IMG/VR virus record: IMGVR_UViG_3300010376_000047
Span: 1-48,651 of that record
Direction: 5' to 3' (one strand)
Source of the DNA: a virus
Lineage: Duplodnaviria > Caudoviricetes
Length of the DNA stretch: 48,651 nucleotides
Shown here: positions 1 to 48,651 of the stretch, piece after piece
How the letters are laid out: the number at the start of each line of letters is the position of its first letter
Numbering within the stretch: position 1 is the stretch's first letter
Notes under the pieces: generated by a model
Databases searched by the model: none
What the model saw: only the letters and a program-made list of their open reading frames with translations
What the model was told of the DNA's origin: nothing
Translations under genes and position numbers: made by a program

Positions 1-186
1 CAGTGGCTCTGGACGAACACTGGATACTTCAATATTGCGACTGAGAATGTGGATCACTCCCACTATACCAATACCGGCGGGGTCAGCGCGAATGAGACAC
101 ACGCGATCTCGTTGGAGGGAGGCGGTGCAGCCCACCAGAATACTCAGCCAACGATAATCGTCAACCAGATTGTGAGGGCGATCTAA
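1..186 (+). CDS. 3' end of tail-collar-domain (fibre/appendage) protein, partial
   Basis: Frame 1 is open to TAA at 184-186; C-terminus ...GGGAAHQNTQPTIIVNQIVRAI resembles the tail collar C-terminal motif (GGxxHxNxxPxxxxNxII). Confidence 0.65.
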   Translation, partial: QWLWTNTGYFNIATENVDHSHYTNTGGVSANETHAISLEGGGAAHQNTQPTIIVNQIVRAI

Positions 187-591
187 ATGGAAGAGCACCC
201 AGAGAAGTACGAAGACATCCCGCCGCTCATTCCGCACATCGATCTCGTCAATCTTCCTCGGAAGATCGTACGTCGGATGCGTCGCAAGGATGAGCGTATC
301 ATGTATGAGCATCTCGAAAAGGAACTGACGAAGCACCATGAGGCTCATATCGAGGATCTGAAGAGACAGCACAAAGCGATGCTCGCTAGTCGGGACAAGC
401 CTCCTGTGTACGAGCTAGAGTTGAACGATACAGAAGGTCTGATTTGGCTACCGGACGGAAAGAGCGTCATCATCCAGGGAAACTACTTCTGCCGTATGAC
501 CGACCCGATCACCGGAATGGATCGAATCTTCGGCCTCTCACCCGATGAGATCGAAGGATACTACGAGGATGATGAAGATCAACCCAGTTGA
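187..591 (+). CDS. hypothetical protein
   Basis: 134-aa ORF abutting the upstream stop; no recognisable motif. Confidence 0.7.
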   Translation: MEEHPEKYEDIPPLIPHIDLVNLPRKIVRRMRRKDERIMYEHLEKELTKHHEAHIEDLKRQHKAMLASRDKPPVYELELNDTEGLIWLPDGKSVIIQGNYFCRMTDPITGMDRIFGLSPDEIEGYYEDDEDQPS

Positions 592-850
592 GAGGCTCCG
601 TCAGATCTGGACTCCCGAGCGCGAGATCGATGAACTGTTCACCGATCTGTCTCCGGGCAGCGCGCTCGACTCGGTGATCCGCGACTACTTCTCTCGCATT
701 GTTGATCGCGAGGGAACGATCACGCTCGATCTGACCGATCCTGTCCCCAACTTTCAGATCCGCTGGGAAGTCGTCCATACACCGCCGCCGAACGCTCGAC
801 GCACAGTGACGATATGGAAGGTGCCGAGTGAAACCAACGGTCGATCCTGA
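569..850 (+). CDS. hypothetical protein
   Basis: ORF overlapping neighbours in operon fashion; ATG at 569/572 more plausible than 545. Confidence 0.55.
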   Translation: MMKINPVERLRQIWTPEREIDELFTDLSPGSALDSVIRDYFSRIVDREGTITLDLTDPVPNFQIRWEVVHTPPPNARRTVTIWKVPSETNGRS

Positions 851-1070
851 CGTCTTCATCGAGGAGCAGCGCGAGGGCTACATACGCTATCGCCGCACCG
901 ATGGAGCAGTTTGGGAGGTTAGGGGAATCTGCGATGGACGCGGCGATTGCTACGCTGGGGCTGCTGATCCCGCGCCAGTGGGTCTCGATGTACCTGTTGG
1001 GCCTGCTCCTTTTACTGGTTGCTGCCCGCTTGAGATAACACTCCTGGTGGAGTGGGATAATGCCGACTAG
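828..1070 (+). CDS. small Cys-containing hypothetical protein
   Basis: 80 aa with CDGRGDC...GCCP; fills the gap before the 1317-aa gene. Confidence 0.55.
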   Translation: MKPTVDPDVFIEEQREGYIRYRRTDGAVWEVRGICDGRGDCYAGAADPAPVGLDVPVGPAPFTGCCPLEITLLVEWDNAD

Positions 1071-4000
1071 CGTTTGGTTCTTCCACGACGCTGCTTCCGG
1101 CGTAAGCGGGACACTTCCTGGCGCTGCGACGCAATCGACTACAGCGCCGGGTGTCACAGCTTCGGGCGCGTCTACCAACAAGACCATGAACGGTACGAAG
1201 GGCACCGCTCAGGTAGCTCCAACTCTTACATCACTCGCATCTACGTCTCGGCAGAACAACTGGTTCCGCCGCTTCATCAGTCCGGCTCTCGCGGCGCAAA
1301 CGGTTCCCGCTGGGACAACGAGTCTTTGGAACATCTGGATAGGAGCCTCGGCCAGCAACTCTTCGGGCGGGTGGTCTTGCACTCGCGGTTGCATCTATGT
1401 CTGGCGTCCTAGTACGGGCGCCCTTGTCGGCAAGATCATGGACTTGCCGACGAGCACTGGGACTCCGAGCGCTGTCAGCACGTCTGAAGTTATCGCGGCT
1501 GCTGGTGCGTTCAACGGAACCGCCGACGTTGTGTGCCAGGACGGCGACGTACTCGTGTGCGAGGTTTGGGGCGGCGGTACGCAGGGGATGGCGACCGCGT
1601 ACACCTGGACTCTCGGCTACGATGGTACGACAGACACAGGAGGCAGCGGTGGATCTGGTACCGGCACTGCTATCGCGTCGGCAGCGTCGTGTATGCAGTC
1701 GCCGCCGCTCCTGCTGCTCGGCGAGGGTACGCCGGTCTCGGGTGGTGCTGATGTCAACGTAGGATCAGCTAACGAGACAGCGTATGTCGAAGTTAGCGAC
1801 TTCCCGCAGAATGCTGTCATCGATAACTTCAACCGGGCCGACGGGATCTTGACCTCTCCTTGGGTGGGTATGACAGTTCCCACCCAAACATATCTGACTC
1901 CATATGTCTCTAGCAACCAAGCTTCTACCGGCCCACCTGGAAATGGCTGCGGTGCATATCGGAGCGATCAGTCGGTTACCGATTGCGAGGCTTACATCGA
2001 TCTTCCGAACCCGGCAGAAACTCAGTATCACGATGTGTGGCTGAGATTCACTGGTGGAACGGATATCAACTCGCAGAACGGCTACTACCTGCGGCATGAC
2101 AGTGTAGGCAATAAGCTGATGCTCCAGAAGTGCTCGGGTGGCGCTACCTCTTCTGTCGGCGGACAGCCTACTTGCGTAGCCTCGCCTGGGGATTCGATTG
2201 GAGCGAGGGTACTTGGAACGACCTTCTCTCTTTACTACAAACCGCTCGGCGCGGCCAAATGGAGGATCCTCGGAACTGGAGTTGACGCGACGTATCAGAA
2301 CGCTGGCTCGACCGGATTCTTCTCACCCGGACATCCTGCACTCTTCGACAACTTCGGTGGCGGCGGAATCACGACGCCGAAGTCAGATACCGATACCAAC
2401 GGAGCGACAACCGAAAGCGGATCGTACAAGGGGCAGTACAGCGATCAGGACAATACTGGGATCAACGAGATCGAGACACCAGTCTTGGTTGGGAAGCTCA
2501 GCGATGTAGACGCGACTGGAATCAACGAGATCGAAGTCACGTTGCTAGTCTCGCCAGTTACAGACGTAGATGCGACCGGGATCAACGAGATCGAGACCGC
2601 GACCGCTACGCCGGCAACTCAGATCTCAGCGTCGGACACGAACGGATCGACAACTGAGTCCGCTTCGGCGGTCAGCTTCCCGCAGACCGGCCTGATCATT
2701 CATTTCGACGCTTCGACTCTTGGCTTATCTGATGGGGCCGCTGTCAATCCTTGGCCAAACATAGCGACTCCGGGAATCCCTGGAACCATAGTTGGATCTC
2801 CATCTCCTATCGCGAAGCTGGGTATGATCAATGATGGCAAGGGGGTCGTTCGATTCAGCGCTCTAGCCGGTCGTGTTCGGATGAGCAGCACCGGTGTATC
2901 TACACCCATGACGATGCTCATCGTCGCGCGCATGTGGTCGAGTACGGTCGGTAACAATCAGCGCATCGTCAGTTCGAACGTCACAGCCGGTATGAATATG
3001 CTGATAGGATGGTGGGGGCCAGCCGGGGCCGCTGGCTATCAAGATACGGTGTACGATGGCGCATGGTACTCGGGCGAGCCGAGCGTTGCCGCTACTACCG
3101 CTTGGAAGCTCTATTCAGCGGATCAAGTTGGGGCGAATCCGATCCGCCTGTTCTCAGACGGAGTGCAGGTGAGGACGGGTGGCTCTGGATCTCAGAACTT
3201 TGCCGGATACTTTCATCTGTCCGGACAGGACGCGACCGGCACGCAAGAGACTTCCGATTGCGAAGTTGCAGAGGTCTTCCTCTACAACAGACAACTCTCC
3301 GACGCGGAGCGCCAGCAATGTGAGAACTATCTCCGGAACAAATGGTTCAAGAATGCTCCATTCTCCGCTGATTCGAATGTAAGTGTTAGCGAGACTACCA
3401 GCAACGTTGTAATAACGACCGGCGACACCAATGGCGCAGTAGTTGAGTCGGCTGGGTACCAGGTCAACGTTGTCGTTTACGAGCCTGACTTCGTCGGCAC
3501 ATATAACATGTTGCAGTCGCTCTATTCTCCGTACAGTACAATCCCGACGAGCTTCGGAACGTACGACGCAATTGGCGGAGCGCCGCTACCACTACCTGTT
3601 CTTACAGAGAATGCGTTTTATCAGGTAAATGTTCCGGTCTCGGATATCAACGGGTCAACTACCGAATCGGCCGCGTTCTTCTACGCTCCGGCCGACAGCG
3701 ACTCGGGGACAGCCCTAGAACAAGCTTCTCCACGTGTAGGAGCGTCTTCCAGCGATTCGAACGGTTCGACTACCGATATAGCCGTGCTCACCAGCGTACC
3801 CGTTTCTACGGATGGAAACGGTACGACAACCGAATCGGCGTCTATTACACGTGTAATCCTGTCGGATACAGACAACGCTGGCTTTACGGCTGCTCAAGCT
3901 CTTACCGCGCAGCTACCTGTATCTGATGCCGGATCTATTGCCGACTCGGCTAGTGTCTTCCAAGCTCTGGTTCCGGTCTCTAGCTCGGATACGAATGGGA

Positions 4001-5013
4001 CGACGACCGAGACTCAATCTTACACGTATGCCCTCTCCGCGAGCGATGCGAATAGCTCGCTGTCGGAGACGGCATCCTTCCAGCCGTCGTATGTCGGTAC
4101 TGATTTTGGTACAACTGTCGAGTCGGCTTCTGTCGTCAGAGGCCTGATCACAACGACCGACAACTTCTCGTCCATAGAAGCCGCTACCACCGGCGTACCA
4201 CTTTACAACGGTGATACCGGATCGGCAACCGATTCTGCTACCGTCGTCACTCAGATTGGAGCAACTGACTCGGGATCAGCGATTGAGACCGGGATCGGTT
4301 CGCTCACTAGCTCGTTCATAGGCACCGACCAAAACTCTGCGGTCACCGAGTCTGCGGCTATTGCTCAGACGGTTAGTGATTCCGGATCTGGGAGTGACTC
4401 TGCCACTCCAAGATTCCTAATCGCTGTCACAGATTCTGGGACAGCAAGTAGCGAAAGTCAAAGCCTCGCTACTCTGAACCAGAAGACAGACGCCGACTTC
4501 GGTGGCACCCCCGTCGAGGCTGTACAACTCACCGCTTCCCTAACCCCCGGCGGTGATACAGCCTCCGCCACCGAGTCGGCGTCTGCAAGTATATACCTAT
4601 ACGCGAGCGACGCGGGTGTAGGGATAGATTCTAGCAACCTACCCGTTGCGAGAATCTTTGACACGGATCTCGGGATCGGGTCGGACATCGGCTCGGCGGT
4701 TGCCAGGATCACCGTCGCGGACGCGCTCGTCGCCTACGAGATGGCAGCGGTTCTGTTCGGAGCCGTAGACACGGCGACCGGATATGACGATTATCGGCTC
4801 GCCGCCGCTCTCACGAGCGTCGATACTGGTAACGGTACTGAAGCGTATGATCGGTATCCACCGCTAACGCTCTTTCCTGAAATCCCGGCCGGGGTTATAC
4901 TCTCGATGGCAGCGGGTCAGATTGTGAACGCTTCCTCGGTTGGGACATTCCGTAGCAATCAGAATGTGCGAGGGACGGTCACTAGGTCGGCCAGAGGGAG
5001 GATTCTACATTGA
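1060..5013 (+). CDS. large virion appendage/adhesin-like protein with lectin/LamG-like beta domains and a Ser/Thr/Asp-rich repeat stalk
   Basis: 1317 aa; LamG-like signature (HFDAS...EVAEVFLYNRQLSDAERQQCENYLRNKW); many SDxNGxTTESA repeats; located in the structural operon. Confidence 0.7.
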   Translation: MPTSVWFFHDAASGVSGTLPGAATQSTTAPGVTASGASTNKTMNGTKGTAQVAPTLTSLASTSRQNNWFRRFISPALAAQTVPAGTTSLWNIWIGASASNSSGGWSCTRGCIYVWRPSTGALVGKIMDLPTSTGTPSAVSTSEVIAAAGAFNGTADVVCQDGDVLVCEVWGGGTQGMATAYTWTLGYDGTTDTGGSGGSGTGTAIASAASCMQSPPLLLLGEGTPVSGGADVNVGSANETAYVEVSDFPQNAVIDNFNRADGILTSPWVGMTVPTQTYLTPYVSSNQASTGPPGNGCGAYRSDQSVTDCEAYIDLPNPAETQYHDVWLRFTGGTDINSQNGYYLRHDSVGNKLMLQKCSGGATSSVGGQPTCVASPGDSIGARVLGTTFSLYYKPLGAAKWRILGTGVDATYQNAGSTGFFSPGHPALFDNFGGGGITTPKSDTDTNGATTESGSYKGQYSDQDNTGINEIETPVLVGKLSDVDATGINEIEVTLLVSPVTDVDATGINEIETATATPATQISASDTNGSTTESASAVSFPQTGLIIHFDASTLGLSDGAAVNPWPNIATPGIPGTIVGSPSPIAKLGMINDGKGVVRFSALAGRVRMSSTGVSTPMTMLIVARMWSSTVGNNQRIVSSNVTAGMNMLIGWWGPAGAAGYQDTVYDGAWYSGEPSVAATTAWKLYSADQVGANPIRLFSDGVQVRTGGSGSQNFAGYFHLSGQDATGTQETSDCEVAEVFLYNRQLSDAERQQCENYLRNKWFKNAPFSADSNVSVSETTSNVVITTGDTNGAVVESAGYQVNVVVYEPDFVGTYNMLQSLYSPYSTIPTSFGTYDAIGGAPLPLPVLTENAFYQVNVPVSDINGSTTESAAFFYAPADSDSGTALEQASPRVGASSSDSNGSTTDIAVLTSVPVSTDGNGTTTESASITRVILSDTDNAGFTAAQALTAQLPVSDAGSIADSASVFQALVPVSSSDTNGTTTETQSYTYALSASDANSSLSETASFQPSYVGTDFGTTVESASVVRGLITTTDNFSSIEAATTGVPLYNGDTGSATDSATVVTQIGATDSGSAIETGIGSLTSSFIGTDQNSAVTESAAIAQTVSDSGSGSDSATPRFLIAVTDSGTASSESQSLATLNQKTDADFGGTPVEAVQLTASLTPGGDTASATESASASIYLYASDAGVGIDSSNLPVARIFDTDLGIGSDIGSAVARITVADALVAYEMAAVLFGAVDTATGYDDYRLAAALTSVDTGNGTEAYDRYPPLTLFPEIPAGVILSMAAGQIVNASSVGTFRSNQNVRGTVTRSARGRILH
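2440..2600 (+). repeat. three 60-bp tandem coding repeats (D-x-D-x-T-G-I-N-E-I-E)
   Basis: ATCAACGAGATCGA occurs at 2461, 2521 and 2581. Confidence 0.85.
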
Positions 5014-5750
5014 GTGTTCCGGCAACAACTTACGTCGTCTCATTCACCGACTACCAGCCGGTGCCCAGGTTCGACGGAATCCCCTGGTCAACGGTGATGA
5101 TCGAAGAGGGCACCAGCGAGGATGGGCCGTGGACGCTGATCGACACTCAGCCGATCCATCCGATTGACACCGATCCGTCCAACCCGGCTTCTCGTCAGTT
5201 CACTACTGCCAAGGCGACTATCGAGCACGGATGGTACCGGATCCTGTTCGGCGATGTCAACAACAATATCGTCGAGACCGTGCCGATGTACAACGGCGAG
5301 CCTATCGAGTGGACGCCGACGCTGCAGGATGTCGGCCACGTCGTTCTGTCCCGAACTCGCGACAGCAACGGGAACATTCTCGGGACGTTCACCGATGATA
5401 CCCAACCTACTGACGAGGAATGCCGCGTTCTGATCGAAAAGGCGATTGACGACGTGCTGCCCCTGATCGGCTCTGATATTCCAGAGGAACTGATCGGTGA
5501 GGCGCAGAACATCGCTTCGATCCGAACTGCGATGTACATCGAGTTGACGTTCTACGCGAACGAGGTTGCAACCAACCGCTCGGTGTACCCGGAACTGAAA
5601 GCTCTGTTCGATGAGAAGGTCGCGACTCTGGCCAAGGCAATCCAAGCCATCGAGTCGGGCGAGAGCATGACTGACGCGCTCGCGGGCGCGGGCGGCTCGC
5701 CGCATTGGGGTTATCCGCCCGACGACAATATGTACTGGAGACCGTTCTAG
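5010..5750 (+). CDS. head-to-tail adaptor/connector-like protein
   Basis: 246 aa; C-terminal half (SRTRD...GTFTDDTQPTDEEC) resembles actinophage adaptors; precedes neck/tail genes. Confidence 0.6.
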   Translation: MSVPATTYVVSFTDYQPVPRFDGIPWSTVMIEEGTSEDGPWTLIDTQPIHPIDTDPSNPASRQFTTAKATIEHGWYRILFGDVNNNIVETVPMYNGEPIEWTPTLQDVGHVVLSRTRDSNGNILGTFTDDTQPTDEECRVLIEKAIDDVLPLIGSDIPEELIGEAQNIASIRTAMYIELTFYANEVATNRSVYPELKALFDEKVATLAKAIQAIESGESMTDALAGAGGSPHWGYPPDDNMYWRPF

Positions 5751-6247
5751 TGCCGGCCAAGTTCCTGAACATCAAGATATTCGGTGTGACGGAGGTCAGC
5801 GAGATGCTTCTGGCAGGCATGGTCGCTGCTCGCAATATGAAGCCAGCGCTGGAGCTAGTAGCCGATGACATGATGAACGTTATCGACATCAACTTCGGCT
5901 CGCAAGGTCGGCGCGGCGGCGGATCCTGGAAACAGCTTGACCCATACACCGTCGAGCGGAAGACTCGCGAGGGACAGCTGCCTCTCATACTGATCGCTAC
6001 TAGCGCGCTCCGCGACTCGATGACGCTGCGCGGCGATCCGGACATGGATCTGAAAGTCACTCGCGATGAGATCCGGCTCGCGTCGAACCTGCCATACGCG
6101 AACGTACAGGACAAGGGCGGCGGCGAGGCTGACCTGCCGGCGCGTCCGTTCGCTACCTTCATCGATAGCGACGTTAGGCACTGGGCTAGGATCTGTGAGG
6201 ACTATCTGATCGAAGCAATGAACGCCGGGAAGAGGGCAGCCAAGTGA
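5750..6247 (+). CDS. phage virion morphogenesis (Mu gpG-like neck) protein
   Basis: WKQL...LIATSALRDS...SNLPYANVQDKGG...LPARPF motifs; GTG start overlaps the upstream TAG. Confidence 0.75.
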   Translation: MPAKFLNIKIFGVTEVSEMLLAGMVAARNMKPALELVADDMMNVIDINFGSQGRRGGGSWKQLDPYTVERKTREGQLPLILIATSALRDSMTLRGDPDMDLKVTRDEIRLASNLPYANVQDKGGGEADLPARPFATFIDSDVRHWARICEDYLIEAMNAGKRAAK

Positions 6248-6885
6248 GCGACCTAGAGCACGACGTATACGGGCCAATCTTCGACGGCAGCCTTCTCACT
6301 CGCGCCGTCGTCGGGACATTGAGGAAGTGGTACCAGCGTTACATCAGAGAGATCGAGTTCCAGCGCCCTGACTGCGTCGTTGGCGAGATCCCGCCGCCGA
6401 AGACGTACGCGGAGCGCTGGCGCTTTGACTCATATCCTGATGACCGGATACCGGCTGTGATAGTCGTCAGTCCTGGGATGACTGAACAACCGCGACGCGC
6501 TGGTGACGGCTCTGTAAGCGGCTGGTGGGCTCTCGGGGTCGGCGTCATCGCGGCTGCGAGTACCGAAGACAACTCCGAGCGCCTGGCCAAAGTCTACGGC
6601 GCGGCGGCTCGTCTCATCCTCAGTCAGAAGGGCTGGCTAGACGAGACCTGGGAGTTCAACGGTTGCGAGATCCTGGACGAGACCTACGGCGAGGTACCGG
6701 ACATCGAACAGAGTCGTACGATGCGATCCGCTCATATCATTGCCCGCGTCCAGGTGATGAACATGTGGAACACGAATATGGGGCCGCCAGACGATCCGGC
6801 CGACCCGCTCTCGATGCCTGGGTCGCAATGGCCCGAGGCGAACGAGGTATTCATCGACATAGAACGGAAGGAGGAACAAGAGTAA
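6244..6885 (+). CDS. tail terminator/completion protein (putative)
   Basis: 213 aa; lies between the neck gene and the sheath. Confidence 0.5.
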   Translation: MSDLEHDVYGPIFDGSLLTRAVVGTLRKWYQRYIREIEFQRPDCVVGEIPPPKTYAERWRFDSYPDDRIPAVIVVSPGMTEQPRRAGDGSVSGWWALGVGVIAAASTEDNSERLAKVYGAAARLILSQKGWLDETWEFNGCEILDETYGEVPDIEQSRTMRSAHIIARVQVMNMWNTNMGPPDDPADPLSMPGSQWPEANEVFIDIERKEEQE

Positions 6886-7196
6886 TGCCGCCTACTCCAA
6901 AGGCAGAAAAGGGCGAAGCTGGGCCCAGGGCGAGCACCAAGGATGCACCGACCAGTCCTGGCCAGTACCGCTACATCGGTGACCACGCTCAGATCTTGGA
7001 GAGCGGTCAGCCGGTCGGACACGGTGACTATGTCACCCTCGGGCCGGACGACATCACCGGCATCAATCAGATGCTCATCGACGACGGGAAGCTGATCGAC
7101 GCCAGCGACATCGACATCAGCGGAGATCAGCCGCAGGCCGATTCCGAAGGCGTGGCCGATCCCGCGCCTGACATCCAGAAGGAGGAGAGCAAGTGA
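6885..7196 (+). CDS. small acidic protein upstream of the sheath
   Basis: ATG at 6885 overlaps TAA, with RBS GGAGG; MPPTPKAEKG... Confidence 0.65.
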   Translation: MPPTPKAEKGEAGPRASTKDAPTSPGQYRYIGDHAQILESGQPVGHGDYVTLGPDDITGINQMLIDDGKLIDASDIDISGDQPQADSEGVADPAPDIQKEESK

Positions 7197-8641
7197 GTAC
7201 AGTTCTCATCCGGCCTGGGGTCAACGTCACCCTCCGACCCAGCCCGCCGACTCTCGGTGCACCTACCGATACCGGCGTCTGGTTCGTCGTGGGGCTGGCC
7301 GACCAAGGGCCACTAACCCCGACGCTTCTCTCAAGCATGTCCGACTACGCCAACATCTTTGGCGCTCGGGTGAGCTACAGCGTCGTGTACGACGCACTCG
7401 ATGTCTACTTCCGCGAGGGTGGCGCTCACGCCTACCTGAAGCGGGTGGTAGGCCCAGCGGCGCTCACGGCCACAAAGAACCTGCTCGACGCGGGCGCGGC
7501 GATCTCGCTCGTTGCCTCGGCACTCGGGCCTGGCGTCAGCGGCAACAACATCTCTGTCGGCGTTCGCGCCGGTCAGGGCGCTGGCACCTTCGTCATCTTC
7601 AACGTCGTGGGCGGCGTCGAAGTCGAGACCAGCCCGGATCTGCTCGACAATCCGACAGCGATCCTTTGGGCGCAGAACTCCGCGTACATCCGGCTCGCTG
7701 CCGGGCCATCCGCGAATGATCCGGCTGTCGTCGCTGCTTCCGCGCTCGCGGGCGGGAACGACGACAGGAACAACATCACCGACGCTCAATGGCAGGCGGC
7801 GCTCGATTCGATCACGTCCGACTTCGGGCCTGGTCAGGTCTCGGCACCGGGCCGAACGAGCGACATCGGTCATCAGCAACTCGTCGATCACGCCGGGAAG
7901 CATCAGAGGGTCGCGATTCTCGATGCGCCGGATACTTCAACCGTTGCGACCCTTACCGCCTCCGCGCTCGGAGCGCGTGTCGGAATCTCCTCCAAGTTCG
8001 GAGCGATGTTCTGGCCGTGGTTGACGGTTCCGGGCATCGTCTCGGGATCGGTTCGCAACGTCCCGCCATCCGCTCTGATCGCCGGTCTGCTCGGACGCAA
8101 CGACTCGGGCGGTTTGGGGCCGGATCAGGCGGCAGCCGGTGATCAGGGCGTCTCGCTGTTCACGACCGCTCTGTCTCAGCCGGCACTCAGCGATACCGTC
8201 CGCCAGTCTCTCAACCAGGCTGGGGTCGATGTCATCCGGTCGATCTACGGAACGTTCCGCAACTACGGCTGGCGCTCGCTGGTCGATCCGGTCGCGGAGC
8301 AGGACTGGGTCAACTTCGGCTGCGGTCGGCTCTACATGAGCATCGCTGCGAACGCTCAGGCGCTGGCCGAGAACTACATGTTCGATAAGATCGACGGGAA
8401 GGGCAACACCATCGCCCTGTTCAACGGGTCGCTCACCGGGATGCTGCAGGGCTACTACAACAACGGCGATCTCTACGGCGCGAGCGCCGGTGACGCATTC
8501 TTCGTGGACACCGGCCCGACCGTGAACACCCCGACGACCATCGCCAACCACGAACTGCACGCCGTTCTGAACGTCCGGATGAGCGAGTTCGCCGAGATGG
8601 TTCAGATCGAAGTCTACAAGAAGCCGATCACGGCTCCGTAG
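7193..8641 (+). CDS. contractile tail sheath protein
   Basis: RPGV N-terminus, GLADQGP, RVAILDAP, VPPSALIAG, LNQAGVDVIR, YGWRSL motifs typical of sheath proteins. Confidence 0.92.
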   Translation: MSTVLIRPGVNVTLRPSPPTLGAPTDTGVWFVVGLADQGPLTPTLLSSMSDYANIFGARVSYSVVYDALDVYFREGGAHAYLKRVVGPAALTATKNLLDAGAAISLVASALGPGVSGNNISVGVRAGQGAGTFVIFNVVGGVEVETSPDLLDNPTAILWAQNSAYIRLAAGPSANDPAVVAASALAGGNDDRNNITDAQWQAALDSITSDFGPGQVSAPGRTSDIGHQQLVDHAGKHQRVAILDAPDTSTVATLTASALGARVGISSKFGAMFWPWLTVPGIVSGSVRNVPPSALIAGLLGRNDSGGLGPDQAAAGDQGVSLFTTALSQPALSDTVRQSLNQAGVDVIRSIYGTFRNYGWRSLVDPVAEQDWVNFGCGRLYMSIAANAQALAENYMFDKIDGKGNTIALFNGSLTGMLQGYYNNGDLYGASAGDAFFVDTGPTVNTPTTIANHELHAVLNVRMSEFAEMVQIEVYKKPITAP

Positions 8642-8654
8642 AAGGAGGAGGTAA

Positions 8655-9125
8655 ATGAGCACCCAGTATCTGGGAACGCGCCAGGACACTTTCCTGGTGG
8701 CGTTGGAAGTCGAGAACCCGAACAAGCAGGGTCAGATGGTGGACTGGGGCATCTGGGACACCAAGACCGGCGGCGATCTCGACTCAGAGGAGAGACTGTA
8801 CTATCCGGGCGGCATGCTGCCTCCGTACAGCCTCGGCGGTCGCATCCTGCCGCAGCAGGTCACTCTGACGCGGAACTACCGGATCCACCGCGATCACTTC
8901 CACGTCCAGCAGTTGCTCGACGGCGTGGGAAAGTCGAACGTCATCATCTCTCAGTTCCCGATGGACAAGTACGGGCACGAGCACACGCCCGCCATCGTCT
9001 ATCGCGGTACGCTGAAGACGGTGACGGTGCCCGAGCACAACTCGGAGTCGTCGTCGGATCCGGCGATGATCTCCGTCGTGTGCACCATCGACTCGGCACC
9101 CACGGCGGTCGGAGCGCCGAGCTAA
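8655..9125 (+). CDS. tail tube protein
   Basis: 156 aa directly after the sheath; GG...VTLTR tube-like pattern; strong RBS. Confidence 0.8.
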   Translation: MSTQYLGTRQDTFLVALEVENPNKQGQMVDWGIWDTKTGGDLDSEERLYYPGGMLPPYSLGGRILPQQVTLTRNYRIHRDHFHVQQLLDGVGKSNVIISQFPMDKYGHEHTPAIVYRGTLKTVTVPEHNSESSSDPAMISVVCTIDSAPTAVGAPS

Positions 9126-9134
9126 AGGAGAGCC

Positions 9135-9695
9135 ATGACCGACATTCAAGAAGAGGCTCAGCCTCTCGCTCACGAGATCACGAGCGACGAGGTAAAAGGG
9201 CCAGAGACCCTCGCAGAACAACTGCGGATCCGTCGTACGGAGATCGCAGACACCCACGATGCCACTTTCCCGCTCGTTGGCTATGAGGAGTTCGGTGTCC
9301 AGGTAAAGCACCGTCTCATGACCAGAGAAGAAGTCGAGAAGATCGGGCGCAGAGTGATGAACGAGACGAAGGAGCGCGGCGAGCGGAACATGCGCATCCT
9401 TCTCGACATGATCATATCCTCGACTCGCGGCTTCTATCTCAAAGACGACGATACCCAGGAAGTGAACGAGATCCGGGATGACCGGAACGGCGGCGAGCAT
9501 GTCCGCACATGGGGCCAGTTCGCGAACTACCTCGGCTGGAACCCGAATGGGGACGATGACAACTCGCGGATGGCTCTGTCCTGGGTGTTCGGCGGAAACG
9601 AGTTCATGGTCGGCCAGTACGGCATCCTTCTCAACCGCTGGATGAACAACACCGGCCTCAAGGTCGATGAGGAGTTCTTGGGGGAAGTGCTGTAG
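9135..9695 (+). CDS. tail assembly chaperone (gpG-like)
   Basis: Between tube and tape measure; ends just after slippery GGGGGAA. Confidence 0.8.
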   Translation: MTDIQEEAQPLAHEITSDEVKGPETLAEQLRIRRTEIADTHDATFPLVGYEEFGVQVKHRLMTREEVEKIGRRVMNETKERGERNMRILLDMIISSTRGFYLKDDDTQEVNEIRDDRNGGEHVRTWGQFANYLGWNPNGDDDNSRMALSWVFGGNEFMVGQYGILLNRWMNNTGLKVDEEFLGEVL

Positions 9696-9892
9696 GAGTA
9701 CCCGATGAGATCAAAGCCGCAGCCCAGATCGCTTTCTCCGGACAGGATCCTTGGACGTTCCTGGAGACACCCGATCCCGAGAAGCGGGCGCAGATGCTTG
9801 CCATCTCGCTGGAAGTCCAAAGGCTGCACCTGCTCCTCAACGACGATCTCAGTAACAAAGTCATCAGCAAGCTCGCGGAGGCAATGAAGTAA
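9680..9892 (+). other. -1 programmed ribosomal frameshift site and gpT-like extension of the tail chaperone
   Basis: G GGG GAA at 9680-9686; the -1 frame (GSAVGVPDEIKAAAQIAF...KLAEAMK*) is open to TAA 9890-9892, which overlaps the tape-measure ATG. Confidence 0.85.
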
Positions 9893-12123
9893 TGGGCTGG
9901 GCATCAGAGTCGATGGCCGAAATCCGGATGGTGCTGACCGGTGCACGCACCGTCGTCGCCGGAATGGCCGCCGCTCGCGAAAGCGTTGCCGGTCTCCGCG
10001 AGGAAGTCGCAGCCTTTGGTCTGACCGCCGAGAGTACAGGTAAGCGATCCTGGCTAATGAACCAGGCGCTGTTCACCATGAGGCGCTACGCCTACATGGG
10101 GACTCTCGCGTTCACCGGCCTGGCCGCTGTAGCGGTCAAATGGGGATACGACTTCAACTCAGCAATGCAGAGCGCGACGACCGCTCTGCTGCCGGTAATG
10201 CACGGCACCGGCGCGGTGAGGACAGAACTGGAGAAGCTGTTCAATATCGCCAAGTACAGCCCGTTCCAGTTCAAGGATCTGACCATCGCGTTCCGGTCAA
10301 TGTACCTGGCGATGCAGCCTCTCGGGATCTCGGCGGCGACGGTGACGACTACGATCCAGTCACTGATCGACGCGCTGTCCGCTACCGGCCGGACTAGCCC
10401 GATGCAGCTCAACCGTGTAGCTGTTGCGCTCCAGCATATGGCGTACCAGGGACGGCTCACCGGCTTCACCGTCAACCAGCTAGCTCGCGACGGCATCCCG
10501 ATCTTCGGCGCTCTGTCGAAGGAGATGGGGATCACCGGAGATCAGCTACACAATATCTCCAAGCTCGGGATCCCGGCGCAGGCGGTACTCGACGCGATCA
10601 ACAAGTACATCGAGACGACGCCTGGCTACATGAACGCGGCCTATCGTCAGGCGCAGACTCTTCACGGTCAGCTAACGACGCTGCGAGACAACATCTCTCA
10701 GACGATGGGCGCGCTAACGCTCGGGAGCTTCAACAAGACGACGACCGGAGTGCTGCCGGCGATCAACAAGATGTTCGACAACATCTCGAAGATCATCGTG
10801 CGGCAGAAGGGCCGGATCTCGATTGCACAGGTGTTCGGCGTCGTTGGTACGAGCTTCCCATGGATGAGGCCGATCATCCAGATCTTCAACGAACTGATCC
10901 AGGTAGTGAGGATCCTTTGGAACGTACTCAAGAACGCGCTGTTGCCTACGCTGGTCGTGATGGGGTACATCTTTGAGTACGCTATCGCGCCCTGGCTGAA
11001 CATCATACTCGGCGGACTCAAGTTCCTGTCGAAGTATTCGTGGGCTCTCGTTCCAGTCCTCACCTTGCTGATCGGCCTATGGGCTGCGAACCGAGCGGTC
11101 ATAATGGCAGTCTACGTGGCCGATAAGCTACTCATCGGAACAGAGATCGTCCTAGACGTTCTCATGGGCCGAGGTAAGGGTCTCATGGTCGCCTATACGC
11201 TCGCGCGGCTGAAGGGAACGAGGATCCTGGATTTGTACCGGATCGCGTCGGGCAAAGCAGCGAGAAACGAGCTAGGCCAGTTCCGCGCTCTCACATACTC
11301 GGAGAAGGCAGCCCGCGCTCTCTTCAAGACGATACAGACACGGCTGATTCCGGCGATTGGAGAACTGAGTGCAGCGGTCTGGGCGTTCCTGACGACCAAC
11401 CCGGTCGGATGGATCATCCTGATCATCGCCGCGATCATCCTCCTCGTTACCGGCCTGGTGATCCTCTACTTCAAGTGGAAGTGGTTCCATAACCTAGTGA
11501 ACACTACCTTCCACTGGATCTGGGAACACTGGAAGCTAATGGCGATCATCCTCGCGTTCATTATGCCGCCGCTCGCGATCCTGCTCGTCACGGTGAGGCT
11601 GCTCTACGATCATTGGGCTCTCTTCGGGAAGCTGATGATGTGGCTCTGGAACTCGATTCTGCGGCCGATCTACAACTGGCTCAAGAACATCTGGAACGAT
11701 CTCGTCGGCTATCTCGCGAAACAGTGGAACGACATCCTCGGGATCGTACGGTCAATCAGTAACTGGTTCAACGGGATCTACAACTGGCTGCTCAAGGTCA
11801 TAAAGAAGTTCAAGGAGATGCTCGGCCTCTGGAAGAAGATCCCAGGAGCCACCTGGTTCGTCGGCGTCGTCAAGGGTGCAGCCGGAGCGATCTCAGGAGC
11901 CGCGTCGGACGTTTGGCACACTCCTGGGATCGGTGTACCGGCTGACCAACCTCACGGCGGCGCGCTACCAACCGCGCAGTCAGCTATAGCTGCGGCGACC
12001 GCTAGCCCATTTGCGAAGAATCCGGCCATCGCTGCTACGATCCATGTCCATACTCATATCGACGGTAAGAAGGTGGCCGAGAGTGTGTCCAAGACGAGAC
12101 TCAAGCATAAGGCTCGCTCGTGA
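9892..12123 (+). CDS. tape measure protein
   Basis: 743 aa; tape-measure N-domain (AKYSPFQFKDL...QLARDGIP), hydrophobic segments and W-periodic repeats. Confidence 0.92.
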   Translation: MGWASESMAEIRMVLTGARTVVAGMAAARESVAGLREEVAAFGLTAESTGKRSWLMNQALFTMRRYAYMGTLAFTGLAAVAVKWGYDFNSAMQSATTALLPVMHGTGAVRTELEKLFNIAKYSPFQFKDLTIAFRSMYLAMQPLGISAATVTTTIQSLIDALSATGRTSPMQLNRVAVALQHMAYQGRLTGFTVNQLARDGIPIFGALSKEMGITGDQLHNISKLGIPAQAVLDAINKYIETTPGYMNAAYRQAQTLHGQLTTLRDNISQTMGALTLGSFNKTTTGVLPAINKMFDNISKIIVRQKGRISIAQVFGVVGTSFPWMRPIIQIFNELIQVVRILWNVLKNALLPTLVVMGYIFEYAIAPWLNIILGGLKFLSKYSWALVPVLTLLIGLWAANRAVIMAVYVADKLLIGTEIVLDVLMGRGKGLMVAYTLARLKGTRILDLYRIASGKAARNELGQFRALTYSEKAARALFKTIQTRLIPAIGELSAAVWAFLTTNPVGWIILIIAAIILLVTGLVILYFKWKWFHNLVNTTFHWIWEHWKLMAIILAFIMPPLAILLVTVRLLYDHWALFGKLMMWLWNSILRPIYNWLKNIWNDLVGYLAKQWNDILGIVRSISNWFNGIYNWLLKVIKKFKEMLGLWKKIPGATWFVGVVKGAAGAISGAASDVWHTPGIGVPADQPHGGALPTAQSAIAAATASPFAKNPAIAATIHVHTHIDGKKVAESVSKTRLKHKARS

Positions 12124-12776
12124 ATCTTCCGACTAGGATCTCCACCAAAGTACCGCCCAGGTATCTGTACACGTTCCGGTCGAGCGCGGGATCGGTCGTC
12201 AAATGCTTCCGGGGCGACAACCCGGCTCAGATCGTTGGCGGCGAAGGCGGCTGGCAGATGATACAGAGACCGCGCCGTACGAGCCTCACTCAGTGGACTG
12301 GTCGGGATCCGTACCAGATGGATGTTCCGATCATCTTCGACGGCTGGCGGTATCAGCAGAGCGTCGAACAGGACATCCGCCACCTACAGAAGATGGCGAT
12401 TGGCGCGGACTTCACACCGCCGCCTACCGTCAAGATTGATGGCGCGCTTCCGGTCGGCGGCGCGACCTGGGTGATCTCTAGCATCGACTGGGGCACCGAA
12501 GTTTTCTGGGCGCAGACTCCGCAGGGTCAGTACTTCCGGCTACGCCAGGATGCTGTCGTTCATCTTATTGAGTTCCAGGACGAACAGCGTCTAAACATTA
12601 CGATCACGAACTCTCTGCCGAACCACTATACCACCCAGGCTAAGAACGAGACGCTCAAGGACATTGCGAAGGCGATGTACGGGAACGGGTCGAAGTGGAA
12701 GGACATCCAGCAGGCGAATCCGAAGATCCGTGATCCGAATCATATCCCCAAGGGCACACAGCTGAGGATCCCGTAA
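12120..12776 (+). CDS. tail tube initiator/baseplate protein with C-terminal LysM
   Basis: ETLKDIAKAMYGNGSKWKDIQQANPKIRDPNHIPKGTQLRIP is a LysM motif. Confidence 0.85.
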   Translation: MNLPTRISTKVPPRYLYTFRSSAGSVVKCFRGDNPAQIVGGEGGWQMIQRPRRTSLTQWTGRDPYQMDVPIIFDGWRYQQSVEQDIRHLQKMAIGADFTPPPTVKIDGALPVGGATWVISSIDWGTEVFWAQTPQGQYFRLRQDAVVHLIEFQDEQRLNITITNSLPNHYTTQAKNETLKDIAKAMYGNGSKWKDIQQANPKIRDPNHIPKGTQLRIP

Positions 12777-15019
12777 TGGCACCCAAGAAGTCCGGAGTCA
12801 CCGCCGTCCAGAAGCTGGAGCTATCGAAGCTCAACCAGAACGAGATCCAGCGCGAGTTGATGGGGAAGGATCTCGACCTTGAGAAGCTCGTCGTCTACCT
12901 CAAAAGCACAATCCTCTTCGACTCGGTGGATCGGGTGATCGACGTTCAGGTCAACCGTACGCTCGACGGCGCGAGTACCATCGACGTCACCTTGAACGAC
13001 TACGACCGCTCAATCATACGCAGCTGGGCGATCAACGCGAAGCTCGACGTACAAGTTGACGGATTGTGGTTCCGTCTCGTCTCATGCTCCAAGAACGCGA
13101 CGGACGATAACCTTCAACTAACGTTTGAGCAGCGCGAGATCGCTCTGCTGCGAAGCTATCCGAAACCGGACACTACCAACTACACCTTTGAGAACGCGAA
13201 GAAGTGGGTCAAATGGGCGAACCGCGATCACACGACGCGAGCCGAGTTCGTCCTCAACCTGATTCGCGAGGTCAAAGAAGTGGATATCCCGGTAGTGATC
13301 CCGCATCTACACCAGGTGCAGCCGATCTCTAAGGCGGCGGATCTTGGAACGCCTGGAGGCAACGGCTACCAAGCTCCTACGGTCGCGAGCGCGGGCGGGA
13401 TCCCGGCCGACTACAACACGAATGTGAAGCGCCGGAAGCACAAGCTGAAGGCGATAGGGCCGGGCAAAGGAGCTACTAAGGATACATATACGGTGACGCG
13501 GCCTGCGGGACAATCGGCGGACAGCGGGCCGCTCACCGTCAAGCATGTCCGAGCTACGCGCTCGCAGATCCAGAACGCGAATACGATCCTGACCGTCGCC
13601 GGGAATATGGGCGCTCGACGGAAGGTGATGGTCTGCGCGATTATGACTGCGATCCAGGAATCTGATCTTCAGAACCTCGCGGGCGGCGATGGTACCAGCG
13701 TCGGTCTCTTCCAGCAGATCGACACAGGCTGGGGTAGCTACGCCGACCGCCATGACCCGGCTACGGCAGCCGGTATGTTTCTGAAGCAGTGCATCAACGA
13801 CGACCGTGGCCAGCCCGGTCTCTCGTTCAACGATCTCTGCCAAACCGTGCAGCGCTCGGGCCATCCCGATCTCTACGGACAATGGCGATGGGAAGCGGAG
13901 CGAATCACGAGTGCGTTCGGGATTCCACCCGGCGGCGAGGGTAACGCGGAGACGGGCGGAGCGCCTGGAAGCGATAGTACAACCGAAGGCAACTCCGCTA
14001 CGGCGAATGCAATGGGCCAAACCTGGACGAGTATCGCGAGCGAGGGTGGCTACTTCTACTACAGAGGAATCCCGCCGACTCGCAATCGCGGCTGGTGGAA
14101 GCGTGAGGATAACTGGACGTGCATCCAGCGGCTCGCTCAGGAAGTCGGCTGGCGCGCGTTCTTCATCGGCGGTGTCTTCTACTTCCTGGACGACAACGAT
14201 CTGTTCAAGACGCAGCCCATCGCGACGATCAACGAAGAGACTCCCGGCGTCATGGGGATCGGCTTCGACTATGACGTAGGGAGAAAGGGCGCGACCGTTG
14301 ACTTGCCTTGCCAGGTAGGGTTGTGGCTCGCTCCGCCAGGTTCTCTGATCGTGCTTACCGATATGGGGCCGCTGGAAGGTCGATGGCTCGTCAACTCGTT
14401 CACCAGATCTCTCTTCAGCGACAATGCCGACATCCAGCTAGTGAAGCCGCAACCGAAGCTCCAGGAGCCTGCGACCGAGACATTCACCCTTCCGACCTGG
14501 GCAGCTGGAAGCGGGAACGCGGCTGCTGCGGTTCAGACCGATCCCAACCAGGCAGCGTTTGGCGGCATCCCAGGAATGAACAACGGCGACCGCGCTTCCA
14601 TCGTAGCGGTGGCGAAGCGCGCTCTGGCCGAGCAGCAGAAGTGGCCGTACAGATATGCCGAGGTTCGGCCATATCCCTCGACGCTTTGGAGCAAGGCGGC
14701 GCACGATACCACTGGGATCGACTGCTCATCGTTCGCGACGCTCTGCTACAAAGAGGCTGGCTGTCCGGATCCGAACGGGCCGAGCTACGACTACAACGGC
14801 CAGGGCAATACGATCTCGCTAGGCAACTCTCCCATCGGTCATCCTACTGCGGTGCCCTCTCCTGGTGACATCGTTCTGTATGGGCCGATGGGAGCATCCT
14901 TCCACGCCGCCGTCTATATCGGCGACAACAAGTGCATCGAGATCGGCTCGTCCATCGGTATCCATGAGACCCAGTTCGGAGAATACTCTCAGTACACCGT
15001 CATGAGCTACCTCAAATGA
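12776..15019 (+). CDS. baseplate hub / tail lysin with lysozyme-like and NlpC/P60 domains
   Basis: IMTAIQESDL...SVGLFQQ...GWG (lysozyme-like); GIDCSSF...PGDIVLY...HAAVYIG (NlpC/P60). Confidence 0.85.
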   Translation: MAPKKSGVTAVQKLELSKLNQNEIQRELMGKDLDLEKLVVYLKSTILFDSVDRVIDVQVNRTLDGASTIDVTLNDYDRSIIRSWAINAKLDVQVDGLWFRLVSCSKNATDDNLQLTFEQREIALLRSYPKPDTTNYTFENAKKWVKWANRDHTTRAEFVLNLIREVKEVDIPVVIPHLHQVQPISKAADLGTPGGNGYQAPTVASAGGIPADYNTNVKRRKHKLKAIGPGKGATKDTYTVTRPAGQSADSGPLTVKHVRATRSQIQNANTILTVAGNMGARRKVMVCAIMTAIQESDLQNLAGGDGTSVGLFQQIDTGWGSYADRHDPATAAGMFLKQCINDDRGQPGLSFNDLCQTVQRSGHPDLYGQWRWEAERITSAFGIPPGGEGNAETGGAPGSDSTTEGNSATANAMGQTWTSIASEGGYFYYRGIPPTRNRGWWKREDNWTCIQRLAQEVGWRAFFIGGVFYFLDDNDLFKTQPIATINEETPGVMGIGFDYDVGRKGATVDLPCQVGLWLAPPGSLIVLTDMGPLEGRWLVNSFTRSLFSDNADIQLVKPQPKLQEPATETFTLPTWAAGSGNAAAAVQTDPNQAAFGGIPGMNNGDRASIVAVAKRALAEQQKWPYRYAEVRPYPSTLWSKAAHDTTGIDCSSFATLCYKEAGCPDPNGPSYDYNGQGNTISLGNSPIGHPTAVPSPGDIVLYGPMGASFHAAVYIGDNKCIEIGSSIGIHETQFGEYSQYTVMSYLK

Positions 15020-15792
15020 GCGACATCTTCCAGGACACCCGCGATCCCGAAGTTTCACTCGGGCAGATCTACACCGGGGTGATCGTTCAGCCTCCGATCA
15101 CGTTCCGCTCGATGATGGCCGTCGTTATTCCGGACATGCATCCGGATCTCGTTCATCATAACGTGAAGTGGCAGGCTCGGGACAATATGTCGTTCCCGCA
15201 GATCGAAGACAAGGTTCTGGTGATCTTCGATAACAACAACGATCTCTGGGCGGTCGCTTGGTGGCCGGCTGAGCGCAATCCGATGATGTCGATTGGCGAC
15301 ATCTCGGACGGGCCGCCAGCCGACTGTGTAGATGGGGACATCTGGTACGCGAATGTGGGCAACGGGATCCGATGGCAGTTCCAGTACAACGCCGAGTCGT
15401 CGTCTCCATACAAGTGGGAGTTCGTAGGAGGCAGTGATCTTGAAGTAGACGCGACCGCTGACTACACCATCCCGAATGGGTGGGCTGCTGCTCCCGCTCC
15501 GAGGCTGACCATTCCGCGCGATGGGGACTACGCAGTTCAGTCATTCCTCGACTGGACGCAGGCCGTTAGTAACAACGACATCGATGTCTGGCACAGTCCA
15601 GGAATCGGTAGCGCGATCTCGGGATCAGCGAACCTGATCAACAGGAGCACGAATGACGGTGTAGCGACGAACAGAAACGTCACTACCATAACCGGAACGC
15701 CGGTCGATTTGCGGTACTGGATGTACGGCAGCGCGGCGGGTGTCGTAGCAAAGAGGCGTTATCTAATCGCCAAACCTGTGAGGATCACATGA
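15016..15792 (+). CDS. baseplate spike (gpV-like) with C-terminal extension
   Basis: PQIEDKVLVIFDNNN resembles the gpV OB-fold motif; follows the hub gene. Confidence 0.65.
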   Translation: MSDIFQDTRDPEVSLGQIYTGVIVQPPITFRSMMAVVIPDMHPDLVHHNVKWQARDNMSFPQIEDKVLVIFDNNNDLWAVAWWPAERNPMMSIGDISDGPPADCVDGDIWYANVGNGIRWQFQYNAESSSPYKWEFVGGSDLEVDATADYTIPNGWAAAPAPRLTIPRDGDYAVQSFLDWTQAVSNNDIDVWHSPGIGSAISGSANLINRSTNDGVATNRNVTTITGTPVDLRYWMYGSAAGVVAKRRYLIAKPVRIT

Positions 15793-16112
15793 CCGACGTA
15801 CCGCATTTCTCTCTACCGTTCCAGTTGAGCAAGAACGGAGCGCCGGTAGTCGAGCAGGACAGTATCGACGACATCGTGAACTGTGTCATCGCGATCTCCG
15901 CGACTCACATCGGCTGGCGCACCGAAGCTCCGACATTCGGCCTGCCAGATCTCGGGATGCGTCGCCTACCGCTCGGCGCGGAGGATATCAACAACTGGAT
16001 CGCCAATCAGGAGCCTCGTGCTCTGCTCACCGTCGAGGAGAGACCTGATACGGTCGATACTCTCATCGATCACATCAACGTCGGAATCTCAATCGTGTCG
16101 AAGGGAGGATAG
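15789..16112 (+). CDS. gp25/GpW-like baseplate wedge protein
   Basis: HFSLPF...EQDS...THIGWR..PTFG...EPR motif. Confidence 0.8.
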   Translation: MTDVPHFSLPFQLSKNGAPVVEQDSIDDIVNCVIAISATHIGWRTEAPTFGLPDLGMRRLPLGAEDINNWIANQEPRALLTVEERPDTVDTLIDHINVGISIVSKGG

Positions 16113-17302
16113 TGAGCGGCTACATCGAGTACCCGATTGACTCAGATCCGGCTGACATCCTGACGGAAGCGTACGCGACGATCAAGGACAAGGTACCGGA
16201 GTGGGTCGAGAACGACGGCAACCTCGATACCTGGATCCTTCAGATCACCGCGTCGGAGGCGTCCGATCTGATGAGTCTAGCGCAGGATGTGCCGGATACG
16301 ATCTTCAAGTGGTACGGAGCGAACATCATCGGCCTCCAGCCGATTGACTCGACTTCTGCGCTCGTCGGATCTACCTGGACGATGATCGACGGTCAGGGCT
16401 ACTTCATCCCGGCCGGTACTCAGGTTGCGATTCGGGATAGCTCGGGAGTCGATCATGCCTTTCTGACTCAGGTCGATACGGTTATCCCTGCTGGTCAGAC
16501 TGCGACATCCGTGGGCGGGGTTACGCTCGCGTCGGTGGAGACGGGATCGGCGCTCTCAGGTCTGGGTAGCGATGGCTACGTCGCGCCGTTGATCGACACT
16601 CTCTCATTCGTTCAGTCTGTCGTCCTCACCGGAGCTACGGCGGGCGGTCAGGATGCCGAGCTATCGAGCGACTACAACAACCGGCTCGCGCGTAAGCTCC
16701 AACGCCTATCGCAGCGCCCGGTGCTCGCGTCTGACTACTCTTTGGCTGCGCTCGACGTCACCGGCGTCTATCGCTCAGTCGCGCTCGACGGGTTCAATCC
16801 TGGCGACGGAACCTTCAACAATCAGAGAATGGTCGGGATCGCGGCGGTCGATCAGAACGGCGTACCGATCTCTGGCGGAGTCAAAGCGAACCTCGATGCC
16901 TATCTCCAGTCGATGCGCGAGATCAACTTCATCGTAAACGTCTTCGATCCGACGGTGACTCAGATCGACGTTACCTTCAACGTGAAATGTCTCGTCGGCT
17001 ACACCCAATCTGTCGTCCAGGCGAACGCGGTACAGCGGGTGACTGACTACCTGAGCGCGGCCAACTGGGGTAAGGATCCGACGATCACAGATGTGACGAT
17101 AGCGGCACAGTCCTGGGTCGAGACGCCCATCGTCTACTACAACAAGATCCTGAATGTTCTCGGTCAGGCCGACGGTGTAGACCGGGTGCTCTCGATGACA
17201 ATGGGGATTCACGGAAGCTCGCTCGGAACGGTTGACATCAACCTACCGGGTCACGCCTGTTTGACGAGTCCGGCGACGATCAACGGAACGGCGACCCCAT
17301 GA
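16112..17302 (+). CDS. baseplate J-like protein
   Basis: IPAGTQV, ATAGGQDAE...YNNRL, DY...ALDVTGV motifs. Confidence 0.9.
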   Translation: MSGYIEYPIDSDPADILTEAYATIKDKVPEWVENDGNLDTWILQITASEASDLMSLAQDVPDTIFKWYGANIIGLQPIDSTSALVGSTWTMIDGQGYFIPAGTQVAIRDSSGVDHAFLTQVDTVIPAGQTATSVGGVTLASVETGSALSGLGSDGYVAPLIDTLSFVQSVVLTGATAGGQDAELSSDYNNRLARKLQRLSQRPVLASDYSLAALDVTGVYRSVALDGFNPGDGTFNNQRMVGIAAVDQNGVPISGGVKANLDAYLQSMREINFIVNVFDPTVTQIDVTFNVKCLVGYTQSVVQANAVQRVTDYLSAANWGKDPTITDVTIAAQSWVETPIVYYNKILNVLGQADGVDRVLSMTMGIHGSSLGTVDINLPGHACLTSPATINGTATP

Positions 17303-17934
17303 GTAGCTACGGCTGGCCGGTCGGAGATGTCACCACTCGGCTGTACGACAACCTGTACCCGCTCACAGGCGCAGAAGCTCGGCTCGGCTGGCCGCTACTC
17401 GCGTTCATCGATACGATTGGCCAGATGTTCCAGCCCGCCGCCACGCTCGTGTCGAACGGGCCGAACGGCGAGCCTGGGTGGTCTATCGTTCTCGACATCA
17501 ACCGGATCCCCGACGAGGGATTGGACTGGCTCGGGCAGTTCATTGGAGCGCACTTCTACCAGGGTATCACCGCTGCGCAGAAACGGCAACAGATTCGCGA
17601 TCATATCGTCTGGCAGCGCGGTACGGCTGCGTCGATCATCGCGGCCATCCGTCTCTTCCTGACCGGGACTCAGACAGTTCAGCTCAACGAGCGGGACACT
17701 AGCCCGTATCATTTCCTCGCTACCATCTGGGCTTCAGAAGCTCCGACCGATACTAGCCCTACGTCGGCGCTCGTGAGATATGTCAACCAGTTCGCGAAAC
17801 CGGCCGGTCTGCAGTGGACTCTGACTGTCAACCCCGGCGCACCGCCGGCAACCACCTACGGGAACATCTACACTCGCGGCGATACCTACCTGTACGACTA
17901 CAACACCTTCCAGACGTACGCGGACATCCACTAG
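17299..17934 (+). CDS. baseplate wedge / P2 gpI-like tail protein
   Basis: LDWLGQFIG, RGTAASIIAAI, KPAGL motifs. Confidence 0.8.
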   Translation: MSSYGWPVGDVTTRLYDNLYPLTGAEARLGWPLLAFIDTIGQMFQPAATLVSNGPNGEPGWSIVLDINRIPDEGLDWLGQFIGAHFYQGITAAQKRQQIRDHIVWQRGTAASIIAAIRLFLTGTQTVQLNERDTSPYHFLATIWASEAPTDTSPTSALVRYVNQFAKPAGLQWTLTVNPGAPPATTYGNIYTRGDTYLYDYNTFQTYADIH

Positions 17935-17941
17935 GAGGGCC

Positions 17942-18652
17942 ATGCAGACTACAACCAGACGCGGGATTCAATATCCCAGTGCAGATCGGAGCGACCGCGC
18001 CGACATTGCCCTTCATATTGGGAACGTCGCGACCGCTCTGGACGTAGATGTACTGTTCAACCAGGGCACCGACGCGGCTCGCGCAGCGGCTCCGCACCAG
18101 ACCGGCGGCGGTCGGTACTGGTGGACGACCGATACGCACATCATGTGGTACGACGACGGTACCAACTGGTACACCGTCGGCTCGATTGCGGCCGGTGCGA
18201 TCACGTCGGCTCTGATCCAGGACGGGACGATTGTCGATGCTGACATCGCGCTCGCGGCCGGGATCCAGATCAGCAAGCTCGCCGGGTACCCGAACGATCC
18301 CACGAAGGTTCTGTACGCGAACGGACAATGGGCCGTTCCGGTTATGGCTGGCGTCAACCAGAGAACGGCCAGCTATACTCTAACCCTCCCCGATAACAAC
18401 GGCCTGGTCGAGATGAACGTAGCCGCAGCAAATCAAGTCACTATCCCGCCCGACTCTACCGCGAGCTTCCCGCTCGGGTCAGAAGTGACCATTGCGCAGT
18501 TCGGCGCGGGACAGACGCAGATCGTAGCCGGATCCGGCGTAACGCTCCGAGGCTACAACAACAACTTCCGGCTCGCCGGTCAGTCGGCGGTCGCCGCCGT
18601 GATCAAGCGCGCCGCCAACGACTGGTACGCGGCGGGGAACCTAGTGCCATGA
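17942..18652 (+). CDS. tail fibre protein
   Basis: TTRRGIQYP N-terminal baseplate anchor; C-terminal YTLTL.D...FPLGSEVTIAQFGAGQ...W...GNL domain. Confidence 0.7.
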   Translation: MQTTTRRGIQYPSADRSDRADIALHIGNVATALDVDVLFNQGTDAARAAAPHQTGGGRYWWTTDTHIMWYDDGTNWYTVGSIAAGAITSALIQDGTIVDADIALAAGIQISKLAGYPNDPTKVLYANGQWAVPVMAGVNQRTASYTLTLPDNNGLVEMNVAAANQVTIPPDSTASFPLGSEVTIAQFGAGQTQIVAGSGVTLRGYNNNFRLAGQSAVAAVIKRAANDWYAAGNLVP

Positions 18653-19677
18653 GTCCTAGCTCGCCAGCCGTTCTCAGCGTCGATAGAGTTCTGCCGGCAG
18701 TAGCCATCACTAGTCCTGGTGGCGGGAACGTCACCGGGACAATCACCCTCGCGGCGAACGCCTCTGACAACGACGCGATCTCGTCTGTTCAGTTCCGCGT
18801 CGATGGCACGGTTCTGGGGACGGTATCGAGCGCGCCGTTCCAGATGAGTTGGGACACGACCACTATCGCGAACGGCGGCCATACGATCTACGCGATTGCG
18901 ACGGATCGAGTCGGCAATCAGCGGACGACTCAGGTATCCATCAATGTCGCGAACGTTCCTGCGATCAACTTCTACTCGCCGGGGAACGGAGCTACGGTCA
19001 ACGGCAACATGACGCTCGCTGCGTACGTGACGCAGTACAGCAGCGGAGTCAGCGTCTGGTTCGACGTTGACGGGTCGAACATCTACGGGTATCGAGCGGG
19101 TACCGGCTACTACAACGTGGCCTACGATACTCACAACCTCGGGGTCGGCTGGCATACGATCACCTGTCGTACCCAGGATGACAACGGCAATACGTCTCGT
19201 GTAGACTACAGCGTGTACTGTAACAACTCACCACCTGCGGCTGGCACAGTTATGCTCGGAGATCACTGTTACTGGGACGGGGATGGATGGGACAACTACC
19301 GCCATAGCCCGCCCGCTTACGACGGTACTGGGGACACTTGGATCTGGTCGGGTACCGGAGCCAAGTTCACCCCGGTCTATCTACCGAGCAACCCGGATCC
19401 GGCTCACTACCAGATGAGGGTCTGGTGCCACGTCGAGAGAATCGAAGGAGGCTCGGATGGCAACCAATGCTATCTTGACTTCCAAATCGGCGGAGTAGTG
19501 GGATGGACAACCGTCTGGCAGAACGGCCCGCAATACACGAACATTGGGCCTCTATGGAACGTCGGCGGCGGCAACGACTGTTACGCGAAGTGGTGGTGTT
19601 CTTCACCGGGATGGAACACCTGCTTCTGTATTGGGATCGGGTTCTACTACGACTTCGTGCCGAGGTACGCTTCATGA
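18649..19677 (+). CDS. Ig-like (Big) domain virion/receptor-binding protein
   Basis: Two Ig repeats (AITSP...SVQFRVDG...WDTT..ANGGHTI.A.ATD) plus a W/C-rich C-terminal domain. Confidence 0.8.
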   Translation: MSPSSPAVLSVDRVLPAVAITSPGGGNVTGTITLAANASDNDAISSVQFRVDGTVLGTVSSAPFQMSWDTTTIANGGHTIYAIATDRVGNQRTTQVSINVANVPAINFYSPGNGATVNGNMTLAAYVTQYSSGVSVWFDVDGSNIYGYRAGTGYYNVAYDTHNLGVGWHTITCRTQDDNGNTSRVDYSVYCNNSPPAAGTVMLGDHCYWDGDGWDNYRHSPPAYDGTGDTWIWSGTGAKFTPVYLPSNPDPAHYQMRVWCHVERIEGGSDGNQCYLDFQIGGVVGWTTVWQNGPQYTNIGPLWNVGGGNDCYAKWWCSSPGWNTCFCIGIGFYYDFVPRYAS

Positions 19678-19805
19678 CTACTGAAGAACAGAAGTTCAAC
19701 AAGGAGTTGCTAGAGAAGCTCGATAGCCTGCTGTCGATCTTAGGTAGAATAGCGCAGGCTATCGAGAAGGAGATCGAACTCAGTACCCAGGATGATGATG
19801 CATGA
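19674..19805 (+). CDS. small coiled-coil hypothetical protein
   Basis: ATGA overlap with the upstream stop; MTTEEQKFNKELLEKLD..., 43 aa. Confidence 0.5.
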   Translation: MTTEEQKFNKELLEKLDSLLSILGRIAQAIEKEIELSTQDDDA

Positions 19806-20019
19806 TGTCATACTCGCGGAGATCAACGGAGACGTACTCGCGGCTGCAGCAGCATTCATCTCCGGAATCGGCAGTGTGCTAACCGGCTGGCTCGCGCTCC
19901 GTTATGAAGCCAAGCGTAGCGACAGGAACTGCCAGGAGCGCATACAGGCCTTCATGGACGGACTAGATACGCGCGACCGATACCTCAAGACAGACAAGGG
20001 GGTGCTGAAGGATGAGTAA
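19792..20019 (+). CDS. small single-TM membrane protein (holin-like candidate)
   Basis: Hydrophobic VLAAAAAFISGIGSVLTGWLAL followed by a charged tail. Confidence 0.55.
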   Translation: MMMHDVILAEINGDVLAAAAAFISGIGSVLTGWLALRYEAKRSDRNCQERIQAFMDGLDTRDRYLKTDKGVLKDE

Positions 20020-20314
20020 GTGGAGAACTTGGCTGTTGTTAGGAGCGAGCGGAGTGCTCGCTGCGAGCGCAGGCTACTTCGCGTCAGGCGTCTTGGGGTC
20101 TGCTTTCCAAGCTCCCACACAGACGGTCACGATTGACGTCGGGCAAGGATCGACGGGAGCAACGGGGCCAGCTGGGCCTGCCGGCCCGCCTGGGCCGAAG
20201 GGTGACCCCGGAACGCCTGGAGCCGAGAGTTGTCCGACCGGCTCGACGTTCAAAGCAGTTACGTTCAATACTCCTGGCGGGCACACGACAATCTGGACGT
20301 GTGTCGCAGGATGA
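20012..20314 (+). CDS. membrane-anchored/secreted collagen-like protein
   Basis: N-terminal hydrophobic segment, Gly-X-Y repeats, C-terminal Cys pair. Confidence 0.7.
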   Translation: MSKWRTWLLLGASGVLAASAGYFASGVLGSAFQAPTQTVTIDVGQGSTGATGPAGPAGPPGPKGDPGTPGAESCPTGSTFKAVTFNTPGGHTTIWTCVAG

Positions 20315-20523
20315 GCACGAATGAGCTAATCGCCCTATGCGTCGGCTTGATGTTTGTGCTCGCCTGCGTCGTCGTGGTCGGATCATTCTCCGACCGGAAA
20401 CATAGTCGTCAGATGCTGACGACTCTCATCAAAGCCGCGTACAACCGGGGTCTTGAAGATACCGCCGTGATCCCCGTACCCGAGGGATGGCCCGAGCCGC
20501 CTAGTCCCTCATCGCATAAGTGA
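20311..20523 (+). CDS. small single-TM membrane protein
   Basis: ATGA overlap; LIALCVGLMFVLACVVVVG TM segment. Confidence 0.6.
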   Translation: MSTNELIALCVGLMFVLACVVVVGSFSDRKHSRQMLTTLIKAAYNRGLEDTAVIPVPEGWPEPPSPSSHK

Positions 20524-21022
20524 GCCAGCGCATCTCGTTCTCCAAGTTGACTATCGCTGACCGGCCCCAGCGCTCGTCGTCATTCTGAACCGCAAAGGTG
20601 GCGACCTTGCGCAGTTCGTTCATGATCTGCGTCATGTGCTCGGGGATAAAGAGATTCCATTCAAGCTGAGCGCCAGTCCGCTGGATCTCGGCTGTCACCT
20701 GGAAGCGGGGATTCTTCTTTGTCCAGCTGACCAGGGATTGGGTCAGAGCCCAGCCGACCCGCTTGGATCTCTTCTTGTCAACGGCTAGCTCCTCATCGGT
20801 CGCGTCTCCGCCAAGACGGCGTGGAATCGAGCCGACGACGTAAACGATAGTCAAAGCATCCGTGATCCGGTCGATTTCGCTTGAAATCAGCGAATCCCGT
20901 GTAATAGCCTCCGGGATCTCTAAACCGGCGTCAAAGTACCGGCCGACGAAGCTGTACGCTGGTGTATACGGCGTTTCCAAGGCTCCGGAGGGTCTCGGGC
21001 TACCTTTAGGCGTGTCTTCCAC
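20501..21022 (-). CDS. hypothetical protein
   Basis: 173-aa ORF, last gene of the - strand operon. Confidence 0.65.
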   Translation of the reverse strand: MEDTPKGSPRPSGALETPYTPAYSFVGRYFDAGLEIPEAITRDSLISSEIDRITDALTIVYVVGSIPRRLGGDATDEELAVDKKRSKRVGWALTQSLVSWTKKNPRFQVTAEIQRTGAQLEWNLFIPEHMTQIMNELRKVATFAVQNDDERWGRSAIVNLENEMRWLTYAMRD

Positions 21023-21047
21023 TCTTACACCATCCTACAAAGCCGGA

Positions 21048-21251
21048 TTAGCCTTCGCCCGACTCTATTGAGTCGAACCTAGCCGGATCGGGCGGTTGAC
21101 CATGTTCCATAGTGTCCGCCCGCCGAAGGAGTGAACCCGGCTGATGACAAACCGGGCACTCCTCCGTCTGGATGAAGGTCATTACGCCGCACAGCGAAGT
21201 CTCGCAGGCGTACAGATCGTATGGCCTCGCTTTCTCGTGTAGTTGTGACAT
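21048..21251 (-). CDS. small Zn-ribbon protein
   Basis: CETSLC...CPVC. Confidence 0.6.
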   Translation of the reverse strand: MSQLHEKARPYDLYACETSLCGVMTFIQTEECPVCHQPGSLLRRADTMEHGQPPDPARFDSIESGEG

Positions 21252-21562
21252 CAGTATCCCGCCAACCTTTCTTGTAGGTCTTCGAGCCGGTGCTGCTGCT
21301 GTCTCGCCTTGAGCAGCCGAGTATGCGTGGCCTTGTTAGCGCGATCCTCCTTGCGCCGGTGTTCCAGCGCGACCAGGATTTTGCTCGCAGTCGCTTGCTG
21401 TACCGTGCAGTTGACTCCGTGCATGATCCGGTAGACCGTGCCCTGCCCAACCAGCGCGTACTCGGCTGCCTTGACCGGACTGCCACATCTGTCGATCAGT
21501 TCCTTGAGGTGAGGCCTGATCTTCGAGCAGTCAATAGTCGTTCGGTGGTACTTCTCGTACAC
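21251..21562 (-). CDS. HTH DNA-binding protein
   Basis: SPVKAAEYALVGQGTVYRIMHG HTH-like pattern. Confidence 0.65.
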   Translation of the reverse strand: MYEKYHRTTIDCSKIRPHLKELIDRCGSPVKAAEYALVGQGTVYRIMHGVNCTVQQATASKILVALEHRRKEDRANKATHTRLLKARQQQHRLEDLQERLAGY

Positions 21563-22468
21563 CTACTTCCTTTCAATCCGATGGTGGTCAGAACGGAACT
21601 GCCGGTTGTCCTCTTTGGCCCAGGCGAACGGACACTGGCCCTCGACCGACTCCCAGCCTTGGAACGTACAGGTGTGTTCGTAGCTTTCGTTTGCCGGCGT
21701 TTTCTCGCAGCTGATCTTGATGTATTTGTCCAGGAAGTCGTACTTGTGGACGAGGATCTCGCGGGCCATCCTCATGACCGTTACGATCTCCCACTGAAAC
21801 ATCGAGCAGCCTCGATAGGCGTACACGTTGATGAACTCGCGGAGCGGGTACTCCATCATGATGTAGTTCGTCGTACCCTCGGGCAAGATGTAGCGAGCGT
21901 CCTGATAGCTGACGTCCGCTTCGCACGCCGCGACGTACGCCTTGCGAGCCGACTCGATAGCATGCACCCAGAGACTGCGAACCTCATCAGGTGCGCGCCA
22001 GACCGACTCGGGCATCCGTAGTTCTGGCCCGTTACCGTAGAAGCTCGCCCGCATCGACTGCTGATGGAAGGCAGCCTTGCGGGTTCGAACGATCTGGTGA
22101 GTACAGGCGCGGCTAACGCCGCTCACTTCGAAGACGACGACCTGGGACTCCAGGGCGGTCTGTAGACCGCCCCGGAGCATTTCTTCCCAGTCCCTCGCGT
22201 CGTCGTCAGGCCCGATCAGGTTGATACCGATAGTGGCCCGCGTAGCCTTCGACAGCACCTTCTCAAACTCAGGGTTGAGACCTTGGACGATTCTGACGGT
22301 GATACCGTCGTCGCCAATCTGTAGGGTGTCGTTATCGGCCGGACTGACGTGCTTGCCGTCGTTCATCGAATGACGGTTGAAAGCCACGTCGCGGAGCAGC
22401 GCGGTCTCGCTACGGTCATTCCAGTCTCGGGATCCCGTATATGGATGATACACGCGAGGATGTTCCAT
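21563..22468 (-). CDS. thyX: ThyX-family flavin-dependent thymidylate synthase (variant RTR motif)
   Basis: FEVSGVSRACTHQIVRTRKAAFHQQSMR; QDARYILP; QWEI. Confidence 0.85.
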   Translation of the reverse strand: MEHPRVYHPYTGSRDWNDRSETALLRDVAFNRHSMNDGKHVSPADNDTLQIGDDGITVRIVQGLNPEFEKVLSKATRATIGINLIGPDDDARDWEEMLRGGLQTALESQVVVFEVSGVSRACTHQIVRTRKAAFHQQSMRASFYGNGPELRMPESVWRAPDEVRSLWVHAIESARKAYVAACEADVSYQDARYILPEGTTNYIMMEYPLREFINVYAYRGCSMFQWEIVTVMRMAREILVHKYDFLDKYIKISCEKTPANESYEHTCTFQGWESVEGQCPFAWAKEDNRQFRSDHHRIERK

Positions 22469-22469
22469 G

Positions 22470-22841
22470 CTACGCCCTTGCCTTAGAGTTGGCAGTCAGC
22501 TTGTCGAGGATCGCCTTGCCCGCCTCCGTCTTGACGCCAGGCGCGCTGGTCTTCAGCCCGGAAAGCACGGTTGCCTTCACCGAGAGTTCTGCCGGCTTGC
22601 CTGGAGATCGAGTCTCCTCACCGGAGAACGGGTTACGCACCATCGTGCCCTTTTTGACCGCCGCCTTCGCGCGGAACGAGAGCTTGAACCACGAACCGAC
22701 GTAGACGGTGTTGCCCTCGGCCAACTCCTCACCGACGATCTGGAAGAATGTCTCCAGCACAGTCTTGACATCCTTCTGGGAGATTTGCATCTCCTCGGAG
22801 ACTTCGCCAATCAGAAACGGCAACCTCACTTCCTCAGGCAT
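22470..22841 (-). CDS. HU/IHF-family DNA-binding protein
   Basis: ISQKDVKTVLE...LAEGNTV...RNPFSGEE. Confidence 0.85.
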   Translation of the reverse strand: MPEEVRLPFLIGEVSEEMQISQKDVKTVLETFFQIVGEELAEGNTVYVGSWFKLSFRAKAAVKKGTMVRNPFSGEETRSPGKPAELSVKATVLSGLKTSAPGVKTEAGKAILDKLTANSKARA

Positions 22842-22853
22842 TGCTCCCTCCTA

Positions 22854-23195
22854 TCAGAGTAACCCGCACAAGCGGGCGGATACAGGCCACGGGTACCAGC
22901 CCCGCGCTCGCTCGCCGTTCATTGCGGCTTGGATCTGCGCCCAGACGGGCCAATGATCCGCCGTGCCCCATCGCCGAAGGAACGTACCTCCATACGCTCG
23001 CATGAAGTCGTAGTCCATCTGGAATCCTCCATAGTAGCCGTAGCCACTGCTGTTCGGATCGTTCCAGTTTCCTTCGTGGGAATGAATGCACATTAGCCCG
23101 TTCTGGACGTACGAGTTGACTCGCGACGCCTTCGAACTGGCTGCCATGGTGAACGCTACGCATAGCGCAGCTAGGATGACGTGTACCTTTCTCAC
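22854..23195 (-). CDS. secreted Rpf-like lytic transglycosylase
   Basis: Signal/TM segment then CIHSHEG...YYGGFQM...QIQAA...GWYPWP; GTG start at 23195 after AGGAGG. Confidence 0.8.
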   Translation of the reverse strand: MRKVHVILAALCVAFTMAASSKASRVNSYVQNGLMCIHSHEGNWNDPNSSGYGYYGGFQMDYDFMRAYGGTFLRRWGTADHWPVWAQIQAAMNGERARGWYPWPVSARLCGLL

Positions 23196-23293
23196 AACCC
23201 TCCTGGGGTAGTTGACGGAACGAGTGGCCGCCCTTCCCTTGCCACACTTCACGCGCACCTTCTGATCGCATCATCATGCGCACCCTCTCGACG

Positions 23294-23419
23294 TTACTCG
23301 TCGTCGTCTGTCTCGTCGCCGCCGTCTTCCTGTTCGTCTTCCGGCAGCGTCGATCCAGGCTCTGGAGCCTCTTCCGAACCAACGTTGGTCTCCGGCTCCT
23401 CTTCCTTGGGATCTCCCAT
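23294..23419 (-). CDS. very acidic 41-aa peptide
   Basis: RBS GAGGAGG before ATG; MGDPKEEEPE...DETDDDE. Confidence 0.5.
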   Translation of the reverse strand: MGDPKEEEPETNVGSEEAPEPGSTLPEDEQEDGGDETDDDE

Positions 23420-23432
23420 GTTCCCTCCTCTC

Positions 23433-26400
23433 TCATGGTTGTAGTACCCAGATGTCGTTGACGTAGACTTCGCGAGCCGCACGCCACGACGGTTTGACTC
23501 CGCGCACCAAGACTATGTCCTCATTCAGCGCGATCTTCCAGAGGAGCTTCTTGAAGCGCGGATATTTCCAACGAGTGATCCGGATAGATAGCAGGTCGGT
23601 GCCGTCGTACCCCGCCATCAGCATCCACTCGTTGAGTTCAGGATGCTTGACCGTATCCGGATCAAGCTCCTCTCCCGTACGAGCGCGGTTGACTTCGAAG
23701 ATGTCACGCAGGTTGCGGTGTACGACTACTCCCAACCAGACGATCTCGACATCCTCGCCGCGCTCGTACGGAACTTCAACCGCCGTGTGATTCGGTATCG
23801 GCAGGTTCAACCTTGGAAGATCGTCGCGCACAGACTTGATCATTCGGTCTAGCTTCTCGATGCCGAACGGATCCTCAGCCGTCGCGTAGCTCACTAGCTT
23901 GTCGATAGTCTTCGGCCCGATGCCCTTGACGCGGATCAAGTCTGGCCAGTCAATCTCTCCCGGCGTCTCGTCGCGCCAGCCAATGATCTTGCCGGCCAGC
24001 GCCTCACCTACGCCGTCGATCTGATCGAAGCCAGGACGCAGACCGCGCCGACCGTCGCGCTTCCAAGTCATATCAGACTTCCGGAGATCGTATGGGAGGA
24101 TCCGGAAGCCATGCTGGATAGCGTCGCGCAGCATGATAACCTGTCCGTCGAGCTTCGCCTTGCTGGTGACGGTAGCCTTCGCGTTCGCGCTGCCGCCCGC
24201 GCCGCCGCCCTGGGCTGTCTTCTTATCAGCACGATGAAGCATCGCCGCGTAGAAGACGCCGGGATGATGACGCTTGAACCACATCGTCCACCAGCCTATG
24301 TATCCGTACGAGACCGAGTGCGCCGCGTTGAAGGCGTACGAGCCGCTGGTGGTGAGGTCTCCCCAGATGCTTCTGGCGAGTTCTTCATCGATGGGCGGGA
24401 AGTCGGTTCGTTCGTGGATGGTCTGGGCTCCTTCCCAGAAGCGTTCCCACTGACGGTTGAACTCCTGATCTCCGAGCTTCCGGCTGATGATCTTTCGGAT
24501 GTAGGCGGCGTGCGTCCAGTCGAACGCGCCGATCTCTCGTACAATCTGGAGGATTTGCTCCTGGTAGACAATCTGGAACTGGGTGAACCCGGTGATATGC
24601 TCAAGTGCAGGGTGGCGGAGATGAGGTTGTTTTTCTCCCCTCTTGATGTCCACGTAGTCAGCAACCGCTCCATTGTGGAGCGGGCCAGGTCGGGCGAGTG
24701 CGGTAACATGGCAAACTTCATTGAAATCGTCTGGTCGGACGGATCCATTGACCATGCGCATAGCTCGCCCCTCAAACTGAAATATTCCGACGACATCGTT
24801 CTCCTTGAACCCCCTGATTGTAGGCTCGTCCACTATCGGGATCTCGTATAGGAACGACGCCGGTTTGCTGATCATCTCACACATGCGTACGAGCGCGTCG
24901 AGCGCGGAGAGACCTAGCAGGTCAATCTTGAGCACGCCGAGGTATTCTGCGTCGTACTTGTCAATCGCGACTACCTGGATCATTCGCTTCTTCACTTCGC
25001 GCGAGAGAATCGCGGTCACATCCGTCATCGGCCCGTTAGAGATCGCAACGCCAGCCGCGTGAACTCCGAACGTCTTGACGTTTCCTTCCAGCGCGGTCGC
25101 ATCCATGATCTTCGGATGACGCTCGACTACGCCAGCCGCTTGTTCGAACTGCTCGATGGTGTCCTCAATCGTCGCGGACGCGCGCAGGTCGCCGGACGAC
25201 CGTTCCAGCAGGACATCCTTGATCTGGTCAACTTCGTACTTCGGGATCCGGTGGACGCGAGCTACGTCGTCTAGGGCCATTCTTGACTTGAAGGTCTGGA
25301 AGGTGCCGATCTGATTGACGCATTCTCGACCGTACTTGTCAACCAGATATTGCGTGATCTCCCAGCGCCTGGAGGATTCAAAGTCAAGATCGATGTCCGG
25401 GAGATCGAGTCGAGTGATGTCGATGAATCTTTCGAAGACGAGATGCGGGAAGAGCATCGGGTTGACTTCGGTGATGCGTAGTAGCCAACACACCAGACTC
25501 GCCGCCGCTGACCCGCGCGCAGGGCCAACTCCAATGTCCTGGTCTTTTGCAAATTGAACAGCGTCACTGACAATGAGAAAGTAATCGACAAAGTCTTTCT
25601 CCTCAATGATCGACATCTCGTATTTGAGACGTTCCGAGTACCGGCGGCGCTCGGCGCGGCTGAGCCGGTCGCAGGCCCGGAAGTGCCAGCCGCGCTTCAA
25701 CCACTCGCGGAACGTCTCGCTGCTCGTCGCGCCGTTGCGGTTCGGGTAGCGTACCATCGGCAGACGCGGTAGCTCGACGGTACAATCCTGTGCGAGTTCT
25801 TCAGTCATGAGGATCGCGTTGATAGCTTCCTGCTTGGTAAGCCCGGTCGCGATTAGCCGACGCATGATCGACACGTCCGTTGCCGGCGGACAAAGCTCCG
25901 CTGCATAGCCCCAGGACTTCGACAGATCCTCCGGGGTAGCCTTACCCCCGCTCCGGAGCGAGTGGAGAACCTTCTGTAGCTCATTCTCCGTCGGCAAAGT
26001 GTAGTGGCAATCTAGGGTAGCGACCATCGGCACACCCGTTTCCCGGCTAATCCGAGCCAGAAGTGGGTTAGCCCTGCAGGTAGATGCAAGCTCAGGAAAC
26101 GCTTGGACTTCGATGAAGTAGCGATCTCCAAATACCCGATGGAAGCGTTTAGCGACAGCCAAACCTCGGCCATAACTACCATCCTCAGGCGGTATCCCCT
26201 TACCTCCAACAAGCGAGCAAAATAGTAGGGATCCTTGACATCCAGATAGTGCCACAATCCCCTTGGAGTGCAAGCCCAACATTCGTCCGTCAACGGTTGG
26301 CTCATAGTAGAATCCCTCCATGTACGAGCGAGAGACCAAGCGCAGAAGGTTCTGGTACCCTATTTGATCTCGCGCTAGAAGTGTAAGGTGATTCTTCAGC

Positions 26401-26834
26401 TGAGACCGACGATCTGGGTCAATCTCCCCGGTGTAAAGCTCGATGCCAAAGATGGGTTTGATCCCGGTATCCTTAGCCGCCTGCTCGAACTTGACGTGCG
26501 ACATCACGTTTCCGTGTTCCGTTAGGGCGAGGGCGGATCCGTTGAGTTCGGAGATTCGTCTGACGTGAGCTTCGGGAAGCTGGAATCCGTCAAGGAACGA
26601 GTACGTGGAATGATGATGTAGCGACGCGAACCTGAGGGGTTTCGTAGTACCACGACGGTTGCGAGTACGTCTTTCCGACCGAACCAACGCCGGAGTATCT
26701 TCATGATCACACTCCTTCTTTTTGCCGAACGCGGATAGCTTGGCGTGATCAGGAGACTCGCCGCGTTGAATGCGCCCGCTGAATCCGAGCTTCGCTTTAC
26801 CTGGCGATTCGCCCCGCTGAATCTTTTCAGCCAC
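23433..26834 (-). CDS. dnaE: DNA polymerase III alpha subunit (DnaE-like)
   Basis: PHP domain (HHHSTYSFLDG, TEHG, DCHY), GPARGSAAAS, PDIDLDF, KIDLLG, YAFNAAH. Confidence 0.95.
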   Translation of the reverse strand: MAEKIQRGESPGKAKLGFSGRIQRGESPDHAKLSAFGKKKECDHEDTPALVRSERRTRNRRGTTKPLRFASLHHHSTYSFLDGFQLPEAHVRRISELNGSALALTEHGNVMSHVKFEQAAKDTGIKPIFGIELYTGEIDPDRRSQLKNHLTLLARDQIGYQNLLRLVSRSYMEGFYYEPTVDGRMLGLHSKGIVALSGCQGSLLFCSLVGGKGIPPEDGSYGRGLAVAKRFHRVFGDRYFIEVQAFPELASTCRANPLLARISRETGVPMVATLDCHYTLPTENELQKVLHSLRSGGKATPEDLSKSWGYAAELCPPATDVSIMRRLIATGLTKQEAINAILMTEELAQDCTVELPRLPMVRYPNRNGATSSETFREWLKRGWHFRACDRLSRAERRRYSERLKYEMSIIEEKDFVDYFLIVSDAVQFAKDQDIGVGPARGSAAASLVCWLLRITEVNPMLFPHLVFERFIDITRLDLPDIDLDFESSRRWEITQYLVDKYGRECVNQIGTFQTFKSRMALDDVARVHRIPKYEVDQIKDVLLERSSGDLRASATIEDTIEQFEQAAGVVERHPKIMDATALEGNVKTFGVHAAGVAISNGPMTDVTAILSREVKKRMIQVVAIDKYDAEYLGVLKIDLLGLSALDALVRMCEMISKPASFLYEIPIVDEPTIRGFKENDVVGIFQFEGRAMRMVNGSVRPDDFNEVCHVTALARPGPLHNGAVADYVDIKRGEKQPHLRHPALEHITGFTQFQIVYQEQILQIVREIGAFDWTHAAYIRKIISRKLGDQEFNRQWERFWEGAQTIHERTDFPPIDEELARSIWGDLTTSGSYAFNAAHSVSYGYIGWWTMWFKRHHPGVFYAAMLHRADKKTAQGGGAGGSANAKATVTSKAKLDGQVIMLRDAIQHGFRILPYDLRKSDMTWKRDGRRGLRPGFDQIDGVGEALAGKIIGWRDETPGEIDWPDLIRVKGIGPKTIDKLVSYATAEDPFGIEKLDRMIKSVRDDLPRLNLPIPNHTAVEVPYERGEDVEIVWLGVVVHRNLRDIFEVNRARTGEELDPDTVKHPELNEWMLMAGYDGTDLLSIRITRWKYPRFKKLLWKIALNEDIVLVRGVKPSWRAAREVYVNDIWVLQP

Positions 26835-27132
26835 TCATCCCCCTAGTGACCTGCTTGATGAAGAACGCTGCGTAGTTGATCAGGTCGAGCGCGTCTTCAA
26901 TCATGTCCTTCTCCAGCACACCGCGCTCGCCCTTGCTCTCGGACTCCTCGCGCTTCTTGTACGCGTGCTCCAGACGGGTGACCCGCTCGCGTAGCTCGCG
27001 CAGTTTGTCCGATGGCGGGAACTCCAGCCACATCTGGCCCCTAACCCTCGACTTCTCCAAGAAGATGGAGTTGGCCCGAGTGAATACCCGCTCGTGTTCC
27101 GTCGCGAAGTCTATCGTCTTTGATGTGGCCAT
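26827..27132 (-). CDS. Nmad1/DUF1599-like (MazG-fold) nucleotide-modification-associated protein
   Basis: IFLEKSRVRG...RL...IEDALDLINYAAF pattern. Confidence 0.6.
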   Translation of the reverse strand: MATSKTIDFATEHERVFTRANSIFLEKSRVRGQMWLEFPPSDKLRELRERVTRLEHAYKKREESESKGERGVLEKDMIEDALDLINYAAFFIKQVTRGMSG

Positions 27133-27772
27133 ACGTCTCCTTCCATTCGTCGATGACATTGCCGATGTTGCCGAGGATCGTCCCCATCGAGCTACGCCGC
27201 CAGTTCTGATGATGTTCGTTCCAGCGTGTCCCGATCAGGGTGGAGACTCGACGCCCTATGAGTTTGTCGGCTTCGTCGCACATATCGTTCAGATCATCGA
27301 TGACGGCGACGACGCGGCGCTCGTCCACGCGCTCCAGTAGCTTGGCGTATTTGTCGTCATCGAACAGCATGCCGTCGTACTCGGTCATTCCGTTCCGAGC
27401 GAGCCATTCTACCGTATCGGGGATGACCGTATCGAGCGACAGGTACGGGCGCGTCGTCGTGAGCCATAGCTCGGCGTCATGCTCGATGATAGTCATCAGC
27501 AGTTCTGGCGCTCCTTCGTAGACAGGCATACTGCGCTTCATCCCGCCCTGGCGGTACGCGAGCTTGATTGCCCGGAACTCCTCGGTGCCAACGAAGTTGT
27601 ACCTACCAAACCAGTACCGAAAGCCGCCAGCGCCGGTGTAGTCCCGCCGTAGCTCGCGACCGATCCATTGTTCGGCGAAGTTGATGAAGTGGCCGTGGTA
27701 GTCACCGAGCGTACCGTCGATGTCTACCGCGACGACCGGCCGTATGATCTCGCTGCATACGCTACAGTGCAT
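27041..27772 (-). CDS. HAD-superfamily 5'(3')-deoxyribonucleotidase-like phosphatase
   Basis: VAVDIDGTL motif I, TTRP, IDD. Confidence 0.8.
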   Translation of the reverse strand: MHCSVCSEIIRPVVAVDIDGTLGDYHGHFINFAEQWIGRELRRDYTGAGGFRYWFGRYNFVGTEEFRAIKLAYRQGGMKRSMPVYEGAPELLMTIIEHDAELWLTTTRPYLSLDTVIPDTVEWLARNGMTEYDGMLFDDDKYAKLLERVDERRVVAVIDDLNDMCDEADKLIGRRVSTLIGTRWNEHHQNWRRSSMGTILGNIGNVIDEWKETYGHIKDDRLRDGTRAGIHSGQLHLLGEVEG

Positions 27773-28541
27773 CCCGTACCTCCTCGTACGCATGATGGGT
27801 GAAGGCGTGCTTGTCCCATTTCCCGAACCGGCCCAGCCGGACGATCTCGGGATGACAGTTGCAAGTCGTACTGATCGGTTTCATCCCGCGACTAACGCGG
27901 ACGTTCTTGACCAGGATCTCGGTGGGTATGGAGAGAGGGATTTGGTTGGCTCCAAACTCCCACGATTCGTAGTAGTTGATCCGCGAGTACCGATACCAGG
28001 CTGGCGCTCCGTGGAATATCGCGCCGTTGTACCACATCTCGTTACCTGGGTTGTCAGTCGGGCCGTGTACCACGTCGATAGTGACGCGCCGGAACTCGTG
28101 GCGCCAGTCGAGACAAGTGACGGTAGCCGGGATGGTAGTGAATACGCGGTCGTACTCCTTGATCGTTTCGAAGACAGACTCTGGAGTGATGTCCGTATCC
28201 CAGATCAGGTGCGAGTACATCCCCCACAGCTTATGGTATGCCTTCTTCAGATCCCATCCCGGCGTCTTACCGCAGACGAACTTGTCCCAGCTGACCGGCG
28301 CTGCGGGGTCGTTGTAAACCTTCTCTGCGTATCCTTCGCGCGTTCCGTTCTTGAACACTTCGATGTACATCTCGGGCGAGTTGGGGCTGATTCCCGGAAT
28401 CGGCGCATGGAGGTACATAGCTCCGAACATCGGGCTCAGACGCTTGCGAGAGAAGATCGCCACGTTGTGGCCTAGCGTCGCGGCGGAATGCGCGGCTATC
28501 ATACCAGCTGGCCCGCATCCAAGGATTGCCACCTTCACCAC
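27762..28541 (-). CDS. FAD/NAD-binding oxidoreductase (UDP-galactopyranose mutase-like ends)
   Basis: VAILGCGPAG Rossmann motif; C-terminal LGRFGKW. Confidence 0.75.
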   Translation of the reverse strand: MVKVAILGCGPAGMIAAHSAATLGHNVAIFSRKRLSPMFGAMYLHAPIPGISPNSPEMYIEVFKNGTREGYAEKVYNDPAAPVSWDKFVCGKTPGWDLKKAYHKLWGMYSHLIWDTDITPESVFETIKEYDRVFTTIPATVTCLDWRHEFRRVTIDVVHGPTDNPGNEMWYNGAIFHGAPAWYRYSRINYYESWEFGANQIPLSIPTEILVKNVRVSRGMKPISTTCNCHPEIVRLGRFGKWDKHAFTHHAYEEVRDAL

Positions 28542-31294
28542 CGAACCTCGCGCAGTAGACCGTGGAGCGTCGGCTCCACTATATTGTCCATTCCGTTTCC
28601 TTCCTTGCGAATCATCCGAGCGTTGTAGAGGGTATTGATGATCGCATTTGCATTCTCGCGGTCTACATTCAGAACCTCCTCAAGATCCTGACGCCGAAAG
28701 CGTCCGGTATGTCTGAGGAGTCTCGCGAGGTTACGGTGGCTCAATAGGAACTTGCGGATCTCATCCTTACGCTCCGTGGCCTCCTGTATGTCTAGGATCC
28801 GCTCGCGCGACCGCTCGCCGTAGCCGAGCGTTGGCATGTCGTAGATTAGGTCGATGAACCGAACCGCATCCTTGACGTGAGCGGGAGTAACGAGGATCTT
28901 CTCAAAGGTGTCGTCGGTCGAGAACGTCCGAGCGGCGATGGCAACCGATAGACGGGCGATCTTGATGCGAGCGTTCGCAGCTTGGAGCAGCGGTGGATCC
29001 TCTACATAGCGGTCGCCTACTTCCATGGCGAGCTTGAAGACTGAATCCTCCGCGCCGCGCGCCCATACGATCTGGTCTAGGTGTCTCGTCCACACCCACA
29101 TCAAGAGCGTATGGCAGGCTTCGCTCGTATACTTGAGTTCGCCGGTCTCTAGGCGTTTGTTGATCTCGTCCGGCGAGACGTCATGGCGCGACAGAGCCAT
29201 CGCGAGATCGAACCGCGCGATGTCTTCGGCGTTACCGATGAGCGGGCCTAGCGCATCGACGCCGTACGTGTATTCGTCCATCGTCGCGTTACGCGGGTTG
29301 CCGAGCCAGAGTAGCCGCGTTCGGGCGAACGTAACCTCTTGCTGAATCTTCGTTAGTCGGGCCAGACCAGACGCCCGCACGTCTGACATCTTTGCAATCT
29401 CTTCGGGGTGTAGGCCTGATAGCTCATCGATGACGACGAGTCTGCGGTCATTGATTGGAATGACTCCCCAAGTAACGGCCCAATCTCTTCCACTAATCTG
29501 CTGCAACCCTCCAACCAGGCCAGCAATAGTCGCCGCTTCACCGCCGACAATCTCTCCTGCTCCATAATGGCGTACCAGTCGTTCAGCAGCCTCAGACTTC
29601 CCTGTGCGAGTATCTCCAACGATGAGAGACTCGATCCATCCTCTGTGGACAACCTGACCTCCAAACTTGAACGAGAGCGGAGAATGGAAGGTCAGATCCA
29701 TGACGGCATGCATCTCCGGTCGTCCTATGATTTTGGTTACATGAGCCGCCATAGTCCGAGCGATCTCGCCGACCTTGAGTAACGGCCGTTGGCCGCGACG
29801 AGGCTGGAACCGCTTCATCAGTTTCTGCGCATCCGTCGTCATTTCGAATCGGTCTACACTCGTCTCCTGTTCTTGGATGTCCCAAGCTAGGAACTCGTTG
29901 TGTTGATCGTTCGGGTTCGGATAGAGCGCGCCGGTCGCAACAATGGTGGTATTCGCCATCGTATCATATCTCCCAACAGACGTGATCTTGATGTTCTTAT
30001 AGCTACCGGCCTGCGATCCGTCCGCATGGTCGAGCGACGGGCGCGCGTACAACTCTTCGACGGCTTGGTGGTCTTCGATCTCGATGTCGAGCTTCCCGCA
30101 CTTCTGCGCCCCGTACTCCATTCGCAACATCTCGTGTATCTGGTTCTGGCTCGCTCCGAGCATCCCGAGGATCTTCGGACTGGTTGGCGGTATCTCCATA
30201 GTCGCCTCGCCGCCGACGGAGTTCATCGGGCAGATCTTACATTTGGGGCCAGCGTCTTGGGTACAGTTGAGCTTCGCCTTCCATGGTATGGTGTAGCCCG
30301 GATCCTTCTTCCCTTTGATCGTTACCTGCAGCTTCACCGGATCTCCGACGCGGTGGGCGTCGAATGAGTCGAGTACGGTCACAACCCCCGCGTCTTTCCC
30401 GTTCCGCCTCTTCAGCGGTTGGGCTTCGGCGAGCAAAGATTCGAAGTCGGCAGCGTCATGTTCGCGCCAGAAATCACTGATGTCCTTACCGTGCTTATCA
30501 ACCAACTCATATGGAAGCTCGACGATCCGGACATCGGCTGTCTTCCCCAACGAGCGCGCGATCTTGCGAGCGCCGCCCAACCCTTCCTTGTCGCAGTCCT
30601 GAGCGATGAAGACGAGCTTGTCCTTGAAGAGAGGGTTCCAGCGTGGGTACCAAGTCTTCGCTCCGGACGTGCGAGTGATCGCCGCGTATCCGTGCTGAAT
30701 AGTAACGAGCGTATCCCACTCACCCTCGCAGATGATGATCCGGTCGGCGGCTAGCTGGCTGACCGGGAATAGCTCGGTGACTCGCATCCCCGTAACGCTC
30801 CATATCTTCGTCCTAGCGCCTTCTCTAGTGGTGTACCGCCGTACGTTCCATATCTCCCGCTCCGGGCCTCTAATCGGGATCGTGTACGCCTGCTTGGCTC
30901 GATCCCAGCCTATTTCGAAGTCAACCATCGTCTTGGTATGTATCCCGCGCTCGATGAGATACTCGCACACCGTCTCGTCGTCTAGCAGCGCCGCGTGCCA
31001 TCCTTGGATTCGTCCCTCGGTGATGACTTCGGTCTCGCCCGAGCGGTGGGGAGAGCCGCCATTGAGTGCGGCCCTCCCCGGATCTACCCATTGACTCTTC
31101 GCCGCGATCAGATCGGTGACCCGACCGCCGCCACAGCCTGCGAAGCAGTACCACTCGCCGGTCAGCGTGTTGAGTGACGCCGACCGATCCGCGTCTTCGT
31201 GGAGTGGGCAGTACATATCCCACTCGCCGTTCGTGCGCGGCTTACCGATCAGGTACGGCCTGAGTAGGCGCTTATGGCGTTCCGAGAGAGCCAT
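28535..31294 (-). CDS. primase-helicase (CHC2 Zn finger, TOPRIM, MCM-like AAA+)
   Basis: CPLHED...CFAGC; ICEGEWD, QDCD; GDTRTGKS Walker A, VVIDE Walker B, RFDL. Confidence 0.88.
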   Translation of the reverse strand: MALSERHKRLLRPYLIGKPRTNGEWDMYCPLHEDADRSASLNTLTGEWYCFAGCGGGRVTDLIAAKSQWVDPGRAALNGGSPHRSGETEVITEGRIQGWHAALLDDETVCEYLIERGIHTKTMVDFEIGWDRAKQAYTIPIRGPEREIWNVRRYTTREGARTKIWSVTGMRVTELFPVSQLAADRIIICEGEWDTLVTIQHGYAAITRTSGAKTWYPRWNPLFKDKLVFIAQDCDKEGLGGARKIARSLGKTADVRIVELPYELVDKHGKDISDFWREHDAADFESLLAEAQPLKRRNGKDAGVVTVLDSFDAHRVGDPVKLQVTIKGKKDPGYTIPWKAKLNCTQDAGPKCKICPMNSVGGEATMEIPPTSPKILGMLGASQNQIHEMLRMEYGAQKCGKLDIEIEDHQAVEELYARPSLDHADGSQAGSYKNIKITSVGRYDTMANTTIVATGALYPNPNDQHNEFLAWDIQEQETSVDRFEMTTDAQKLMKRFQPRRGQRPLLKVGEIARTMAAHVTKIIGRPEMHAVMDLTFHSPLSFKFGGQVVHRGWIESLIVGDTRTGKSEAAERLVRHYGAGEIVGGEAATIAGLVGGLQQISGRDWAVTWGVIPINDRRLVVIDELSGLHPEEIAKMSDVRASGLARLTKIQQEVTFARTRLLWLGNPRNATMDEYTYGVDALGPLIGNAEDIARFDLAMALSRHDVSPDEINKRLETGELKYTSEACHTLLMWVWTRHLDQIVWARGAEDSVFKLAMEVGDRYVEDPPLLQAANARIKIARLSVAIAARTFSTDDTFEKILVTPAHVKDAVRFIDLIYDMPTLGYGERSRERILDIQEATERKDEIRKFLLSHRNLARLLRHTGRFRRQDLEEVLNVDRENANAIINTLYNARMIRKEGNGMDNIVEPTLHGLLREVRW

Positions 31295-31314
31295 GGGGGT
31301 CGGCTACTCGGAGA

Positions 31315-32322
31315 TCAGAACGGCTCGGCGGCTTTGTCGTCTTCCTGCAGAGCCGCGATGAGCTTGTCCTTGGTCTTCCGTCCCGTGATCTTGATATCCG
31401 CATCCTGCTCGTTGCGGGTCGCGATCTCGTCCTGCAACTCCTCCAGCGTCCACTCGGAGTAGTCGTCACCCTCCTCGTCGCCGCTGTCCTGGCCGGCACC
31501 GTTGACGACGTTCGCCGCCGACGACGCGAGCGAGACGATGGCCTCGATGTACTTGGCCCGCGTCTTCCGACCGCCGATGTTGCCGAGGATACCCAGATCC
31601 TCCGCGTACACCTTCAGGTCGTCATCCTCCCAGTCGTCGTAGAACTTCGCATCGGTGCGAAGATCCTCCAACAACTCGGGGTCGAGATCCAGGCCACCGC
31701 CATTGGTCTCGGCTTCGGCCTCTGCCTCTGGCTCCTCGCCGTCGCCCTGAGCATCCAGGATCGCGTCGATAGCCTTCTGCTTGTTGAAGCGACCGCGCGG
31801 GATCGCGATGCCCTGAGCGGTCATCTCCTCCTTCAGATCCTCGGGCGACCAGTCGGCCAGTTCCTCGGCCGTCAGCGGCTCGTCATCGCCGCCGCCCTCG
31901 GGCATGCCCTCGCCATCCTCTTCGACCTTGCCCGGTGCGAAGAGAGACCGAACGCGCCCGCGATACTCGCCTTCCAGGTTGGTGTCGGCAACGACCTTGA
32001 CGTTGACCGCCTTACCGACCTGCTTGGCCGTATCGAACTGACCCTTGGCCGGCAGCTTCAGCGCATCGGTAAGCTCGCGGAACTTCCATCCGTGAGCCGC
32101 CTCGTTGTACGCGGAGTCGTCCGGCGTCTTGACATACGTCCAGAGGCGGGAATACTCCTCGCCAACGTCCACGACCACTTCCAGGTCGCGTACCGGCGAG
32201 CCGTCTGCCTTCTCGGTGCGCGCCGTAATGGACGCGATCTTGCCCTGGTAGAGACCTGGCTGCGGCTGTTCGCCACCGCCGCCAGATTCTACGTTACTGA
32301 CATCGTACTTGATGACTGCCAT
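31315..32322 (-). CDS. SSB-like (DUF669-type) protein with acidic linker and three HeH/Rho-N-like repeats
   Basis: N-terminal PQPGLYQGKI OB-like region; repeats W(S/T)xEDL...K(x)K.I.A(I/L). Confidence 0.6.
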   Translation of the reverse strand: MAVIKYDVSNVESGGGGEQPQPGLYQGKIASITARTEKADGSPVRDLEVVVDVGEEYSRLWTYVKTPDDSAYNEAAHGWKFRELTDALKLPAKGQFDTAKQVGKAVNVKVVADTNLEGEYRGRVRSLFAPGKVEEDGEGMPEGGGDDEPLTAEELADWSPEDLKEEMTAQGIAIPRGRFNKQKAIDAILDAQGDGEEPEAEAEAETNGGGLDLDPELLEDLRTDAKFYDDWEDDDLKVYAEDLGILGNIGGRKTRAKYIEAIVSLASSAANVVNGAGQDSGDEEGDDYSEWTLEELQDEIATRNEQDADIKITGRKTKDKLIAALQEDDKAAEPF

Positions 32323-33144
32323 CTAGCTTTGCTCCCTCCTTCTTCTTCTCGTTGAACGTCCATTCGCTGAAGGCCGACCAGCTTGGATCGCCTTCAACAT
32401 CTCGGGTAGAGTCGGGTTGATTATGTCCCCGCTTCCGAAGACAGAACCACCGTCGGGAAGCTTGATTTGGCATTTGGCGTAGTAGCTCTCCGTCGCGTTG
32501 GTATGAAGCACCCTGACCTTCCGTTTCCGTCCGCGCGTCTCGCGCTCCTGGATGGATCCGTAGCCGACGATGTTCATCATACCGCAGATCTTCTGCGGCA
32601 TCATCTTCCCCTGCACCCAAGGCCAGAGGCACGACGGCGTTACGCCGTTGTCGTTCGGTTCCCACCAGAACGAATGAGCGGTAATACCAAGATTGACCGT
32701 TCCCGCTCCGACAGTATGACGAATGTACTGCCCGAGCCGCCACATATTGACGCGATACTCACCGCGATCCGGCCCGAACTGTTCACGATCCCGTCGAGCA
32801 AGGGATCCAACTGGCCCCTTTCGGTCGAGAACGTCACCATATACGTCGTCGAGTCCAACATCTTGAAGTAGAGAAATGGAGTCAATCCAGACCCAGTCAT
32901 ACTTCCCTCCTTCGTGCTGGACGTACTCAAGCGTTTCGAATATCTCTTCCCAACTGTTGACGACCACTTCCTCGCAGCCCGAGCCGATGATGGGGTCGGT
33001 GTGGTCGATGGGCGGGCGGATGATCAGCGTCTTGACGTCGTTCCCGCCCGATCCGATCAGCGTCGTCTTACCCCACCCGATGTCGGCGTGTATCAACATC
33101 GAGAGCTTAGACGATGCGCCGACTGGCTGAATGTTCGGCATCAC
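32323..33144 (-). CDS. AAA_24/Sak4-like ATPase (ssDNA annealing)
   Basis: HADIGWGKTT P-loop, WIDSIS, ITAH; between SSB and nuclease. Confidence 0.8.
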   Translation of the reverse strand: MMPNIQPVGASSKLSMLIHADIGWGKTTLIGSGGNDVKTLIIRPPIDHTDPIIGSGCEEVVVNSWEEIFETLEYVQHEGGKYDWVWIDSISLLQDVGLDDVYGDVLDRKGPVGSLARRDREQFGPDRGEYRVNMWRLGQYIRHTVGAGTVNLGITAHSFWWEPNDNGVTPSCLWPWVQGKMMPQKICGMMNIVGYGSIQERETRGRKRKVRVLHTNATESYYAKCQIKLPDGGSVFGSGDIINPTLPEMLKAIQAGRPSANGRSTRRRRREQS

Positions 33145-33515
33145 CTACCCCTCTCGTATACTCTGATTGACGGCTTGTGATTCTCCAAGTGACACTTCCG
33201 GCAGATCTCGACATACTCGTCCGGGTCGAGGCTGTACTCGCCGGTCAGAGAATGTAGATCGGTGCCACCTACCATCCGGAACTTCTTGAGTGGCAACTCC
33301 TCGCGCCGCATGGGTGGAGTCTCTCCGCACCACTCACAGGTTCCGGTCATCCCCTTGATACGCCGCATCTTCTTGTGGATCGCGCTAAGGGTCGCGTCGT
33401 CGCCTTGCATCTGGCCTTTAGGTAGATGGGCGCGCATAGCGTGTCCCGGTGCCCAGTTACCCCACAGGGCGACTCGGCCGCAGCCACACTTGCACAGCCA
33501 CATGTCGCTAGTCAT
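33141..33515 (-). CDS. HNH-like endonuclease
   Basis: CKCGCG N-terminus, CEWCG, YSLDPDEYVEICRKCH; ATGA overlap with the upstream gene. Confidence 0.7.
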   Translation of the reverse strand: MTSDMWLCKCGCGRVALWGNWAPGHAMRAHLPKGQMQGDDATLSAIHKKMRRIKGMTGTCEWCGETPPMRREELPLKKFRMVGGTDLHSLTGEYSLDPDEYVEICRKCHLENHKPSIRVYERGR

Positions 33516-34618
33516 CTCGTCTCTTCCGTGTAGATGGTATGAGCGTCGTAAGGATCCCATGTCTTCGACGCGAGCGCGCGCATCTCTGTCCAGTCCGCGC
33601 CGATCTCGTGTAGCTCGCAGAAGTCGAAGCACCAGCAACCAGGGCAAGTAAACTGGCCCTGATTCTTATACGCCGAGAGCGGTGGCCCGAAGCCGAGCCG
33701 CCCTTCACGACGTACATCTTCCATATCTCGGAACTCCGCGAGTACCTGAGCCCGCGCCATCGCACGCTCGTTGAAGTCGCGGAATATCTCGGTGCGCGTG
33801 AAGTACGGCGCGGGTTGCTTCTTGCTGACCGTACCGTCTTTGTTGAGCGAGAATCCACCCTCATCCTTCGGGCGCTCGTCCGGAAAGGCTTTACGGAGAT
33901 GGTTGTAGATCATTCCGGACGGTCGCTGGTCGGGCTTGAGTAGCCCGTTCGCGTAGATCCAGTCAAGTCCCCACGTCCAGTAACCTGTCGCCTGCGAGTC
34001 GAGCGAGAGGTACATGACGTTGATCGTCTTCGCGGTTTTGTGATCGACAATATGGATCTTCCCGGTGACCCGATTGCGAATGATCAGGTCGAGCGTACCG
34101 ACGTAGATGAACCACGGTTTGCCCGTCACCGGGTGATTGACGACTTGCTGGAACGGTTGCTCTGTGACGAGTACCTCCCACTCGTCGTCCCGCCCGTAAT
34201 GTTTGACGTAGTGGTCGAGCATCGCGACGCCTAGCTCGCGAGCTTCGGCCCAAACCTCGTCCGCTTCCAAGTCGTCAACGCGGAATCCGAACTCACCCTG
34301 CGCTTTGGATTCCTCATCGTAGTAGCGGACGAATGAGTCAGACGGATGGGGGCCACGGCGGACTCCTTTCTTGTAGTAGTCCGCGAGCGCCATATGGACG
34401 AGCGATCCGAACCTCAGAGGCGGCACCGGTGTCTTTGGTTTGAGTACCTCTTCGAACTCCATCCACCACTTCCACCGGCACCGCTTGAAGGTACCCCGTT
34501 CGGACGTACGCAGCATAGGTAGGCCGTCGCGCGGTGTAGCGTGTCGGGTCGCAACGACGGCCCGCCTATGCTGCGCCAAGTCAGCACGGCGTCTTGTACG
34601 CTTGATCGATGTACTCAC
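33512..34618 (-). CDS. Cas4-like / PD-(D/E)xK exonuclease
   Basis: SERGTFKRCRWKW, GSLVHMAL, GTLDLI...IVDHKT, C-terminal CPGCWCFDFC. Confidence 0.85.
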   Translation of the reverse strand: MSTSIKRTRRRADLAQHRRAVVATRHATPRDGLPMLRTSERGTFKRCRWKWWMEFEEVLKPKTPVPPLRFGSLVHMALADYYKKGVRRGPHPSDSFVRYYDEESKAQGEFGFRVDDLEADEVWAEARELGVAMLDHYVKHYGRDDEWEVLVTEQPFQQVVNHPVTGKPWFIYVGTLDLIIRNRVTGKIHIVDHKTAKTINVMYLSLDSQATGYWTWGLDWIYANGLLKPDQRPSGMIYNHLRKAFPDERPKDEGGFSLNKDGTVSKKQPAPYFTRTEIFRDFNERAMARAQVLAEFRDMEDVRREGRLGFGPPLSAYKNQGQFTCPGCWCFDFCELHEIGADWTEMRALASKTWDPYDAHTIYTEETR

Positions 34619-34734
34619 GTGGAATCCTCCTTGGTTGACCCTTCACTTCAGGAGCCGCCCGACACTCGGCTACTCCCCCGCGCGCTCAACCGCCCCGGCC
34701 GCAAGACTCCGGAGCGGCGAGCCGCGCTAGTCGA

Positions 34735-34763
34735 AGCCTACCGGATCCGAAGTTGAAAGTCTA
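34735..34763 (-). promoter_or_regulatory. sigma70-type promoter for the replication operon
   Basis: TAGACT-N17-TAGGCT on the - strand, upstream of the Cas4-like gene. Confidence 0.6.
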
Positions 34764-34954
34764 ATCTCCGCTCCGAGCGGGGTTTTTACGTTGGAGTCCA
34801 CTATACGCGGGACGAAACTGGTTTGAGTTGACAGCCTCGCGCGCGGTAATACCGCACGCCCGCGAGGGCAGCTACCGGCGGAGTCTCGTGTACGCGCGTA
34901 TATGCGCGGACGCGACAAGTGAGCAAGTAGCAGCCTCGCGAGCGTACGATATTA

Positions 34955-35014
34955 GAGGGATGGGGCAGCCCCGTACGAAGTACGGGGCTGGTTGCCCATT
35001 TGGTACCCATCCTC
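34955..35014. other. strong hairpin (terminator or small RNA)
   Basis: CAGCCCCGTAC-GAA-GTACGGGGCTG, with GGATGGG/CCCATCC outer pairing. Confidence 0.55.
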
Positions 35015-35234
35015 ACTCCTTGAACCAGCTGCCCATCGCCTTTAGCTCGGCTTGGGACAACTCTGTCGGGGCGTCTTCAGATACATCCACACGCCGTTTC
35101 CGACCCTTCGGCGGGTTGTTTCGCCTTTCCATCTCCGCCACCTTCTTCTCTGCCAGATCTCTGACGCCACGCTTGACGCCGTAATAGCAGCCGATGACGA
35201 AGGTGATGATACTGATGAACACTAGAACGCTCAT
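35013..35234 (-). CDS. small membrane protein
   Basis: N-terminal TM followed by a basic tail. Confidence 0.65.
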   Translation of the reverse strand: MSVLVFISIITFVIGCYYGVKRGVRDLAEKKVAEMERRNNPPKGRKRRVDVSEDAPTELSQAELKAMGSWFKE

Positions 35235-37009
35235 GCCTTCACCTTCTCCTTGAGGATCTGACGTCGCAGGTCAAGGACGTTCTTGTTCACTTCGAACTTG
35301 TCGTCGTTGACCTTCTTGATGTACTCTTCCACAGTTCCACGCGACCGATAGACGAGGGCCGTCACTTGGTGATTTCTCGTTGTATCGACCGCGCGGTCAG
35401 TGACCTGAGTCTGATCGTCCGGGTTCCAGGTCTCATCGAGTACGTGAACGTCACTCGCTCGATTCAACGTGATCCCGACACCGGCTGCCGCAGTCACCAG
35501 GATCGCGACCCGTACCCGACCGGCTTGGAAGTCGGCCATGATGCGGTTGCGATCCTTCTGCTTGACTGCGCCCGAGATGATCTCACACCGGATACCTACC
35601 CGGTTCAGGTACTTGTAGATCATCTCAGCGGTCTCGCGGAACTGGCTCGCGATGATCGCCTGGTCGTCACCCTCCGGATCCGCCGGATCAATCCCGCGTT
35701 CTGCAAGCTTGTCCAGCAGCATCGGGATCTTCCCGGATTCCTCGGTGGCCTTGACCTTCATATCAACGCGCCCGGTCTCTTCATCTACGCCGAGAACCTC
35801 GACTGAGCACTTGTGGTTCGCGAACTGCTTGAGCCTCGTATACTCAGCCAGGATTGAGGTAGCGGAGAGATGATACTCATCGATGCGAACTTCTGCCGCA
35901 TTGGCGAACTCGGTATATTGAGCCGCCTGCTTCGGGGTCATATCGCACCAGACATCGATCCACTGCGTCTCAGGCAGCTGCGGCAGGACTTCAGAACGAA
36001 GCCGCCGAACTGCATGAGGAGCTAGAGCCTGGTAGAACGCATCCTCGCGACCCTTGATGATGTTCCCGATCTGCTTGTGGTTGCCCCAGGTCGTCTCGAT
36101 CACCAGCCACTGAGCAGCCCATCGCCACTTTGATGTATACTTCTCAGGTTCCAGCCAGTGGAGTGCGCCCCAGAGCTTGATCGGCTTACCACCCATCGGT
36201 GTGCCGCTCAGAGCGTACTTCCGTTGAGCCTTGATCGCCTTCGCCACCTTCGGGAAAGCGTTGGTCACCACAGGCAGCCCCGTCTTATGGAACTCGTCAA
36301 TCGTGAATGAGTTCCACTCGATCTTCGGGAAGTTGCCTCGACGGATCATGTCCGCCGTCGTGACGAACCAGAACGGCTTTCCATCCTTCAGGCAGCGATC
36401 TACGACACGTTCACAGTCGGCCTTCTCCGCAAGGTTCAGGTCTCCCGAGAACGTTACCACGGTATGATCAGTCCACCGTTCGATCTCCATACGCCAAACA
36501 CTGTCCAGCGTAGACTTCGGCGCGACGACGAGATGACCGCCGTTCTCCAAATCAGCTTCGAAGACTGAGGCGATCACCTCAGTCGTCTTGCCGAGTCTAG
36601 GCTCCAGTAGATTGAGGCACGAAGTCGTCGCCATGAACATCACGTCAGCCCGCTGGTACGGACGAAACCACTTCGCAAGCTTGGGGAGCTTCTTGTACAG
36701 CTTCATACTCTTCAGCGGCGCATCGTCCGCGACCGCCAGAGTCTTCAGGCTGCTCTCCTTCTTCACCTGCTTGCGACCCCACTGCTTGAGAGCGTTCCCG
36801 AGTTGGAGACCTTCTCCAAACTCCTCGCGAAGACGCCTCATGACAACGAGATCGAGTGGCAGCGTCCACTTCGGGCCACCGTTGTTCGCATTCACGAACT
36901 TGGCTCCGAGAGGCTTCAGCCGGTTCATCGCCAGTACAGCATCAGGGCTGTACCGGAAATGTACCTCGCAGCGATCACCCTCTTCTGTTAGCTCGGCGAA
37001 CGCTTGCAT
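35231..37009 (-). CDS. SNF2/SF2 helicase
   Basis: RPYQ, PRLGKT, IDEFH, SGTP, GVGITL...QVTDRA; ATG 37009 has RBS AAGGAG. Confidence 0.88.
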   Translation of the reverse strand: MQAFAELTEEGDRCEVHFRYSPDAVLAMNRLKPLGAKFVNANNGGPKWTLPLDLVVMRRLREEFGEGLQLGNALKQWGRKQVKKESSLKTLAVADDAPLKSMKLYKKLPKLAKWFRPYQRADVMFMATTSCLNLLEPRLGKTTEVIASVFEADLENGGHLVVAPKSTLDSVWRMEIERWTDHTVVTFSGDLNLAEKADCERVVDRCLKDGKPFWFVTTADMIRRGNFPKIEWNSFTIDEFHKTGLPVVTNAFPKVAKAIKAQRKYALSGTPMGGKPIKLWGALHWLEPEKYTSKWRWAAQWLVIETTWGNHKQIGNIIKGREDAFYQALAPHAVRRLRSEVLPQLPETQWIDVWCDMTPKQAAQYTEFANAAEVRIDEYHLSATSILAEYTRLKQFANHKCSVEVLGVDEETGRVDMKVKATEESGKIPMLLDKLAERGIDPADPEGDDQAIIASQFRETAEMIYKYLNRVGIRCEIISGAVKQKDRNRIMADFQAGRVRVAILVTAAAGVGITLNRASDVHVLDETWNPDDQTQVTDRAVDTTRNHQVTALVYRSRGTVEEYIKKVNDDKFEVNKNVLDLRRQILKEKVKA

Positions 37010-37283
37010 CTTTGCCTCTCCTTCTACCTCGGTAGATTGCATAGACTTCACTGCCGCGTGCAGCGAACTCCCAGACATGGTTCGGCTCGGGGATGTTCAC
37101 TAGACGCGCGTGCAGGTTCGACTGGAGCTTATTCGCGTGCATGGGTGTCTCACAGGTGTAAACCAAAGCCCACCTGTTCGGGTTCTCGACGAGCGGCTGG
37201 AGTTGCACCATCCACTTACCGAACATTCCACCACGCTTGCGAGGAGGCTCCTTGACGAACTGCACCTTTTGTTCCTCAGGCAT
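36975..37283 (-). CDS. hypothetical protein
   Basis: MPEEQKVQF...; preceded by the conserved extended RBS. Confidence 0.7.
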   Translation of the reverse strand: MPEEQKVQFVKEPPRKRGGMFGKWMVQLQPLVENPNRWALVYTCETPMHANKLQSNLHARLVNIPEPNHVWEFAARGSEVYAIYRGRRRGKDASVRRANRRG

Positions 37284-37298
37284 AGTACCCTCCTTTTT

Positions 37299-37475
37299 CT
37301 TGACGGCCAGGAACACGCCCGGAGTTGAACCGGGAATACCCGTCGTGTTCAGAAGTAGTTGGGGGATCCGGGGAGGGTACCAATCCGACCCGGATCCCCC
37401 TTCGCCGCCGCCAGGGCAGCGGATCTACCCGGCGCGGCGAGCTTGTAGGCTGGTGTATAACGCTTTCCCAGCCTC
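37299..37475 (-). ncRNA. multi-hairpin structured RNA with anti-RBS loop and T-loop-like arm
   Basis: Four consecutive hairpins including GGGGGATCCGGG/CCCGGATCCCCC and CCCGG-TTCAACT-CCGGG. Confidence 0.55.
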
Positions 37476-37479
37476 TAGC

Positions 37480-37749
37480 CTAGCCGATCTCCCGCCTAGC
37501 CGGTACGCGGCCTGTACGGAAGCAATAGGGACAGCTGCGACCGATGATCACAGTCGGTAAAACCTGCTGTCCTTTCTTTACACGGAATGGCCGTAACCAT
37601 TCACGTTCGGCTACCAGGAACGGACGGTCACCCATCGTCCCTGGGCAATCCTTTCGACCGCATCTGACGATCAAGAAGCCGGGGAAATCCTTGCTTCTCG
37701 TCGCCTGGTACAGAGGCAGCCGACTGACGAACTCTTCTTGCGTTCTCAT
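37480..37749 (-). CDS. small Zn-finger protein
   Basis: CGRKDC...CPYC. Confidence 0.65.
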   Translation of the reverse strand: MRTQEEFVSRLPLYQATRSKDFPGFLIVRCGRKDCPGTMGDRPFLVAEREWLRPFRVKKGQQVLPTVIIGRSCPYCFRTGRVPARREIG

Positions 37750-38339
37750 CGCTTGATCCTTTCAAACGCCAGTCGATAGGTGCAGAGGAAATCCTCCACT
37801 TCATCCGGATCCTTGTTCCGCAGTATGGCCGGCAAAAGCTCCTCAGGGAACGTCTGCCAACAACCTCGCGTACTCAAGCCGAGAGCTTTGATGCCCGCCT
37901 GTGTTCCAGCGTGCAGGTAGATCCGCTCTGGCTTCAATCCAAGGAACGCTCCGAACCGTACAGCTACATCGTACGTCGTCATTGGCCCGATGCCTTTCGG
38001 CGCTCGGAGATCGATGGCGTTGTACAGCTGTCCGAAAGTCTCGGACTTGACCAGAGCATTGATGGAGTCAACTAGCTTACGCTCCAACTCAGGCAACGCC
38101 GGACTTACCTTCGACTGATGGTTGTGCATCTTTCCGTTTGGACGCTTGCTGCGCACCGCTCGACGCAGCGCGTCTAGTGCTGTTATGTCATGCGCACAAG
38201 CGTCCGGAATGTCATCTCGGAATCGACACACTGGGCTCGCGGGATCTCGTCGCCGCCGCTTGAAGTCGTACCACAACGCTGTCATGGTAGTCATCTCGGC
38301 GCGCGGTGGATCACGCTCCCATTCCTTCAGAATGTCCAC
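37746..38339 (-). CDS. HhH-fold protein (glycosylase / aGPT-pyrophosphorylase-like candidate)
   Basis: KGIGPMTTYDVAVRFG...YLHAGT...EVEDFLC; GTG start after the extended RBS. Confidence 0.55.
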   Translation of the reverse strand: MDILKEWERDPPRAEMTTMTALWYDFKRRRRDPASPVCRFRDDIPDACAHDITALDALRRAVRSKRPNGKMHNHQSKVSPALPELERKLVDSINALVKSETFGQLYNAIDLRAPKGIGPMTTYDVAVRFGAFLGLKPERIYLHAGTQAGIKALGLSTRGCWQTFPEELLPAILRNKDPDEVEDFLCTYRLAFERIKR

Positions 38340-38404
38340 TCGGTACCCTCCTTTGTTTTGGAGCATGGGCTCCAACCGTCCCTACTGCTAGGGACGGCTG
38401 CAGC

Positions 38405-38608
38405 TCACCTTCCAGTCCGTCTTGGATCTTCGAAGCGGATGTCGGCGGCAGCCAATGTCCGGTATCCGCCTGGGTCGGTATAAATCTGGATCAGTGACTT
38501 TTTGCGCCGCATTATGTAACCGTCCCTGTCGAACGTCCCTGCGGGCAAGAACTGCTTGAAGCTGATAATCAGGAATGGCCCTGTTACGAATGGATCCAGG
38601 GTATCCAA
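38405..38608 (-). CDS. hypothetical protein (start uncertain)
   Basis: Frame is open from about 38716 but the first standard start is TTG 38608, without a clear RBS. Confidence 0.4.
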   Translation of the reverse strand: MDTLDPFVTGPFLIISFKQFLPAGTFDRDGYIMRRKKSLIQIYTDPGGYRTLAAADIRFEDPRRTGR

Positions 38609-38697
38609 CCTGACTATGATCCAGACCCGGCGACCAGGACGAAGGTATTTTTCAACCTCCTCCTGGTCACCGGTTCTGATGGACTCCGCGACTGCCG

Positions 38698-39210
38698 TTA
38701 GGAAGGGTTGTTCGACCTACCGGCACGCCGCTCCGCGCGGGTGCGAGACCGACGCGGGGTTGCGGCAGCGCTCGCGCGCTTGCCGGTGGTCGTCTTCCCA
38801 GCCGAGCTTGCCCGGCCGCGTCCACGACGAGTCGTGGTCTCCTCGGCCTCCTCGGCATCGCCGTTGTCGGCCTTCGAGCGGCGACCGCTCACGACGCTGT
38901 TCTCTGCGTCGCCGTGAAGCTCCTTGGCCTCGGCCACGGAGATGCCGGCCCTGGCAGCGACCAGTTCCCAGCGCAGACCCTCGACGTCACGCATCCGGCG
39001 GATGCTCGCCTCGGTGTCCGGCTGCTCGCTGTACTCGCCGCCCGCGACCAGAGCCTTGCTCCATGCGAGCGAGGAGATCTGGCCGACGGTGACGCCCAAC
39101 TCCTGCGCCGCCTCGGAGTGGCTGGTGATGCCCGAACGAACGAGCCGCTCCAGCTTCTCCGGGGTGACCGGGTTGGTGTCCTCTGCAGGCTGTCGTCTTG
39201 CTCTTGCCAT
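38698..39210 (-). CDS. double-HTH protein with basic, histone-like C-terminal tail
   Basis: SHSEAAQELGVTVGQIS and LRWELVAARAGISVAEA; R/S/T/A-rich tail; has its own promoter. Confidence 0.75.
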   Translation of the reverse strand: MARARRQPAEDTNPVTPEKLERLVRSGITSHSEAAQELGVTVGQISSLAWSKALVAGGEYSEQPDTEASIRRMRDVEGLRWELVAARAGISVAEAKELHGDAENSVVSGRRSKADNGDAEEAEETTTRRGRGRASSAGKTTTGKRASAAATPRRSRTRAERRAGRSNNPS

Positions 39211-39257
39211 TGTTGCTCCCTCCTATTCTTACGGTTGAATGGTACCCTGCGACGTAG

Positions 39258-39286
39258 AGTATATCGCATGGGGGTGTTCCCGTCTA
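39258..39286 (-). promoter_or_regulatory. sigma70-type promoter
   Basis: TAGACG-N17-TATACT; hexamers identical to the 46483-46511 promoter. Confidence 0.75.
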
Positions 39287-39366
39287 GTCCATTTTTCCAG
39301 GGACTTTCTGGGGGAGAGTTGGATGACCCTCCGAACCGCCCGCCGTTACGCGGGCGACTCGCGGGG

Positions 39367-39654
39367 TCACCGCAGCTTCATCGTACGAAATGTCTTCCGG
39401 ATCTTCCGTTGGAAGTACGATCCGGTTGACACCGCATACGCACAAGCGACGACGCGCTGACGCGAAACGCCGAAGTACGCATAGCGGCTTCCATCCTTGA
39501 ACTGCACGACCATCCAGCGGTCGTGAATCACTCGCGGCCAACCCACCCACTCGATGTTCGACGACAGTACGCGCCGAATGTTCAGGTGAAGCGGGCCGGT
39601 CTCGGTGATGACCGTATGCTGGCCTTTCGGCTCCCAGCTCATGTCGAGAGGCAT
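39367..39654 (-). CDS. KTSC-domain protein
   Basis: SSNIEWVGW...VQFKDGSRYAYFGV...AVSTGSYFQRKIR. Confidence 0.8.
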   Translation of the reverse strand: MPLDMSWEPKGQHTVITETGPLHLNIRRVLSSNIEWVGWPRVIHDRWMVVQFKDGSRYAYFGVSRQRVVACAYAVSTGSYFQRKIRKTFRTMKLR

Positions 39655-40196
39655 TACTGATCGCCTCTACAAACCGGGCCGATCCCGAGTTGCCGGCTCA
39701 GTTCGTCGGTGAGCGTGCGGCCGCAAACGTAGCAGCGACCGATCTCGCGACCGAACCTGGGCCCTGCATCCGGATCCGCCTTGATCGCTTCCAGGATGCG
39801 CGTTCGCTCATCCCGGTTCTGGATCGGATAGCGGGTGTCGGATGCCCAGACGTCAACGAACGTCCGGCTGTGGCCGTTCTTCACGCTGTAGAACATCAGC
39901 GTGCCGTCAGGCTTCTCGATTGCGTAGCGACCGTCGCCGACGCCATCGATGGCCTTGCCGGCCTCACGCGGCTTCCAGGGAAGCGCAACCAGCGTCTCGA
40001 TGACCTGACTGACGCGAGCCTTCGGAAGCTCGGTGGGGAAGCTCATGTCGGTCTCGTTGAGCCAGACAATCTGGATCTCGTTGAGGCTCGACAGATCCTT
40101 GCCGTCACGCAGAGCGCGTAGATAGTCCATCTGCGGCTCGGTGGCGGTAGGGCCGGTGTTCCGGAACTGATCCGGAACTTGCGACCTTTTGACCAT
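39654..40196 (-). CDS. DUF6011-like Zn-ribbon protein
   Basis: GRCYVCGRTLTDELSRQLGIGPVC. Confidence 0.75.
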   Translation of the reverse strand: MVKRSQVPDQFRNTGPTATEPQMDYLRALRDGKDLSSLNEIQIVWLNETDMSFPTELPKARVSQVIETLVALPWKPREAGKAIDGVGDGRYAIEKPDGTLMFYSVKNGHSRTFVDVWASDTRYPIQNRDERTRILEAIKADPDAGPRFGREIGRCYVCGRTLTDELSRQLGIGPVCRGDQ

Positions 40197-40262
40197 TTTG
40201 GTACCCTCCTTCTGGAGCGTTATTGCTCCGGAACACCCGCCGTGACGCGGGTGAACCGCAAC

Positions 40263-40448
40263 CTAACGCTTCAGGAAATCCTCCAGATACTCGTACAGAG
40301 CGACGACATCTGGATGCTGAAGTTCTACGATTGCGACCGACTGCGGATCCTCGATGCCAATCACGAGCGATCCCTTGTCGGTGGTCGCCAGGTCGATTGA
40401 CCTGTCGTTGTCAACGCCGATCTCGATAGTGACCTTGTTGTACTGCAT
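40263..40448 (-). CDS. hypothetical protein
   Basis: 61-aa ORF translationally coupled to its neighbour. Confidence 0.55.
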   Translation of the reverse strand: MQYNKVTIEIGVDNDRSIDLATTDKGSLVIGIEDPQSVAIVELQHPDVVALYEYLEDFLKR

Positions 40449-40771
40449 CAGTCCCTCCCGAAGCCGAGCGGCAAGTCCATGCCCTCGGCGTTCTCGACTA
40501 CCAGCTCAACGTCGTTCCAGTTCCCGAGCGGGTCATCTCTGACCGACTCGATGTCGAGTCCGGTGATCTCAGCGAGCTTCTGGCCCATCGCGCTGTCCTG
40601 AAGGTTCTCAGGAAGGTTGTCGAACCAGTCTTCATACTCGCCACGGATGTCTTCCAGATCGGACAGCGCGCCGACCAACTCGTCGGCTGCCGCCAGGATC
40701 TTGTCGTACTCACTACGGCATTTCGCCGCAGCCTCTTCCCAGCGAGCACTTCTGCTCTTCTGCTTAGGCAT
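40448..40771 (-). CDS. acidic helical hypothetical protein
   Basis: MPKQKSRSARW...DNLPENLQDS; RBS GGAGG. Confidence 0.65.
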   Translation of the reverse strand: MPKQKSRSARWEEAAAKCRSEYDKILAAADELVGALSDLEDIRGEYEDWFDNLPENLQDSAMGQKLAEITGLDIESVRDDPLGNWNDVELVVENAEGMDLPLGFGRD

Positions 40772-40772
40772 G

Positions 40773-41750
40773 TTAGCCTCCCAGCTGCTTCTTACCCTGC
40801 TGCGGCTTGACGCCACGGCCAGGTGAGGACGAGATGTTCGCCTTCGCGCCAGCCGACCGCCCGCCGCCATAGGCTGCGGAGTCGAACTTGCGGTTGTCAC
40901 GAACGAGCGCGTACTTGCGACCGCTTGACGCAGTCACCGGGAACTCCGACATCATGAAGTCCCGATTGATCTGGCCCTGATCGCGGAGCGCGAGTTCCAT
41001 GCCGCCGGACGCATCCTTCTTGACCGTGTCCGCTCGCATGTCGTCGAGCCGCGATCCAATCGCATTGGCGAACCCAGCGCCGAAGTTCCGGCGATAGGTG
41101 TTCCAGTTGGCGTAGTCTTGCTGTACGCCGGTGCGCTTGCACCAACGCCTGTACGCGTGAGCGCACAGATGTCGAGCCTTGTCGGTGGTGACGTCGGTAT
41201 GGAAGCCATGCTGTTGCATAAGCGCCGCCGTCTCCAGCCAGTTCCAGCCAGCCTCCTTGAAGGTTCTGAGGTTCTCCTCATAACCCTTGTTCGGATCGTA
41301 CTTGGGACGGATCTGATCGACCAGCTGAGTCATCAGGCTGGTGAACAGAAGAGTGAACCATCCCAGGTCAGACTCCGTACCGATGACCGGCACTGTGTAG
41401 CTGGCGTACTCGCGCCGCTCGCCGCTGTAGTGTTGCTTATGGAACACGACGAGACAACCGCAGTACCGCGCTGTTGCGAGGAACATCGACCAGAGCGGAT
41501 CTGCGATCTCCGAGAATCCGCCAGCCTCAAACGCGAACTTGTAGTCAAAGTCGCGAATGACCGGCTCGCGCTCGGAGATCCTGCCCGTCTGGTGCTGCTG
41601 TACTTCCCAAAGCTCGATGCGATGACGCATCATAAGCTCGTCGGCCTTGGCGATGAACGTATCACGCTCAGCTTCGAACGTGGTAGCTTCCGCCTTGGCC
41701 AGCAGGGCTTGGATCTTCCGCAGAAGATCCGAGTTGCTGGTTGTACTCAC
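40773..41750 (-). CDS. DUF2786-domain protein
   Basis: N-terminal RKIQALLAKAEAT...AKADELMMRHRI; C-terminal YGGGRSAGAKANI. Confidence 0.75.
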   Translation of the reverse strand: MSTTSNSDLLRKIQALLAKAEATTFEAERDTFIAKADELMMRHRIELWEVQQHQTGRISEREPVIRDFDYKFAFEAGGFSEIADPLWSMFLATARYCGCLVVFHKQHYSGERREYASYTVPVIGTESDLGWFTLLFTSLMTQLVDQIRPKYDPNKGYEENLRTFKEAGWNWLETAALMQQHGFHTDVTTDKARHLCAHAYRRWCKRTGVQQDYANWNTYRRNFGAGFANAIGSRLDDMRADTVKKDASGGMELALRDQGQINRDFMMSEFPVTASSGRKYALVRDNRKFDSAAYGGGRSAGAKANISSSPGRGVKPQQGKKQLGG

Positions 41751-41830
41751 TTGGTACCCTCCTTTTATTGATTACGGTTTGATGGACATAGCGTCCGGCG
41801 CGCGTCACCTTTCGATGACGCCGCCGCGCG

Positions 41831-42085
41831 CTATGAGCCGTCGTTACGCAGAACTCCGATGCTCACCAGATACGCTTTGTAGATCGGGAACACTGCACGC
41901 CGAGTGCGAACATCGATGGCGTAGTTGTTCCGTTGAAGAACCGCACAGGCTTGCTTCAGCGGCGAGTCACGCCACTTGGGGCCTTTCGGATTCTCCACTT
42001 CCATCTTCAGCTTGTAGTAGATCTGTAGCAAGCCGAATGCCCGGATCTGATCCGGGGTGTCGAGGATGAAGCCCTCGTCACTCAT
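41831..42085 (-). CDS. hypothetical protein
   Basis: 84-aa ORF with ATGA coupling. Confidence 0.6.
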   Translation of the reverse strand: MSDEGFILDTPDQIRAFGLLQIYYKLKMEVENPKGPKWRDSPLKQACAVLQRNNYAIDVRTRRAVFPIYKAYLVSIGVLRNDGS

Positions 42086-42303
42086 TGTTCATGCTCCTGT
42101 AGTCGAACGACGAGCTTGTCGTGCTTCTCAGCGAGGTAGATGATTGCTGCCCTCGCGTCGTACAGAGTTGAGATCACGTCCGTCCAATCCAAGTCCTTGT
42201 CGGACGATGCTCTCTCGGTGAACCGTTCGATGGCCTTGTCCAGCCACTCGATGTCGCTGACGACCGACGCCGGAATGTTCCGAACGATCTCCTCAGGATC
42301 CAT
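42082..42303 (-). CDS. hypothetical protein
   Basis: 73-aa ORF in operon. Confidence 0.6.
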   Translation of the reverse strand: MDPEEIVRNIPASVVSDIEWLDKAIERFTERASSDKDLDWTDVISTLYDARAAIIYLAEKHDKLVVRLQEHEQ

Positions 42304-42511
42304 CTTCGATCCTTATGGAGTCTTGAAGGAACTTCCACTCGGGATGTTCGTCAGCGTTCTTGTTGATCCACTCCTCGACCTTGCTCTCATCGAACGAGTT
42401 GAAAGCAATCTCCAATCCGTCGAACGGATCAGTCGGATCATAGGAGTAGATGCCCGTCGGCGTTGCCGCCTCAGGACGCCAGATGACCGCGACGTACAGA
42501 CGCTTCTCCAT
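42293..42511 (-). CDS. hypothetical protein
   Basis: 72-aa ORF with TGATG coupling. Confidence 0.6.
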   Translation of the reverse strand: MEKRLYVAVIWRPEAATPTGIYSYDPTDPFDGLEIAFNSFDESKVEEWINKNADEHPEWKFLQDSIRIEDGS

Positions 42512-42720
42512 CAGTTGTCCCTGACGATGACGATCTGATCGGTGCGGATCATGTGCTCCTTATGAGCACCAGGGCCATTCTTGGCGACGAACTTGATCCA
42601 CTCGACGCCATGCTCATCCATGAAGACTTCCGCCTCGTTGGTGAACAGAACGGTCTCCATCCCAGGCGCGAACAGAATGCGCATGGGGTAGCCCAGGATG
42701 ATATTCCCGGACTCGTTCAT
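42511..42720 (-). CDS. hypothetical protein
   Basis: 69 aa; preceded by the extended RBS. Confidence 0.7.
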   Translation of the reverse strand: MNESGNIILGYPMRILFAPGMETVLFTNEAEVFMDEHGVEWIKFVAKNGPGAHKEHMIRTDQIVIVRDN

Positions 42721-42796
42721 ACGGTACCCTCCTTTTGGTTACGTGATCGGACATCCGAACACGAGGCCGCACCGAGTGACCGGTGCGACTTCCTGC

Positions 42797-43126
42797 TCAG
42801 AACTCCGTCAACTCAGCTTCGCCGCCACAACGCTTGCAGCGGAAGTAAGTTGATTGGCCGGCATAGGCTTCGATCTCATGCTTGCCGTGAGGCTTATTCC
42901 AATCAGGACATTCGCCTTCGGCATCGTAGCCTTCCAGATTGCCGTAGCAGGTTCCCTTGCGGGAATGCTCGACGCGCAGGATGATGTTCTCAGGCTTGGT
43001 CGAGACCCATGCACCGCAGAACTTACAGTGCAAGAGTTCCTGCCAAGGCTCGTGATCATCCCAGGGTGGCTCGCGAGTCACCCATGCGTCATACGCGCGA
43101 GCGTCGATGCCCGAGTGACTGTACAT
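42797..43126 (-). CDS. Cys-rich Zn-ribbon protein
   Basis: CKFCG...CKRCGG. Confidence 0.65.
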   Translation of the reverse strand: MYSHSGIDARAYDAWVTREPPWDDHEPWQELLHCKFCGAWVSTKPENIILRVEHSRKGTCYGNLEGYDAEGECPDWNKPHGKHEIEAYAGQSTYFRCKRCGGEAELTEF

Positions 43127-43127
43127 C

Positions 43128-43721
43128 TCAGACCTTGTTACTCGGGCTCAGGTTGTGATACTGCTCGACGATCCAGGAATGAACACCGTCGTGGAATGAC
43201 TCGGTGTAGACGGCAAAGAGATCCTCTTCACCGTCGTCACCGTAATGTCCGACGACATCCTGGCAGATCTGCTCCCAGTTGGGATCATCGGCGAACTCAC
43301 CGCCAACTCGCGGCTCGGGAAGTGAATCCAGGATCTCAGGATCTCCTTCCTCAATGCCGGTGAGGATCTTCGAGAGGAACATGAACGGCTCAGGCGTGTT
43401 GCCGTCGATCATCCAGGACGCAGCGTTGCGTCCATCTTCGCGACCACGCTCGCGCATGTCACGGTATTCCTTCTCAGGAAGCCGCACTGTCATGTCGATG
43501 ACGTTGTCGTTGTTGATCTCGGACACACGATTGGCGTACTCGCCGAACAGGTGATGGTGGAGCGTCTGGATGTCGGACAGCGTTGCGTAGTGCAAGAAGT
43601 TCTGCACAGCAACACCGACTTCCTTGCTGCTCACTACGAAGCCACCGCCATCGTGATCAACGGTATGGACTTCGCGGCCATCATCCTCTACTCTCATCGA
43701 GTAGATCGCTCTGACCTTCAT
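43128..43721 (-). CDS. acidic hypothetical protein
   Basis: 197 aa; preceded by the extended RBS. Confidence 0.7.
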   Translation of the reverse strand: MKVRAIYSMRVEDDGREVHTVDHDGGGFVVSSKEVGVAVQNFLHYATLSDIQTLHHHLFGEYANRVSEINNDNVIDMTVRLPEKEYRDMRERGREDGRNAASWMIDGNTPEPFMFLSKILTGIEEGDPEILDSLPEPRVGGEFADDPNWEQICQDVVGHYGDDGEEDLFAVYTESFHDGVHSWIVEQYHNLSPSNKV

Positions 43722-43799
43722 TTGGTACCCTCCTTTGTTTTCTCAGTCCGTGTCCAGTATGAACACGAGGCGACGGGCATGAAGCCCGTCACTTCCTGC

Positions 43800-44033
43800 T
43801 CACTTACTGGCCTTGCTCTTCTCCCACTTCTTGAACTCTGAGGCGGTGAAGTAGTACGGGACTTGCTCTTCGATCTGCTTCAACGCAAGATCGCACTCAG
43901 CGTCGTTGTTCGCGTCGTACAATCCATGGGCGCACGCACTATCGAGTACGTCCATCGCGATGTCATGCGGATCGAGCGGGCTGCCGTTCTCCTTGAAGAG
44001 ATTGATCATCTCCTCGATGATTTCCTCCAACAT
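43800..44033 (-). CDS. hypothetical protein
   Basis: MLEEIIEEMINLF...; coupled start. Confidence 0.6.
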   Translation of the reverse strand: MLEEIIEEMINLFKENGSPLDPHDIAMDVLDSACAHGLYDANNDAECDLALKQIEEQVPYYFTASEFKKWEKSKASK

Positions 44034-44308
44034 CACGCAGCCTCCTCGACCTTGAGCCACTTCTTGATGCCGGCCTTCAGCATCTCGTCAGGACAGCAAG
44101 CGTCGAAGTGCGGATTGAGGACAACCTCGTACCGCAGCTTCGTGTTGCTCCTGATCCGGATTTGACGCTTCGTCCGCAGGTTCGTGGCGTTCCATCCGCC
44201 GTACATGCTCTCGCCGTCGATCCGAATGATCGACAGCTTGCCATACGGGGATGACGTGTGCTTGATGGCGTAGTAACCGCCGACCTTGACGTGCTTCTTC
44301 TTGATCAT
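44033..44308 (-). CDS. basic hypothetical protein
   Basis: MIKKKHVKVGGYY...GGWNATNLRTKRQIRIRS. Confidence 0.65.
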   Translation of the reverse strand: MIKKKHVKVGGYYAIKHTSSPYGKLSIIRIDGESMYGGWNATNLRTKRQIRIRSNTKLRYEVVLNPHFDACCPDEMLKAGIKKWLKVEEAA

Positions 44309-44568
44309 CAGTCCACTTCCCATCCGTCGTCGAGCAGTTCATCGACGTTCTTGAAGACATGCATCTTACTGTCCTCACCGATGTCGCCGAAGATCGTGGT
44401 GTTGAGCTTGACCTGGATGGGATCGTTCTCACCAATCTTCTCCATGCCAGCGTACACCAGTGCCGTCTCCATGAACCCATCGCGGTAACGCTTGATGGGC
44501 AGCACCAAGTGCGGCCACTTGAACGGGTCGAGGATCATATTGCGATGATCCTCTCGCGTATGGTACAT
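44308..44568 (-). CDS. hypothetical protein
   Basis: MYHTREDH...LLDDGWEVD; preceded by the extended RBS. Confidence 0.7.
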   Translation of the reverse strand: MYHTREDHRNMILDPFKWPHLVLPIKRYRDGFMETALVYAGMEKIGENDPIQVKLNTTIFGDIGEDSKMHVFKNVDELLDDGWEVD

Positions 44569-44670
44569 TGGTACCCTCCTTTGGGCATTACGTGATCGCG
44601 GATTGCGAACACGAAGCCCCAAAGCATGCTTTTTTCTAGGCTCTCTTTTTCACGCTTTGGGACTTCCTAC

Positions 44671-44808
44671 TCACATCTCGCGCTTGATTGATTCCTTGCG
44701 GTCGCGTCTGTGTCGATTTGACCGCGCCTTGTCCTCAGCTTTCGCTATGGACTTGGATCTGCTGCCCGAGGCGATCTGTAGCTGCTTGCCTTTCAGCTTT
44801 TTGCTCAT
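44671..44808 (-). CDS. 45-aa highly basic peptide (absent from the ORF track)
   Basis: MSKKLKGKQLQIASGSRSKSIAKAEDKARSNRHRRDRKESIKREM*; ATGA overlap. Confidence 0.55.
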   Translation of the reverse strand: MSKKLKGKQLQIASGSRSKSIAKAEDKARSNRHRRDRKESIKREM

Positions 44809-45158
44809 TCGATGATCGCCTTGAACTCTTCGGGGATGAGCCCGAGCCGCTTGAGATCCTTCATCAAGCGGTATGTCGCGCCGAGCAGGTCGTTGAAGTC
44901 ACTGGATGTCAAGCGGTCGATCTTCGTAACCTTGCCATGCCAGTGCTCCATTGCCTCGTCCGGAGGAGTTGCCCACGGCGGCAGCTTCATCCAGCCACCA
45001 TCGCCATGCACATACTCTGCAGCTTTTCCCAAGCTTCCTGCCATCTCAGGCTTGACTCGCCATTCGACGTACTCCGGGCCTTCGTCATCCGATTGCGTCA
45101 CAACGTAACGCATCTCGTAGATGACGTCGTCATCGGGATCGTGCCAAGTAAACATCAC
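44805..45158 (-). CDS. hypothetical protein
   Basis: 117-aa ORF in operon. Confidence 0.65.
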   Translation of the reverse strand: MMFTWHDPDDDVIYEMRYVVTQSDDEGPEYVEWRVKPEMAGSLGKAAEYVHGDGGWMKLPPWATPPDEAMEHWHGKVTKIDRLTSSDFNDLLGATYRLMKDLKRLGLIPEEFKAIIE

Positions 45159-45319
45159 TTGGCCTTTCCGGTCGTTGTCTTGATGGCCTTGTCAACCTCG
45201 ACCTTCAACTGCTTGAGTTGAGCGAGCGTGAGGTTGCCTTGAAGGCAAAACATGCCTTCGTCGATGCCGAGAACGTTGAACGTACCCGAGCCATTCTCGA
45301 CTGGAATGACCGATATCAT
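45155..45319 (-). CDS. 54-aa hypothetical protein (absent from the ORF track)
   Basis: MISVIPVENG...KTTTGKAK*; preceded by the extended RBS. Confidence 0.6.
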   Translation of the reverse strand: MISVIPVENGSGTFNVLGIDEGMFCLQGNLTLAQLKQLKVEVDKAIKTTTGKAK

Positions 45320-45393
45320 TTGGTACCCTCCTTTTGGTTCCTTGCCGTACGCGGTTGCGTACGGGAAGGCACTCTATGAGTGCCAACCCCTAC

Positions 45394-45534
45394 TCAAGCG
45401 TACTTGCGATGCTCCCATAGGATTGCCGCGAGGTATTTGACTTTTTCCCAACGCGACATTTCTTGGCCGAACTCATCGATGTCGCAACGACGCATATTCC
45501 AATCGATGAGCCAGGACTCGATCCAACGGTACAT
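45394..45534 (-). CDS. 46-aa hypothetical protein (absent from the ORF track)
   Basis: MYRWIESWLIDW...EHRKYA*; preceded by the extended RBS. Confidence 0.6.
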   Translation of the reverse strand: MYRWIESWLIDWNMRRCDIDEFGQEMSRWEKVKYLAAILWEHRKYA

Positions 45535-45554
45535 TGGTACCCTCCTTTATTGAG

Positions 45555-45881
45555 TTAGTCTTGCTCGTTCTCGTATGTCGCGCCGAGATGCTCTAGGCAA
45601 CGACCCTTGCTAAGCTCGTTCTTGACGCAGCGATGGCCGCCGCGAACGATCTTTATGAAGTACGTCTCGGCTTGACCTGGTGCCGGATTGGTTCGGCGCT
45701 TGCGAATCAGTTGCTCTTTGCCGCCGATGACGTAATCGCATTGGCGGTTGACGAATACCTCACTTGGCTTCGACTTGCGTCCTTGACCGCGCGGAGCGAT
45801 CAAACCAACGCTAAGTCCGTCGGCGTTCTTGCGGGCGAGCATCTTGTTGCGCGCGCGTAGACGCCTCGTTTGCTGATCCAT
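45555..45881 (-). CDS. basic Zn-binding-like protein, first gene of the leftward early operon
   Basis: MDQQTRRLRARNK...C...C...CLEH; variant extended RBS. Confidence 0.65.
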   Translation of the reverse strand: MDQQTRRLRARNKMLARKNADGLSVGLIAPRGQGRKSKPSEVFVNRQCDYVIGGKEQLIRKRRTNPAPGQAETYFIKIVRGGHRCVKNELSKGRCLEHLGATYENEQD

Positions 45882-46477
45882 TGCGGTACCCTCTTTCATT
45901 CGGTTGCGGAGCTACGCTCCATCCAGCGCCCGTTCGTTTGGGCGCTCGATGGAACGGTCGCGGCCATCCTCGACCGCGACCGCCCCGACCGTAAAGGAGG
46001 GGGTACCATATAGAGTTTTCAAGCTGCGCCAAGGATCGCCTTCATTCGGTCATAACCTCGTCCTACCGTTTCCCCGGAAAGCCAACGCCGCCGCACTAGA
46101 ACGGGGGTCGGTGGTCATCACGCTCCGGACGCGACGGTTCGAGAGCTTCATACCTTGGGGGATTCTTTTACCTATCGGTTCAAGCCCTGGCCGGGATCGC
46201 CCAACAGCCGCCGTCACGGTTGGCTACTTGCCGCCATACCCTTATCCTTTGAAGATTCGACCGTCCGTATCCGTCGCGCGCCGCTCTCCCGAGCGATACC
46301 GCTTTCTCCCGGTTTTCACCTTACTAGCATTGCTACTTGCCGGGCCGGACTCGGACTAGAAGACGCCGGGAACTAGCTCCGTTCCCGGCGTTTCAATCCT
46401 TGAGTTTTCAAAGAACGGGCGGGGAAGGCTCTTACAACTCACTTCCACTTCCCCCGAGCCGTCGTCTCGACGGCTCG
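45882..46477 (-). ncRNA. ~600-nt structured leader / candidate large ncRNA
   Basis: No credible ORF; multiple hairpins, two boxA-like motifs and an anti-RBS segment downstream of a clear promoter. Confidence 0.5.
46400..46417 (-). promoter_or_regulatory. rrn-type boxA antitermination element
   Basis: CGTTCTTTGAAAACTCAA about 60 nt downstream of the promoter. Confidence 0.6.
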
Positions 46478-46482
46478 CCTAG

Positions 46483-46511
46483 AGTATACCGGAAGCAAAC
46501 ATTGCCGTCTA
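46483..46511 (-). promoter_or_regulatory. sigma70-type early promoter
   Basis: TAGACG-N17-TATACT. Confidence 0.75.
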
Positions 46512-46534
46512 GGGTAGCAGTAGGGCGATTCTAA

Positions 46535-47105
46535 TGCTCCTCTAATGTAGTTTTTACGGTTGTATTGGGGTTGGATGCTTGGGGTATACATAGGGGATTA
46601 CTTTTCACGTGATGGGGATTACTTTTCACACGGCGTATATGTTTTGAATATGTTGTTGCAGGAGATCCTTGGTGTGGCCTGAGGTGGTCGAGGATTGGGC
46701 AATATGGGGGCAAAAAACCGGCATAGTTGAGGCTGGAATGAGTTGGGACGATTTTAGGCACGTTTTGAGTACGTTTTTACACTGTTTTGACATGTTTAGT
46801 GTACAATGGCCACGTTTTTTAGCTTTGTTTGAACTGTAATGGTTCTGTTCTTCGCGAAATGGCTTGAGTTGAGATGTAGAAAGCGCGCGCATGTCAAACC
46901 ATTGTACACGCGTATATACGCTCGGCGGTGTATTTTGGCATGAGTTGCGGTGGCCACACATGCGATTTGCCATGCTCATGCACATTTTATGGGCTTTGCA
47001 TTGAGTTGACGTGCTTACCGTGTGTTGAGTTGTGTTGAGTTGACAGGGCGCCACGACCCATTGGCGCAAGCCAATACAACCGCGCCAACCCATCGAGGCA
47101 ACTCA
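46535..47105. other. AT-rich, G/T-skewed noncoding region with repeats (candidate origin or genome terminus)
   Basis: GGGGATTACTTTTCAC x2; TTGAGTTG repeats; several 9-12 bp inverted repeats; lies at the strand switch. Confidence 0.55.
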
Positions 47106-47223
47106 ACTAATCGAATCCGAACTAAACTCTAAGGTAGCTCTAAGGTAGAGCGCGTACCCTACGGGTAACGAAAACGAAGTCGCGGCCGGGCGGATCCCGC
47201 GCCGCGCGGAAGGAGTTAGGACG

Positions 47224-47694
47224 ATGGATAAGGCTCTCGATAAGGCGAAGAAGACGGCTCGGACGTTCTACGCTCGCGAGGAGAAGGCGAACCCGGCCGG
47301 GTTCCCGTTCTCGCCCGCGAACGCGACGAAGGCGGCGGCGAAGGCGAGCGGGATCCCCGCGTCGCGGCTCGTTCCCGTCGTCGCGGCCGTTTACTACGAG
47401 GAGAACGGGAAGCGCGCGCCGCTCTCGTTCGCTCGCGGGAAGGCGACGCCCGCCGCGATTCGCTCGGCCGTCGCGAAGGCGCGCGACGCGGGCGGACGGC
47501 TCGGGCGCTGGGAAGTCCTCGCGGTTCGGCTCGGCGTCGCGCTCGGCCGTCCGGTCTCGGTCTCGGAAGTCCGCGCGCTCTACGTCGCGGCCGGGAAGGA
47601 TCTCGACTCGTCGTATACGGGTCGCGGGACTCGGGCGGGCGCGACGAAGACGCGGACGGACGAACTCGCCGCGCTCGACTCGGCGACGAAGTAA
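47224..47694 (+). CDS. basic HTH-like protein encoded by a CA/TG-free gene
   Basis: RBS AAGGAG; own terminator; similar to 38698-39210; no His, Gln or Cys. Confidence 0.8.
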   Translation: MDKALDKAKKTARTFYAREEKANPAGFPFSPANATKAAAKASGIPASRLVPVVAAVYYEENGKRAPLSFARGKATPAAIRSAVAKARDAGGRLGRWEVLAVRLGVALGRPVSVSEVRALYVAAGKDLDSSYTGRGTRAGATKTRTDELAALDSATK

Positions 47695-47715
47695 GCTCGC
47701 GCGTATTCTCGCCGG

Positions 47716-47746
47716 AAAACGGCGGCCGAAAGGCCGCCGTTTTTTT
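47716..47746 (+). terminator. Rho-independent terminator
   Basis: AAAACGGCGGCC-GAAA-GGCCGCCG-TTTTTTT. Confidence 0.9.
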
Positions 47747-48083
47747 ATCCCTCGGGACTCCGTTGACATGGGGCTGGGCGCTCGGGATGAAAATCAATAT
47801 CCACCCTTTAGCATGTGTGCTGCGCCACCCATCACCCACCCATCCAGGAACCATCCAACACCACCCCTAAAAAAATCCAAATCAAACCACCCTATATACG
47901 CGGAGGCGAGGCAGGCAACTCTTCCGCGCGCCCGAGTCAGCGCGAGTATATAGCAATTGGATACGCATCTTCGAACCGGGTCGGGCGGGCGCGTAATATA
48001 CTCGCGCGGACGCGGAAGTTGACCAAGAGCGGGCCACGCGCGCGTACGATATACTAGGACGACCGAAAAGAAAGGAGTGCTGG

Positions 48084-48437
48084 ATGGCACCCAGAGCTAG
48101 ATCCGCTTCGAAGCAACTCTCAGGCGAGGATCTGTCATACCTGGCCGGCATTTGGGAGGCGACCAACGGACTGCGTGGAGTCGGTACTGGCGCAGCCGTG
48201 GCCATCTCCGACACGGAGGCGTGGCCAAAGGCGATGGCTGAGAAGTATGGAGGCAGCCATGAGCAGTTCACGTCAACGAAGGGAAAGCAGTATTGGGGAT
48301 GGTATGTCCCGATCAAGCGGAGGCTTGAAATCGCGGAACAAGTCAGAGACCACACCATCGCCACCGACCAGGAACGGTATGACAAGGTCTGGGCCAAGCT
48401 TTCTCGGGCGGCTAACAACTCCGAATATTCGGAGTGA
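48084..48437 (+). CDS. degenerate LAGLIDADG-like protein
   Basis: DLSYLAGIWEATNG helix, later YGG...YWGWYV; RBS AAAGGAG. Confidence 0.6.
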   Translation: MAPRARSASKQLSGEDLSYLAGIWEATNGLRGVGTGAAVAISDTEAWPKAMAEKYGGSHEQFTSTKGKQYWGWYVPIKRRLEIAEQVRDHTIATDQERYDKVWAKLSRAANNSEYSE

Positions 48438-48565
48438 ACCCGTAAATAGCGGGATTTCAATACTAGACTCCAAACATCGAGTCGGCTAGAATCGAGTTAC
48501 GGATCCGGGGTGGTGCAGACGAGTCCCGCCCCGGATCCTGACTCGCAAACCAACAAAGGACAACA

Positions 48566-48651
48566 ATGGGCGATGTAGCCAGGGCGCTTCTCATGAAGAT
48601 GTGTGCGGAGGCGACCATCGAAGCAGTGGACAATCTACTTCAGACCAGCCA
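48566..48651 (+). CDS. 5' end of a hypothetical protein (partial)
   Basis: AAAGGA RBS, ATG at 48566, open to the window end. Confidence 0.5.
   Translation, partial: MGDVARALLMKMCAEATIEAVDNLLQTS

Follow-up and report, generated by a model that had tools for sequence, protein, structure and literature searches.

A ribosome-site address shared by ten early genes of a myovirus, and a hairpin loop carrying its complement as a candidate antisense RNA

The window (the whole stretch of viral DNA that was analysed, 48,651 nt) carries the leftward early array of a myovirus, in which a short sequence, AAGGAGGGTACCA, recurs in front of genes. A motif scan of the whole window allowing up to two mismatches returned 13 matches, compared with a mean of 0.52 and a maximum of 5 in dinucleotide shuffles (n=100). 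Ten of the 13 lie on the minus strand between 37283 and 45896 (six exact, three with one mismatch and one with two), and all ten are followed 0-4 nt downstream by an ATG or GTG that opens an ORF. The window scan found none before the plus-strand structural genes, so that the initial annotation, which had described ten copies before start codons at 37-46 kb and none before structural genes, is borne out on both points. The address, common to ten early genes, couples a strong Shine-Dalgarno with a fixed spacer; its invariant core spans about 11 nt (AAGGAGGGTAC) and its final bases are variable. The other three matches are an ordinary Shine-Dalgarno upstream of the exonuclease (34620), one that precedes no start (26353) and a plus-strand match at 37370-37382, an antisense copy of the address absent from the earlier list. 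Two partial copies on that list fared less well: no start codon follows the one at 39240, which sits just past the -10 box of a promoter-like site (39286-39258), and the ATG that does follow the one at 35001 opens merely a 15-codon frame. The features of the array are listed below.

46483-46511, minus strand: promoter-like site P1 (TAGACG-17-TATACT), with similar sites here in several relatives
45885-46480, minus strand: structured leader of the early transcript, about 600 nt (z -3.75; conserved blocks in relatives; no Rfam match)
46402-46412 and 46013-46023, minus strand: two boxA-like words in the leader
45989-46008, minus strand: element B, a second bulged anti-address with a 2-nt C insertion, conserved in 8/8 close records
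45884-45896, minus strand: address copy (motif scan, as for all copies below), two mismatches, before gene 1 (45881-45555)
45555-45881, minus strand: gene 1, coding for a basic protein of 108 aa in which three Cys and one His are invariant
45535-45547, minus strand: address copy, exact
45321-45333, minus strand: address copy, exact
44569-44581, minus strand: address copy, exact
43723-43735, minus strand: address copy, exact
42722-42734, minus strand: address copy, one mismatch
41752-41764, minus strand: address copy, exact, before a DUF2786 gene (domain match)
40199-40211, minus strand: address copy, exact, before DUF6011 and KTSC genes (domain match)
39367-39654, minus strand: KTSC-domain gene (Pfam PF13619, E 3.5e-10), candidate helper protein as a lead only
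39258-39286, minus strand: promoter-like site P2, upstream of hairpin A by 1.9 kb; site present in 13 close loci
38341-38353, minus strand: address copy, one mismatch
37403-37440, minus strand: predicted stem-loop on the 5' side of hairpin A that may belong to the same RNA
37361-37400, minus strand: hairpin A, predicted 12-bp G+C stem (dG -31, z -3.8), candidate antisense RNA
37311-37350, minus strand: tRNA-like arm, a 7-bp acceptor-like stem and a 5-bp stem with a T-loop-like loop, predicted processing signal (fold alone z -1.1, not significant)
37283-37295, minus strand: address copy, one mismatch, variant ending TACT, before the 102-aa gene 3' of hairpin A

The ten copies are accompanied by two conserved promoter-like sites, and the regions upstream of them hold variable RNA-type stems, with no promoter each. 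The promoter-like scan found 5 sites where 4.4 were expected, so P1 is weak alone; at P2, GGGTACCA comes after the -10 box, and GGTACC lies within 25 nt of the site in 7/13 close loci. The product of gene 1 had no match among PDB sequences, in the Atlas (scores up to 0.76) or in a fold search (model pTM 0.41), and on these grounds a reading of it as a lambda N-like antiterminator was rejected. The 102-aa gene matched unnamed clusters only.

The loop of hairpin A contains a 12-nt reverse complement of the address (37372-37383) on the same strand as the address copies, so placed that a seed complementary to the target ribosome sites would be displayed in a predicted single-stranded loop, as in antisense small RNAs. 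This inverted copy is the only one and stands at no gene start. All eight whole records of the close clade likewise have a lone anti 9-mer on the coding strand, against 9-15 sense copies, and every time it lies in a hairpin loop whose stem varies in sequence while its pairing stays. Stem mismatches counted on the coding strand over 31 loci were 21 G.T versus 6 A.C, with 11 loci leaning to G.T and one to A.C; this G-U bias in the predicted stems puts the hairpin RNA on the coding strand. A strand test by plain folding energy, at 15/33, favoured neither strand. The tRNA-like arm lies directly 3' of hairpin A. Its T-loop motif is found in 12/15 close loci (16 hits in 284 kb overall), and the TACT-ending variant precedes the 102-aa gene in 12/12 loci possessing the arm. 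ARAGORN found no tRNA or tmRNA, and an Rfam scan of 34000-48651 gave three chance-level matches only, with none for C4, 6C or the leader. The arms of the stem-loop 5' of hairpin A vary among relatives.

The address differs among related phages, and the loop changes alongside. Addresses seen in relatives are GGAGGGTACC, GGAGGGTACA, GGAGGGTCA, CCAGGGAGG, ACAGGGAGG and AAGGAGCCA, and the address/loop pairs (GGAGGGTACC/GGTACCCTCC, GGAGGGTACA/TGTACCCTCC, GGAGGGTCA/TGACCCTCC, CCAGGGAGG/CCTCCCTGG, ACAGGGAG/CTCCCTGT and AAGGAGCCA/TGGCTCCTT) fall on separate branches of a quick version of the helicase tree. From 165 loci, 84 had at least 6 kb upstream of the helicase and 66 remained after removal of near-duplicates; 29 of these had a dominant address, and 25 of the 29 had a matching apex loop, defined as an 8-12-nt complement atop a stem of at least 11 bp, a criterion passed by 214 of 4350 random positions (4.9%). 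Between 0 and 5 of the 512 possible SD-containing 9-mers occur at an apex per locus, and the locus's own address was among them in 5/8 loci tested, while 6/6 hand-chosen loops pair best with their own phage's sites. The 25 include one doubtful hit within a long ORF (L388) and one loop that matches the non-SD half only (L414), and since 15 positive loci form one close clade they amount to about 5-6 independent address types. Exceptions to the covariation are L023 and L367, where an ACAG address faces a CTGG loop with a terminal mismatch, and L029 and L030 (12 and 15 addressed starts), in which the homologous hairpin ends in a plain tetraloop and a search of the record for an exact anti 9-mer found none; L406 falls one pair short of the cut-off, and L042, whose address is self-complementary, has no anti-copy. 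The GGTACC palindrome, which the initial annotation had singled out, is incidental because relatives carry non-palindromic addresses; palindrome models (kissing dimers, a palindromic operator) are not general, four address classes being without one.

As the loop changes in step with the address across relatives, the likely role of the hairpin is that of a small RNA turning down the ten genes together. We consider it probable that hairpin A encodes a trans-acting antisense RNA whose likely effect is to block early-gene translation. The earlier proposal of a shared address for coordinated translational control is thereby supported, with an RNA loop rather than a protein as its likely reader. The hairpin would be transcribed from P1 or P2 and accumulate. 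Its release from the transcript may depend on RNase P acting at the tRNA-like arm and on cleavage of the RNase III type in the long stems that precede each gene; literature searches on RNase III sites in SPO1 and on the function of KTSC returned nothing usable. The loop would then pair with all ten sites and block ribosome entry, such pairing presumably repressing translation, so that the early genes would go down together. The fixed spacer could provide the specificity: mean pairing energy at core-bearing starts is -23.2 kcal/mol for the loop versus -12.3 for the 16S tail, and an advantage of about 10 kcal/mol at addressed sites would spare ordinary ones. Among the 104 strong-SD starts of the window, loop pairing places the 9 core-bearing ones in ranks 1-9, a partly circular result, and the ranking is less clean in other genomes, e.g. 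2/7 in G008; in local folds the target sites are partly open only (0.00-0.64). A delay in making the hairpin RNA may set early-to-middle timing. No late timing is evident in this phage because hairpin A lies behind sigma-A-like promoters.

Several known systems share parts of this arrangement. T4 RegB endoribonuclease attacks the Shine-Dalgarno sites of a set of early mRNAs and so switches them off; RegB is a protein nuclease, whereas in this phage an RNA appears to be the reader. The C4 RNA of P1/P7, as described in two papers (PMC12197685, PMC5320573), is a phage-encoded, loop-displayed antisense RNA that occludes a ribosome site in trans, is processed by RNase P and differs in specificity between relatives, as would the RNA of hairpin A. 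C4 targets the ant region in lysogenic immunity with two loops in a three-stem fold, whereas in this phage a single loop matches about ten dispersed ribosome sites, with no three-stem fold and no Rfam match. 6C (B11) RNA, according to PMC6486639, occurs in the probable host phylum Actinomycetota and binds many mRNAs at G-rich regions through C-rich loops with no chaperone; it is host-encoded, with two C-run loops, loose targets and no evolved private address, unlike the single loop of hairpin A, which also lacks an Rfam match to it. PeSL cassettes of T4-type phages likewise recur as regulatory elements ahead of early genes that are small and variable, but PMC2839356 describes them as promoter and terminator stem-loops long enough to recombine; the copies in this phage share about 13 nt, have no strong sigma-70 promoter each and have an antisense partner.

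The likeness to the start-associated sequences (SAS) of cluster K mycobacteriophages is closer than the initial annotation supposed when it compared the two and noted that their sequences differ. Excerpts of three papers describe SAS as a 13-nt extended ribosome site before 10-20 non-structural genes, with a single inverted SAS per genome reported in four K1 phages, and these passages give no mechanism (PMC3203893, PMC12699233, PMC11373665). In both systems the repeat stands a few nt before non-structural starts in one orientation and is conserved beyond 16S pairing, and the lone inverted copy, which stands at no gene start, lies at a hairpin apex. This was found in Anaya, Mdavu, Omnicron and Adephagia (4/10 cluster K records examined), and in Adephagia the loop lies between genes 92 and 93, where late transcription starts according to a passage of PMC11373665 (section 19). 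No convincing anti-SAS hairpin was found in SAS-rich Hurricane, ZoeJ, Aminay, Amgine or Bryler; the last two have a homologous loop that has drifted, and the inverted SAS of ZoeJ and Aminay were rejected as anti-copies and read as ordinary leftward-gene sites, a start following on the other strand. The systems differ in that AAGGAGGGTACCA is not within 2 mismatches of the SAS consensus GGGATAGGAGCCC (by eye, against the consensus given in PMC3203893), in that this phage is an unrelated myovirus with a DnaE polymerase and relatives in which no integrase was found, and in that its anti-loop is nearly universal and covarying among relatives. Among the variable stems upstream of its address copies, no ESAS (17-bp inverted repeats with a promoter) were noticed.

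In another reading, which we judge unlikely, hairpin A, or element B at the end of the leader, pairs with the addressed sites and thereby recruits ribosomes, opens the sites or shields mRNAs, so favouring phage early over host mRNAs. The leader is large and structured, and element B, transcribed ahead of all targets, ends like the 16S anti-SD. It keeps TGGTAC in 8/8 records though gene 1 is without GTACC in 4/8, changes with the address class (class-matched versions in G008, G009 and G011-G013) and has a counterpart word before the array in the record of L029, which is without the loop of hairpin A. Pairing would nonetheless cover the SD itself and compete with the 16S tail, the gene 1 ribosome site is predicted to capture element B in cis in 8/8 close records, and the anti-SAS hairpin of Adephagia lies in a late leader, a position that suits shut-off.

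It is quite improbable that the hairpin RNA mainly silences the early mRNAs of a second, related phage (superinfection exclusion), with address divergence setting exclusion groups. Address and loop do diverge together between lineages and cross-pair poorly, and the C4 RNA of P1/P7 provides heteroimmunity through loop-target specificity (PMC12197685, PMC5320573), but phages whose helicases are 67-88% identical have the same address, a slow pace of change for an exclusion code, and there is no sign of a lysogen, because integrase was not found in 5/5 complete relatives.

We give little credence to cis switches only, a scheme in which the ribosome site of the gene that follows in the same transcript is the pairing partner of hairpin A and of element B, and the repeated address has another reader. 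Besides the predicted fold of element B onto the gene 1 site, a local fold spanning the loop of hairpin A leaves no base of the 37283 copy unpaired, and in L025 and L051 an addressed start follows 50-90 nt after the hairpin. Against this, the loop fits the array consensus better than the neighbour's copy, which is a weaker variant in 12 loci with an addressed neighbour gene, and where the neighbour has no address (L007, L008, L414 and the CCAG clade) the loop still fits the array, as a perfect complement in L007 and L008.

Very doubtful, too, is a protein-binding site in RNA or DNA, or a PeSL-like recombination boundary, the inverted copy being a decoy or an accident. Gene content varies greatly (the 95 genes led by an address in 8 genomes form 50 families, 32 of them singletons), some genomes retain the address without the loop, and the KTSC gene tracks the address, in 27/30 address-bearing loci versus 0/36 others, but within one clade; as a general partner it was rejected, being absent from 5/5 cluster K records and from L032, L033 and L388. 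The copies share a block of about 13 nt only, shared families are mostly in the same order, and 5/5 complete relatives yielded neither a tyrosine integrase nor a serine recombinase, which leaves little support for the cassette boundary raised in the initial annotation. The palindrome is not conserved across address classes, and a decoy, which would display the sense word from the opposite strand, is disfavoured because the G-U bias points to the strand displaying the antisense word.

Cultured helicase relatives all infect Actinomycetota; in the genome contig collection the helicase alone found no relative, and a helicase alignment gave one 37-residue match in an Acidimicrobiia bin. A host with a variant 16S 3' end complementary to the entire motif is almost certainly not the explanation: the motif comes close to complementing the whole canonical end, being one base shorter and having two bases swapped, but a search for such an end behind the helix-45 anchor gave 0 hits in that collection against about 70,000 stretches with the canonical end, relatives have at least six different addresses and other genes of the same phage do without the motif. 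Such a host end was the finding that the initial annotation had named as refuting its reading.

Returning to the antisense reading, we tentatively extend it to a widespread scheme, possible though short of probable, in which a private address in the ribosome sites of an entire gene class is read by re-programmable guide RNAs (the hairpin, freed by the tRNA-like arm, and the 16S-tail-like segment of the leader), possibly with a KTSC helper. The scheme would have arisen more than once, in this myovirus clade and in cluster K, and would be the missing SAS function. In its boldest form, the leader RNA would first favour addressed mRNAs and the hairpin would silence them later. Descriptions of extended ribosome-site repeats at phage early genes date from 2011, and their role was still called unknown in a 2024 paper; this locus offers the SAS question a concrete partner and natural compensatory changes, and since the same element occurs in cultured cluster K phages such as Adephagia, the proposal is testable with few point mutations. 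If true, it would provide natural, mutually specific ribosome-site/silencer pairs for Gram-positive synthetic biology, and phage biology would gain a form of translational timing that is addressed by RNA and spans a whole gene class.

A scan of the window for the address (the 13-nt extended ribosome site, SD plus fixed spacer) gave 13 matches with up to two mismatches, compared to a mean of 0.52 and a maximum of 5 in shuffled sequences. As the initial annotation had described, ten copies precede start codons; all are on the - strand between 37283 and 45896, each directly upstream of its start, six are exact, and the core AAGGAGGGTAC is invariant among the copies. The two partial copies it had added are not start-associated: that at 39240 sits after the -10 box of a promoter-like site (P2) and that at 35001 is followed by a 15-codon frame. 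Read on the coding strand, a + strand match at 37370-37382 is an anti-copy (the address reverse-complemented), and in the predicted fold it occupies the loop of hairpin A, whose stem is made of 12 bp of G+C.

Features of the window discussed in the text
46483-46511, - strand: P1, promoter-like site
45885-46480, - strand: structured leader of about 600 nt, behind P1
45989-46008, - strand: element B, another anti-copy, carrying an insertion of 2-3 nt, at the end of the leader
45555-45881, - strand: gene 1, the first early gene, coding for a basic 108-aa protein
39258-39286, - strand: P2
39240-39257, - strand: GGGTACCA, directly after the P2 -10 box
37361-37400, - strand: hairpin A, candidate antisense RNA
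37311-37350, - strand: tRNA-like arm, 3' of hairpin A

The GGGTACCA segment may belong to a local hairpin or offer one more site for pairing. In the P2 region of close loci, GGTACC lies at most 25 nt away in 7 of 13, and inside the promoter spacer in several.

Whole records of the window and seven close relatives each hold between 9 and 15 copies in sense orientation and a single antisense 9-mer, always in the hairpin A loop, and the stem varies in sequence among phages with its pairing kept. Folding energy did not tell the strands of the anti-address hairpins apart (15/33). When stem mismatches were counted in a strand-symmetric way, the coding strand had 21 G.T versus 6 A.C (11 loci versus 1 of 31), which favours an RNA that would display the antisense word, i.e. 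one from the coding strand. Ranked by loop energy, the nine core-bearing starts come first among 104 strong-SD starts in the window, a ranking that has some circularity and separates less clearly in some relatives; mean pairing at these nine is -23.2 kcal/mol with the loop versus -12.3 with the 16S tail. The target sites are only partly open in predicted local folds.

In distant relatives the addresses differ and the loop changes along with the address.

Address and loop pairs at helicase loci of distant relatives (address; loop; loci)
GGAGGGTACA; TGTACCCTCC; L046, L050, L051
GGAGGGTCA; TGACCCTCC; L025
CCAGGGAGG; CCTCCCTGG; L016, L017, L024
ACAGGGAG; CTCCCTGT; L370, L371
AAGGAGCCA; TGGCTCCTT; L032, L033

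The systematic pass covered 165 helicase loci, of which 84 had 6 kb or more of upstream sequence; removal of near-duplicates left 66. An address, counted when it stood before at least five starts, was present in 29 of the 66 (L032 and L033 fall outside, with too few upstream copies), and in 25 of these 29 an 8-12-nt address complement sits at the tip of a stem with 11 pairs or more, compared to 214 of 4350 in the random-position control; among the 25, L388 is doubtful and L414 matches the non-SD half only. As for the misses, L406 has the same hairpin with a stem of 10 pairs, L029 and L030 keep the address with no matching apex loop, and the distant relative L042 (1300-4600) has a self-complementary address, GAACCTAGGAGGTTCA, of which no anti-copy was found in the 58-kb record G015. 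L029 and L030 are the two helicases of a 129.8-kb record (G009; L215-L221) in which two related phage genomes stand in tandem, possibly an assembly join. The pairs in L023 and L367 have a terminal mismatch. Only 0-5 of 512 possible SD-containing 9-mers occur at an apex in any one locus, and in 5 of 8 loci these included the phage's address. In cross-pairing, each of six hand-chosen loops did best with the sites of its own phage, though the L370 sites were bound better by the L016 loop than by their own. In a quick helicase tree, 28 of the 29 loci with an address fall into a single clade, within which the address types occupy separate branches, and independent address changes would therefore number about five or six, not 25. 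The address with its matching loop is a real feature.

From these comparisons we consider it fairly likely that the hairpin RNA stops early translation by pairing with the addressed sites. The RNA would accumulate and base-pair across both SD and spacer, which would turn off translation of the early genes; one chief weakness of this reading is the genomes with the address and no loop. The pairing could instead activate or protect the addressed mRNAs, which is unlikely, and a main role in excluding related phages is less likely again. That the switches act in cis only is a poorer prospect than either: L007 and L008 keep the loop intact next to a gene with no address, and in the other 12 close loci the next gene carries a weaker variant, both of which suggest that the hairpin A loop may act in trans. 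Lower still we place a protein site or a recombination boundary, the latter an alternative of the initial annotation; 50 families occur among 95 address-led genes (8 genomes), as a boundary might predict, but the order of shared families is mostly kept, only about 13 nt are common to the copies, and five complete relatives yielded neither an integrase nor a serine recombinase. A host with a variant 16S end can practically be dismissed, as genome contigs held no end complementary to the motif versus about 70,000 stretches with the canonical end, in agreement with the earlier view that ribosome pairing does not explain the spacer.

For the shut-down reading, the surroundings of hairpin A suggest how its RNA may be released. 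The tRNA-like arm, which has no anticodon stem, is present in 12 of 15 close loci, exactly those with the address on the next gene, with about two independent losses; L006 (9660-9735) has a longer, nearly full cloverleaf-like version. By analogy with C4 processing (PMC5320573), RNase P would cut at the arm and free hairpin A. Most address copies have long irregular stems upstream. RNase III-type processing occurs in the early regions of T7 and SPO1, and by analogy may also take place at the stems before addressed starts. Stems at 42740-42800, 43745-43800 and 44590-44670 (- strand) have the arm words GAGYAGGAAGT and CCTCGTGTTC in common, which recur, 2-7 times per genome, in 6 of 8 close genomes; the stems are candidate processing sites.

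The leader has blocks conserved in the relatives G001-G003 and a different version in G005-G007, and includes two words that we take to be boxA-like. Over 34000-48651, which includes the leader, nothing matched an Rfam family above chance level, and the leader may by itself constitute a large non-coding RNA. Upstream of the exonuclease gene, 390 nt containing hairpins (34620-35010, - strand) are also apparently non-coding. Element B is kept in all eight close records and is predicted to fold onto the gene-1 site in every one, with its TGGTAC retained even in the four whose gene 1 lacks the address. Class-matched versions are present in G008, G009 and G011-G013; G010 yielded none.

Gene 1 is kept at the same place in 8/8 close records and its product has an Arg-rich N-terminal helix and a Cys3-His set, with no known relative or fold found. 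A KTSC-domain gene (39367-39654, - strand) occurs in 27 of 30 address-bearing loci, all in one clade, and in none of 36 others; its position shifts among the former, and it is absent from five of five cluster K records. Basic proteins encoded at 47224-47694 (+ strand) and 38698-39210 (- strand) have a short RWE-containing motif in common (by eye), and the latter has weak helix-turn-helix matches and relatives in 55 of 66 loci.

Gene content is that of a myovirus, with tail sheath, tube and baseplate on the + strand and a DnaE-type polymerase, primase-helicase and helicase on the - strand. The window covers 48.7 kb of what is probably a genome of some 60 kb; an identical helicase (L392) comes from a contig of 59,909 bases, and the genomes of complete relatives measure 59-64 kb. 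Since all 201 cultured phages with matching helicases infect Actinomycetota (29-34% identity among the 30 matches listed), we infer an actinobacterial host.

The start-associated sequences (SAS) of cluster K mycobacteriophages offer a comparison. Pope et al. reported a single inverted SAS in each of four K1 phages and left open whether RNA or protein reads the SAS (PMC3203893); its role is still called unknown in PMC11373665. Anaya, Mdavu, Omnicron and Adephagia all have their inverted SAS at the apex of a predicted hairpin; in Adephagia it occupies 58685-58694, in the gap of genes 92 and 93, where late transcription appears to start (PMC11373665, section 19). As short BLAST queries, the cluster K hairpins matched 154 and 159 Mycobacterium phage records, as hairpin matches and not individually confirmed loops. 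Among nine whole genomes examined, no convincing anti-SAS hairpin was found in Hurricane, ZoeJ, Aminay, Amgine or Bryler (14-23 SAS cores; in Bryler a single match of 8 nt sits at a stem of 11 pairs), and Boilgate had neither cores nor hairpin; the five SAS-rich genomes count against generality. Amgine and Bryler do carry a hairpin homologous to the K1 anti-SAS hairpin (L228 415-430; L233 370-386) with a pyrimidine loop, which has no match left to SAS or to any GGAAGGGAR site in the genome. Adephagia gp39, with an Hfq-like predicted fold (PMC11373665, Table 1), is a candidate RNA chaperone for SAS control.

In the literature searched (main texts, largely without subscription journals), we found no phage RNA described as the complement of an extended ribosome site that recurs before that phage's early genes. 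Occlusion by a loop is already known for the ribosome site in C4 (PMC12197685) and for ribosome sites in 6C (PMC6486639). The proposed loop occlusion would be shared with C4 and 6C, and within antisense control it is the design that would be distinctive.

Follow-up and report, generated by a model that had tools for sequence, protein, structure and literature searches.

This locus raises the question of why a phage that repeats one extended ribosome-binding site (RBS) before many of its genes carries a single reversed copy of it, and why that copy sits in the loop of a long hairpin. The window, by which we mean the whole stretch of 48,651 nt analyzed here, covers positions 1–48,651 of the Caudoviricetes record IMGVR_UViG_3300010376_000047, a linear virus record that is 80% complete; L360 is a longer assembly of the same phage, with 6 mismatches in 20,918 nt. 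A contractile tail module lies on the + strand of the window. The − strand carries an array of small early-type genes, which runs from 46500 to 37500 and is followed by genes for an SNF2 helicase, an exonuclease, a Sak4-like protein, a primase/helicase, a DnaE-type polymerase and ThyX. The SNF2-type helicase (35231..37009, − strand) is the first gene of this replication module, and its closest cultured relatives belong to actinophages with at most 33% identity, from which we infer an Actinomycetota host. A scan of genome contigs for a host or prophage returned a single 37-residue match and identified neither. Two non-coding stretches of the window, 34620–35012 and 46750–48060, are rich in ATATA/CGCG palindromes and share a 49-nt repeat (34904–34952 and 48004–48052); they are possibly origin or promoter elements.

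Hairpin I is located at 37361..37400 on the − strand and is defined by its fold, by stem covariation and by covariation of the loop with the repeated motif. A sequence-only reading of this DNA had described a perfect 12-bp stem with a loop exactly complementary to the repeated RBS, and both features were borne out. The arms GGGGGATCCGGG/CCCGGATCCCCC pair perfectly over 12 bp and enclose a 16-nt loop that reads UCGGAUUGGUACCCUC on the − strand. Within the hairpin, UUGGUACCCUCC is exactly complementary to GGAGGGUACCAA of the repeated RBS (12-mer at 37372–37383); 11 of these 12 nucleotides lie in the loop, and the final C opens the 3′ arm. The window contains three perfect stems of at least 12 bp, including this one, and the chance expectation for the RBS 12-mer is 0.003 copies per strand. 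Exact copies of the 9-mer GGAGGGTAC number nine on the − strand; the + strand has one, which is hairpin I. In Rfam, neither the window nor seven related loci gave a match at the gathering threshold, and a local Rfam search with E-values up to 10 gave only a chance snoRNA match. Another stem, GGATCCGGGG/CCCCGGATCC, with a different loop, is found at 48495–48540, at the start of the + strand region.

The counterpart of the loop is the class I extended RBS, AAGGAGGGTACC, which stands in front of ten genes. The ten copies are sited 0–4 nt before the starts and keep a TACC spacer beyond the Shine–Dalgarno core; they serve non-structural genes only and share a single orientation, with the one reversed copy in hairpin I. 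Exact 9-mers on the − strand are located at 38343..38351 (gene start 38339), 40201..40209 (40196, DUF6011), 41754..41762 (41750, DUF2786), 42724..42732 (42720), 43725..43733 (43721), 44571..44579 (44568), 45323..45331 (45319) and 45537..45545 (45534). The site of the first early gene (start 45881), at 45886..45894 on the same strand, has one mismatch and is predicted to be sequestered in cis at an opening cost of ~16 kcal/mol. The distal copies named in the sequence-only reading are present, with 12-mers that start at 40198, 41751, 43722, 44568, 45320 and 45534, each one base lower than had been given, and the adjacent copy reads GGAGGGUACUAUG as it had stated. This adjacent, deviating class I site (GGAGGGTACT, 37284..37296, − strand) is directly followed by a conserved ORF of 102 aa (36975..37283, − strand) to which no function is assigned; no PHROGs family was found for it, and its Atlas neighbors are unnamed clusters with a best score of 0.89, which is a lead only. 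An imperfect class I RBS also precedes a 15-codon ORF on the 3′ side of the helicase (34953..35012, − strand).

The calculated energies separate these sites from the other gene starts. Among the 49 starts examined, the loop–RBS duplex reaches −18.6 to −24.3 kcal/mol at nine distal copies, −19.6 kcal/mol at the adjacent copy and −19.0 kcal/mol at the imperfect copy at 35000, and the remaining 38 starts lie at −16.0 kcal/mol or weaker. When the cost of opening both RNAs is included, net binding is −4.7 to −13.9 kcal/mol at eight distal class I sites and −2.1 to 0.0 kcal/mol at five non-cognate starts. The adjacent RBS shows −4.6 kcal/mol, comparable to the weakest distal site (−4.7 kcal/mol), and in this calculation it is a possible weak target of the loop. 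The class I leaders are mostly A-rich and fairly open. Several of them carry a repeated cassette before the RBS, GCAGGAAGT-stem-CTCGTGTTC-stem, at 42733–42797, 43734–43800 and 44580–44670 (− strand), and the same cassette occurs in seven group A relatives. Its GTGTTC..GAACAC part resembles the cluster O repeat, which is a different kind of repeat from the class I RBS/hairpin system (PMC4351075).

We then compared the locus with its relatives. Of 25 group A loci, 23 have hairpin I; the loop core, GGTACCCTC, is constant among them, and the 5′ arm takes 19 different forms. In L388 the form is rearranged, with the full antisense between two stems, and in L390 no hairpin I was found within 10 kb. 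An alignment of eight stems, which was not fitted, has 91.6% of its cells paired and five pairs changed on both sides, a level that none of 500 shuffles reached. Each of the eight group A records (38 searched) contains 2–15 motif copies that point the same way and exactly one that points the other way. These comparisons bear on the view that the element is a terminator or stabilizing hairpin derived from inverted duplication of an RBS cassette, in which the loop match would be a relic or chance. The G+C-rich stem does lie at a gene boundary; no U-tailed terminator was found in 36900–39500, and in actinobacteria transcription can also terminate at stems that lack a U run. However, the stems diverge around a fixed loop core, and the loop tracks the motif through several changes. 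Moreover, in a blind pattern scan of 120 loci with an antisense 9-mer, which yielded no new member of the C-class hairpins, one locus had a stem scoring at least 11 and none had a repeated motif. We therefore regard this origin as extremely improbable.

The changes that the loop follows are seen in five further helicase clades, each of which has a different repeated RBS, a loop altered to match it and one reversed copy in the loop of a long stem. The RBS GGAGGGTACA is matched by the loop TTGTACCCTCC in L046, L050 and L051; (A)CCAGGGAGG by CCTCCCTGG in L011–L024, L036, L053, L179, L182 and L186, where the RBS reads CCAGGGAGG or ACAGGGAGG; GGAGGGTCA by TTGACCCTCC in L025; AAAGGAGCCA by TGGCTCCTTT in L032 and L033; and AGGAGCTAC by GTAGCTCC in L058. 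The clades were taken from a quick helicase tree, and records inside one clade are not independent; since the variants fall in separate clades, they amount to about six independent cases and not dozens. The median duplex energy of cognate loop–RBS pairs is −17 to −25 kcal/mol, and that of pairs between motif classes is −5 to −19 kcal/mol. Cross-pairing between A and A′, whose motifs are one base apart, remains at −18 to −24 kcal/mol. L025 and L030 also share a strongly folded multi-stem element ~150 nt 5′ of the helicase, for which L025 gave no Rfam match. Strong hairpins with loops matching RBS-like 9-mers before three genes each were observed at G018:21583 (+), G019:31469 (+) and G013:26401 (+), and are possibly smaller versions of the loop/RBS system. 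In the B-lineage record G009, a third hairpin with an A-type loop, TGGTACCCTC, is located at 35007 (−) in a genome without GGAGGGTACC sites.

A uniform scan of 48 records, 25 of them with a repeated motif, required a stem score of at least 11 around the antisense. Such a stem was present in 17 of the 25 motif-positive records vs 53 of 1033 non-cognate pairs, and 19 of these 53 are true hairpins. Two of the 17 matches are doubtful, because the stem in G033 is other than its earlier-found hairpin and that in AnnaSerena, where no convincing loop copy of the reversed motif was found, is probably chance. The eight misses comprise two true hairpins lost to the filter (G027 and L186), Anaya just below the threshold, and five real negatives in which the motif occurs without an antisense hairpin, namely G014 (two genomes in the record), G023, BiPauneto, TM4 and Pixie. 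Thus, repeated RBS motifs can persist in the absence of the hairpin. A search of G014 and G023 for bulged or wobble antisense gave no convincing loop; a further loop in G014, complementary to the leader motif GCAGGAAG, was rejected as well, since that motif does not occur in the leaders of G014. Among seven cultured actinophages with related helicases, six have no repeated RBS motif. The seventh, BiPauneto (W03), carries the RBS-position motif CGAAAGGATCGA before eight genes, and no antisense hairpin was found.

The persistence of the motif without its hairpin in five records would suit a motif that is a protein-binding site, either a DNA operator or an RNA site, with the reversed copy as an inverted site or as a decoy on the opposite-strand RNA. 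Two mycobacteriophage papers (Pope et al. 2011, PMC3203893; the Adephagia paper of 2024, PMC11373665) leave room for a protein partner of comparable motifs, and the window stem, which is purely Watson–Crick, folds well on either strand; its opposite strand even folds better (−34.2 vs −29.5 kcal/mol). Whole-stem energy favors the antisense strand in only 11 of 18 cases. In a strand-neutral count of the internal non-Watson–Crick positions, of which there are 37 in 22 stems, 18 are G–U, one is A–C and 18 are other mismatches. The excess of G–U over A–C indicates that the strand with the antisense loop is the strand that folds, a point on which the stem of the window itself is silent, and argues against a protein site. 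So does the placement of the lone reversed copy, which is nearly always in a loop, and the 2-nt bulge of a second antisense, in the early leader, can be understood only in terms of base pairing. On this evidence, a protein-binding site is very unlikely.

This second, imperfect anti-RBS is located in the long early leader (45989..46010, − strand), has a 2-nt insertion and is predicted from folds to be the cis partner of the RBS of the first gene. It is present in six of the nine records examined, namely the window and five other group A records. The leader itself (45900–46510, − strand) is a structured region of ~600 nt after the early promoter-like site and contains two copies of the motif TTGAAAACTC, which we take to resemble the boxA of rRNA leaders; similar motifs occur in two of the five other group A leaders. 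The first early gene (45555–45881, − strand) encodes a basic protein of 108 aa with an arginine-rich N-terminus, which we presume to be reminiscent of N-type antiterminators, and it is a candidate RNA-binding partner. Pfam and PHROGs gave no identification of this protein, and its Atlas matches are unnamed clusters below 0.9.

If the loop acts by base pairing, its partner could be the RBS that follows it or the distant copies of the array. The first arrangement would be a cis pseudoknot, in which the loop, by pairing with the RBS ~67 nt downstream, would gate the small ORF together with the helicase operon. The duplex with the adjacent RBS is strong enough in the window (−19.6 kcal/mol), and most lineages have a strong RBS after the hairpin. 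That of L046, L051 and L025 is a full class I site at a distance of 20–55 nt, and in L051 and L025 it equals the distal ones. Nevertheless, 19 of 21 loci have a following RBS whose pairing is weaker than the distal median, and in the other two it is equal. For seven B-lineage loci, the RBS of the next gene is of class II type and pairs more weakly than the distal sites, and in L004, L007 and L008 of group A the adjacent site has decayed (−11 to −13 kcal/mol) with the loop unchanged. The spacing between the hairpin and the adjacent RBS ranges from 20 to >300 nt, and the location of the hairpin depends on the lineage: it lies in the middle of the array, at its end, before the helicase or after it. 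In some of these lineages hairpin I occupies the gap after the helicase that is equivalent to 34620–35012. The variable position and the mostly weaker adjacent RBS favor action in trans over a cis pseudoknot, which we consider a very improbable main function, as the other RBS class of the next B-lineage gene also argues; cis pairing could be a side effect in the window. The sequence-only reading had preferred multi-target pairing in trans and had proposed loop–RBS covariation as a check. At the level of sequence this pairing is well supported, the covariation being positive across lineages, and the pseudoknot it offered as an alternative is disfavored. The tRNA-like module, the cis anti-RBS of the early leader and the second hairpin/RBS class were not part of that reading.

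Several elements surround the hairpin. On the − strand, the stop of the upstream ORF with a possible −10 is followed by an optional hairpin, AAG(C/T)T, the hairpin P1 and then hairpin I (P2), whose loop holds the anti-RBS. After these come a tRNA-like minihelix, the conserved sequence GCCGT and the adjacent RBS. P1 (37403–37439) with its conserved AAG(C/T)T lead-in spans 37403..37446 on the − strand, is based on its fold and an alignment of eight relatives, and is likely to be the 5′ domain of the hairpin I RNA. The candidate −10 hexamer, TAGGCT (37477..37482, − strand), is weak and overlaps the stop codon of the ORF 37480–37749. A TAGRRT-type hexamer was read by eye at the same place in seven of nine group A sequences; no convincing −35 was found for it in the window, and the sigma-70 scan did not score the site. 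In a pattern scan of the early strand, two promoter-like sites were the only matches, both CTAGAC-N18-TATACT on the − strand: one is 5′ of the early array (46483..46512), and the other is 5′ of a class II gene and hairpin I (39258..39287). For the latter, the promoter scan found one site vs 0.9 expected in shuffles, and the support comes from the identical repeat of both hexamers. The placement of the hairpin at the end of the early operon, as first read, holds for the B lineage; in this genome the promoter-like site at 39258–39287 is upstream of the hairpin, so the hairpin is more likely on the middle transcript.

The tRNA-like minihelix (37311..37350, − strand) is composed of a 7-bp acceptor-type stem, a short GG-containing linker and a 5-bp T arm with a TTCAACT loop. 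The T arm is fully paired in 20 of 23 group A loci with arm sequences that vary compensatorily, and the module is absent from L007 and L008. It has no anticodon arm in the window and is not a tRNA or tmRNA gene; ARAGORN likewise found no tRNA or tmRNA in the window or in 17 loci. By its sequence, the minihelix is a candidate for an optional RNase P/RNase Z processing signal. Some relatives have long insertions or an extra arm in this module (L003:9500–9690, L361, L373, L006 and L366).

A second loop/RBS pair exists in this group. The class II RBS, GGAGGGAGC, precedes three genes of the window on the − strand, at 39215..39223 (start 39210), 32331..32339 (start 32322, DUF669, presumably SSB-like from its position) and 22843..22851 (start 22841, HU-like). 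Hairpin II, whose loop reads GCTCCCTCC, is known from the relatives only, the portal not being among the scanned genes of the window; it occurs in 11 related records on the late strand and, where this was checked (G001), directly after the portal gene. The loops of hairpins I and II each prefer their own RBS class. The strand count for hairpin II is 5 vs 4, the class II sites include some late-strand genes, and G027 has hairpin II and no exact class II site. The presence of a second hairpin with a second RBS class suggests a two-step cascade.

We also compared the locus with known systems. In the C4 RNA of phages P1 and P7, loops pair in trans with an RBS region, host RNase P cuts the precursor, and loop changes alter the specificity (PMC5320573 and PMC12197685). 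Judged by sequence, hairpin I is similar in that its loop appears to present an RBS complement for action at a distance. C4 uses two loops in a three-stem fold to control one immunity operon of a temperate phage, whereas hairpin I has one loop for about ten separate genes with a shared motif. The hairpin I RNA has a single targeting loop instead of three stem-loops with a′ and b′ loops and gave no match to the Rfam C4 models, and the tRNA-like part of its locus, unlike in C4, is a separate downstream module. Staphylococcal RsaE and RNAIII are small RNAs with anti-Shine–Dalgarno loops and unpaired C-rich segments. For the streptococcal csRNAs, it has been proposed that unpaired C-rich anti-Shine–Dalgarno segments block ribosome access on several mRNAs (PMC3091779). 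These are host RNAs with heterogeneous targets; here the code is lineage-specific and standardized and changes together with the loop, and one genome can carry two codes side by side. Temporal shut-off in phages is mostly credited to proteins. In T4, RegB shuts off early mRNAs as a group via the Shine–Dalgarno motif, and is a protein endoribonuclease that cuts GGAG (PMC9409239). In our case the specificity would come from RNA base pairing, and no RegB-like gene was found among the 62 ORFs scanned in the window. A search of the open-access literature found no description of a phage RNA whose sequence matches an RBS code common to a whole gene class. The mechanism in which a loop blocks an RBS is already known from C4 and csRNAs; it is the regulon design with a class-wide code that this search did not find in print.

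A close parallel to the class I motif is provided by the start-associated sequences (SAS) and ESAS of cluster K mycobacteriophages and cluster EF Microbacterium phages. The reports describe an over-conserved motif at the RBS position of 10–19 non-structural genes with long intergenic gaps (PMC3203893, PMC7302621 and PMC11373665). Like SAS, the class I motif is asymmetric, occupies the RBS position of non-structural genes in one orientation and has a single reversed copy. Unlike SAS, its motif AAGGAGGGTACC differs from the published cluster K and EF consensus sequences, and the genomes are unrelated. ESAS are 17-bp inverted repeats with a SigA-like promoter; class I leaders carry stem-forming cassettes, and on the early strand as a whole the pattern scan gave the two promoter-like sites named above. 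In Pope et al. 2011, the function of SAS is given as unknown and a single reversed copy is noted in four K1 phages (PMC3203893); the role is still called unknown in a paper of 2024 (PMC11373665). No antisense partner is proposed in these SAS papers (PMC3203893, PMC7302621 and PMC11373665). In Adephagia, the one reversed SAS copy lies in the 92–93 gap, which is the reported start of late transcription. When we folded 12 cluster K phages, four (Anaya, CrimD, Shaobing and LilPharaoh) had the reversed SAS in a 10-nt hairpin loop 3′ of a promoter-like site. The loop is degenerate in three of the 12 and absent in five with SAS unchanged, which makes the K1 link a lead and not a demonstration. In Anaya (L164:29690–30066) and 193 phage records, we also observed a conserved non-coding region of four stems where the late transcript of cluster K mycobacteriophages begins; its z-score is −5.8, and some records annotate a hypothetical ORF there.

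Taken together, complementarity, stem conservation, loop–motif coupling, the folding strand in relatives and the variable position form the sequence evidence for the model. We consider it likely, with good though not firm confidence, that hairpin I is the active part of a small RNA of the phage, which would pair in trans with the class I RBSs and block their translation as a group. Its production, processing, repressive sign and timing we infer as follows. An RNA of ~95–130 nt, comprising P1 and P2, would be made either as part of the middle transcript or from a promoter close by. The RNase P and RNase Z of the host may cut at the tRNA-like module, which would release the RNA and leave the replication operon with a separate 5′ end. 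With the loop on the Shine–Dalgarno core and on the spacer as far as the start codon, the 30S subunit could not load. Since the RNA gene lies downstream of its own targets, the result would be a delayed negative feedback that retires the early genes; the replication genes would largely escape, because the site of the neighboring gene is weaker and the helicase lacks one. In the relatives, hairpin II after the portal would impose the same block on class II genes, late in infection.

Covariation shows pairing and does not give the sign of regulation. In the main alternative, the loop would pair with the motif and have another outcome, such as stabilization or processing of the messages, guidance of a nuclease or phage protein, or sensing of early mRNA to gate downstream transcription. 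The structured cassettes of the class I leaders and the processing-type module after hairpin I would fit such a role. However, the duplex covers the Shine–Dalgarno core itself, which speaks for repression. For a sensor, the duplex of 11–13 bp invades the stem by at most one base, which makes opening by strand displacement unlikely, and the position of the hairpin relative to the downstream genes is not conserved. An outcome other than repression is thus unlikely in our estimate, and we retain group repression in trans as the working model.

More broadly, we propose tentatively, and with somewhat less than even confidence, that these phages use RNA address codes for part of their developmental program, in which every class of genes is marked by an extended RBS of its own and the hairpin RNA of each later stage silences the previous class (hairpin I the early genes; hairpin II, after the portal, the middle genes), and that the SAS repeats of the cluster K1 mycobacteriophages, with their lone reversed copy, have the same explanation. 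If true, shut-off would here be of a different design, with a phage RNA addressing a whole gene class via an RBS code that is shared and co-evolves, and two orthogonal loop/RBS pairs in one genome would be a natural multi-channel riboregulator. The six loop/RBS variants would be ready-made orthogonal parts for synthetic control of translation. The model would also give a testable answer to the question, standing since 2011 and taken up again in 2024 (PMC3203893 and PMC11373665), of what recognizes the start-associated sequences, and the K1 case is amenable to test in cultured phages on M. smegmatis.
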